Shown here: in pieces, positions 1 through 64,000 of the stretch | Layout of the letters: every line of letters starts with the position of its first letter | Position numbering within the stretch: the stretch's first letter is position 1 | Origin: Amphiscolops sp. MND2022 | Lineage: Eukaryota | Length of the DNA: 64,000 nt | Assembly: GCA_964187785.1 (NCBI GenBank) | Contig: OZ076412.1 | Coordinates: 33,232,001 to 33,296,000 of the forward strand | Direction of reading: 5' to 3' | Program-made: the position numbers and the translations under genes | The notes under the pieces: model-generated | Seen by the model: only the letters and a program-made list of their open reading frames with translations | Database searches by the model: none | Told to the model about the DNA's origin: nothing

Positions 1-1990
1 TTTACCCTGCGAGTAGACAACCAAGCACTATCCTGGCTAAAAACCTATTCCACTGTTCAAGCGATGCTTGGCCGCTGGATAATGACACTCGACAAATATC
101 ACTTTCGAGTGGAACAGCGTCCACGTACCCAACACCGCAATGCCGATGGATTGAGTAAAAGAACTAAAGAACACCGGTGGCGAGAAAGGCAGCTTGCACA
201 GCTACCGCCCTCCGGTGAACGTTGGAACTTACTTTCAGCAAAAGAGTTCGACCAACTGCCCACCGCACCATGGTTTGATGTTCAAGGTAGAGTAATCTCA
301 AATCACCCTGCCCTACCTGACCACCTGCAGAATTTGGAGTCTGAGGCCCCCAACATGTTGCGTTGCGTACTCCGTCAGAGACAACGGGCATACAAGCGCG
401 CCAAACAGGCGAAGGCGTTGGCTGCACCTTTACCACCCCTGCCGCCACCCGAACCACAAGTACACCGAGTTTTTATCCAAATTACCCAGAAGACTGGATA
501 GATGTCACCAAAGAGACCAGTTGCCGACACACGTAGCCAATGTCCCCTCGCGGACCATATATTCTGTAACTGAAACCAGTGCCGCTACATTAGTGAACCC
601 CCCCCAGGAGTACGTCACTCCGTAATGGCCCTTCGGGATATCAATACAGAACTCCAAGAACACACAAACACAGAAGATGGGATCAAGGATCTGGTCTTAG
701 CCCAAAACCGTGATGTCCACGTACTAGCAATCAAAAAGTTGGTCATGAACGAAGCCATAGACCTTGAGATCTTCCCGGAAGACGTGCAAGAGTTTGCCCG
801 CAATTACTTCCGTCAAAAAAAGGAACTCTTATTTATTAACAAGAACAGTGTACTTTGTGACACCCAGTCAGCGTCCACTTCACGAAAGTCCGTGTATGAT
901 TGTCGTGCCACCACTCTATCAACACGAAATCTTATTCCGCGCGAATGACGCCATGGGTCATCAAGGTATCTCAAAGGTTGTTGCCCGCCAGGCCTTCGTC
1001 GCTGTGTCGGCAAATATGTCGGCCACTGTATAACCTGCCAACAAGTGCGGGATAAACCTGGTAACGTCGGGTTTTATTTGAAGAACATTCAAAGTGGCTA
1101 CTTCAACGAATTGGTTCAGTACGATCATCTGAAAATCTGCCCCTGGGATAGCAACAACACTGGCATATTAGTGAACATTGACCACTTTTCCAAATTTGCT
1201 GAAGATGTTCCCTGTGGACATGACGATTACGACGCTCAGACGACTTCAAGGTTCTTGCTACAAAATTGGTTTGCCCGTCACGGAACACGAACTCGCATGC
1301 AATCAGACAATGCTCCCAATCTAACAGCGGTAGTATCCAACGAGTTCTTAAAAGCGTCCCAAGTCACGAAAGTAGCCTCCACTGCTGGGTATCCGCGCAC
1401 ACAAGCCAAGTTGAACGGCAAAACCGCACACTCTTAACTTTACTACGTGTTCTCTGCTCACGCCGTATGCGTGATTGGGACCAACAACTGGATGAGGTTA
1501 TCGGGGCTTACAACTCCACCAAGCATGCCACCACCTGCTTTTCACCGCACATGCTCACGCGTGGCGTAGAGAAAGCCATTCCGCTTACCTTTCTAGATCC
1601 CGAGATTGCAACTCATTCCTTTGAGTCACATGAAGCGTACGTGGATCATGTGTTGGCTCGCCGAAATTCATGACTTGGTCCGTCGTAATACGCACCAACC
1701 TCAGGTACGACAAAAATTAAATTACGACCGCTCTATTCAAGCTCGGGCATACCAGCCTGGCGACTTAGTCTGGGTCTTTTGCCGCTATGTGCCGCAAAAG
1801 GGCGCTCCCAAACTAATGCGTGCCTGACGTGGCCCGCATGAGGTGGTTCACGTGTTTCAAGACGGTCTAGTATACGTCCTTCATACGTGACAAAAAGTCC
1901 ATTTTGAACGTCCTAAACCGCACCAAAGCGGACCATTGGAACTCGCCACGGTCCAAGCAGTCGACGGCCACATCGAAGTCCTAATGGACC
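1..1990 (+). pseudogene. pol: Gypsy pol remnant: RNase H C-terminus, integrase (HHCC, core, GPY/F)
   Basis: FTLRVDNQALSWL..GRWIMTLDKY..HRNADGLS; integrase Zn-binding remnant DAMGHQG...TCQQ; core LVQYDHL..IDHFSKFA..MQSDNAPN..ERQNRTL; AYQPGDLVWV..RGPHEV. Several frameshifts and stops. Confidence 0.92.
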
Positions 1991-3589
1991 TTGACCCTGA
2001 GCACCCAGTCGACGTAATTGACGACGACATGTCTCAGCCCTCCTACGAAACTGAACATTTACTTTCAGAGGCCTCGGATGTTTCTCTACCCTCGCGCGGA
2101 CGACACTGAATGGATACTCGCCTACGTTCCAGACTTCGTGCAAGAGGCTCCCGCATGCACTACCAAAAATTCGACTATTCTACCTCTGGTACCGACGACG
2201 AATTGTCTGACGTCATGTTGACGATTCCTCCCCTTCTGGTCGATGCTAACCCAGTTGAGCCTAAAGCTCCTGGTCCCTCAGACCACTCCATATCGCCCAC
2301 ACGGTACCCACCGCAACTCTTCTCCGACCTTGAGCCAGCGCGCTCTCCATCACCGCAATTAACAGCTACGGAGAAAAAAACCTTCCTTGCTAGGTGCGTC
2401 TGCTCCATTATTGACTAATCCTTCATTCACGGACTTCCTTAGCAAGTATCCCATCTGGCCCACTGCCACACAACCACATCCTGATTCAACCAATTTTGAC
2501 TCCAATGACCCGTCGCCAGCACCGACCACTGCCTCTGTACTGCCCAGAGCGGGGACCGCTCCTTCTCTCAAAAGGGGGAGGGAGAGACCACCGAAACCGA
2601 AAAAAAGCGACTGGTTCAGCCGAAAGCGAGAACAAGAAAAAAGACGCCAACGAGAGTAACGGAATCCGAGGTCCCAACGGCGTCGGAAGCTCCTAGATAT
2701 CAACTACGGAATAAGCGACAGTCGCGCTACAAATGTGAAACTTGTGGACTGCGAGACTGCGTATGTGTGTTGGCTGCAACGGAGAACCGGGGGATACCCA
2801 TTGGAGCCCGGGGAGTTCCTCCAGAAGAAGGAGGAACAAAAAGCATGGTCTATTGTCTCACCGTACGAGCTGAAAAGACGTATTCGGATGTAGAACGAAC
2901 TGGAGATCACCAAACAGATACAATCCTACTGAAATTGTCATCACCGGGAGTAGCGAAAGCTCGTGTCTTGATTCAAGGAGTGGACCAGTGATGGAAAAGG
3001 CCTGGAGTTCACTCCGGCTACCGTGATTCCTCCAGTACCAAATAATACTGTGTTTGGGCCATTCAACTTCGAGCGTGAGCCTGTGCAAATGGCCCGCTGC
3101 AAAACTGCTGATCTGCTGCATGATGAATATGGAGTACATGTGGAACCTGGTGGAGTCTATAGTCCGGCTCAGTATTGGTGGCTGCTGGTTACTGCCCCGC
3201 GAGTGGATGCATTAGTGGATCCTTCGCCTTTGCTATCTTGCTTGGAGAGTTTTTCGGACTCTCACTACGGCAGATCTCATACCATGCTTCCACATTATTG
3301 ATTGGGATCGGGGTAAAGTGAAATTCGCTTGGTGGTTGGAGCTGATCATCACATGCTTCGCCACTTATCCCAGAATCTGCTTGTTGGATGAATGGACCCA
3401 CACCTTCGAAAGTCCACTTTCCCCAAAGGCTGCTCTAGGTACCCTAGATATCTGTACCAAGGCAAACAGCGACAACAGAGCAATGCCACGCTCAGTGTGG
3501 CAAGACTTAGCCTCAATTCAAGGACGTACACCTCGTGTGTGCCTCCCTTCTGGTAACGGGCCGGGACATGAAATAGTCTACCCCGGAGC

Positions 3590-4091
3590 CCTACATCCTA
3601 ATTTGGTGGATTACATATCCTATGATGTAACGGACTTTCTGCAGGCGGAAGGCGACATTGCGTTGGCCTGCCCAGTTGACTTGGAGACCAATTCCGCCGT
3701 TTTACGGTACATTCTGGTACATTCTGAGAGAATACGGAAAAGAGCGCATACTTTCCTTACAACCACAGGTGGGTGAAGTCCTAACTGTTCCGAATGAAAT
3801 CACTGGGAGCTGAACCCAGAATATTCATTTCTTGATGATCAGAGCAAAACAACGCGCGCCACTTTTCCACTTTTGACCGATGATTATCTGCGCTGCATGG
3901 CACGGCTAATACGGTGCCTGTTGGGTAAAGGATCTACGGTGATCCATTTCCCTTTTTTGGATCCAAAGAGACCAGCCTTTTCACTGGTAAATCTGTATCA
4001 TACGATAATGAACTTATTAGCGGACACCGACGTCCGAGTAGTACTACACAACCGCGTGTACGTATCTATACTTAGCGTAGGACTTCAGTAG
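3590..4091 (+). pseudogene. TARG1/OARD1-like macrodomain, degenerate and frameshifted
   Basis: Rejoined across the 10-bp duplication gtacattctg (~3707-3726), one stop and a second frameshift near 3870: DIALACPVDLETNSAVLRYILREYGKERILSLQPQVGEVLTV..IHFLMIRAKQRAP..DDYLRCMARLIRCLLGKGSTVIHFPFLD..LVNLYHTIMNLLADTDVRVVLH. This aligns by eye with the OARD1 pattern AHCISED..FKKKFG..GEVAVL..IYYLITK..GVTDLSMPRIG..FEATDIKITVY. Confidence 0.65.
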
Positions 4092-4396
4092 CCTTGCTGC
4101 GCCTCATAATTCCTGAAATTGCAATCCCTCACACGACCAATTAGCTTTGCATGTTTCGTGGGAGAGAACCTCTAGTCCTCCTACTTAAATAACCAACCTG
4201 ACTCTTTAGTTTTTAGTTAGTGTTAAGTTCTTTAAGTTTGATATTGTTCAACTACAAAATTCCCCTAAGGAACTAACCTCATGCACCTTTGTCTTGGTAA
4301 TGAGCCTTAAGCTCTTGCTGAAAACCACCTTGTTCTGAGTCTGACATGAGCTCTTTTTAGACCTATGAGTTAACGGCATTCTACCCCACTAGTTCA

Positions 4397-6932
4397 ATGC
4401 CTCCTCCAGCACCTGCTGGCCCACAGAGAACCCAGGAAACTGCGCGAGCGCTGAGAGTCAGACAGGCGCAATACATAGAGGAGTGCCTTTGAAATGGCTT
4501 TCCTCCCGTAGCCGTGGCTGGAGTGGTGGCCCTCAGCTAGAGACTATGCAGGCCCGCCCAGGTATGTCTCTTGCTATCAATGCGGAGGTGGCTGGCTACC
4601 GACGCCCTTTAGTGTGCCACAAAAACGCGTGGGATGGATATGATTTGACCCACCTGCTCCTGGACGAGAGATCCACCACGGTGTATGGACAAAGCCAAGG
4701 CAATATGTTCGAGCAGGAAGCGTCCTTGAAGATGATGCCAACCAACCAACTCACATCACAATTGCCGCCTTCTCAGACGGTATCTTATCAGCAACCGATC
4801 TTATAAGCAAACGCAAGCTGTACCATCATATGCCGGTTCTCCTGTTTTTGGAAAGCAACACGGGATGCCACCCGCCGTTGCGCAAACCACCTCTAGAGTG
4901 CAAACAACGTCCAGAGCACCGATAGCCGACCGTGAGCCTTCAGAATCCCGCATTTTTCCCCTGCCAAGTCCAGACCTCACTGGTAGAAGTCCTAGCGAGC
5001 AAGCGGTGATAGTTGCGCTGCAAGCTGTCGCCATTTATCCGGGGTCATCAGACTTTGTACGAGCCGTGCAACAACGAGTACCGGGCTTGGCTGAGTACTT
5101 GCAAGCGGCAGCTCAGTCCTCCGGCTGTGAATCACCGGCAATGCCAACAGGAGCCTCACCCATGGAAGCTGACGTCAGAATGGGAGATAATAGAGCCCTA
5201 CCCTCAAGTTCTAGTGATGAAGCTGGCCGAAAAAGAGTAACCCAGGAAATCACCGCTTCCACGTCAGCAGACTCAAAAACTGAGAGCCCAACCAGTCGTC
5301 CTCCCCCAAATAAACAACAAGCCGATGCCTCAAAACCCACGCTGAAGAGTGTAGTGATCGCAAGACCACAATTTCGAGTAGGACATATAGGTGTGGGGGC
5401 ACCGCAATTGTCGATGAAGGAAGCGGTCAAGAGATATGGAGATCCTGAAACCAACTCTGACACGAGCCCTGTGTCCTCGGCACAGTAACGGCAACAACCA
5501 CACTGACTCCTAACGAATTCATAGAAGCAGAGGAACCACGTCCGCCAGCTTTCCTTCCGCCATACGAAGACGTGTCAGGTTCTGTGGTCGCAAACGACTC
5601 CAAACGCATATGGCAAGCAGCAGAATTCTTCCATGCGCACATGTACGCCACAAAGAGACGAACCGCTCCTAACAATGCCGACCAACGTATTGTTGCCCAA
5701 TACAGTATCGCATCTCACGTCACTCGCGGACTGCGAACACATAATGCGGACCTATCAGAGCAAGCTTGGGAGCAACGCGCTGCTGAGCGACTGCCAAGAA
5801 CGCGTCATAATTACCAAGCCGCCATACAACATGACCTGTTTGAACAGTTTCCAGCACGATATTCCTTGCGAGAAGGAGAGATGGGAAGCAAATGCCCGGT
5901 ATGCACGGCATTTGACATCACTGAAGCTACAATTGAAGAGTGCTCTGCAACGTGCCCGTTATTGTGTGATTGTAGACTCAACCTGCAGGAGCGACCTACC
6001 AATTGACAATCTGATGCCGGACGTAATGGCCATGACTATGCCATTGGCGCGTATTCCTGAAATGGCCAAAATGGTGGTGGCGATATTCGACCCAAACCTC
6101 ACAGGTTCACTGAAGGAACCACCGCCACATCGTGTCATCATCGCCAACGTCCTCGATCACATGGCATGTGAAGGACTGCCGATGAATCGGGATGTAGCTA
6201 TGAATGACGTCAAACATCCTGAACGTGCCGGAGGCCTGCTGCGAGTCGTAGCTGACGCAATGGAGACAGCCTTTGAGATCCTTCGGGTCAGTTGGGAGCC
6301 TCTGTACTCTTCGTTTCGCCGCCAGGATTCATATACTGGGAACAAAATCTCCATAATTTGTCTTCTTTCTGATGGAGGTGTGCAAAGCTCAACGAATAGA
6401 CTTCGCGATCTGTGCCCCAAATATACGGGTAGGTGCTGGTGATCTACGTCCAGCTGCACTCTCCTTCCTAGCATATATAGCATATATCGCGTCCATCTCA
6501 AAGGTGGCGCAATCTGTGGACCGCTTTGGAAATTCCCAGCTGACCATAGACGACGCCATCTTCTATGATCACGGAATGAGGATGGGTCGGTTGAGCTTTG
6601 ACGAGCAAGGTCGCCGGCTGACCAGGGAGGCAACAGCCACTGAACGAGAAGCAGTTCGCCGCCATAACTGGTTGGTGCGTAGCAACACAGAGATACCTGT
6701 ACGTGAGGAGCTATCGGATATGACAAAGCAGATTGGAGACTGGCCCACTGCACGTGCAGTTGAGAGAACGATTCCCCAAATTCGTTTCGCGTCTGGGTCG
6801 GAACCGGTGATACTTCCAGTGGGTCTGCGCAACATTATTGCCACTGAATCTGCAAACCTAAAAGCGGAAGTTGACGCCTGCGCGATCACATATGCGCCTG
6901 GTACCAAACTCGCTTTGCCGATCGAACCCTAG
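4397..6932 (+). pseudogene. Accessory ORF of element C: Pro/Ser-rich N-part plus SGNH/GDSL-hydrolase-like domain (~5960-6520)
   Basis: ATG at 4397 after an AT-rich spacer. Blocks CVIVDS (I), MPLARI (II), RVIIANVLDH (III), VLFVSPPG (IV) and GDLRP (V, His to Arg) occur in order across frameshifts. Confidence 0.55.
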
Positions 6933-8541
6933 AAAATGTAGCTTCCGAGCTCAAGCTGCCCCTGAAAGCCATCTGCACTAGCCTTGGCATGGGTTGGAAC
7001 ATAGATGTGCTTGCTGCTGAGTTTGCGCTTACCAATGCTCGAGCCGATAAACTGCTAGAAACGATTGGGGAAAAGACCATTGGAGAGGTGCTAGCGCTCG
7101 CGCTAGCTGCAGGGCCAACCAAATTTGTGGCAGGATCATTGGCACTACTGATTGAAATAGTTGTATCCTGCGACCTAATCATGTTTTATAGCTATCTTAT
7201 CCTAGCTCAGGGACAACTCCGTAGTATGGTTCACTGGAGTCACATTCTATACACAAAAGACCAACAAAATTACTCAGCCCAGCAAGAACGCATACGTGCT
7301 TCTATGCCACACTGGTTGTTTTCTACCTCAGTGTTTGCGTCAGGATTGTTCGTTGGTGTTGATCAAGTACAACCACTGCACGACTCCGAGCGACAATTGC
7401 CCTGGGAGACCGCTGGATCTCCCATGCCACAACAACTCGCTGACCAGACCCTTGCAGAAACGGAGGACTTTGTTCCTGCAATGGCGCCGGTCTTGCCCCC
7501 CATTTTTGGTGCCATTAAAGTATCTCGGTACCCCACTAAGCCAATTGCGATGGCAGTGCTAGTACACTCGGTATCCATCTGCACCTATTTACAAGGTAGT
7601 CAACCACTAACCTACCCCAAAGTCCTCAGCGCCATCATGAGTGGTGAAATGCCCCAGGCGTACACCACGATAAAGACAGATAAACAGCTTCTGTCTGATA
7701 ATGGGCCTTCTGCGTGCCCGCACTCGTAAAGCTAGTCCCCTGTCGCGAGAGCGCGGCCCAGTCAATTGGTATGCGGCGCCGTTGAGCCTCGATGGGTTCT
7801 CGTTTCGGTTCCCATGGTCTCAGGAACCCTTGCGTAAAATCATCAAAGTTAGCACGAGTGCTAGCTCAAATGTGGATCACCTACACTCCTTTCGATGCAT
7901 CACATTTCCTAATCGATACTGAAATGAACCGGTGGGATGGCCCCGCGCGCGCCATGTGGGACGAGCACCCGATTGTCTCGACCACCAGCTTCAACACTTG
8001 GACTTAGTAAGGGTCCCGTGCTGGATCGAAAGTGCACAAAAGAAATCTCAAGTGCCGCATTATTCCCCTCAGACGAGACCCTTTTTGGCAGCCCGAAGTG
8101 AAGACGACTATGTCTGCCGACATGCAGTTGGTGATGCACGACATTGTGAACACTGTGCTTGGACCTGAAACCCGTGAAGAATGGGAAGAGCAATGCCTTG
8201 AGATAGAGATCGCCAGCTTCCCCAATTGGAAAAGAGCTTTCGAGCTCTGGACAGAAGTAAACTGGGTGTCCAAGCGCGTAGCCCTGGCGGTTGACAGTAG
8301 AGCGGAAACCGCTAGACAGCAGACGTTCGCACTTGCCATGCCCGCTCCAATCATGGCGATGTCACTCGACCAACCAATAACCATTGCGCTTCCCACCCAC
8401 ATACTGAACACCGAACCAATAAGTCCTCCAATCATCCAGAGGTCAAATGAAGGGGAGCATACAGCAGCAGAATTGACTCCAGACCTCGCCTTAATCCAGT
8501 CAATTGCCGACTTGAACATGCCCGAAACCTCTGGCTCCTAA
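6900..8541 (+). pseudogene. Further accessory coding sequence of element C, unknown function
   Basis: ORFs 6989-7729 and 8032-8541 plus frameshifted fragments on the same strand with the same composition. No recognisable domain. Confidence 0.4.
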
Positions 8542-9332
8542 GCAATGATGACAGCAACGTCTCCTAGGCGAAGAGCATCAGTGTCAACAGAAAATGGTGA
8601 CGCAGTCAATGAAGCAGATAAAAAAAATTCTAGAAGTACCTCGGCCCAGTGAAAAAATCAAGCCGCAAACGGGAGCGTTCGCGCTCCCTAGATCTCTGTG
8701 AGCTCAATGAAGTCCTCTTGAACTAAAACTTTGCCTGAACATTTTTTGCCTGATATTATCCAAATGCAAGGTGCTACCATACAAAGTTCAATTTTTGTTA
8801 TTTAGTTATCTAGTTGATAGTTATTATATTTGTTCTGCACTGGGTGTACGGCCTTAGAGTGCGTCTGCCCAAGTTGCTCGCTTGGCAATCAAGAAACTAT
8901 GAAACAAGAAAATACTGCTATTTTTGTTTAGCAACGTTCGCGGTGTCCCTGAGTTGACATAGTCAAATGGAAGAAATTTTGATCGCAATTGCTGTAACTT
9001 TCTGTCGTATGAATTCTATTGGTTGTCTTGCGATTGAATGAGCCCAAGAGCTTCAAAAAGTTCTTCTGGAAAACCTGAAAACAAATAAATTGTAAATAAG
9101 ACTGCGCTGGAAAAAAAGACTTTTTAGCCGACAGTCGTCGCAAAATTTTGTAACGGCAAGAGGTGTTGCGCGTTAGTTAATTCGCTCCGCCGATTGGGAG
9201 AAACCTGAACATGATGCAGTTGTACAATGAAACACCTGTACAATCGTCTTGATAATACAAGGATGGATTCAAATTTATTTCCAATGCTCACAAGCTGAGA
9301 TTCCACCGCCAATGTTGGTTAGCAATTCAGGC

Positions 9333-11830
9333 AAGGTAATTACAAGAGCCAGGCAAATTTTGACATTATTAATTTTGACATTTCAGATGTGATTTTGACT
9401 TTATTTAAACTTATAAAACACTTTTTAACCTTATTTTAACTTTAAAAAGATTATCTCAACCATCAATTTCAAGATTGACAAATGTTGAAATATAATGAGT
9501 TATATTATGCTCCAGAAAGTTTTTATCTTTTGCCAAAAGTTTTCGTAATTTTGAGAAGGACTTTTCAATTCGTGCATCTGAAGTTTTGTAACAACAACTT
9601 CCGATATCAACAATTTTCGACGAGTTTTTCATCAAAATACCAAAAATTCGTTCAAATCTTACGTGACACTCAAACATGCTTGCGGTCAAAGACCTGCCAA
9701 AAAGCAACCTCAGAAAGAGCTAGAGACGCTCGCGAGAGCACAAAAAAGCAACACCAGCAGCTAGTACAGCTGTTTCTGACACTATCTCACGGAAATGTGC
9801 CATTCTCCAGCGAGATGTCTCTACTTTAGTAGCGAAAACCTGTGGATCAGAATGTCTGCCTGAAAACCCCTGTGGCGTTCTGTGGTGGCCTGCTCGAGCG
9901 CTGGGCATCATCCCTTTTGTCATTTTTCCACGAAAATTGAACTGAAACTGTTGTATGTTGTTGGAATTCGTGCTGTTCAAATTGATATGCTCGAGAGCTG
10001 TTTGAAACATATATACTACAGTTCTGCATAGGAGATTTGTCAGATTTCCCTAATATTATGGTTCAACTCCAATTCGGTTTTCGGCCCAATTTTTAAAAGC
10101 TAATCAAGCAGTGGTCTTTATGCCAAGGAAGATGCCTGTTACTTTTAGCAGTTACAGACTAGGACCAGGCCAGAGAGCATCCTATAAGACGGTTCCCCCA
10201 CCCTAGGACTGGCTTCCTTGGAGGCAAAAAGAGCTAGGGCCGTGGAGATCTAAGTCCCGGATTATATTCACAGTTCCAGTTCCTCCACCTCTTGTTTCGG
10301 TCAAACGCTTAGCGCTTATCGTTACATGAGAACTCATGATTTGGCGACCTCAGAGGGATCGTCTTGGGAAGCTTTCCGAGCGGTTATTAAAAAACCTGGC
10401 CCCCTGGTGATCAGCGCCAAGCCCGTTTCGACTCTAACGAGGAAGGAGAAATGAGAGTTTTATTCTATTTTAGTTGTATTACCTCTTACCAGAAGCAGAA
10501 ATGTGTTGCACGAGAGAAAACCCGAAAAAATTACGTTTTCAAATGCGAAAATGGCATTTTTTAGGTGTTTTGGAAGGAAATCGCCAAAATTGTGTGATGT
10601 GTTGTGTGCCCAACAGCGGGTATCTTTTTGCAGGTGTAGACGACCGAAGCACGTGGCTACGGGTGTTTAACAACTTTTTTGAGCTATTTTCAGCCATTTT
10701 ATGCCATGCAAGGAGGTGATTGATGGATGGTCAGCCACGAGCCAGTGCGGCGAAGAGGGGTCAAATCGTATGTTGCAGACTTTCTTCTCCCATTTCTCGT
10801 GGAGACGTCCTAGAGGCATGGTTTTTGATGGACAGCTAGTGCAAGAGTAGACGATGCTAAAGGTCCAAACCGCGTGTCCATCTGGCACCAATCACCGTGC
10901 GCCATCTGGCTGCAGGGATGCAAACATGACTTATTAATATGTACCCGGGTCGACCCTCCATGGATATCTTAGTAAGATCTTGGCAAGCTCTTGCCAAGAT
11001 CTTGGAAAAATTTTAGCTAAGATTTTGCCAAGATATTGCCAAGAATTGCAAGATGTCATGGTAAGATCTTATCAAGAGAGCCATGTTCCCAAGAAAAATT
11101 TCATTGCAAAATACTATTTGGCCAGAAAAAATCTGAAAGGAAGTCAACAAAAATCAACATTTTTGCAGAATTATACCGGTAGACACTAAAAGGTTCTGTT
11201 AGCAAGGTTTCAATTTTGATTAAGGACTCCTTATGCTGTTTAATGCACTGGTTAAAATGTTCTATCAATTGCAAAACCGTCGCTAACAACGGCGTCAGAA
11301 AAACCTCGAGTTGAATAATTACCCACATCGGGCAACGACCGCCGTTTCCAGCAGTAAAAGGGCTGTTGAAAGAGGCTCAAACGAAGCTTGATTTATTAAT
11401 TTACAAAAATTACTAATTTTTAACCTGATTACTAATTGTTTTCTGCATGCAAATTTATTTTAGATTTTTGCATGGAAATTTATATCAGCGGGTTGAGGCA
11501 TTTTGATTATGGAAACGAGTAGAAATAGTCGTTGTGGGGTGGAATGAGCCTTTAGATTGAGCCTCGGCTGCTTGTACTGAACGGATAGTGTTTTATTTAC
11601 AATCTTAGAAATTTGTCCATCGTGACAAGATACGATCTTAGAAAGATCTTATTGAGAACCTTGCCATGGTTTCCATGGTCGCCAAGATGTAGTAAGAACT
11701 TGGTAAGATCTTGCCAAGACAGCGAAAAATGCTAGTAAGAGGGTCAACTCAGGTAATATAATACATGTAAATTTTGACGCCATTGACTTTTTGACTTTTT
11801 TGAATCTTGCCTGGCCCTAGTAATTACCTT
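9333..11830. mobile_element. Non-autonomous TIR DNA transposon, possibly Kolobok-like
   Basis: 24-bp inverted repeats aaggtaattacaagagccaggcaa (9333-9356) and ttgcctggccctagtaattacctt (11807-11830), 22/24 match. TTAA at the right end only. Confidence 0.5.
10944..11753. mobile_element. MITE-like element with TA target duplication (Tc1/mariner-type), nested in the 9333-11830 element
   Basis: ta|cccgggtcgaccctc ... gagggtcaactcagg|ta (14/17 inverted match). Subterminal tcttgccaaga/aagatctt repeats at both ends. Confidence 0.6.
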
Positions 11831-12780
11831 AAGTCATATTGGCTCTGTAATTCGCAGTCTCAGCGAAAGAAGGAGTTATTGAAAATTGGTGATTAATTCA
11901 TCTAAACTGAAATTTCTTTTAATTAAATTGAAATTTTGTTGCGTATTTAGTTTCATCGCAATTCGCAGATTCATCTAAAATGAAATTTATTCATTTAAAT
12001 TGACAGCGATCAGCGGGGACATATAAATGGAACGTTACATCTTATTGGTGAGTTCATTCAACTTGAAAATTTGTTCATCTAAATTAGAACCACAAATCTA
12101 TATTGACTACAACGTGCTAACCGTTTCGGGAACTCAGGAGCGAGAAATGGGCTCTCAAATTTTAAAAATGTGGGGAACGTTTTTTGGCACCAAAAATATC
12201 AGTTTTGACTACATTTTGAACTTTGCCGGCAAAACGTCAGCCAAAAAAATCATCAGATGCTTTTGCTACTCACGTGCAAAGTTTGAGGATAATGGTATGG
12301 GTAGTTTCTCGGATAAGCTTGAAATCGACACATTCGCGCTTGGTTGCTATTGATCTATTCTCAAATTCGGTCTCGAGCCCTGACCATCCTTCAAGGTCGT
12401 TATCGACTTAACGACTTATGCAGGCAGTGGTCAGTACTAGTCACCTAATACCGACATTGACTGTCAACACAAACTCAGCAAAAAAGCCGAAAACTTCGAC
12501 GAGGGGATTTGATTCCCTGCAGCGCACATTTTTTCAATATAGTTTTGAAACAAGCCCGAACTGCATAACTCGGCCACGCTTAAGGCTCAAAAAACACATG
12601 GAATTCAAAGTGGCAAGTAATCTTTTCCATAGTACCTGAAAAAAAACTAAAACGGGGGCCGATTGCGCGGGCCCTTGGTGCGCCAAATGTGAGGACCCTT
12701 TACGGTTTTGTAAAGTGGATTCCGTTGCAAAATATTCATTAAAATTGAAAGTGAGTCCCTTAGAGACATTCAAAAGTTAT

Positions 12781-12861
12781 TGAAGAGTAAAAAGAAATTC
12801 GAGGACAAACTGTTATGAGATTCTATCCTATTTAAGTAATTAATCTCAAGTACCTGCTACA
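12781..12861 (+). repeat. 5' LTR of element D (81 bp, TG...CA)
   Basis: tgaagagtaa...aagtacctgctaca matches 18352-18426 plus 35132-35136. Confidence 0.8.
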
Positions 12862-12937
12862 TTGCGCAGTCAGTGTCAGTTAAACTGACAATTACAACAG
12901 AACTAGCGAACAGCTAGATACTCCAAACAACTTAACG

Positions 12938-15900
12938 AATGGACGACTCCAACAACAACTCTCCACATACGGGAGGACAACCGATCAGTCTACAAGCACT
13001 CGGTTGATACCCAATGAGACAACACTGAGAGCGGGCGACCGGACATGCACTCAGAAACTATCCATTCCAAGTCTAGAGAAACATGATAGTTCCAGTGAAA
13101 ATCTTTGGTGGCGGAAGTTGGTTCAGTACATCAAAATGACGAAGGACATCGACTTGTCAAATATGACAAATTCGAAAGAGGTACGCCCAGAATTCCGTGA
13201 CCAATTCGAACTCGAGATAAAGGATACATTTCTACGGACAAAGTGCACTGACAGAAATGACAAAAACAGTGAGAGAATGGGAACCCAGTGCCGTTATACA
13301 AACTGTACACTCTTTTTCGACTGCATTTTACCCCCGAAAGGAATGTACAACACAGCCAATCCGATTTCTTCGATCTAAAAAAAGAAACAAACGAAACAGC
13401 CGTAGATGTATGGAAAAGGATCTTTGACGTCGAAAAATTGCGAATTCGTCAATGAAGCAGTTGAACTCATAGCTCCAAAATTCTTATCATTAATCGGAAA
13501 ATTCACGGGGTATTATAGGCTAAAGAAAGAAAAAGATCCGAAAGAGTGATATGTCCGTAGTATCAATCACAGACGCAATACATGAATACATGTACGAAAA
13601 TTGAACGAATCACCCGAGACAGAAGAAGAAAAAAATCAGAGACGTAGATAAAAGAAACTCAAGAAACAGTAAAGAACAAACCGAACGATACTCGAAAAAA
13701 ACGACGACTAGACTGCAATAAATGGGGAGCACCCAACTGGTTAAAACAACAAAAATGTCCCACAAGAGGAAAGAAAATCATAAAATGCGGTAAATTGGGA
13801 TATTCCGCAAAATGTTGCAGATAAGGCAGGAAAATAAACCATATCGCAGATGAAGAAGCATACAGCGCAGATGAAAACGACTGGATACCAGATAGAATAC
13901 ATCCAATTCAACAAACGATACACTCAATGAGAACAGTAAGCATGAACGGACCACCGTTCTACGCCAAAACACTATTGGTTAATAAACGACCAACAAAATT
14001 CATCGTCGATACAGGCTCACCAGTGACATTAATACCGAAGGCAAGAATCAACAAAATAACCACAATTAGTCCGGTATTGGAAGATTACCGGGATGTAAAT
14101 GACAACAAAAAATTGTTCGAAGGTAAAACCATGACAAACATCAATATCGACGGTAAAGTGAGACCACTGGAGCTATTAATAACTAAAAAACAAACACACC
14201 CGTTACTCGGACTCAACTGTATGTAAAAACTGGGGATAACGCTGAAACGGAAGCTCCACACGAAACAGTCAATCATATAAACAAACCGGACCAAATGAAC
14301 AACAGACGGGACGCAGACATGACAACACTGAAAAGTAAGTTCCACAAACTTTTCACAAAAAACCACACATTGAAAAATGTAGAAGCATATATCCAACTGA
14401 AAGAAGGATCGAATCTGATGCAGCAAAAAGGTAGACCTATCCCTATTCACCTACAACCCGCGGTAGAAGAAATCGAAAAACTGAAAAAAAAACAGAAAAA
14501 TTGAAAAAGCAAAAAACCATGATGAAAACTGTCTTGTAAGCCCCGCGGTGATCACAATAAAAAATGATAGATCGGTGAAAATAGCGTTAGACTCAAGAAA
14601 ATTAAATGAAATAACAGTAAAACGAAAGGCAAAAATGCCAAATAAAGAAAACTAATATCGAGAATTTCCAGAAAATAGCAGACGGACCAGCGGATGAAAT
14701 CTGGATTTCCAAATTTGATCTCGACTACGCATACGGCCGATAACATGCCTCAATAAGAGCAGTTCACCTCTGCATCTTTGCAGTTGGCAGATAAAATTTC
14801 ACCGGCTACTATCGGTTTTTAAAGCGCTTTTACAGGCTAGCGGATATCCCAACAGTATTCCAAGAAAAGATGGACCAAACACTGAAGAACAAACACCCAG
14901 ACCTGGCTGGGCCAAATAATAGTAAAAACAAAAGTCTCCAAACAAAAAAAAATGTTCGAGTTGATAGACGTACTATCAAAAAAAGAAAACGCAGGCTACC
15001 GTCTGAGCAAAAGCATACCCGAACTATTCAAAACAGAACTAGTGTGGATTGGTCATTTAATAGGCCAGAACGGAATCCGACCGTTGCAAGATAATCTACT
15101 AGCGATCAAAGAAATAAATAACCGGAAAACGAAAAACAACTAAAGTCGTTTTTGGCGGCAATTCAATACTTGTTCAAATATATTGAAAACCTTTCAGCTC
15201 AAACGGACATTTTGAGACAACTACTTAAAACAGATACCGAGTGGAAATGGACTGAAGAACATACAAAAGTATTCGAAAGTGTGAAACAAAAAATCACGGA
15301 GATACCGAGTCTGGCACACTATAATTCAAACTGTCCAAACCTGATAACAACGCACGCAAGCACGGAAGGCCTTGGGGCCACGCTATGGCAAGAACAACCA
15401 GACGGTAAATTGAAATTGGTTGGATTTGCCAGTCGCTTCCTTTCCGATTTGGAAAAGAAATATGCCATATATGAATTGGAATTACTGGCGGTCGTTTGGG
15501 AACTTGAGCAAATCCGTCTATACATTTACGGGAAACAGATAAAATTGCTCACAGATCATCAACCGCTCGAACCACTGAACAAACGCAATCGATCGAACAA
15601 AACATACAGCGCAAGGCTAACGAGATGGCTGGACCGCCTAGCTCACTTTTCAATTCCGTAAGCCATATAGCCGCCAAGCACTTAGCACTCAGGGGATATC
15701 TCAGTAGATATCCGTCCACACCACCGCAAACGGACGACGCATACGACGAAGAATACGTAATCAACATTATCATACTGCATTGCAAATTCATGACCAAATA
15801 CGGTTGCCTTAGCAACCGATTCGACCAATGACATAGGGAGATATTACGTAACGAATCAAGACAATCCAAAACACGTGAACAAACTGCCATTGCTTGCCTT

Positions 15901-17400
15901 AATCGGGCGACAAAAAACTGCGTAAAATCTCCACTCACAAAAACTAATTTAAATACGGACGCACGCACCATCGACAATCTAGAACTCGCTGACCCTTCCG
16001 CGGAAACCAGAAATCTGCCACGAGCCCAGATTTCCCCAAAATGAAAGGCAAATCATAGAAGAACAGCTGCAAATAGCTATCTGCAACATAGGAAACAGAC
16101 AAACAAATCAGCCTCTCAGGGCTTCCAACCACAAGAAAGAGGGAATAAGCAGTAGACAGTGGATCCCTTTTGGGAGGTAGACCGCCCACAACGCCAACAG
16201 CCACAACAAGAGGACGTGCCTGGACCGTTCTCAGCACAAATGCAGTACGCCCCGATGGAAGAAGGCGAAAGTGGATCGGATACGGACCAAGATCCGTCAG
16301 TATTGGAGGTCCCAGCAGTCAGTTGGGCCAAAAATGTGGGCTTCAAGAGCGTCCAATACATGAAAATGGGCCACGCACCGAAAGTGGACGCAGAGGAACC
16401 CAACGATTGGGACCTGGGAAATGCAGTCAAGAAGACAGAAAAACAGTTCGCCACGTACTCACAATAACTACTGACGGGGACAACAACCGATCCAAGCCTC
16501 CTCAAAACGCTCGTCTGCCTAGAGCGACAACAGCATGACAACATGCCTGATGAATACTCCCTATACAAAGAGAAGCTATCAACTAGATACGCGCTGGTTT
16601 TCTATGGAGACCGGATAATAGTCCCAAAGAACTTAAGGACAACCGTCATCAGCCTCCTACACAAGGGACACCCTGTCATAAACAAAATGTAAATGGCGGC
16701 GAGACACTTCTGGCGGCCACGGATCACCAAATCTATACAGAAAAATAGGAAAGCTGGGTCCCTTGCAAAATGTCCGGTAAGAACATCAATCAAACCAAAT
16801 ATACCTAGTACGGAAAAAAAACAGTTATCACCACCAAGTAAACCAAAAGAAACAAATCCAATTGGATTTCATTGGTCCACTCACCGAGAAGAACCATAGA
16901 TTTTATGTTTTGCTCTCTATGGACCAGTTTAGTAAATGACCGGCGGCCCGTTTGAGCAAAACAACCGAATGGCAGACAGTGGTCAGTTATTTGGAACAAT
17001 GTATAAATCTAAACGCTGTCTCAAAAACAACTAGAAGAGATAAGGTGAGCACTTTGCAAAAACCACAAAATAAAGTTGATCCACGGCACACCGTATCTAC
17101 AAATGCCTACAGTCGAATTGAGCGTTAGAACCTTAATGGAAAGATTACTAACCAACATAAAGACGGGCGAAAAGTTCGGTAAAGCGTTAGATATCATACT
17201 CTAGGGATGTATGCGAAAACACCCCACACACGATTAAAAAACCGCATTCGAGCTACATTATGGTCGCAAACCAAATACGGAGATCAGCAATTTAATAAAT
17301 CTTGAAAAAAGCAACGAAAACGTGTACTTCAGAAAAACCAGACACCCTATAGGTGTATTCAGTCAACGGAGCTGGCGATGTCTCTGACCAGCTACTGATG
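12938..17400 (+). pseudogene. gag-pol: Element D gag-pol remnant (CCHC, protease, RT, RNase H, integrase)
   Basis: Degenerate CCHC CPTRGK..KCGKLGY; protease FIVDTGSPVTLIP; RT KGRPIPIHLQ..VKIALDSRKLN..SKFDLDYAY; RNase H THASTEGLGA..YELELLAVVW..LLTDHQPL; integrase HKGHP..ARHFW. Many stops and frameshifts. Confidence 0.9.
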
Positions 17401-18426
17401 AAGCAGAAGGAAAGATCTAAAGAAGTTAGTAATTACCCCTTCTTTTTCCACGAAAAAAGTAGTAAAACCGAAATTTGATAGTTCATATTCCAAAAAACCC
17501 AAATTGATGTATCGCGCACCAATCACACTGTTACCACGGTCATCGAAATCATATGAGTAAACCTCTCTCTGAACTTACACAGGAATCCAACAACAGAGGA
17601 ACATGGCTACGTGGACCGGATGGCCGGTTTAAAAAATCTCCCCGGACATTCACCATACATGACTCGGACAGCGAATCTGAAGTTTCAAAACCGGAGACCC
17701 TAGCCGTATCTACCCCAAAAAACAGCGGCACACTGGGACGCCTGAAGCTGATCAGCAACCGCCAAAATTCGGACTCAAACGGGAGATCACCACGAACAAG
17801 CCAGTCGCAAGCAATTACTGGACCATTGACCAAAGTGGCGGAGAACAAGACAAACGAAGATGTACACCGCGCTACTGAGGATTCCATTAGAGGCAACAAC
17901 GGTAAGGTGTTTCAAAATACCATTGAAATCCTCAAAAGAGAGGAGGAAGAAGAAGAAAAAGAAATAGGGAAGTTGGACAAAAATTCTGATCAAGAACTAC
18001 TAAGCAATCTTAGCTAAGCACTGAAATAGAACAAGGAACAAAGGAACATAACGTACGTAGATCAAAACAGTTGACAAAAACAAACCCGATTGTTAGACTA
18101 ATTCACCCAGTACCTTCTGATTACAGGAAATACAAACAAAAGATAAAAAACGGAGAAATAACACAAGACACCAGAGACAACAACTAAATGCAGCCGATGA
18201 ACGAGCCTGTCCGAAAACTACAATTACCGGGCCACAACCATAGATACAGCACGGAATACCACGGCAGTACAATGCTTGGGCCGGACAACCGCCTCTAAAG
18301 AAAACAACACTCCCCTGTCGGCCAATTCTTGCCCAATCGCAGAGAGGGGAATGAAGAGTATGAAGAACTTAGAGGACAAACTGTCTTGAGACTCTATCCT
18401 ATTTATGTAATTAGTCTCAAGTACCT

Positions 18427-20101
18427 TGTGATAATCCTCATCTAGGCTTTCTGCATAAGACTCTTCGTCGGAATGGATTGTTACGTCTACGTCGGACTCA
18501 CTTCGAAATATAGGTTTTGCAGGATGTTTGAGATCTCTCATTTTAGAAGCCCGAAGAGGATAATCTTCATTTTCTGAGTCTGAATTATTGTTATAAGATG
18601 CGTGTACTCCAATAGACCCGATTGTTTTGGATCCCGAAGGTTGCATGTTTTGTATAGTATTCTCTTCAGATCTCGGGTTTGTTACCGTAGACACACTTTT
18701 GTTGGACTTTATTTCTTTCAGAATTGCGTCTAACTTATTCTCCATCTCTTCTCTCATTTTTGCAATCCTATCATTGTTCTTTTGCTCAAAATTCTCAGTC
18801 CACGATTGGATTTCATTAATTAACTGACTAGGTTCGATCAATTGACTCCTGATTCCAACATCATCCAAGTTTTCCTGGGTGTTAGGATCTGTATTAGTTA
18901 AAGTAATATTACCTTGGGTTGGTGTTTCTACTAGAGTTTTTTTGGGGCCCCTTTCTGGAGATGGGGTAGCCAATCTCCTGGACCTTCTACTCCTTTTGTT
19001 TCCCATTCTTCTCAAAGGAAAATCGTATTATTGTTGTTGGGGAAGAATTTGAATTTATTCGAGAGAATTATTCAAAACAATTCGAGTGATGAAACAAGAT
19101 GTAAGCCAGAAAATTGCTTGTACAAAAGTCAGGTTGAAATGTGAGCAACTGCTTGGTGGGTGAATAAAATCACGACTGAAAAAGGTCCCTCCAGATCTGC
19201 CTTTCCAAAAATATAGAAAAGATGACGATCGTTTTTACTGATATCAATGTTTAAAGAACTAAAAATAGCATAACGTCACATTCACATCATTCTAATTATA
19301 TCCTTCGAGTTATGCTGCCATGACACCCTAAATATTATCAAGGGACCGTAAAACCCTAGGAAAGTAATGCTAGATGCTGTCTAAAGCGTTTCAAGTATTA
19401 TTAAATGAGTCAAATGATGCATGAGTGCAAAATGGCAATAATATAGCTAAAAACGTCTAGTGACGTATATGCGGTACACCACTTACCGCATGATAGCGCA
19501 AATAATGCATATACATCAATATTCATTAATGAATAATAACGCATATACTTCATAATACACATAATGTAACCATTTGCACATGCGTTGTGAAAATTGCGTA
19601 ATGACGTATATACGGCATCGCAAAAGCTGCTTAACGACGTATGATTTCATCATGAAAGCGTCTAATGCCACACCTGCAGTTTATCTAATAATGTGTATCA
19701 ACGTATAGTCAAAAACGCACAATGCCGAATATGCATGATTCAGATTTACGTATAATGACGCATACATACTACTTCAAAAGCGACTTTTAACGCTTGTACA
19801 TCATACCAATTACAGCACTATGACGCATAATGTGAACGAAATTCATAGGAAAGAAGGTTTCACTCTAACATTTGTAATGAATCACGTATTTTAGCGCCTT
19901 CCTGCATTAATGACGTTATTTTATTAACTCAAAAGTCTCGAAATGACTCAATTACAAAGTTATATATCTAGAATCTTCATGACTTGATTAGAGTGAAGTA
20001 AAAGAAAAAACAAATGTATCAGTATTTGGAGTGTTTGTTTGGGTCGTTGTTTATCTTTCATTGATGCACTCCGGATCCATCGCATCTCTGGGGCTGCGAC
20101 A
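18427..20101 (-). repeat. 3' LTR of element A
   Basis: Near-identical (about 15 differences by eye) to 33452-35126 and 37543-39217. Contains the first ~193 codons of the gag ORF. Confidence 0.96.
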
Positions 20102-21113
20102 GTCCCGCGTTTTTAAAGATAAATAACGCAGCTTCAAAACCATCGATAAAAGCTCTTGACCTCACTCCACGATCCCTGACCGTCTCCCCGTCATAAGCTG
20201 TTGCTCCGAGATAGTCTCCCAAGGTTTCCAAAGCAACTTGATCGAAGATACGGCCGCACCATTGGCAATATCCTGAGACATTAGGCATAACTGTAGGAAA
20301 CAACCGGAAGGTTTGTCTCTCACTGGGCTCCATCACTGGAACGTCGGAGCTATGTAGAATGCTGAATGGAAAGCCAAATTGGGTAAATTGTTGAGATGAT
20401 CCAATAGAGTTGGCGGAGACATCTACCATGGATCTAGGAGGCAAGTGTATCACCATTGGTGTGATGTCTCCCATTATTGGGTATTGCGGTTCTGTAGGAG
20501 CCGGCACGGTCTGTAAGTGCGTAATTCCTGCCTCAGACAACGGGGGAATTACAGCTCCTTGATTATTGGTATCGACCGAGTTAACTTGATGAAAATGGGA
20601 TGATTCCTGTAAGAAGTTCGGAGGGTACGTTGGTATTGTCCTGACCACTTCATCTGATCTTTGTCTTACAATCCTTGTTGTGGGTAAAATAGCTGCAACG
20701 GGTCGCCCATAGTTATTTACTCGTTCTTCAGACACTACAGGAGAATCTCTTGGCGACATATTCACTTCTTCAAATTCCGAGTCTATGAAGGACAAAGGAG
20801 AAGCAGAAGGTGAGAGTGGGGTTTCTTCAATTAGCTCCATGATTTCTCTTTCAATGCTGGAACCTGCATTGTCAACAGTCTCTTGTCGATTGATCGGGTT
20901 CGGCTGAGGGAACAAAACAGCCGCTGCTGAGCCCACGAAAGCGGACATCATATTGGAACCCATCGTGTTGATCCTGAACCTTTCATCGATCTGCGCGATG
21001 TTGCCAGGTTCTACGATGAACTCCTCGCCAGATTCGCTGGATATATCAACCATTTCAGGAGAAATGGGTGAGTAACTCAAATTTTCAGTGATGTTAAAAT
21101 GTGCTGGATTCAT
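20058..21113 (-). CDS. Accessory sense ORF of element A (351 aa): SIM-like acidic motifs, low complexity, C-terminal CxxC domain; crosses the PPT into the LTR
   Basis: Intact ATG-to-stop ORF. MVDISSESGEE; CQWCGRIFDQVALETLGDYL...RAFIDGF...AGLSQPQRCDG is homologous to 63123-63967. Confidence 0.8.
   Translation of the reverse strand: MNPAHFNITENLSYSPISPEMVDISSESGEEFIVEPGNIAQIDERFRINTMGSNMMSAFVGSAAAVLFPQPNPINRQETVDNAGSSIEREIMELIEETPLSPSASPLSFIDSEFEEVNMSPRDSPVVSEERVNNYGRPVAAILPTTRIVRQRSDEVVRTIPTYPPNFLQESSHFHQVNSVDTNNQGAVIPPLSEAGITHLQTVPAPTEPQYPIMGDITPMVIHLPPRSMVDVSANSIGSSQQFTQFGFPFSILHSSDVPVMEPSERQTFRLFPTVMPNVSGYCQWCGRIFDQVALETLGDYLGATAYDGETVRDRGVRSRAFIDGFEAALFIFKNAGLSQPQRCDGSGVHQ
20102..20114 (-). 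promoter_or_regulatory. Imperfect polypurine tract of element A
   Basis: AAAAACGCGGGAC directly before the TG of the 3' LTR. Element B has TGCGGGAG at the same position. Confidence 0.55.
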
Positions 21114-21974
21114 TCTTTAAAGATGTACTTATGAATTCTTGATCAGTAGAGGACTAGGTTTTGAAGTTAGAAGCTACTGAATCTCAAGTTATTATAGACC
21201 GTGTGGTGATATTTTTCCCAATCCCTTTCTTTCTTCAACAAAAACCCGCGGAAAATGTGAGTGTCATGATTCTTAGGGTTTTACAACTTCCTTATTTGGT
21301 TTCCTTCTCGATTCTAGGATTTCAGTTCATGTAGCTCACCGAGATTCCTCTTAACTCGATGTAAACAAATTTAGTTTAGGTGTTTCTTAGGATGGATGCC
21401 TGCTTTTCTTCTCTCCTTTGGCGGCACCTCAGCCGATTTAATAGCTTTCAAACAAAATGATAATCATCATCAAAGGGTTACATGATTTCTTCTTCCCATT
21501 ATGGGAATGAGCAAAAATAAAGGAAATATATCCAATCTTACATGACTAACAATCTAGTTTTCCGGCAGAAAATATTTGAAATCAAATTCCATGCAAGCAT
21601 ATTGAAACAAATGTCAGTTTTCATGTCTTTATTTATAAGTTTTATTCTATAAGCGCAATGTAATCAGCAATTACTAAAGGGTTTGTTTACTGTCATAAAG
21701 AGGCACAACAAAATTCTGGCCCTTCTGACTGCTTTCTTTAACATTTCTGTGTGTAGTAGCAATGTCATGCATCACATCCCGTAATACTTCAGCTTATTCT
21801 CCGGACTCCTTTATAGTTCAATATGTATGTTGCCTGTATCCGTGGTAGTTTCGCACTATAGCACATTGTTGTTTTGTGAATCCGCACGTTGTTGTGTATA
21901 CATTCGTAGTAGATCCATGTAGCGCAGCATAACCCCGTCTGGAACTTTGTACATTGTATTCTGTATTTTCTTGA

Positions 21975-22200
21975 TAATACCGCATACTGCCGTATAATTG
22001 TACTTCTCTTTCCGCATACTGCTGTATACGCGTTTATAATAACTCCGCGTGTTGCCGTATAAGTATATTTCTTTTTCCGCATACTGCTGTGTATGCGCTC
22101 ATATTAATTCCGCATACCGCCGTACACGTATATTTCTTTCTTCGCATAGTGCTGTATATGCGTTCATAGTAGCTCCGCATACTGCCGTATAAGTATACCG
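21975..22200. repeat. Degenerate minisatellite, 32/33-bp alternating period (65-bp dimer), core CGCATA
   Basis: Cores at 21981, 22013, 22046, 22078, 22111, 22143, 22176. Confidence 0.85.
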
Positions 22201-23045
22201 GCAGTCCAGAATCTTGCTGCTGGCCATAATAATGTGAATGCACAGCAGCCTATTCAATGTTTGTTGTTTATTCACTGTCCAAGATGACGTGAATTACGTA
22301 ATCAACCATTCTGGCAGAAATGATTGACAATTTAATTGACCAATCAGATTAAAGTACACTTTTTGGTACTTTCCTAGTGCATAATTCATTTGCTTTTTGC
22401 CTTGTTTTGTGTACGCCACGCCTTTTGTTGAAATTTTCAGCTATTTCCAAGTCTTTTGAATTCGCGTTTTCAAGTTTAACATCGGTAATTCATATTTATA
22501 GTCAGTTCATTTGTAGATTATTGTTTCATTTCTCATTTTAATTCCGACTAGAGCATAGTACTGATCATCATACTTGTTTATTCTCATCCGTGGTTACCTT
22601 CTTTCCTGCTCCAACGTCCTAGTTACTTGGAATTCAAGTTTCCGAGATGTGGACTCCCCCAACAAACAGACAAACGAACAACAATCAGCCCCACAGCAAC
22701 AGCTCATTGAAATGAGTTCCCAAATGCCCGCAGCGAGCACTTCTGAAGAGTTTTAGTTTCGTTTTCTGATTAGGACTATTCGGTTTTCTTCAGATTTTTT
22801 TCCTGATCAGGTAGGGTTTCAAATTGGATAGCTGGCCAGGCTACCAAGAAGATTGATCTACTTGTCTTCGATCACAATTTTAGTCTCGAACTTTTAGAAG
22901 CGTATCCACTTCCGGTTTGAAATCGAGTCATTTCCGTTCAATTAAGACTTCTGGAAACTACTTCCGGTTTCAGATTGCCTTTCTCACGGAAAACAACACA
23001 TTTCGTTCACTTTTGTCCATCAACAGAAATCTTGGTTTGTTTCAG

Positions 23046-26000
23046 CTCACCCTGAGTCTGCCGCCGAGGCAGTTGAGAAGTCTCCAGCTAAAGTTTACAC
23101 TCCCCTCAGCATCATCTCAACTCCAACTCGCCACATCCTTACTCCCGACAAATTTGTCACTAAAGACCCTTCTTTGAAAAAAGACGGTATTGTCCAGGAG
23201 ACTGCTCTTGAACTAAACACATCAATTTCCCCGTCATTACTTTTCATCGATGATTCGGAAACTGGGGATGGAGATGATGAAAGCGTACAAGTTGTTGGAG
23301 CAACTGGGACTTTTGCATCGCGTGTTGTCAGCCAAGGAAATAACTCTCCATTGCCAGACTTGTCAACAATGATGGTAAAAGATCTATCCGGCACATCCAA
23401 TCCCATAACAGAGGGAGAACCCAACTTCACCGGGACTGCTCAAACTACTTCCCCGAGATTTACGTCTTTTTTGACAGGAAAAGATACCCCGATGAACCCA
23501 GAAAATTTGCACCCACCCCCAACAAATGAACATGCTGAAGCTGAGGAGGAAATGGACACGACCCATGATAGCCGGCCGGCTGACATATTGACTAATGAAA
23601 GTTCTGCCACCACTAGACAAAGCATCGTAGTCACCAGACAGGAAATTTTGGCACTAACTAATGTGTTAGGGAGAATCCCGCAATCTGCCTTTGCTGAGAA
23701 TCCCGAAGGAAACACAGACGGAATACAGATTAGTGTAATAGAAAACCCTCCCCATTCACCCGTCAGACGTTTACAAAACGTTCCGAGCACTAGTAATGCT
23801 CCCCTACTGGTGGATGAAACTGGATTGTATTCAAGTTGCGAGGACGTTCCCGCTACTAAAGGGAAGAGACAACGCCCCAGATACGTTTTGAAATCCAGTA
23901 TGATGAGAAAACATCCTGTATTGAAGTTTTTTGCCACCGGCCCTCTTGACCGGCACAGGAATTCTTACAAGTGGTGGTGCCGCGTGTGCCGGGTTGAACT
24001 CTCTCTAATGAGTAGAGGAGTGCTCGAATTACTCTCCCACTACCGAACGGAGAGCCACTTGATCAAGGAACACAGGATCCGTTTGGAGATCCCGGGCATG
24101 CCACTATTTGATCGGTATGAGAATGAATTGGCTGGGCTTCCCCTGCAAGAAGCTAAACGGATCGCTAAGGAGACCCACCCGATTACGCCCCAATTGGACA
24201 TTTGCCGTTTGTTGGTGGGACAGGACAAACTGCCCGATTTGAGTTCGTCAACTAGCCCTAGCGCAGACGTCCTTGCACAAATCAGTATCCTTGAGCAAGG
24301 CTTACGCTATGGTGGGCACGTGGATAGCCTCATCGGCATTTGGAATGAGCTGGTCCAACTCTCGCCCGCATGCGAGGAAAGTTCACCCTACTTTTGGAGT
24401 AAACATCGGATCTTTGTGAGTATTTCTTTACCCCGGCAGGGTATTCTGATAAAGTTTTCCATTATTCCATCATGTAATGTTTATTTCTTTTACAGGCAAT
24501 ACTAGTCGACATGTTCCGGGAACTGCTCAATTACAGTGTGACGGCCATCTCTTCCTCCGGAGTGTATTCTTTGTCCTTTCACTGTACACACACTTCAACT
24601 GATGTGTACATCAATTTCTGGTCAGGCAACGTTTACCATCAGGTTTGCCTTGGATCTGGTCCTCGAGGGTTACTAGTGCCTAAGCGTCTCTTGACAGTTA
24701 TATCCTCGTTCCTTAGTTTATTTGAGACTGCGCCATCTTGCATTTGTTTAATTGGATGTCCTGGCCGATTAGACAGCAGTCTCATTTCTGCTTTGCCTGG
24801 AAATTTACGTCCTTACGCCACCAACAGTTTTGGACCCAAGGAGTTTGAGAGATGTCTTTCTTTACCCACTTCTAAAATCTTGGAAAGACATGATTTTCGG
24901 ACCATCTTAGACTACCTTCTTATGAAACTGCGCACGGCGTTGGATCGTGAATGGCTTCAGGCACTTCCTGTACTTCATAAGGTAGTATTTTTACCTAGCA
25001 CATTTTATATTTCATTCCTAGGTCTCTAATTCCACAGCAGTTTTGCGCTTTAGTGTGTTCTTGATCTCACATATACTCTGTCCGAGGCTTCTATTGTGAT
25101 TGAAACTCTATCTAGCCACTGGGATATGGTATTGGAGCATCTAAACCGCATGTCCCGACTGCCTACATACAGATTTCATATGAGAGAAGTTGGTATTTTT
25201 CGAATTTTCAGAGTTGTTCTCGCGGACCGCCCTAATTTAGTTTTATCTCTGTTACAGCCTAGTACACTAGACGAGTGCTTTCGGCTCGACACAGCCTACC
25301 TCGCGAGATTGTTCATCATCCGCTGTATCTTGGATCAGTGTTGGTGTTTTCCATAATTCTTTCATTAGGTTTTTAGTTAGTTAATTCTTCCGCACCTTCG
25401 GATACAACCTTAGGATTTCATTTTCTGTTGTATCTCGGCGTCTTTTGCAGTCAACATTGTTATTTCAAGAAGCACGTGTTGTTTTCCTGACTTTAGTTTC
25501 TTTCAATTTTCACCTACAGGAGTTTCTTCTTTTCCGAGGAATAGCGATTACTCGTCATTCCCAAATCCGCATAATGACGTATAATTGATATCCAACATAT
25601 GCGCTGTGACGAATATGCGGTACATTAATTTCAGTATCATGACGCCATTGTATTCCAAAGTCAGCATAGTGTTGACTAATTGCTACTATATTCTCAGTAT
25701 AGCACAGCGTGGTGAAAACTTGAAATCATTATAACAATGTATGATCGCTAATATGAATTCAGTATACTATTGTATGGCTAGAACTTGAATTCAGTATAAT
25801 GACGCATATTCGTCAGTGTGATTTCAGCACAATGCCGTATGGTCAGGATTTGAATTCAGCATAATGGCGCATAATCGCCAATATGATTTAAGCATAATGC
25901 CGCATGGTTGGAATTTGAATTCAGTATGATGACGCATAACCGCCAATATAATTTCAGTATAATGCCGCATGGTCAGAAAACGTATGATAACGAGTGGTCT

Positions 26001-27282
26001 ACATTCTGAATTCCGCATGATGCCGTGTGATCAGTATTCCAAAGCCGTATAACGCCGTAGCATGAATATGAAAAATCGCATAATAGCGTAGAACACGTGT
26101 ACTTTTCTGTTTTCATCGTTGTAATCACGTTCCTTTGGTGCATTTTCGATCTTTTAGTAGTAATTTGGCTATGTTTCAGACAATTCCGCCTTCTCTGAAG
26201 TTACATCCCAGTTTGGTTCGGGGTTCAGTTTGTACAATCAATTCGCCGTATTTGTGTACAGTCAGTTGCAGAATATCCTTCCAGATAGTGTTCTTGGGGA
26301 TATTTCTGATTGGGACCATTTCCTTAAACTTGATTTGAGTCGAGCTGATCTACCGTTCAAAACGCCCGATGAATTCGTCTTAAATGCTGACTACCACCGT
26401 CTTGTGGTGAGTAGCAAACTGCCTAGACCGAGCAAGTTTATTGAGCAAACGATCGCCTTTTGCAAATCCTTTTGTGGAATTCTGTTATCTCATGACATCA
26501 TCAAATCGGACTTAGTGCGCGGATTAGCCAGTTTTGATTCGGCTGTTGTTTTGGACGGAACTGAAGAGCATTACACTTCGGCTATAGAATACCTTTCGAG
26601 TCATTTCCTTGTGAAAGGGTGGATAACCGTCAGTGACAAAGCCAATGCTGTGAGCCAGTACCGGGCTTTCGTTACCAAGTTGCGGTCCATGCGCGTTGTT
26701 GATACTGCTGATTGGTTTCATTTCTTGGCCAGTCATTACGAGCTGCAAAACCGTCGTGACTTGCATCAACTCTTTCGGTATGCGAGTCTCAGTTTACCCC
26801 CTCTGTTTAGTTCCCCAGAACCTTTTGTGGTTCCGATCCCTGAGCTCGAATCTGATAAGGGGACCTTTCAATCTTGTGTCCACAGCCTACAGATGTCCTA
26901 TAGTTCAGTACCAAATGTGTCTAGTTTATATCGAGACACTCGTTCTGTCAGCCGAGTATTCCGACTGCTGGGGAGGGGTCATGATTTAACTCGTGACAAG
27001 AAATTCTCGATTTGGAATTTTCTGAAAGGAGGGGCAACCCGAAGGCAGAATTTATTGAACAGACTTGAGTCCTCGTATCGGGTAGCTGTTGCAAGGCCAG
27101 AAACTTTGTGTTTACCTACTGAGAGTGAACCTGATTGCAGAAGTGGATCAACCAGTAGTACTGGATCTCTTTCACCCAGGTCTTTCTTGGGGAAAGCTAC
27201 TTTGGCAGTACCTCGTTGTGAGGTAGTTGCTTCTGCCACGAAAGGACCAAAAGAGAAAGTGCCTAAAGGCAAGAAGAATTAA
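23046..27282 (+). CDS. Spliced gene antisense to element A: BED/C2H2-type Zn finger plus hAT-transposase-like body lacking the DDE residues (first exon unresolved)
   Basis: Exons 23046-24415, 24496-24981, 25054-~25350 and 26180-27282. GT-AG introns 24416-24495 (80 nt) and 24982-25053 (72 nt) join the ORFs in frame at phase 0. WWCRVCRVELSLMSRGVLELLSHYRTESH; C-terminal GLASFD..HF..W..YRAF..LFRY. Homologue in element B. Confidence 0.8.
25560..26090. repeat. Degenerate minisatellite, 65-bp unit made of 32+33-bp subunits, core CG(C/T)AT; probably intronic
   Basis: gaattcag units at 25787, 25852, 25917. Cores at 25803, 25836, 25868, 25901, 25933, 25966. Confidence 0.85.
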
Positions 27283-27459
27283 ATGAACTTTCTGTGATTC
27301 TTGTAAACTTACTTCGTTTTGTTTGTATTACATTTTGTTCTGTTTTTATCGTTTATAATAGCTACACCTGATTACAGGTGACTTGGTGTGTGGATGCATA
27401 TGAAAGTCTGCACTAGAAGGAAAAAATGAGAATGAAGATAGTTTCTGGGTTGTAGTTTT

Positions 27460-30400
27460 TTAGTATCTGTAAGAGTCTGAGTAGTTTGGGTTGGGATTAG
27501 GACGTAAGTTGTATTTTTCACTACGCGTATTCATGGGTTCTTCTTGCAATGGGGTATTTTGTGGGTTTTCTGGGGTTTTTTGAGTTTGTCGTTCTGGTGT
27601 ATTATCTTTTGGGGTTTTTTGGGAGATTTCTGTATCACCATCTTGAATTTCTTGCTGGATTTCATTATGGTTTTCTTCTTCGCGTTCAGTGGGCTGTTCC
27701 ACTGGGCTCCACCCGCTGTTTTTCGGAATTTTGGGGGAGGGAGGGGGGTTATTTTCAGGTACTTCAACGGGTACATATTCAATGTCATCAGTATTATGCG
27801 TATAATCTGGAGGGCTTTCCTCAAAAGGGTTAGGCCCCAAATTTGTGTTCCATGATTGGGCATATAAGTCATCGTGTGCCACTGGCATTTGATCATCTTT
27901 CTGCCAATCAGATTCTCGTACAAAGATATCGGCTAAAGGTGTTTGCGGCGTGAATTTTCTCAACCGGATTCTATGTAAGAGTTGTGTTTTGTTTGTACCT
28001 AGTCTCCTAACAATGTAGTTATTATTAGGAAGGACTTTTTCGACTTTGTACGGACCCTGCCATCTGAATTCCCGGAACGGTATTTTTGTTGCTTGTGTGT
28101 CAGCTTTCGGGTTTAAAATGTAGCAGTAGTCCGTTGTTTCTAACGGTGATGCTTTTGCTTTCCTATCATAATAGGCTTTGTACTTGAGATAAGATTGCAT
28201 TATGTTCTTTTTGGTCTGATCTAGAAGTATTTTCATTCGTCGTTGTAATTCTTCTGCAACGTCGGTTTGGAGTTGATATTTCGGATTAGGATTGTATCCT
28301 AATTTATAGTCCAGTATGTTGTGTGGTATGCGGCCATGGAAGACACGTGAAGGCTCGCAACCAAGCGACGCATGATAAGTTGTATTGTGGTTTAGTACAG
28401 CTAACGGGAGAAATTTATGCCAGTTATGCCGAAATTCTCCAGTTGCTGCTTTGAGTTGGGTTTTGACTGAAGCATGTGTTCTTTCCAGAAGTCCTATTGT
28501 TTGAGCGTGTTTCATTGTTGCATGTTTTAGTTCAACGCCTAGGACAGCTGTAACTTCATGGGTTACTTGAGCGTTGAATTTTGTGCCAAGATCCGTGATG
28601 ATTGTTGTCGGAAGGTATGTATGTTTGCATAATATGTCCATTATGACTCTGGCTACTGATGTTGCATTGATGCGTGTCACTGGATATGCAAACAGGTATC
28701 GAGAGAAAACATCGATCGCTGTGATTATATGGTCATATCCACCGCTGGGTGGTAGGTTTGGAAGAATGTCCATTTGAAGGATGTCTTCAGGGCCGAGGTC
28801 CCATTCCGGGCAATTGAGTAGTTCGGTCCTGAGGAGGTCGTTATTGATCCTTTTGGTTTGTATGCAGGTTTGACAATTACTTACCCATTTTTTAATGTAT
28901 TTTGCGATGCAAGGGTAGTAGTATTTTTGTCTCAGTTCTTGTATCATCTTTGTGATACCCGGATGGTTCGAGTTGTGTCCATGTAAGGCTTGGAGTAGTT
29001 CTTCTAGGAGTTGTGTTGGAAGCAAAATCTGATAATGCGAGGTGGTTCCAGTGTCTGTGTAGTATTTCCTCGTTAGAACTTCTTGCTTAATTTCGATTCT
29101 GGTTATATTTTGGAGGTAATGCTGGTATCTGTAGTCAGATGCTAAGTCGTTTTCATCAAAAGTGTTGCCTTCTATTTTGGCTCTGAGGTTCTGAAGTACA
29201 ATGTCGTTGTTTTGTTCGAGTCGGATTCTGGCGTTGTCTCGGAAATGTCCTACCGAGCAAGTGTTTAGGCCTGATGTCGGTTTGTGGAATTGTTGAAGTT
29301 CAGTAACATTGTTTTCTGGGTCATTGTGAGTTTCATTTTGAGCTTGGTTTCTCACGTTTTGCTTTTCTTTCCAAAGTTGGTTTTCATCAACTTCGTCATC
29401 AGGGAGGATGTAGATTTGTTCTTCTTCCACTGTACCCGATGATTGTATATTGACTTCTATTTCTTTCGTTTGGATATCATTTCTTAAGCTCATTTCGAGT
29501 TTTTCGACTGGGTTGACTTCCGTTCTGGATAGGAAATCTGCCGCAGTATTCATTGAACCAGCAACATGGGCAATTACAAAATTATATTGCAGGACGTAAT
29601 CGCATGCGTTCCATAGTGCTGAAGGAATAAGTTTTGCTTGAAAAAAGCGAGTAACAGATCTGTTGTCGGTGAATACTATGACTGGAAAGGTGCTTCCCCA
29701 CATGAGGTGTCCAAATTCAACAAAAGCAAAGTATATGGAAAGGAATTCTTTCGCATAGATTGACAGTTTTGTTTGTGTTGGGTTAAAGGTTTTCGAGCCA
29801 AATGCTATAGGTGCATAGGTTTTGCGTTTGGACTGGAGTTTTTGGTTGGGGTCGTCTTCTATCATGATAGCATATCCAGCTGCTGTAAAGCTTGCATCAG
29901 ACATGACTATGAGTTGTTTGTCTTTGAGAGGTTGTCTCAATGCTAATTGGCAAGAGTTTTCGAGTAGTTTGTTCAGGTTGGTGAAGTCTTCTACCAAATT
30001 CGTGGGTACGTAGAATTTCGAGGTTTCTTTAAGAAGTTTGAATAATGGGGATAACCGTTCAGAAAGTCTCGGTATGTAATTGCGGTAATAATTTAAGAAT
30101 CCGATATACCTTTGGAGTGCTTTTTTGGATTTGGGAAATCTCAGTTTTGATAAGAAGTCTTTGACTTTGTCAGCTTGAGGAGCGACGCCTTCAGGTGTGA
30201 TTGTGCGGCCTAGAAAGTCAACTTGCTTAACTCCGAAATGGCATTTGGACATTGTGAGTTTCAGACCAGCATTTCGGATGCATTCGAAGACCGTCCTGAT
30301 GTTGGCGCATAACTGTTTTGAGTCGTTTGCTGCTATACCAATGTCATCGACGTACTGGGCACATTAGTCGGCCTTGATCGCCTTATCAAGGTACTCCCTC

Positions 30401-32341
30401 ATGAAGCTTGAAAAGGCCGAGAGAGATCTGCTAAGTCCTTGGGCGAGTCGCCGATAAGCAAAGGTTCGGCTTGCGAAATTGAAAGCAAGCATCTGAATAG
30501 ATTGGTAGTCTGCCATTTGGAGGCAGTGGTAAGCTTGGGAGCAATCTAATTTGCAGAAAAGTTTCTTGCCTGTCATATGTTGTGCTGCATCCGACAATGT
30601 GCTTACCGGGTGATTATTATTGATGTAATCTTCAGTGATTAAATTGTTGATTTTCCTGAGGTATACAAGTAGTCTGAGGCGTCCATTTGGTTTGCGTTGT
30701 GCAAAAATTGGACTGGCGTATTTTGAAAAGGGTAAGGTTGTTATAATGCCATATTTGTGTAGAAGTGCTAGTTCTACCGTGATATCATCTTTGAGGTTGA
30801 TTGGTGTTGGTAAACTTTGGCTGTATGCTGGTCGATCGTCGTTTGGTGTGAGTTTGACTTTGAATTCACGATTGGTGCCGATGTCGAATCGATGTCTGGC
30901 AAAAATATCGTGAAATTCGATGAGGATTTCTTCGATTTGTTTTTGTTCTTCGGGGTTGAGCGTTGTGTCTGTCCAGTCAAAATTCGAAAGGAAAGCTTTT
31001 CTTGATTTTTCATTGTCTTGTGGGTTGAGTTGTTCAAGTTCTTTGAGCTCAAGGAAATCATTGTAAATTCGTTGTTGGATTGGGGTGTACGTTGTAGGAT
31101 CCCCTGGTTCTTCTGGTGTCGGGAACCAATAGGATTCTTGTTCGGGGTTTTGTGAAGGAACTTTCAGTAGTTCATTTATGTAGATCTCGGTTGTTTCTTC
31201 GTGTTGTATCATGAATGACAACATCGCTGGATCTACTGGTTGTATATGTTTTATTTGTTCTGGTGTGAGGATTTTGAAGTCTGCTAAATAGGGTGTCACA
31301 GATTATTGTATATGGAAGTTCTGAAAAGTTGATGATTTGGTACCCGATAGCATTATTGTTGACCGTACTAAGTGACGATGTGATGAAAATGCTGTCATGA
31401 TTTTCAAATTGTGGTGAAGGTGTGACTATTTCTGTTGCGTCGTGGTCCAACAGGTGGGGCATTCTGCTTGCTATGGCGAGAGTTTCGCCTGGTTGAAGGG
31501 TGTATGTATTTTCAGTAAATAATGGCGTTGTCTGACGCATTGTTACTTGCGTGTCTGGTTTTAGTTGCATTGAGAGGTATGGAAAAGTTAAGATGCCTTG
31601 TGTGACATCAAAAACTGCATTGTTTCTGCGAAGAAAACAGAGGCCAATGAGTGGGTTTGGTAGGTTTTTCATGATGATGAAATTTTCTCGTAACATGAAA
31701 TCAGCCACTTCGAATTCAAGTAGTACTGTGCCGATTGGTACTTCTAGTTGACCATTGGCTACCATAATTTGAAAATTTGGTGGTGGACCAGTATCTTTTA
31801 TTGCTTCATTGGCAATTAATTTGATTTTGTTTATGTCCTGTTCAGAGATTGCACTAGTCAGGGCTCCTGTGTCAATGAGTCCATCAAGTGTAAGTTTTTC
31901 GAAGTCCATTGGCATGTAGTACATGTGGCGTTTTCGTTTCAATGTTAGGGAGGTTGACATAGGTAAGTATGACAGGTTGCGTTCCTTGTCAAACTGGATG
32001 TGGTTTGTGATATCTTCGTCTAAAAGGGGTTGTTTTTGTTCATTGCAAGAGAAAGTGCTCGGGTGGTACATTTCTGGTGAATTTTCTGTAAGTGTAGGAG
32101 AGGTTTGGATGTTGACTGAGAGATACTTGTCAGGGGCATCTCTCATGAGGTCATAGTAGGATTCTTGTGGAAGTTGATTACTGTCTGAGTGTGTAGATGT
32201 TTGATGTGTGTAGTCTGGTTCTGTAGTCAGTTGTTTAGGTTGGATATTTATGGTTTCCACTTGACGCTGCCAGTCGTCTTGTGGTTTTTGAGGTGTTATT
32301 TGGGCGTTTTGGTTGGTAAGGCGTGGCGTTTCTAGTTTAAA
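27460..32341 (-). pseudogene. pol: Element A pol (protease, RT, RNase H, integrase), one frameshift and one stop
   Basis: LIDTGALTSAIS; YASPIFAQRKPNG; KLDCSQAYH; YVDD just after a premature TAA at 30364-30366; DASFTAAG, YAKEFL; HGHNSNHPG..CQTC; QMDILP, TDLG, ERTHAS; WQGPYKV. +1 frameshift near 31290. Confidence 0.96.
32335..32341 (-). promoter_or_regulatory. -1 ribosomal frameshift heptamer U UUA AAC at the gag/pol junction (also in the duplicate at 36426-36432)
   Basis: gat tta aac tag in the gag frame. A -1 shift gives FKLETPRL..VETINIQ, continuous with the protease ORF. Confidence 0.75.
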
Positions 32342-33438
32342 TCCTTGGAAGAAGATTGTTGAGGTCGTTCTATTTTTGGTTTTATGGGTTTTCTAGCTTG
32401 TTTGTAAGCTTCGATGACTTTCTTTTGAGCTTCTGTGAGATTCCACTTCGATGGTCGGTTTTCCATATTGGCACCGAAGTAGCAGTTTTCTTCTTCATGA
32501 CCTGGTGTATTGCAGTTTTCACATTTTTCTGCGTCCGGGTCCTCTTCAAGTTTACGTCGTTTTGCTAGCTTGGGGCAGTTAGCCATCATATGGCCCGTCT
32601 CCTTGCAGTAGCGGCACTGGTCATTTTTGATTGTCTTGTTAGGCACTGTTTTTGGAGTTTGTGTTTTAGAGTTTTCACTTTGCTTTTTGGTCGATTTTTC
32701 CACTTTTTGTTCTTTTTTAGTTACGGTCATTTGGGTTTTGACCGATGGTTCATCTGCTTCCAGACCGTTTAGTTCCATCTCCCTCTCGAGATGTTTTACA
32801 ATCTGGTCATATGTGCCGTTCTCAAGATAGGCTTGATTGATGGATTTTTTGAGGTGTGGGGGCATCTTTGCATAGAGTAAATTCTCTATCATCTGTTGTG
32901 CGTTGTCTCCGAACGCTTTTTCGGCACTCTCTTGGAGTTCTTCGAGGAAGTCTGGTAATTTTTGGTTTTCGGGGTCGAAAAAAGTCTATTGAATCGGTGC
33001 TTAGCTGAGGCACTAGATTCTGGTTTTACATATTTTCTACGAAAGACTTTCAAAATATCTTCGAGGGTTGTAGTTGGGGTTCTTTGTATGTTTTTGAAAG
33101 TTTTTAAGGCCAAACCTCTAAGGTGGGCGTGGAAGTGATTAATTTTCATGTCTTCGGTTAGGTTTGGTTGCATTCGGAGTGTTGTATGGAACAAATCTTC
33201 GAAGTATTCGAATTTTTCATTTTTCTCATTTTTGCCGTTGAATGTCAATGTATTTTACGGGTGGAAAAGTGATTGCGGTGTGTTTTTGTTTGCTAGTTTC
33301 TCTATTGCCTGGGCAATTTGATTTACTGGGTCAGAGGGTGTTTCCGTGAGTGTTGATGTTGGGCGGCCTGCGCGGGATCCAATGGTATCATTTAAAGGTT
33401 GAGAATTTTGTGAACTTTGTCTATGGAGATGTTTGTTA

Positions 33439-33451
33439 GCTCCTGTCACCA
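33439..33451 (-). promoter_or_regulatory. Primer binding site TGGTGACAGGAGC of element A (tRNA-Leu-like, inferred)
   Basis: Starts immediately after the LTR-terminal CA. The same 13-mer follows element B's LTR. Confidence 0.85.
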
Positions 33452-35126
33452 TGTGATAATCCTCATCCAGGCTTTCTGCATCAGACTCTTCGTCGGAATG
33501 GATTGTTACGTCTACGTCGGACTCACTTCGAAATATAGGTTTTGCAGGATGTTTGAGATCTCTCATTTTAGAAGCCCGAAGAGGATAATCTTCATTTTCT
33601 GAGTCTGAATTATTGTTATAAGATGCGTGTACTCCAATAGACCCGATTGTTTTGGATCCCGAAGGTTGCATGTTTTGTATAGTATTCTCTTCAGATCTCG
33701 GGTTTGTTACCGTAGACACACTTTTGTTGGACTTTATTTCTTTCAGAATTGCGTCTAACTTATTCTCCATCTCTTCTCTCATTTTTGCAATCCTATCATT
33801 GTTCTTTTGCTCAAAATTCTCAGTCCACGATTGGATTTTATTACTTAACTGACTAGGTTCGATCAATTGACTCCTGATTCCAACATCATCCAAGTTTTCC
33901 TGGGTGTTAGGATCTGTATTAGTTAAAGTAATATTACCTTCGGTTGGTGTTTCTACTAGAGTTTCATTGGGGCCCCTTTCTGGAGATGGGGTAGCCAATC
34001 TCCTGGACCTTCTACTCCTTTTGTTTCCCATTCTTCTCAAAGGAAAATCGTATTATAGTTGTTGGGGAAGAATTTGAATTTATTCGAGAGAATTATTCAA
34101 AACAATTCGAGTGATGAAACAAGATGTGAGCCAGAAAATTGCTTGTACAAAAGTCAGGTTGAAATGTGAGCAACTGCTTGGTGGGTGAATAAAATCACGA
34201 CTGAAAAAGGTCCCTTCAGATCTGCCTTTCCAAAAATATAGAAAAGATGACGATCGTTTTTACTGATATCATTGTTTAAAGAACTAAAAATAGCATAACG
34301 TCACATTCACATCATTCTAATTATATCCTTCAAGTTATGCTGCCATGACACCCTAAATATTATCAAGGGACCGTAAAACCCTAGGAAAGTAATGCTAGAT
34401 GCTGTCTAAAGCGTTTCAAGTATTATTAAATGAGTCAAATGATGCATGAGTGCAAAATGGCAAGAATATAGCTAAAAACGTCTAGTGACGTATATGCGGT
34501 ACACCACTTACCGCATGATAGCGCATATAATGCATATACATCAATATTCATTAATGAATAATAACGCATATACTTCATAATACACATAATGTAACCATTT
34601 GCACATGCGTTGTGAAAATTGCGTAATGACGTATATACGGCATCGCAAAAGCTGCTTAACGACGTATGATTTCATCATGAAAGCGTCTAATGCCGCACCT
34701 GCAGTTTATCTAATAATGTGTATCAACGTATAGTCAAAAACGCACAATGCCGAATATGCATGATTCAGATTTACGTATAATGACGCATACATACTACTTC
34801 AAAAGCGACTTTTAACGCTTGTACATCATACCAATTACAGCACTATGACGCATAATGTGAACGAAATTCATAGGAAAGAAGGTTTCACTCTAACATTTGT
34901 AATGAATCACGTATTTTAGCGCCTTCCTGCATTAATGACGTTATTTTACTAACTCAAAAGTCTCGAAATGACTCAATTACAAAGTTATATATCTAGAATC
35001 TTCATGACTTGATTAGAGTGAAGTAAAAGAAAAAACAAATGTATCAGTATTTGGAGTGTTTGTTTGGGTCGTTGTTTATCTTTCATTGATGCACTCCGGA
35101 TCCATCGCATCTCTGGGGCTGCGACA
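33452..35126 (-). repeat. 5' LTR of element A
   Basis: 1675 bp, TG..CA, flanked by the PBS and the TACCT TSD. Confidence 0.96.
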
Positions 35127-35369
35127 TACCTGCTACCATTTCATCATGCTACATTATTAATCTTACTCAGTAGCAAATGATCAGAGATAAAATACAGTTT
35201 TGTTACGATACTAAATTCTTATACTCTGAAGTTACAACAGTTATCGAAACAAAGTCTCACACTGCTGAAGAAAGTCGAAGGGGAGGGGGCGCTTTGCATG
35301 TTACGCTAAAAAGGAAAAAGTATTATAGTTCAGTTACCCGTGTCAAATGGTACAAATTGGCCCCTTAAA

Positions 35370-38300
35370 CGTCTGCTAAGTGGGTGTCACAGATTATTGT
35401 ATATGGAAGTTCTGAAAAGTTGATGATTTGGTACCCGATAGCATTATTGTTGACCGTACTAAGTGACGATGTGATGAAAATGCTGTCATGATTTTCAAAT
35501 TGTGGTGAAGGTGTGACTATTCCTGTTGCGTCGTGGTCCAACAGGTGGGGCATTCTGCTTGCTATGGCGAGAGTTTCGCCTGGTTGAAGGGTGTATGTAT
35601 TTTCAGTAAATAATGGCGTTGTCTGACGCATTGTTACTTGCGTGTCTGGTTTTAGTTGCATTGAGAGGTATGGAAAAGTTAAGATGCCTTGTGTGACATC
35701 AAAAACTGCATTGTTTCTGCGAAGAAAACAGAGGCCAATGAGTGGGTTTGGTAGGTTTTTCATGATGATGAACTTTTCTCGTAACATGAAATCAGCCACT
35801 TCGAATTCAAGTAGTACTGTGCCGATTGGTACTTCTAGTTGACCATTGGCTACCATAATTTGAAAATTTGGTGGTGGACCAGTATCTTTTATTGCTTCAT
35901 TGGCAATTAATTTGATTTTGTTTAGGTCTTGTTCAGAGATTGCACTAGTCAGGGCTCCTGTGTCAATGAGTCCATCAAGTGTAAGTTTTTCGAAGTCCAT
36001 TGGCATGTAGTACATGTGGCGTTTTCGTTTCAATGTTAGGGAGGTTGACATAGGTAAGTATTACAGGTTGCGTTCCTTGTCAAACTGGATGTCGTTTGTG
36101 ATATCTTCGTCTAAAAGGGGTTGTTTTTGTTCATTGCAAGAAAAAGTGCTCGGGTGGTACATTTCTGGTGAATTTTCTGTAAGTGTAGGAGAGGTTTGGA
36201 TGTTGTCTGAGAGATACTTGTCAGGGGCATCTCTCATGAGGTCATAGTAGGATTCTTGTGGAAGTTGATTACTGTCTGAGTGTGTAGATGTTTGATGTGT
36301 GTAGTCTGGTTCTGTAGTCAGTTGTTTAAGTTGGATATTTATGGTTTCCACTTGACGCTGCCAGTCGTCTTGTGGTTTTTGAGGTGTTATTTGGGCGTTT
36401 TGGTTGGTAAGGCGTGGCGTTTCTAGTTTAAATCCTTGGAAGAGGATTGTTGAGGTCGTTCTATTTTTGGTTTTATGGGTTTTCTAGCTTGTTTGTAAGC
36501 TTCGATGACTTTCTTTTGAGCTTCTGTGAGATTCCACTTCGGTGGTCGGTTTTCCATATTGGCACCGAAGTAGCAGTTTTCTTCTTCATGACCTGGTGTA
36601 TTGCAGTTTTCACATTTTTCTGCATCCGGGTCCTCTTCAAGTTTACGTCGTTTTGCTAGCTTGGGGCAGTTAGCCATCATATGGCCCGTCTCCTTGCAGT
36701 AGCGGCACTGGTCATTTTTGATTGTCTTGTTAGGCACTGTTTTTGGAGTTTGTGTTTTAGAGTTTTCACTTTGCTTTTTGGTCGATTTTTCCACTTTTTG
36801 TTCTTTTTTAGTTACGGTCATTTGGGTTTTGACCGATGGTTCATCTGCTTCCAGACCGTTTAGTTCCATCTCCCTCTCGAGATGTTTTACAATCTGGTCA
36901 TATGTGCCGTTCTCAAGATAGGCTTGATTGATGGATTTTTTTAGGTGTGGGGGCATCTTTGCATAGAGTAAATTCTCTATCATCTGTTGTGCGTTGTCTC
37001 CGAACGCTTTTTCGGCACTCTCTTGGAGTTCTTCAAGGAAGTCTGGTAATTTTTGGTTTTCGGGGTCGAAAAAAGTCTATTGAATTGGTGCTTAGCTGAG
37101 GCACTAGATTCTGGTTTTACATATTTTCTACGAAAGACTTTCAAAATATCTTCGAGGGTTGTAGTTGGGGTTCTTTGTATGTTTTTGAAAGTTTTTAAGG
37201 CCAAACCTCTAAGGTGGGCGTGGAAGTGATTAATTTTTATGTCTCCGGTTAGGTTTGGCTGCATTCGGAGTGTTGTATGGAACAAATCTTCGAAGTATTC
37301 GAATTTTTCATTTTTCTCATTTTTTCCGTTGAATGTCAATGTATTTTTCGGGTGGAAAAGTGATTGCGGTGTGTTTTTGTTTGCTAGTTTCTCTATTGCC
37401 TGGGCAATTTGATTTACTGGGTCAGAGGGTGTTTCCGTGAGTGTTGATGTTGGGCGGCCTGCGCGGGATCCAATGGTATCATTTAAAGGTTGAGAATTTT
37501 GTGAACTTTGTCTATGGAGATGTTTGTTAGCTCCTGTCACCATGTGATAATCCTCATCTAGGCTTTCTGCATCAGACTCTTCGTCGGAATGGATTGTTAC
37601 GTCTACGTCGGACTCACTTCGAAATATAGGTTTTGCAGGATGTTTGAGATCTCTCATTTTAGAAGCCCGAAGAGGATAATCTTCATTTTCTGAGTCTGAA
37701 TTATTGTTATAAGATGCGTGTACTCCAATAGACCCGATTGTTTTGGATCCCGAAGGTTGCATGTTTTGTATAGTATTCTCTTCAGATCTCGGGTTTGTTA
37801 CCGTAGACACACTTTTGTTGGACTTTATTTCTTTCAGAATTGCGTCTAACTTATTCTCCATCTCTTCTCTCATTTTTGCAATCCTATCATTGTTCTTTTG
37901 CTCAAAATTCTCAGTCCACGATTGGATTTCATTACTTAACTGACTAGGTTCGATCAATTGACTCCTGATTCCAACATCATCCAAGTTTTCCTGGGTGTTA
38001 GGATCTGTATTAGTTAAAGTAATATTACCTTGGGTTGGTGTTTCTACTAGAGTTTCATTGGGGCCCCTTTCTGGAGATGGGGTAGCCAATCTCCTGGACC
38101 TTCTACTCCTTTTGTTTCCCATTCTTCTGAAAGGAAAATCGTATTATAGTTGTTGGGGAAGAATTTGAATTTATTCGAGAGAATTATTCAAAACAATTCG
38201 AGTGATGAAACAAGATGTAAGCCAGAAAATTGCTTGTACAAAAGTCAGGTTGAAATGTGAGCAACTGCTTGGTGGGTGAATAAAATCACGACTGAAAAAG

Positions 38301-39460
38301 GTCCCTTCAGATCTGCCTTTCCAAAAATATAGAAAAGATGACGATCGTAATTACTGATATCATTGTTTAAAGAACTAAAAATAGCATAACGTCACATTCA
38401 CATCATTCTAATTATATCCTTCAAGTTATGCTGCCATGACACCCTAAATATTATCAAGGGACCGTAAAACCCTAGGAAAGTAATGCTAGATGCTGTCTAA
38501 AGCGTTTCAAGTATTATTAAATGAGTCAAATGATGCATGAGTGCAAAATGGCAAGAATATAGCTAAAAACGTCTAGTGACGTATATGCGGTACACCACTT
38601 ACCGCATGATAGCGCATATAATGCATATACATCAATATTCATTAATGAATAATAACGCATTTACTTCATAATACACATAATGTAACCATTTGCACATGCG
38701 TTGTGAAAATTGCGTAATGACGTATATACGGCATCGCAAAAGCTGCTTAACGACGTATGATTTCATCATGAAAGCGTCTAATGCCGCACCTGCAGTTTAT
38801 CTAATAATGTGTATCAACGTATAGTCAAAAACGCACAATGCCGAATATGCATGATTCAGATTTACGTATAATGACGCATACATACTACTTCAAAAGCGAC
38901 TTTTAACGCTTGTACATCATACCAATTACAGCACTATGACGCATAATGTGAACGAAATTCATAGGAAAGAAGGTTTCACTCTAACATTTGTAATGAATCA
39001 CGTATTTTAGCGCCTTCCTGCATTAATGACGTTATTTTACTAACTCAAAAGTCTCGAAATGACTCAATTACAAAGTTATATATCTAGAATCTTCATGACT
39101 TGATTAGAGTGAAGTAAAAGAAAAAACAAATGTATCAGTATTTGGAGTGTTTGTTTGGGTCGTTGTTTATCTTTCATTGATGCACTCCGGATCCATCGCA
39201 TCTCTGGGGCTGCGACATACCTGCTACCATTTCATCATGCTACATTATTAATCTTACTCAGTAGCAAATGATCAGAGATAAAATACAGTTTTGTTACGAT
39301 ACTAAATTCTTATACTCTGAAGTTACAACAGTTATCGAAACAAAGTCTCACACTGCTGAAGAAAGTCGAAGGGGAGGGGGCGCTTTGCATGTTACGCTAA
39401 AAAGGAAAAAGTATTATAGTTCAGTTACCCGTGTCAAATGGTACAGTTTGGCCCCTTAAA
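35370..39460 (-). repeat. Tandem duplicate (4091 bp) of ~31278-35369: protease, gag, 5' LTR (37543-39217) and ~240 bp of flank
   Basis: Constant 4091-bp offset with scattered SNPs. Junction ccccttaaa|cgtctgc. Confidence 0.95.
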
Positions 39461-39939
39461 AGTTTTTAATTTCTTGGAAATATTTTGGTCAGCTCGTGTG
39501 GGTTGAAAATAAGTTGTTAGCACAGGCATTTTTCACTGCATGAAGCGCTAATTTAAAAGACATGACTGAAGCAGTCGAATTATAAATTGTGCTTGAAAGA
39601 TATATTGACATTCCATGTCGTCTTTTATCCTCAAACATTTTTAAACCAAAATTTGTAACAGGTACATGCAGCTCAAAACGTTTCATGTGTATCATTTGTA
39701 AAAATGCACGTGAGCCAATAACCTTAGATATGTCACTTAACAACGCTTAGTAGACTTAGTTATGTTTAGTTGAGAAACGGACAAAAGTTTTTAGTCGTGA
39801 TTCATGTAAATAGCACCAACCGGGGATTCAACCGCGCAAGAACACCAGTCATGCACGTTCACACCATCTGAATTGGCAATTTAATAGGTTGAAACTGTCA
39901 CGTGTCTTGGTTGAAAGAACGCCTAAATGTTATGTATTA

Positions 39940-41107
39940 CCCCAGTCGAACTCCCATACATTTCTTGCAAGAATCTTGCAGAAGTGGTACATATGAGACA
40001 CTATCTGCAAGAATCTTGCAAGAATCTTGGATTTCAGACAAACCTGTCAGATTCTTGCAGATCAGACATTTCTTGCAGATTTAGACGTTTCTTGCAAGAT
40101 TCTTGCAGCTCAAGACATTTCTTGCAAGATTCTTGGACAGATCTTGCAAGACAATGTCTGAAACTTGAAAGATATTCTGCAAGAAAATGTCTGGAAAACG
40201 TCGAGATTGTTTTTTTCAAATCAACCAATTTTAAACCAAGAATGTGTTCAAAATGAATGTGAATGTCTCATATATGGGGTCACACGGACCTAAATGTGAC
40301 CAAAGTTATTGAAATATGATATGTTCATTTTAGAACTCTCAGTTTTGGGAGCTGCACATTTGCCACGATGGTGACCTAGGACAGCCGCCTGAGCTGTGCC
40401 CTAACTTGCGAGGATCTTGATGAAGGAGCTACTCGAGTGTACATGTACAGTGAGATGAAACATACGTCAGTGCATCCAGAAAATGTACTGGTGTAAACAA
40501 TTTCTGCTACTGCTATATAATAGGTGCAGCCCAGAAGGTAGTGTTATTCTCATGAAGACGGAAGCAGCAGACTACCTCCAGAGTAATTCGTCAAATTTGG
40601 ACATTCAGCAGCAACAAACTTGAATCACGTATACATGTCGAACAAACGCTTAAGCTGTAATCTTTGAATACGTGTACACAATAATGCTTATCTTCGTCTA
40701 TATACGTTTCGCTGATCTAACAATCTTTCAATTGGAAATTTTCACACTCTTTTTTGAATTTACTTTCAAGATTCAAGCATTTTCTTCCAAGTTACTCTCA
40801 AGGTTCAGGCATTTTCTTCCAAATTACTTCCAAGATTAGGCATTTTCTTCCAAGATACTTCCAAGATCAGACATTTTCTTCCAAGTTACTTCCAAGATCA
40901 GGCAATTTCTTCCAAGTTACTTCCAAGATCAGATATTTTCTTGCAATATCTTGCAAGACCAGACATTTTCTTGCAAGATCTTGCAAGACCAGACATTTTC
41001 TTGCAAGATCTTCCAAGATACCTGCAACAATAATGCATTGTCTTCCAAGATCTTGGAAGTGATATCGGACAGATTCTTGCAGAAAATGTATGGAAGTTCG
41101 ACTGGGG
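39940..41107. mobile_element. MITE-like element with TA target duplication and internal tcttgcaaga/ttcttccaag arrays
   Basis: ta|ccccagtcgaactcccatacatttcttgcaagaatct ... agattcttgcagaaaatgtatggaagttcgactgggg|ta. Confidence 0.8.
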
Positions 41108-42576
41108 TACAACTGACACAACGAGTCATTCTGACAGGTGGTCGATCTTTTCATGGGCAATTAATTGAAACAATTTCCAGAGAGAAAATTGCAGCGTATG
41201 CATCAAATTGACAAACTGGTGAGCTCAAAAGTTTGTACTGGAGACCAATTTCTTCATTTTGGGTGATCAAAGTAGGGAAAAGTTTTGAAATATTTTATGG
41301 AGCTTTTGCACTGCCTGATTTTAGTCAGCACTTTTTTTTAGTAAAAGAGTCGACTATAGTCATAGCTTTTCGTCAGTGTTTTTCTCGACACACTTGAAGT
41401 GATCAAAATAGTTCTACCAAAAATTTTAGAGAATTCTAAGACGCCAAAGTGTACAGGGAACTGGATAATAAGAGTCTTCCTTTTTTAGCAAAACATACAA
41501 GACTAAAGGGTCCCCTCTTTTAGTTTTTTCGGCAATGTGAGATTTTTCTCAAATTTTTTTTAACCGACTGCCCCCCTTCAATTTTTTGATGACTTGCGAC
41601 AGAATGAATGAAAAATCTCAAAGGGCTCCCCTGGCGTGTCGATTCGGTCCAACTTTTTGGTTTTTCTGGTACTGTAGAAGAGAATACTTAGTTACTTTGA
41701 AGTCCTTTTTGCTATTTTTGAGCATTAGATATGGCGCCGACTTGGGCCGTTCCCGGCTTGTTTGGGCTGGCTGTGCAGTTTTGGGTAGTATTTTATTTCC
41801 TGATCTAACTTTCTTCGCTGCTCAATGAGAGAAAACTTCTATTAGTTCTTAAAAAGATTACGTCTAAATTTCGTCTAGTACGTTGAATTTGCAAGTAATA
41901 AGTGCCGTACTATAAAGTACAAAATTTTGAAAGAAAACTTTGAAATGACTCCACCATTTTCAGGCAAATTAAAATTACTAGTATGATTGTGATCAATCAA
42001 TGTGATGACATAGGTCACTAGAAACACTGTAGCAAAAAACTGTAGGCGCCTTGAAAATTCATTAGTATGAATGAAATATACATCATAATCTCCACGCTAC
42101 GTTATTTAAAGGTAAGTATTTTAAACTTGTATTCCGTAGTTCTATCACTATTTCAAATCGTAGCATGAGGCCTATTGATGGAACCAAGCAACTATTTCAT
42201 TTTGATAGTTATATGAGTGCTGTGAGGGTCAACCTGCGCAGAATCTCATCAAAGTTTGAACGTGAACCATAACATTAAGATGTTGTATATACCAGTAAGA
42301 TTTGGTTTTCATCTCATTTTGTCAATGCTCCAATCTCTATTTTTCTTTCAATATTTCGAAAAAAGGGTTTTGAATTTCTGTTAGAGAATCTCGAGTTTTG
42401 TTTGGGTGAAAAATGACCTTTTCAAAAAACAACAATTGTTTTTGCTTGAAAAAGTCGAACACAAAATTCAGTGCTCTTATTTTCGGAAGAGATACATAAT
42501 TTGGAAAGGTCTCACAAGATCCTGCTAAACAGACACTCCTCAATTGTTTTTCATTTTGTTAAAATTTTGGGCTCAC

Positions 42577-42809
42577 CGTTTGGTAACAGTCTTGGTTGCA
42601 TCCACAGTTCTGGAACACTGTATTTTGTTTCTTGCAGACAGAGCATTCTGATTGAAGGACACATTTACCCGAGTGGTCTCTGAGGTAGCCCTGTTTGCAG
42701 AAACACCCCCACACACACCCACTCGAGGACAGGTTGGGGACACAAGGCGACTCAAGTTGTGTACAGTTTGCTTCACAGCCTCGATGACGACACTGAAAAG
42801 AGTCGGGAG
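42577..42809 (-). CDS. Host exon encoding a TIL (trypsin-inhibitor-like, Cys-rich) domain and the start of a second one
   Basis: Acceptor tttctctctactctacag|, donor |gtgagc. Open frame PDSFQCRHRGCEANCTQLESPC..CVWGCFCKQGYLRDHSGKCVLQSECSVCKKQNTVFQNCGCNQDC. Missed by the ORF track because it has no start codon. Confidence 0.8.
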
Positions 42810-43051
42810 CTGTAGAGTAGAGAGAAATAATTCGAGATCACTGTGATCCTTGGAATCCCGTTATGACTTTGCTTTTGATGAAAGCTCTGTAGTATGTATG
42901 CTGATGTGATATGTCAAAGCAAACAATGGCACTCTCACTATTCCAGTTTTTCGGGAGGATCATTTACTAATGCAATCCAGACATGAATGATTATTTTGTA
43001 ATTCAGTGAAAATTAACAAAGAACGCATTAATGATTTTAGAATAATACGCC

Positions 43052-44392
43052 TGTCGCAGGCTGCCGCCTGTGATGGCAACCTCAAGGAAACGAGTTCAAA
43101 TGTTTGCATGTCCAGTATAGCTAGCATAACTGCGTACGGCGCGTTGGCCAATCAGAGCCTTGCAAGTCTCATTTACAGTTGCTACAATGTATTCATTGCT
43201 AATCGGAATGGACCAATACGACTACTTGGCCTAAGCGGTTTTATTGCATTTTGTCGCTGTACTGTGAAATTACTGAGTAGTTAAAACAAGACAAGTGCGG
43301 CTTTGAAATCTATTTAGTCTTATTTGTTGAATTAATGCTATCGATGTTGTAATATGAAGTAAAGCCTGACATTCTGCTCTTTGGAATTAAAGTATGAAAT
43401 TGATGCTACGTAAAAATACAGGTTGATGTGATGCATAATCCGAGTTGCAATATAAACAGTATCATGAAACACCCATCTGCAGTGTTGCCCTTTCCTTCTT
43501 ATGATGAAGTGAAACCAGAAAATCCCTTGCGGCCATTGGCCGTACAGGGACATGAATTCATTATACATGTAAGTTGACCTATACATGAAGTTCATCATGT
43601 TAAACAAAACCCCTTGAACAGTGCGTTGTTCCACGTCCTTGGTGAGTGCTTTGATATTGCTGCCTCCCCAAGTGCTAATTGACGTAATGTCACTATTTAT
43701 AGTGATGATAGAATCTATTTTTACCTGGAAGTTATTTATAGTAACATGACCAATTTTTTATTGCGTCTCATGCCCACTTGCGTATATATACCCAAGTCAG
43801 GCTTTTGTGAGACACAATTTAGTTGAACCGATGTTATTCGGTTGCTTCGCAATTATACAAGTTTTTGTAAAACTCTCCTACTATACTCAATTACAGAAAC
43901 AATACAATCATTTTCTCCTGTAGAAACACTTTTATGCCTTCAGCAAGGAAGCAAAAGGCTAAGGTCAGAAAGTAGAGAGAACTAGATATGTTGTCCGAAT
44001 GCGGCAACATGGACGTGATGTTAGGAGATGGGAATTCTAACTCTAAAGAAAGAGAACTAGATAGTCTTGTTAATGTCCCAGAAAGGCGACAGGACTTTCA
44101 GTCCTTTCCGAACAGAGAAAATTCATCTCAAGAGAATGAAATCAGAGACATCAGCAAGAAATGAGCCTGTTAGGAAAGAAACACTAATAGAGTCAATTAA
44201 TAAACTATCAGGTGATATGAATGCTAGGATGTCTCGGGAAATGGAGACAACGATGAATTACATGCAAACTCAGAGTAATAAAGCCATTAACTGTGCTCTA
44301 AGTGAGAGAATAATACCTGAAATAAAAAACATGGTGGAAAATTTGCCTGTGCGCCTGTGATCGAAGGGATCATACGGACATTGCTCCTTATA
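43052..44392 (+). repeat. 5' LTR of element B, copy 1; contains the gag ORF start (ATG 43934)
   Basis: Begins TGTCGCAGGCTGCC, matches 63870 onward, and is followed by the PBS TGGTGACAGGAGC at 44393-44405. Confidence 0.85.
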
Positions 44393-47141
44393 TGGTGACA
44401 GGAGCCAACGAGCCCCAACAACTGATTACTGAATTCCTTACAGGACGAATTCACTCTCACCCAGACCTTCAGAGTACAGAATCGGCGTATTGTACAACCA
44501 TGGACACAACTCTACCAGTAGCACAGACAGTTGCGGCTGAACAGCCACAAGACACTATCAATCGTCTGGCAGATGTCCTGGTAAATCTCCAAAATAAACC
44601 ACACTCGAAGACAATCCGACCAGTCACGATGAACTATATAAATTTTGACGGAAAAACAGAGAAATTCGAATAGTTTGAAGATTTATTTCATACAATGATA
44701 AAGATGCATGACTGAACAAATGAAAAGAAAACCAATTTCTTTCACTGCTCAGAAAGGGAGCCCTACAAACTTTTCGAAATTTAAACTCTATAAACCGCCA
44801 AACTTTGGAGGACGTATTGGTCATGTCCAGTAGAAAATACGTCAAACCCGAGTCTCAAGCCACACCAAAGCACAAGTGGCACCGACTCATATTTGATCCC
44901 AATCCAATCCAAAGAAACTACATGACTTTCTGCAGGAACTCAACCAGGGAGCCGAGAAGGCCTTTGGAGAGAATGCTGAAAGTGTGATAGACACTTTGCC
45001 ATATGCCAAAGAACCATCCAAACTCAAACGATTGGCCAACATGGCCAGATCAGAAAATGGGACATATGAGAAGATTGTGGCACTACTCGAACTAGAACTC
45101 GATTTAAACGCCTTGATTTAAACGATTTTAAGAATCTGATGATTTACCCCTTGCCACAATGGCTTCAACGCCGGGCAAGGTGCAAAATCTGCTGTCTAAT
45201 GGCATTGATACCAACAAGGATAATCAATGATCAAACTGCAACGCTGAAGACAACTTCTGGAAGAACTGCCCAAAGCTCAAAAAAGAAAAAGAAATGGACG
45301 TTAAAGTTGGGTAGATGGGTATATGTTGGGTAAATGTCCCACTTGCAGCAAAACGTCCAGGAGAGAAATGTTGGCGTGGTGCGGGAGCGCACCTTCGTCC
45401 CAAAAGGAACAGGCAAGATATCAAAACCACAGATGCCTCCGAGGACGAAGGAAACTCCACCAAATATTACAAATCCACGACGTCCGCATCAGGCCAATCA
45501 ACTTCAAAGACACCTGATTCAAAAAAACTATCCACGACTCCAAAAATGTGACCGAATTTTGATACGGCTATATGTCATATCTGACCCATCTAACGTAATT
45601 TATAAACAGTCCTATAGTGACATCAACGGAACACTGTCAGTTGTCTGGCAGCAACTGGGGAAAAAGCTTGCATTGAAACTTACAAATTGGTCCACAACGA
45701 CCGCCCAGGCCGATACTACGGAATGGACTATACTGCAGAATTTGAAACCCAATTTCAACCACTCCAACTAATTGAAGGTTAAAACACTCAATATAATAAC
45801 CATGAATATGGACTAGATCCGTATTAGGACAGTTCTCTATACGACCAGCAATCCTTACGGTTCAAATGTGAGGACTATCCGGCAACTGATGCTGAGGTTG
45901 ACCCTGAAGTCCCATATGTTCGAATGTCTCAGGGAGGATAGAATCCACAAATCAATAAATTAGAAAAAAATAGATGAAGAGCCGTCTAAAAACGAGACAC
46001 AGGCCACACCCGGCCTTCTCGACGAGACGGCCTTCATACTTGCCCTTGTAAGCAAAGAGGGAAAACCGGCATACATACCCTTATCCACAAATCTCGGACC
46101 CAAATACAAAAAACAGGTGCTATATTTTCTGATGTACTTTGGGGAATTAACCCTAGACAGCCTAATAGACACTGGAGCCCTATCTAGTGCAATTCCAGAA
46201 GCAGACTCCAGGAAAATCCGCCTCCTAGCACCTCAATCCATAGTCAAAGAGAGACCAGCTCCCTCTTTCAAATCATGGTCGCAAATGGTTAATTGGAAAC
46301 CCCCAAAAGCACCGTTGAACTCAAGTTCGAAGTAGGAGATAATAATTTGCACGAAACATTCATAGTAATGGAAAAACTGACCGACTCCATCATAGGTCTA
46401 ATGTTCCTCCAAAGGAATCTTACAGTTCTGGACATGGGACAAGGCATACTCAACTTCCCATACATCTCCGTGCAACTCAAAGCAGCTGACAATAAAAACT
46501 CGAATGTCTTGGATCCCCTACTTAACCCAGATGATTTAGCAACACCATACAATGATCGAATCCTAGTGGGGATCAAATCCCAGATTTACAATGAAAATAC
46601 GGTCACAGGAGTCTTGCAACCTAGTGATCTCCTACACGAAAGTGCGCCCCAATAGTCACGTTGATCAATGGAACCGTCAATGTCCATATCAACATCTTCA
46701 TGTTAAACCAATAGACCCGGTGTCCACATGGCATATACTAAACGAAAGGGAAGAAGGTGCGATTTACTATGTCAGTAGTCTACTCAAGGCCAGCAAAATA
46801 ATGACCAATACAAACAGTACCGGCTCCAACACCCGAAAACCCAGGAGTTGAAAACTCCCACACTCCTAAACAACAACGAATTCTTCAAAAACTACGCAAC
46901 CTACAAGGGGCAGAACAGCTAGACCCCCAGAACGATACTCCAACAGCATGAAATCAAAAAGATCGAATCGCTCCTAGTTGAGTTTTGTTTGGGTGAACAA
47001 TTGTTTTTGCTTGAAAAAGTCGAACACAAAATTCAGTGCTCTTATTTTCGGAAGAGATACATAATTTGGAAAGGTCTCACAAGATCCTGCTAAACAGACA
47101 CTCCTCAATTGTTTTTCATTTTGTTAAAATTTTGGGCTCAC

Positions 47142-47374
47142 CGTTTGGTAACAGTCTTGGTTGCATCCACAGTTCTGGAACACTGTATTTTGTTTCTTGC
47201 AGACAGAGCATTCTGATTGAAGGACACATTTACCCGAGTGGTCTCTGAGGTAGCCCTGTTTGCAGAAACACCCCCACACACACCCACTCGAGGACAGGTT
47301 GGGGACACAAGGCGACTCAAGTTGTGTACAGTTTGCTTCACAGCCTCGATGACGACACTGAAAAGAGTCGGGAG
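47142..47374 (-). CDS. Second copy of the TIL-domain host exon
   Basis: I see no differences from 42577-42809, and splice sites are intact. Confidence 0.75.
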
Positions 47375-47616
47375 CTGTAGAGTAGAGAGAAATAATTCGA
47401 GATCACTGTGATCCTTGGAATCCCGTTATGACTTCGCTTTTGATGAAAGCTCTGTAGTATGTATGCTGATGTGATATGTCAAAGCAAACAATGGCACTCT
47501 CACTATTCCAGTTTTTCGGGAGGATCATTTACTAATGCAATCCAGACATGAATGATTATTTTGTAATTCAGTGAAAATTAACAAAGAACGCATTAATGAT
47601 TTTAGAATAATACGCC

Positions 47617-49148
47617 TGTCGCAGGCTGCCGCCTGTGATGGCAACCTCTTCACCATCGACCAAAGTGTACCTATGGCCCTACCCGGCACAATGTCAATAT
47701 GATTGCAATTGTTAACAAACTTGAAAACATTATTTGTTCTTCTGGAATTTTCAACACATGCAAATTAGTTTTATGTATTTGTATATTTAGTGCAGTTAAT
47801 ATTTGACAGCAAGCTATATACTGACAGGCAAAAGGAAACGAGTTCAAATGTTTGCATGTCCAGTATAGCTAGCATAACTGCGTACGGCGCGTTGGCCAAT
47901 CAGAGCCTTGCAAGTCTCATTTACAGTTGCTACAATGTATTCATTGCTAATCGGAATGGACCAATACGACTACTTGGCCTAAGCGGTTTTATTGCATTTT
48001 GTCGCTGTACTGTGAAATTACTGAGTAGTTAAAACAAGACAAGTGCGGCTTTGAAACCTATTTAGTCTTATTTGTTGAATTAATGCTATCGATGTTGTAA
48101 TATGAAGTAAAGCCTGACTTTCTGCTCTTTGGAATTAAAGTATGAAATTGATGCTACGTAAAAATACAGGTTGATGTGATGCATAATCCGAGTTGCAATA
48201 TAAACAGTATCATGAAATACCCATATGCAGTGTTGCCCTTTCCTTCTTATGATGAAGTGAAACCAGAAAATCCCTTGCGGCCATTGGCCGTACAGGGACA
48301 TGAATTCATTATACATGTAAGTTGACCTATACATGAAGTTCATCATGTTAAACCAAACCACTTGAACTGTGCGTTGTTCCACGTCCTTGGTGAGTGCTTT
48401 GATATTGCTGCCTCCCCAAGTGCTAAGTGACGTAATGTCACTATTTATAGTGATGATAGAATCTATTTTTACCTGGAAGTTTTTTATAGTAACATGACCA
48501 ATTTTTTATTGCGTGTCATGCCCACTTGCGTATATATACCCAAGTCAGGCTTTTGTGAGACACAATTTAGTTGAACCGATGTTATTCGGTTGCTTCGCAA
48601 TTATACAAATTTTTGTAAAACTCTCCTACTATACTCAATTACAGAAACAATACAATCATTTTCTCCTGTAGAAACACTTTTATGCCTTCAGCAAGGAAGC
48701 AAAAGGCTAAGGTCAGAAAGTAGAGAGAACTAGATATGTTGTCCGAATGCGGCAACATGGACGTGATGTTAGGAGATGGGAATTCTAACTGTAAAGAAAG
48801 AGAACTAGATAGTCTTGTTAATGTCCCAGAAAGGCGACAGGACTTTCAGTCCTTTCCGAACAGAGAAAATTCATCTCAAGAGAATGAACTCATGAATTCT
48901 CACACATCAGCAAGAAATGAGCCTGTTAGGAAAGAAACACTAATAGAGTCAATTAATAAACTATCAGGTGATATGAATGCTAGGATGTCTCGGGAAATGG
49001 AGACAACGATGAATTACATGCAAACTCAGAGTAATAAAGCCATTAGCTGTGCTCTAAGTGAGAGAATAATACCTGAAATACAAAACATGGTGGAAAACTT
49101 GCCTGTGCGCCTGTGATCGAAGGGATCATACGGACATTGCTCCTTATA
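47617..49148 (+). repeat. 5' LTR of element B, copy 2 (undeleted)
   Basis: As copy 1 plus the 183-bp segment that also occurs in the 3' LTR at ~63902 onward. Confidence 0.85.
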
Positions 49149-52100
49149 TGGTGACAGGAGCCAACGAGCCCCAACAACTGATTACTGAATTCCTTACAGG
49201 ACGAATTCACTCTCACCCAGACCTTCAGAGTACAGAATCGGCGTATTGTACAACCATGGACACAACTCTACCAGTAGCACAGACAGTTGCGGCTGAACAG
49301 CCACAAGACACTATCAATCGTCTGGCAGATGTCCTGGTAAATCTCCAAAATAAACCACACTCGAAGACAATCCGACCAGTCACGATGAACTATATAAATT
49401 TTGACGGAAAAACAGAGAAATTCGAATAGTTTGAAGATTTATTTCATACAATGATAAAGATGCATGACTGAACAAATGAAAAGAAAACCAATTTCTTTCA
49501 CTGCTCAGAAAGGGAGCCCTACAAACTTTTCGAAATTTAAACTCTATAAACCGCCAAACTTTGAAGGACGTATTGGTCATGTCCAGTAGAAAATACGTCA
49601 AACCCGAGTCTCAAGCCACACCAAAGCACAAGTGGCACCGACTCATATTTGATCCCAATCCAATCCAAAGAAACTACATGACTTTCTGCAGGAACTCAAC
49701 CAGGGAGCCGAGAAGGCCTTTGGAGAGAATGCTGAAAGTGTGATAGACACTTTGCCATATGCCAAAGAACCATCCAAACTCAAACGATTGGCCAACATGG
49801 CCAGATCAGAAAATGGGACATATGAGAAGATTGTGGCACTACTCGAACTAGAACTCGATTTAAACGCCTTGATTTAAACGATTTTAAGAATCTGATGATT
49901 TACCCCTTGCCACAATGGCTTCAACGCCGGGCAAGGCGCAAAATCTGCTGTCTAATGGCATTGATACCAACAAGGATAATCAATGATCAAACTGCAACGC
50001 TGAAGACCACTTCTGGAAGAACTGCCCAAAGCTCAAAAAAGAAAAAGAAATGGACGTTAAAGTTGGGTAGATGGGTATATGTTGGGTAAATGTCCCACTT
50101 GCAGCAGAACGTCCAGGAGAGAAATGTTGGCGTGGTGCGGGAGCGCACCTTCGTCCCAAAAGGAACAGGCAAGATATCAAAACCACAGATGCCTCCGAGG
50201 ACGAAGGAAGCTCCACCAAATATTACAAATCCACGACGTCCGCATCAGGCCAATCAACTTCAAAGACACCTGATTCAAAAAAACTATCCACGACTCCAAA
50301 AATGTGACCGAATTTTGATACGGCTATATGTCATATCTGACCCATCTAACGTAATTTATAAACAGTCCTTAAGTGACATCAACGGAACACTGTCAGTTGT
50401 CTGGCAGCAACAGGGGGAAAAAGCTTGCATTGAAACTTACAAATTGGTCCACAACGACCGCCCAGGCCGATACTACGGAATGGACTATACTGCAGAATTT
50501 GAAACCCAATTTCAACCACTCCAACTAATTGAAGGTTAAAACACTCAATATAATAACCATGAATATGGACTAGATCCGTATTAGGACAGTTCCCTATACG
50601 ACCAGCAATCCTTACGGTTCAAATGTGAGGACTATCCGGCAACTGATGCTGAGGTTGACCCTGAAGTCCCATAGTTCGAATGTCTCAGGGAGGATAGAAT
50701 CCACAAATCAATAAATTAGAAAAAAATAGATGAAGAGCCGTCTAAAAACGAGACACAGGCCACACCCGGCCTTCTCGACGAGACGGCCTTCATACTTGCC
50801 CTTGTAAGCAAAGAGGGAAAACCGGCATACATATCCTTATCCACAAATCTCGGACCCAAATACAAAAAACAGGTGCTATATTTTCTGATGTACTTTGGGG
50901 AACTAACCCTAGACAGCCTAATAGACACTGGAGCCCTATCTAGTGCAATTCCAGAAGCAGACTCCAGGAAAATCCGCCTCCTAGCACCTCAATCCATAGT
51001 CAAAGAGAGACCAGCTCCCTCTTTCAAATCATGGTCGCAAATGGTTAATTGGAAACCCCCAAAAGCACCGTTGAACTCAAGTTCGAAGTAGGAGATAATA
51101 ATTTGCACGAAACATTCATAGTAATGGAAAAACTGACCGACTCCATCATAGGTCTAATGTTCCTCCAAAGGAATCTTACAGTTCTGGACATGGGACAAGG
51201 CATACTCAACTTCCCATACATCTCCGTGCAACTCAAAGCAGCTGACAATAAAAACTCGAATGTCTTGGATCCCCTATTTAACCCAGATGATTTAGCAACA
51301 CCATACAATGATCGAATCCTAGTGGGGATCAAATCCCAGATTTACAATGAAAATACGGTCACAGGAGTCTTGCAACCTAGTGATCTCCTACACGAAAGTG
51401 CGCCCCAATAGTCACGTTGATCAATGGAACCGTCAATGTCCATATCAACATCTTCATGTTAAACCAATAGACCCGGTGTCCACATGGCATATACTAAACG
51501 AAAGGGAAGAAGGTGCGATTTACTATGTCAGTAGTCTACTCAAGGCCAGCAAAATAATGACCAATACAAACAGTACCGGCTCCAACACCCGAAAACCCAG
51601 GAGTTGAAAACTCCCACACTCCTAAACAACAACGAATTCTTCAAAAACTACGCAACCTACAAGGGGCAGAACAGCTAGACCCCCAGAACGATACTCCAAC
51701 AGCATGAAATCAAAAAGATCGAATCGCTCCTAGTTGAATATCATGATATATTCGCACAACACAGGTTGGACATAGGGATCAACGAGGAGTTCACGGTCAA
51801 ACTAACGCGAAAGGAGAAATCGCCCGCTTATTGCCAAAGTCTACCAACTCCAGTCAACTTGAATGAAGATATCCTGGTCGAGCTGGCTCCATTACACAAA
51901 TATGGCATAATCACGACACTGCCATTCTCAAAAGTTGCCAGTCCCATATTTGCGCAGAAAACATCTAATGGGAAACTAAGACTCTGGTCGATATGAAAAA
52001 ATAAACATTTTCATTTCGGATGATTATATAAATAACAATCACCTGTTTAGTACCCTAACGGACGCCGCGCAACACTTGGTCAGAAAAAAACTGTTCTGTA

Positions 52101-55100
52101 AACTTGTTTCTTCACAGGCACATCATTGTCTTCCAATGGAGGACCAAAGGTCCATAGAGATGCCTGCCTTCAATTTCGCAAATTGAAACTTTGCCTGTAG
52201 AAGACTTGCCCAAAACCTTAGCAGGCATTTTAATGCTTTATGCGAGGGTATCTCGACAAAGTGGATAAAGCCGATCAATGCGCCGACGACATAGGCATAG
52301 CTGCCAACGATGCCAATCATCTACTCAAAAACCGGAGAGCCACATTTGTGTGCATTCGAAAAGCTGGGTTGAAATTAACAATGCACAAATGTCATTTTGG
52401 GGCAACTGAAATAGATTACCTGGGTAGAAAAGTCACCCTGAAGGAGTGAAACCACAGAAAGAAACGATAACTACCTTTTTGGAAAAACAAACGGAATCCC
52501 CAAAAATCCAAAAAGGCCCTACAAAGATACCTGGGCTTCCTGAATTACTACAAGAACTACATCCCAAGTTTGTCTGAGAAACTAGCCCCATTCTTTTAAC
52601 TCATCAAAGAGGACGAGAAGGTCCTTGTGACCACGGAGTTATTACAACAATTCAAGGAAATCAAAAGAAACCTTGACAAATGCAGTTAATTCGCTTTAAA
52701 GCAGCAACTGCCGAACAAACAACTAGTCCTAATGACATATGCTAGCTTTACAGCAGCCGGGTACGCCATTCTCACCGAAGACCATCCAGATCAGAAATAC
52801 ATTTCAGTCAAAAAATCATATGCTCCTATGGCATATGGCTCAAAGACTTTCTCGCCATCACAACTGAAATTTTAAATACACGCCACAGATTTCTTAGCTA
52901 TCTACTACGCATTCAAAGAACTTGGACACATCTTCTGGGAAACCCCCAACTGATCACTAACTTTACGGTCAACAAATCGGTAACGAGGATTTTCCAGACA
53001 AAACCAATAGCTCCAGCACTCTGCAACGCCTGTGACTATGTAATACATTTCAACTTTGTTATAGCACATATTCCACGGAAGACCAATATCGCGGCCGACT
53101 ACCTATCTCGCATGGAAATGGACCCCAAGGAGAAACTAATCTTGAAAATCCGCGATGTCGAAACACGGCCCATTGAGGTAAATGTCCAGTCGGCAGGCGT
53201 ATCAGAAGAGGAGCTGAAGACGATGACGAAACAGAAGCGCAAATTTGGGAGGGTAAAAAACAGAGCCGTAACAACTCAAGTGACCAAGAGGTCGTAATCC
53301 AAATTGATTCCATATCTGAACATATAGTTGAAGAAATCACAAACTCTACCCAGAAATTACGTAGAACTTATCAAATTTTGCTTAAGCAATACAAAGATCC
53401 TATATTACACTAGCTCAAAGCCAAAATTCAGAACAAAGACTACTCTGAAGAAGATCGCCATCAAGATATTCGGTATAAACACTATCTCAACAATTTGAAG
53501 TGAATAGTCCTCAAGGACGAGATAGTCACGGACATTACTATGATGAAACTGGACAAGTCAAACATCACCGAATCCTCTTGTCGAAACACCTGCCAAGAGG
53601 GCTTTTACATGCGTTACATGGAACCGCTCACAAACATTCCGGCATATCTAAAATGTTGCAGAAAACTCGCCAGAAATATTACTAACCCGGAATAGCTAAA
53701 CATGGGTAGAAGATGGGTAGAAGGATGCGAAATTTGTGCAAAAGATAAACGTGTACCAAAAAACACCTGCTCAATTTGCCCGAATGGGACCTTGGACCAG
53801 AGGACACAATGCAATTTGATTTGTTACCAAGTTTACTGATAATTGGAGGCTACCAAACAGTGATGACGGCTATAGATCTTTTCTCAAAATACCTGTTTGC
53901 CTACCCGTTAGTTGAGGTCACCACTTCAAACACGCCAAAGGTCCTGATCGACATCATAAACAGGCATCTCTGCCGACGACGCTCATCACTGATAAAGGAA
54001 CCGCATTATTAAAGGACGAGAATTATTGCATTATTGCAGAAAAACGCAAATTTTTGGAAATACGCTAAAGTGTGCAACTACTATACATCCGCGAACAATT
54101 GACAAGCTTGCGAGGACTCACGCCTCATTAAAAACAAATTTCAATATGGCTTCAGGGGAATATCGCCGGCAATGGCACAAATACTTGCCACTGGCTGTGC
54201 TCAATTACAATACACCTACCATTCCAGTCTTGGCTGTGAGCCGAGCAAAGTCTTTCATGGACGAATTCCCTACAAGGTCCTACATCATAAACTTGGAAAT
54301 AATCCAAATAAAGATTTCTGGACCACAACGGATTTTGCAGAAAAATACAACAGCGAATGCAAACTCTCATTGATAAAACGAAGCAAAATATTATGCAGTC
54401 ATACTTGAAATACAACGAGTATTATGACCGCAAAGCCAAGGTAGCCCCGCTGAACGAAAAAGATTTTTTTATTTTGCAGCCTAAAGCAGATAATCAAGCA
54501 TCAAAAATACCGTTCAGGGATTACCGTTGGATTGGTCCTTATCAAATTGAAAAAGTATTACCTAACGACAAATATATTTTCCGGCGTTCAAATGCAGATA
54601 AAACGCAAATACTACACCGAAGCAGACTGAAAAAGTTTGTCCTAAACACACACTTAGAAAACAAATATTTCAAAAAGAAACTCCAACCTGATGACGAAAT
54701 AATCATTCCGCAAGACGACTTATACACCATTTCATGGGAAGCCGATTTTGACTACCAAGGCTTCGAGCCGAGACAGGACGATAGTTCGAATGAAGCAGCA
54801 CAAGCACCGCAAAGACAACAATGCGAGCAGCGCAACTGATGATTACGTACTTTATGACAATGCGGATGACAACCCGGTAAGACCAAGACCGGCCACCAGC
54901 CGCGACGGCATAATCTCACGAAATGCAAATGAAGACATTTATGGAAATGACCGAAGCAATATGAATGAACAAGAAGTAAGGCAGCCTACGGCTACTAGCC
55001 GAGATGCACTTATCTTACACGATGAAGATGACGTCAACGAGAAAGCTGCAAAAGATAAAAACGCAGCAAAACAGAAAGTTTGCGGCCACTAGCCGAGATA

Positions 55101-55290
55101 ACCCAATTATTGGCGACACGCCTATCGACTCACGAAACGATTTTCATGATGTTACTAGATATTCTCCTAAAAAAGGGGAGGATAATCCCGTGCCCAGAAT
55201 TCAGATAATGGAAAAAAATGGAAAGACAAATTGAGGAGGTAAATATAACCTTCGGTCTAACACCACCCCAAAGTCAGAAATGTTGAATTG
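48682..55290 (+). pseudogene. gag-pol: Element B gag-pol remnant
   Basis: MVTGANE; KFE*FEDLFHT; CNAEDHFWKNC; LIDTGALSSAIP; YGIITTLPFSK.ASPIFAQK; CADDIGIA; YASFTAAGYA; LHGTAHKHSG; PEWDLGPEDTMQFDLLP; WIGPYQI. Many lesions. Confidence 0.92.
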
Positions 55291-57608
55291 GGTCCCCTTC
55301 TTCTTTTTCCCAAGAAGGCATAACTTTTACTGGGACTACTCTGACTCTTTTAACTAATAGATTAATTTTATAAATACAAAAACAACTATTAAAAAACTGA
55401 AATTTACAAAATGAAAAGTCTAGATAACAATGGTGCTCTTTGTACATTTATTCTTTAGTGCTACTTTCACGATGTTCTTGCAAAGTCATCCAGAGCTCTC
55501 TTTGGGGAATATCACCGAAATAGGCAAACGTTTTTTCCCAAGGGCCCAATTGAGTTTCTTCCCAGCAGAGGTTGACACAGAGGAAGATCGAGAAGCTGTA
55601 CTGTCTCCCTTGAAAGAAGCGGTCAGAGTCTTTAAAAATGAAGAACGTCCGAAGGTGTCCACATGAGACCATGGGTCTCCGGATAAACGCGCTGATTTGA
55701 ATTGTAACTCTAGATCTTTATATTTCATCAATGCAGTCTCAGAAGTACAGACTGCAATGGCATCAGGACAATTATACAAATAGGACTTTGCAGGCAATTT
55801 GACACTTGAAAGACGGCAATGTTGGCTCGAAGTATCTCCATCCTGGGATTTGACAGCGGGGAGTTCTTTATGGCTCTCAGTAATGCAAAAACAACGTGAA
55901 CGATAGAAGTGAAATAGTTTGAAGCGGCTACACAGAGTTGGCATTGGTGTCAAGAGCTCGAGAAGATTAGGAATGGTTGGTGCCGGGTGCGTCCTTGATT
56001 CCTGAATAGGTGTTACGGAAGTAATTAACGAATTCGAAGTACTCGCCCTGCAGTCGCTCATCGAGGCCTCAGACACCCAGAAGCTGTCATAGAGGGCGTT
56101 GAAGCAGAAAGAGACCTGGTCCAGAGTTCGGGAAAGCAGCACGTGTGGGTCGAAAAAACCCATGCCCTGAACAATATCAGCGGTGAGGTGGATGTCTCGC
56201 AACAGTGATTCCAATAGTGACACGACGTAATTGCCGGCCTTCACAAGGAAGCTCTTCTTCTAAGCTCCAACAAGTTCTTCCAAATTAGGTGGCCCAGTTT
56301 TCTTGTCGGAGTATGAGCGGCAGATTTTCGAACTGCAGGCTGCCTCGAGATCTGTTTTGAGCTTGAGCCGCTGAGCAAAGTCCGGGAAGACAACTGCCTG
56401 AGGTCGTCTGGGCACAGATGAAGCAACTCAGTCCTGTTAACGTCGTCAGGAAAGAACTTGGGTAAAATGGCATGCCGATAAGCCAGGCTGCGGCAAAGCA
56501 CTTTGCATCTGAACATGACGTGAAATCAAAGGAATATCAAATTCGAAGAGGTTGTCCTGGAACAATGTGGGACACCTCATCCATAAGGCCGAAACATGCG
56601 TTCAGAGGAGACAAGATCAAAGAAATCACAAAGTGTATGAAAGGAAGCAACTCACAACCTCGAACTAGGAGGGATAGGAATTCGAGCCTGACTGTGAAGA
56701 GATCGACCATAAAGATAGTCCAATCCTATACTCTTTGACTGAAAAGGAAACAATAAATTTATGATGCGAATCGATAGAAAATTCCGATTTACCCAAACGG
56801 AACAACGGACGATTATGCCCTACAAGAAAAAGTTCTAGAATAAATTCCGAATTGATTATATTGTTCTTTACTCCTTGCATCTTTGTCATGTAGTCACGAA
56901 TGGATGTCCAGTGAGCCACAATTCTGCGCATAATAAAGGTATCCGCTTGAGCTCCATGTTACAATTGGCAACGTCACACAACACGAAAAGGTGGATCAAT
57001 ACCCAAATCACTAGTTTACACTTGTAAAAGGACAGAGAAGTCTGCATGGTGAAAGAGAACTTAATTAGCAAATATAAAAAAGGTAAAGCGAACCTTGGTG
57101 AGTTCAGGGCACTGTGGAGCCCAGGGCTGGCTTAAACAACCACTCAGGAAGGCAACCAGAAAGTTAATCTGAGAGAAGATATCTATTGGCCCGAAAACGT
57201 AACAAGTCTCCAGGACGCTGGGGTGCATAAGCTCCTGCAGGGAGAAGACGTCAAATCTAAAGGGGTACTGGACCCCAAGATCGTACAGTCTGAATGATTC
57301 TGAAGATTGAAACAACATTGAAGAGCAGCCCGAAATGCAGACGAGGTTGGGCTTCGTTGACACAAAGGAAAGGAGAAAAGAGATGGCTCCCAAAAAATTT
57401 CCTGGATAATACTCAACTCGGCTGTGTCGGTGGCTGTGTCGGTGGAGCTCAACTCGGACGAGGGAGTCCTCTCTCCTGTATCTGATGCGAGTGGACATGC
57501 CCTGGGTGCTGAACTCGACGGAGTACAGATTAGTCGCAGTGATATGATCGGCTATGTCTCCAAGACCACGCATGAAAATCTGATGGAAAATGTTCTGATA
57601 TAGAACAA

Positions 57609-57609
<1 letters not shown>

Positions 57610-57644
<35 letters not shown>
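57610..57644. repeat. (CA)n microsatellite adjacent to the gap
   Basis: About 17 CA units. Confidence 0.95.
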
Positions 57645-57645
<1 letters not shown>

Positions 57646-57845
57646 NNNNNNNNNNNNNNNNNNNNNNNNNNNNNNNNNNNNNNNNNNNNNNNNNNNNNNN
57701 NNNNNNNNNNNNNNNNNNNNNNNNNNNNNNNNNNNNNNNNNNNNNNNNNNNNNNNNNNNNNNNNNNNNNNNNNNNNNNNNNNNNNNNNNNNNNNNNNNNN
57801 NNNNNNNNNNNNNNNNNNNNNNNNNNNNNNNNNNNNNNNNNNNNN
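57646..57845. other. Assembly gap of 200 N
   Basis: Run of n. The round length suggests a fixed-size scaffolding gap. Confidence 0.98.
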
Positions 57846-58406
57846 CCAGAGCTTGATGGTTCGTAAACATGCCAACTCTGCAGTTTTGATAAATTCCCGT
57901 CTCGAGGCACGAACACACCTCGCAGGGAAAGCGATCCCGTGCATCAACGAGTGGTACTTCTAGGAAGTATGGGTTCTCCTTTCGAGTCATATGGCCGTCA
58001 AGACGTAACTGTCTTTTCCTCTGACTTGGTGAGTGGTAATCCCAGTAACCTCGTCAGTTTCTTGTAAGTGGACAAATCTCCAATTTTGGTCGTTTCGAAG
58101 GTGTCCTTCAGTTTTGTAGTGCCTTAGTATCTCGCGACCACCTTTTGAGTATTTAGACACATTGGTCTTGCAGAGCATACAAAACAATTTTAGTTTATTC
58201 TGAGTGGGGTCAATAGGGCCGGAAACGAAGGTCCTTGTCCATGGGATGCCCTTGAAGTAGGCATGTTTCATCACTGCTCATTAGCATCCGTCTCTTCAGT
58301 GGGGGGCCAGGAGGGCCAGTGTCGGCAGTTACTCAAACCCCTCCAAGAATAGTCAGTGGCTGGTAGTAGGTGGGACTGTGTGCTGGCGTGACATTCCCAA
58401 TCATTA

Positions 58407-60938
58407 CAGTGCCAAAAGTGGGTTAACACACTTTTGTGCTATTAAGTCACCGAAATCCACTGACAAACTTTTAAACATGTATTTCACTGATTTTCATTGG
58501 ATTCCGCTGTAGCCTGTTCTGGATTCCACTAACATATCTAGCTAATGTACAAAAATGTGTGCACCGAAATCCACTGCTTTTCACTGCCAACTGATTGAAC
58601 CAATCGCGTCCGCTTATTTCAACTATTAGCGAATTTCGCTGAAACTTGCAGTGGATTCCACTTCAGCTTACAGTGGATTCCACTTTGGCTTACAGTCGAT
58701 TCCACTTTGACCTACAGTCGATTCCACATTTCAACTTGTGGAATTGACTGCAAAACGAGTGGAATTGACTGTAAGCCAAAGTTGAATTCACTGTAAGCTG
58801 AAGTAGAATCCACTGCAAGTTTCTTCGAAAGGACAGATCAATGAAACATAAATAATAACTTTCTAATAATCTTCTTGCAATGTTTCATGCTGAAACAAAA
58901 CTTTTGGCCCTTTTGTTTTGTCTCCCCACACCTGTTAGAATATATTATATAAATTTATTATTATTAATTATTTACTATTATTAGATAAATAAAGTCGGTA
59001 TTTGCTACTTCTTACAGCTAATGATAAAACACTCTATCGCGGAGGATTACAAATATATCTAAGTTGATGAAGTTATCTCGCAATACAGCACTTACTTAGG
59101 TTCGGTTCAAATTATGCAGGAACGGCGAAAAATTTTCGATTCCGCGAAATATTCGACAAAACCAAAACATGCTAGTATGATCTATACTGCCGGGGATTTT
59201 TATTCGTTTACCCGAAATTTTGATTTCGATATTTAGCCGATATTCGATTATCCGAAGTCTACTGTAATTGCAAAAACAACATCTTGAAAAGTGTAGGGAA
59301 AAGAAAAAAGTTCCAGTCTTTTTCATTTTTCTTTGTTTCAGGTCAAATTCATACAAATTCAGTGGAGCAATGGGCGAATGGTGGGAACTTCAAAATCACT
59401 CTTTATGGTTGCAATGTTTACAACTTCAATGGTTACAACTCACACCTGATGCGTTCCTCTCTTCTCTATTATTATAAAATTTTCTCCTTAGTATAACAAT
59501 TTTGTTGAAAGTTTTGTTTACGTCTTTCTTTTTGTCATGATAAAGTGTAGTTTTTTCAATTGAAAAAATTTCCTTCACCAATTTTTGCCAAGAAGTTGTA
59601 GTGCTTGAACTGTGTTCACGGTCAACTCACGGTCGAAAAACAACAGAATCACTTTCTGGCAAATACTCTATGCAATGTCAACCGACTCACGGTTGACAAC
59701 CGACTCACGGTGGAGACAGAAAAATCACTGGAAAATCGTTCCTCATGATTTTTTGGGAACAATCACACCTAATTTTATCACCTACTAATGAGCGCACGTA
59801 TGACCTTGTAGTTTTAGTTCAACGCGTGCAATCAAATAGTTTCAAACAGGTGTTGAAGAATTATTTTAACAGCGTGCGGTAATACCGTGAGAAAAATGTT
59901 GCAAGATTAAAGTTATTCGAAGTTGAGGCTAAAATTGAGGCGTATCAGAAGACGCAATAGGAGGGAAACTGGAACACAAAGAAATAGATTTTGATAGTTT
60001 TTCGGCTTCATCATTATCGACGATTTGATACACCATTGACACGCTCAATTTCATTGTCTAAAAGTTTTCGTTTTTCGTAGTATCGAAACAAAACACAGTG
60101 AATAATATTTTCCCTTGCAACGTCTTATTCACCTGAGTTCAGATTTCCATTCATCATTCGGCTTGTAATTCAATTTGAAAGAAACTTTGGTATCCGCCTT
60201 GAGGTACTTGAAAAATGGAAACTAGTTGTACCTAAAATACACGAAAGAGCTGTGTGTGAAATTTGATGTAGAATTGATAAGGTCTCCGTTGCGGTCAGCA
60301 GTATGCTTGAAGTGAGTTTTCCGGAACCAAATTTTGGTATCCACCATGAGGTATATGAAAAATGAAAACTAGTTATACCTAAAGGTATGTGTGTATAACT
60401 AGGTAACTAGCAGGAACTCTGTGTGAATTTTTGATGCCCACTATGATTCAATCAAAGTATGAAAAAAAGAACAGTGAAACTAAAGCGGTAAAACGGTGCT
60501 TGATTGCGGTAATAACTCACTGGGAATAATTTGCCAGATGAAGAAATTCTGAATCCTTCTTTTTGTGACACTTGCTCATTCTGAGAAAGTTTCTCATTCT
60601 CAAAACTGAACTCGTGAAGGAAGAACTTTCAGGCACTGAAGTACATGAACTCCACTTTCTTTCGATGGTTGAGAGTTTTTGTAGATTGGTATTGAAAGAA
60701 TTCAGTGAAATAATTCAGTGAAAAAATTCAGTGAATTCCACTAAAACACTGCAGATCCGAATGTTTAAGGTATTTGATAGTGGAATTCAATGCTTTGCAG
60801 CGAAATTCGCTGCCGAAAAATCGCCAAAAGAGTGGAATCGACTGCAACGTAATAGCATTTGTTAGTGGATTACGCTGCACGCTTTCCAAAACTGCCGTCC
60901 AGCGAAATCCGCTGCAAAAATACCCACTTTTGGCACTG
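58407..60938. mobile_element. Non-autonomous Tc1/mariner-type TIR element inserted in element B's antisense gene
   Basis: ta|cagtgccaaaagtgggt ... acccacttttggcactg|ta, palindromic target tcatTAatga, and many subterminal ttccactg/gtggaa motifs. No transposase ORF. Confidence 0.85.
58634..58830. repeat. Imperfect palindrome with 73-bp arms built from 22-bp cagtggattccactt..ctta units
   Basis: 58634-58706 is the reverse complement of 58758-58830 with few mismatches. Confidence 0.85.
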
Positions 60939-63122
60939 TAATGATCTGAGTCGAAGTGGTCGGCTGCCCTGCTTGTCTCTCCACAACTCTGAATAGGGGA
61001 TCAGTCCCGTTGGCAGTCTCAGCCCCTGATATTGAGCGAGCCAAGGTTTTAGGGGTCCTCGTCTGAATTGATGGCCCCCGCTAGTGTAATCATCAGTGGT
61101 GTCTCCCCATGCTGGTCTCGTCACCAGAACTTTCAGGGTAAGTTAGGGCCAGTGTGGCACAACGCTGTGCATATCCCTTGCGCTTATCTCGGGGAGCTCC
61201 TGTGTAGAATGGAGTAACAAGGACTTCATCATGTGATAGGGTGTATGACAGACTCGTCAGCGGGGATAGTCCTCAGAATGGCTTGCAATTTTTCCGCATT
61301 AAGGGCAATAATGGGATGTCCGACTGGTAATTTAAAATACTTTTTGGTTGCTTTCCTTTTCCAGTCAGTTGTACGTCGGCCGTGGATAGTTTTGCCGGTT
61401 ACTGATGCTGCTCAGCGTCACTCTGTCCTGATTTACTGTGGAAGTCGCCCTCGGAATCAGGGAATGCTCCGGGATCAATAGTCAGAGCGCCGAGGCAAGC
61501 AGAATGGCTTCAACGCCGGAACTTTCAAATTGCTCCTCAGCGTCACTAGTGTCCGCATACAGGGCTTTTGTTTTTGTGCAAGGAAAAACTTCATTCCCGT
61601 TAGACGTCCCTGGACGTCTTCCTGAGAATCTTGTAGCACAGTTATATAATCCGAGACGGACACCTTGGGAAAAATTAAATTTTCGGAACACGTGGTTACC
61701 ACATATCTCGGTGGCGGAAGGAAGGCCTTGACGGTATCGGTTTCAAGAAGTGCCATGGAAGAGACAGTTCTCTCGATAAAAGCAGTCACGCTTCTTTCAG
61801 TGGACTTACTCTTATGTGAGTCCTCAGGAGAAGGCCGATAATGGACGGTTGGTTCTGATATTTTCTTCATTTCTTTCCATTTCTGTCTCTAGATCATTGA
61901 CGGCATCAGCTGAATGTAGAATGGGTCTGGCAAATCCTTCTGGCTTGACATGTCTAATTGGAGGGAAATTAGATTTTGCAGGTATCTTCCCGAAGATGAA
62001 TCCAAAAACCGCTGGTAAATGCTTCCGGAAGTGAAAGGAAGAAACAAAGTGTTACGATCGTTTACAAAAGAAACAGGAAGTTTGTGAACGATATGAAGAG
62101 CCTTGATCAAGCTCATTTCCGTTCAAATGAAAAGACCAGATGGCTTACCTATGGCTGTCCGACATTTGTAGAATGAGAGTTGGAGAGAAAGAGAGTTGTG
62201 GACAGTTCCAGTTGACCAATCACACTGCTGACAGAGACTTAATAAACCGAGTAGAATGACGTCCGAGGAAGGCATATCTGAAGGGATTGGATAATGGAGG
62301 GGAAGCAGCAGCAGCCCAGTGATCCAGATGTAAAAACCGTGATTAGATGACTGTTAGCCAAAGAACAGAACTGTTTGAAAAGACGTGATGAAAGACGGAA
62401 AGACTAATGAACGGACTAAAAAACTAAGTAAACAATAATTAAAATACGAAAAGCGCAATAAAGCTATGATTAAACTGAAAAAATTAAGCAAATTGCTAGA
62501 ACTGCAGAAATTTGGAGATCGTGGCTAACTGTATTTGATGTCAATTTATTGTACAAGTATGGATATTATTTTGTGGATGGAATCTGCCAGGGCAATCCAC
62601 AAGAATTAGGTCTTTCGAAACTTTTGTTTTCTCAGGGATTTAGTATATTTAAACAATTATGTTACTTATTTCCTTATTTGGACAATTACTTCTTAATCCG
62701 CTATTTTGGAAAGTCAGCTGAATGGGAGGTTCTTATTGGCTACCTCTGCTGGAGACCACGCGTGGCCTGAAGTTTTACCTATCACCTCTTGAGAAAGTCA
62801 AGTGGCAATCAAGAGATAAACCTTTGATGAAGTCCTTGAAGGCATCTTGCCATGTTATGTAAATGAAAGTAAAGAAGACGTAAACAGGGCGGCTAATTAG
62901 AATTTTCAAAGAGTGTTTTGGAGAGTTTCCTTATGCGAACGAGCGTCAGGAAAGGCAAAACTCCGGGAAAGGAATCACAAAGAAGTTTTGAAAGGTTTCA
63001 GAACAAAAAATTATAAATCTTCCTTTCAGAAAAAAACAAATTCAGTCTGTTCACTCATGATTAAAATTTTGAACAGCCTAAAACTAATCAAAATTGCGAA
63101 AAAACTGATAAAAACCAGAAAT

Positions 63123-63967
63123 ATGGCCAAGCGATTCCCACAAGACTTTCAAGGCGCCGCGCCCCAAGGAATAGAAATAGTATGCCTGTCTAGCGACGAT
63201 GAAGAAGAAATGGACGACCGTAGAAGAACGTCCGCATTAGACCTATAACTGTCATCAGAAGATGAAGAATACGACGATGAAATCATGATTGTGGCCCAAT
63301 GTGTTGAATATGAAATATTAGCACCCATTCCCGTCCCTGGTTCATCAACATCAAAAACTGGGAGTACCAATTTGGAAAATAGGCCTTCAAGTTGCGAGAC
63401 GCCTCAGCCAGATAAAAGCCTGTAGCCTAATTTTGATCAATTCTTCTTTCCTCTGGGGAAGGAAAACGGTCCAATACGGCGGGACGACCGTATACGAAAT
63501 AATCACCCAATAAAAATGTGCAGTGAACTTGTTCCCATGGTAGACACTCCCATATCACCGCCACCCGATTATAAAGGACCGTCCTATATTTATTTCCCAA
63601 ATTACACTGTATATACGGAGCCACAGCAGTCCTTGGATACAATTACAAACCATTTCCAAGGGTTGGAATTTAATGGAAATGGCCCACTGGCGAGTGGCTC
63701 AGACTGCGTGATTTGTGGAAAATCAACAATTCAAATTCAACGTGAAGCAGTATCCGATTATTTGGACAAGACGGTTGTTCCGGCAGAAACAGCATTACAG
63801 GCCTAAGCGCGCAAGAGAGCCTTTATAGAGGGAATGCAAGTTGGTAGTTCTTATTGCTACCTGCGGGAGTGTCAAAGGCAGCCGCCTGTGATGGCAACCT
63901 CTACCTCATCGACCAAAGTGTACATATGGCCCTACGCGGCACATTGCCAACAGGATCGCAATTGTAA
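63123..63967 (+). pseudogene. Accessory sense ORF of element B (SIM-like motifs plus CxxC domain), crosses the PPT into the LTR
   Basis: MAKRF..IEIVCLSSDDEEE..LDL*LSSEDEE..; CVICGKSTIQIQREAVSDYL..RKRAFIEGM..AGVSKAAACDG. In-frame stops and a late frameshift. Confidence 0.75.
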
Positions 63968-64000
63968 ACAAGTTTGAAAAAATTCTTTGTACTTCTGGTT
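63870..64000 (+). repeat. Start of element B's 3' LTR
   Basis: TGTCAAAGGCAGCCGCC.. after TGCGGGAG; homologous to 47617-47747. Confidence 0.85.

Follow-up and report, generated by a model that had tools for sequence, protein, structure and literature searches.

Additional genes that lie antisense between pol and the 3' LTR (aORF-3R) have been described in several plant LTR retrotransposons, including gene23 of maize Grande, rice RIRE2, Wallabi, and Gran3, Silene Retand, and bean PvRetro13 (PMC7264820). According to the available text of that source, Grande gene23 has its own upstream promoter and a reported nuclear location, ORF4 of Retand contains a Pfam "transposase 28" domain, most of the antisense ORFs lack similarity to other transposable elements, and it is described as unknown where such antisense genes of LTR retrotransposons come from and what they do. 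Outside plants, Boty-like Ty3/Gypsy elements of the fungi Botrytis and Sclerotinia carry the antisense gene brtn (Zhao et al. 2011, as cited in PMC7264820 and PMC8365987). In plants, sequence-specific regulators include transposases as well as dead proteins derived from them, as described in the accessible part of a preprint (bioRxiv 10.64898/2026.08.24.746577).

The window, i.e., the whole 64,000-nucleotide stretch of DNA analyzed here, contains two Gypsy elements, A and B, each with an antisense gene behind pol. This gene resembles the plant aORF-3R in where it lies and how it is oriented, in being conserved and present in most copies, and in the tandem repeats of the 3' region, but is set apart from them, as they are described, by its five exons and about 1,100 to 1,200 codons (deduced from the comparison of copies), its conserved introns, and its zinc finger and predicted RNase H-like core. 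Like brtn, it is an antisense extra gene behind pol in a non-plant Gypsy element; unlike the brtn product, as far as that is described, its protein is of another type and far larger. Like planarian Burro and plant Ogre (PMC6431247), the carriers are Gypsy elements that are large and abundant and encode additional products, whereas the extras of Burro are described as polyprotein domains or sense accessory ORFs, the word "antisense" being absent from the available text of that paper. Likewise, neither "intron" nor "transposase" is mentioned for the extra ORFs of rotifers in the available text of PMC5408684. Spm TnpA and VANDAL VANC offer a parallel of another kind, since there too a mobile element has retained an accessory protein that was probably born from a transposase through loss of catalysis; as presented in the accessible part of the preprint, each serves DNA transposons of its own type, whereas the carrier here is an LTR retrotransposon in which the gene and the LTR subfamily do not covary (bioRxiv 10.64898/2026.08.24.746577). 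The literature searched, which included few subscription journals and neither Repbase nor supplements, yielded no antisense gene of an LTR element that is both multi-exon and transposase-like. Antisense extra genes are thus known in Gypsy elements, and we found no precedent for the version reported here, which appears to be new.

Element A is organized as follows.

18427-35126, minus strand: element A, with two LTRs and target site duplication (TSD) TACCT
18427..20101, minus strand: 3' LTR, 1,675 bp, with TSD TACCT at 18422-18426
20058..21116, minus strand: second accessory ORF in the gag-pol sense, 352 codons from stop to stop
22946..24415, plus strand: exon 1 open frame of the antisense gene, likely acceptor at 23045
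23978-24058, plus strand: zinc finger in exon 1
24416..24495, plus strand: intron 1, 80 nt, phase 0
24496..24981, plus strand: exon 2, 162 aa, predicted RNase H-like core
24982..25053, plus strand: intron 2, 72 nt, phase 0, missing from lineage C
25054..25188, plus strand: exon 3, 45 aa
25189..25257, plus strand: intron 3, 69 nt, phase 0
25258..25339, plus strand: exon 4, 82 nt
25340..26179, plus strand: intron 4, 840 nt, phase 1, with a 65-bp tandem array inside
26180..27282, plus strand: exon 5, 366 aa, predicted all-helical
27460..33451, minus strand: gag-pol (PR, RT, RNase H, integrase)
33452..35126, minus strand: 5' LTR, with TSD TACCT at 35127-35131

Element B runs in the opposite direction.

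47617 to about 65504, plus strand: element B, ending in the neighboring stretch beyond the window
47617..49148, plus strand: 5' LTR, starting with TG, its left flank closed by TSD ACGCC
49149, plus strand: PBS-like TGGTGACAGG directly after the 5' LTR
49149..55265, plus strand: gag-pol, with stops and frameshifts
55448..56508, minus strand: exon 5 of the antisense gene, helical C-terminal part, stop at 55450-55448; one internal stop, frameshifts, and deletions
56509..56655, minus strand: intron 4 (GTGAGT..TTCAG), phase 1 as in A
56656..56738, minus strand: exon 4, about 27 codons, with a frameshift near its start
56860..56975, minus strand: exon 3 remnant, frameshifted, splice sites now noncanonical
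57094..57594, minus strand: exon 2, open, predicted RNase H-like core (fold taken from the A-led alignment), AAG|GT donor at 57094/57093
57595..57845, minus strand: intron 1, with an (AC)17 microsatellite and the 200-N gap (57646-57845)
57846..58406, minus strand: 3' part of exon 1
58181-58101, minus strand: zinc finger C-x2-C-x16-H-x5-H in the 3' part of exon 1
58407..60938, no strand assigned: nested insertion of 2,532 bp that ends in 17-bp terminal inverted repeats, is TA-flanked, and splits exon 1
60939..61951, minus strand: 5' part of exon 1, Ser/Thr/Glu/Pro-rich, decayed, candidate ATG at 61951
63426..63900, plus strand: remnant of the second accessory ORF (sense strand), with a C-x2-C motif, entering the 3' LTR
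63870..64000, plus strand: start of the 3' LTR, which runs past the window to 65504 and is followed by TSD ACGCC

The ORFs of element A were assigned by Pfam to gag, protease, RT, RNase H, and integrase, and element B has the same order of gag followed by PR, RT, RNase H, and integrase. With this domain order, TG..CA LTRs, a PBS, and a short TSD, the carriers are Ty3/Gypsy elements. The LTRs of A (1,675 bp each) are 99% identical; those of B diverge by 12.6% between the 5' and 3' copies, and its pol has 77 to 79% nucleotide identity to young B-type copies. The presence of ACGCC outside both LTRs of B indicates that a single element spans the 200-N gap, which disposes of the misjoin that the earlier, sequence-only reading of this DNA had named as a danger to its own interpretation. 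Nine further elements were fetched with both flanks; LTR pairs were found in eight and 5-bp TSDs in seven. No common target sequence was evident in the TSDs of nine elements.

The copy of the antisense gene in B is a dead pseudogene, with stops, frameshifts, and the 2,532-bp insertion in exon 1, and the donor of its exon 1 is hidden by the gap. A collinear homologue of the gene of A had nevertheless been claimed there, and the motifs and splice sites quoted for it were all located in the window: FFATGPLD..WCRVC..HYRTESH of A at 23870-24090 (plus strand), FVSGPID..FCMLC..HYKTEGH of B at 58277-57990 (minus strand), the donors CATAAG|GTAGTA at 24981/24982 in A and ACCAAG|GTTCGC at 57094/57093 in B, and the B acceptor GTTCTATATCAG|AACATTTTC at 57595/57594. 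Direct comparison of the two copies gave a z score of 22.8 for the zinc-finger exon and of 10.9 for exon 2, neither score being reached by any of 1,000 shuffles. The last exon scored weakly (z 2.5, reached by 22 of 1,000 shuffles) because the B copy is decayed; against an open B-type relative, z was 13.4. The two short exons alone were weak, 21/300 and 10/300 shuffles reaching their scores. Profiles built from 8 A-type and 12 B-type open copies aligned over 619 columns with a probability of 99.87, an E value of 1.8e-31, and 23% identity, all four exon junctions being in register for both codon and phase. Collinear homology at low identity was thus upheld. The span proposed for the B gene (55300..61880) had to be redrawn, with a candidate start near 61951 and the stop at 55450-55448.

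The gene model was derived from 40 genomic loci, namely, 20 B-type loci picked for long open frames among 150 scored matches and 20 A-type loci taken in descending rank of the A search. Both splice sites of introns 1 to 4 occurred at the homologous codon in 29, 29, 35, and 29 of 41 copies, respectively, the remainder being broken copies or five excluded as miscalls. The sizes of the inner exons were constant (162 to 165, 45, and 27 aa), with intron lengths ranging from 64 to 1,029 nt. Among 20 additional loci retrieved with divergent queries, 13 passed the filter and had four introns each. In a third lineage (C, represented by L114), introns 1, 3, and 4 were kept and the position of intron 2 was read straight through; intron 2 was missing in 19 of 20 lineage C copies. 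The conserved intron position claimed from A and B therefore held, with four shared introns instead of one or two, and the AAG|GT intron is common to the A and B types but missing in the third lineage. A reading as two genes, the first stopping after exon 4, was rejected: in all three lineages, a phase-1 GT donor matching the exon 5 acceptor precedes that stop. In A, 65-bp tandem arrays are present upstream of the antisense gene (21975-22197) and in intron 4 (25744-25978); they are rich in CCGCAT/ACGCAT-like words also found in the LTR and are candidate binding sites.

The antisense gene is cargo inside LTR-bounded elements of three deep lineages. It lies tail to tail with pol, with about 180 bp between the stops, in 39/40 and 18/20 loci, as in A, where the exon 5 stop is ~180 bp from the pol stop. 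Linkage to pol was thus observed in 57 of the 60 sampled homologous loci, and one of the other three keeps a pol tail only. Reciprocally, 20 lineage C pol copies sampled at even rank steps of the pol search all carried the gene, 19 with exons 1 to 3 and 5 and one with exon 5 only. Position, orientation, and coding conservation are those of aORF-3R. The boundaries of the gene are LTRs with 5-bp TSDs, and neither terminal inverted repeats (TIRs) of its own nor an 8-bp TSD, both of which are hAT-type features, was found; the longest inverted repeat bracketing the gene in 10 elements was 9 to 13 bp, with no common motif (no shuffle control). Homologues mostly found with their own TIRs and 8-bp TSDs would have contradicted the sequence-only reading; they were linked to pol instead. 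Searches of the 1.07-Gb host genome returned about 6,700 to 7,500 first-look candidates each, of which 105 to 150 were scored. Among unnamed proteins, the exon 5 profile matched 844 clusters at 50% identity, and the best relatives of three cluster representatives in the host genome were only 29 to 34% identical, which makes it likely that other species have the family too. A search for longer proteins matching the wide exon 5 alignment yielded none among 7,999 candidates, and a scan of metagenome contigs gave 140 pattern matches, none of which was confirmed.

The encoded protein is predicted to have a long N terminus rich in Ser/Thr/Glu/Pro, then a basic patch followed by a C2H2 finger, and after these an RNase H-like core and a helical C-terminal part. 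The finger, C-x2-C-x16-H-x5-H, is conserved and nearly invariant within lineages; its Pfam matches were subthreshold only (e.g., zf-C17orf113, E value of 0.081). Exon 2 is predicted to adopt an RNase H-like fold, with the hAT transposase Hermes among tied best structural matches, which also include nontransposases, and with PIWI-type RNase H domains in the fold lists. Hermes was matched weakly by the predicted structures of two separately folded exons, in collinear order. For exon 5, Foldseek and a second alignment returned generic helical matches only, Hermes not being among them. The order of zinc finger, RNase H-like core, and helical part is that of hAT transposases (Hermes and the THAP12/ZMYM1-like DUF4371 group), and the first catalytic strand is in register with theirs. 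Unlike hAT transposases, the protein has no conserved DDE triad, residues T, E, Q, or H occupying the D1 column and G the D2 column in 30 of 34 sequences (columns assigned from the register), and its gene, which has no TIRs or 8-bp TSD, is mobilized as antisense cargo of a retrotransposon. Exon 2 of one A-type subfamily (L050) has Asp at both of the catalytic positions so assigned, and several other subfamilies keep D or N at the second. Sequence-profile support for a hAT origin was not significant: hhalign against hAT gave an E value of 0.15, in the correct register and within the shuffle range, and the profile gave E values of 0.17 to 0.74 against an Ac-type set. Pfam scans of exons and alignments detected nothing above the cutoff and no hAT domain, searches of PDB sequences gave no match at an E value below 0.05, and the ESM atlas returned weak, mixed neighbors for exon 5 and no usable match for exon 2. 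Searches of the host genome with PF25431 and PF14291 gave no match, nor did their controls, so that these searches carry no weight. On the predicted folds, the product is likely a catalytically dead transposase of hAT-type origin.

Over the exons, dN/dS was 0.02 to 0.26 in 8 of 14 pairs; dS was saturated in five of the remaining pairs, and one near-identical pair gave 2.96. Values for the reading frame of the opposite strand were 0.5 to 2.1. These comparisons indicate that the antisense gene is under purifying selection. FastTree phylogenies of the gene and of pol from 24 copies had all five deep splits in common (support of 0.81 to 1.0) but only 8 of 21 splits overall; in a separate comparison of close subfamilies, 6 of 14 splits were shared. 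Between lineages, identity is 52 to 60% for pol and about 20% for the gene. Copies 99% identical in pol and at the start of the LTR have genes only 56 to 57% identical, implying that the gene was exchanged between subfamilies. Copies L031 and L034 are 99% identical in pol, 98% at the LTR start, and 57% in the gene; in the pair L029 and L031, the gene is 97% identical and the LTR start 72%. Within lineage C (L129 to L148), antisense genes 45 to 99% identical accompany pol sequences 96 to 99% identical. Gene identity did not track the LTR start by subfamily (Spearman coefficient of 0.11). The trees point to vertical descent for the deep branches and to modular descent among close subfamilies, the gene being an old cargo swapped as a module, with template switching as a probable cause. 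The gene is thus an ancient part of this Gypsy lineage, as had been proposed, and vertical inheritance, which was part of the same proposal, applies to the deep splits only.

Our preferred interpretation, to which we assign a probability of roughly 0.45, is that this fixed five-exon gene encodes a likely dead hAT-type transposase acting as a nuclear DNA-binding regulator, which would aid transcription of the element or its escape from silencing. In three deep lineages, the gene moves as part of elements that are bounded by LTRs and have 5-bp TSDs. The spliceosome does not recognize introns that are antisense to the genomic RNA while this RNA is being copied. Copying via the sense RNA would leave the antisense introns unspliced, which explains how they could persist through retrotransposition. 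Transcription of the gene would start at a promoter belonging to it, located in the spacer beside the second accessory ORF, and the transcript would be spliced to encode a protein with a predicted transposase-like order and an RNase H-like core lacking the catalytic aspartates. Modules are exchanged among subfamilies, probably by template switching. In the weakest step, the protein would act in trans on a conserved target: a dead transposase would retain DNA binding and could thereby come to regulate the element family in trans in the nucleus. The Spearman coefficient argues against a strict lock-and-key relationship with the LTR, yet hardly any variation is seen in the zinc finger within a lineage.

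The same protein could instead act at the DNA step, binding cDNA or chromatin and aiding nuclear entry or guiding integration. Its transposase-like order, which includes a zinc finger and a basic patch, its presence in every sampled lineage C pol copy, and the nuclear-import role proposed for antisense ORFs in the available text of PMC7264820 are in keeping with such a helper, which we nonetheless consider rather unlikely, as a separate antisense transcript implies no cis-coupling to Gag-Pol, free exchange across pol types suggests no tight pol partner, and the TSDs of nine elements have no evident common target sequence. A host-directed counterdefense factor with a protein or RNA target, whose alleles would be swapped in an arms race and for which DNA binding would be secondary, is improbable: dN/dS was low, not elevated, in the regions tested, and the near invariance of the zinc finger is not expected of it, despite a gene diverging far faster than pol, alleles of 45 to 99% identity on pol sequences of 96 to 99% identity that are uncoupled from the LTR start, and the PIWI-type domains among the fold matches.

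Two further explanations concern the origin of the gene. Capture of a host gene, or de novo formation of a chimera combining an RNase H/actin-like fold with a zinc finger, would suit the nonsignificant sequence link to hAT, the nontransposase folds tied at the top, and the four introns, which befit a cellular gene. We hold this to be improbable given the collinear matches of two separately folded exons to Hermes, the lack of a non-element homologue among 60 sampled loci, bar three interrupted ones, and the lack of a named cellular homologue in the homologue searches. Chance nested insertion of an active hAT transposon, or a misjoin at the gap, can be practically discarded. Authentic hAT elements exist in the genome and the gap does lie within the B gene, but site and orientation are constant in 57 of 60 loci, inverted repeats bracketing the gene do not exceed the lengths given above, no DDE is present, and one TSD flanks B across the gap. 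Together with the reciprocal linkage and purifying selection, this bears out the earlier view that the gene is not a chance insertion.

Returning to the dead-transposase interpretation, we lean slightly toward the broader scenario in which a Gypsy lineage once, in the distant past, domesticated the transposase of a DNA transposon, stripped it of catalysis, and turned it into an obligatory, intron-containing, swappable antisense module present in thousands of copies in several host species, one class of element using the enzyme of another as an accessory regulator. If so, a transposase would have been domesticated by another transposon instead of by a host. As the family shows, a retroelement can keep large spliced genes over time if these are antisense. 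Because the family offers a traceable likely origin, many young copies, three deep lineages, a marker of intron gain or loss, and natural module swaps, the question of origin and function is testable by comparison alone. For annotation, the candidate loci, about 7,000 per search by first-look counts, are repeat-borne genes that can be miscalled as host genes or hAT elements.

A second accessory ORF of about 300 to 350 codons, in the gag-pol sense and head to head with the antisense gene, is present in 38/40 loci; it has no Pfam match, terminates within the 3' LTR, and has a conserved C-x2-C tail. The gag frame of A and B-type elements starts ~200 codons within the LTR and continues through the PBS (18427-19027 and 37543-38143, minus strand; 49000-49160, plus strand), so that every 3' LTR carries a gag start. 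The insertion in exon 1 of B ends in CAGTG..CACTG, contains 22-bp arrays and no long ORF that we could see, and has ends that we take to be Tc1/mariner-like. Element A sits in the end of one of several decayed LTR elements (1-8500, 12781-18426, and 35127-35372), which are unrelated to A pol at an E value of 1e-4 and gave no match to the antisense gene. Near-perfect (99%) tandem duplications at 31279-39463 (4.1 kb) and 42431-51737 (about 4.6 to 4.75 kb) each repeat a 5' LTR, gag, and flank and may be real or assembly artifacts. Two other loci have internal tandem duplications, which comprise the end of pol together with exon 5 in L022 and exons 1 and 2 in L115.
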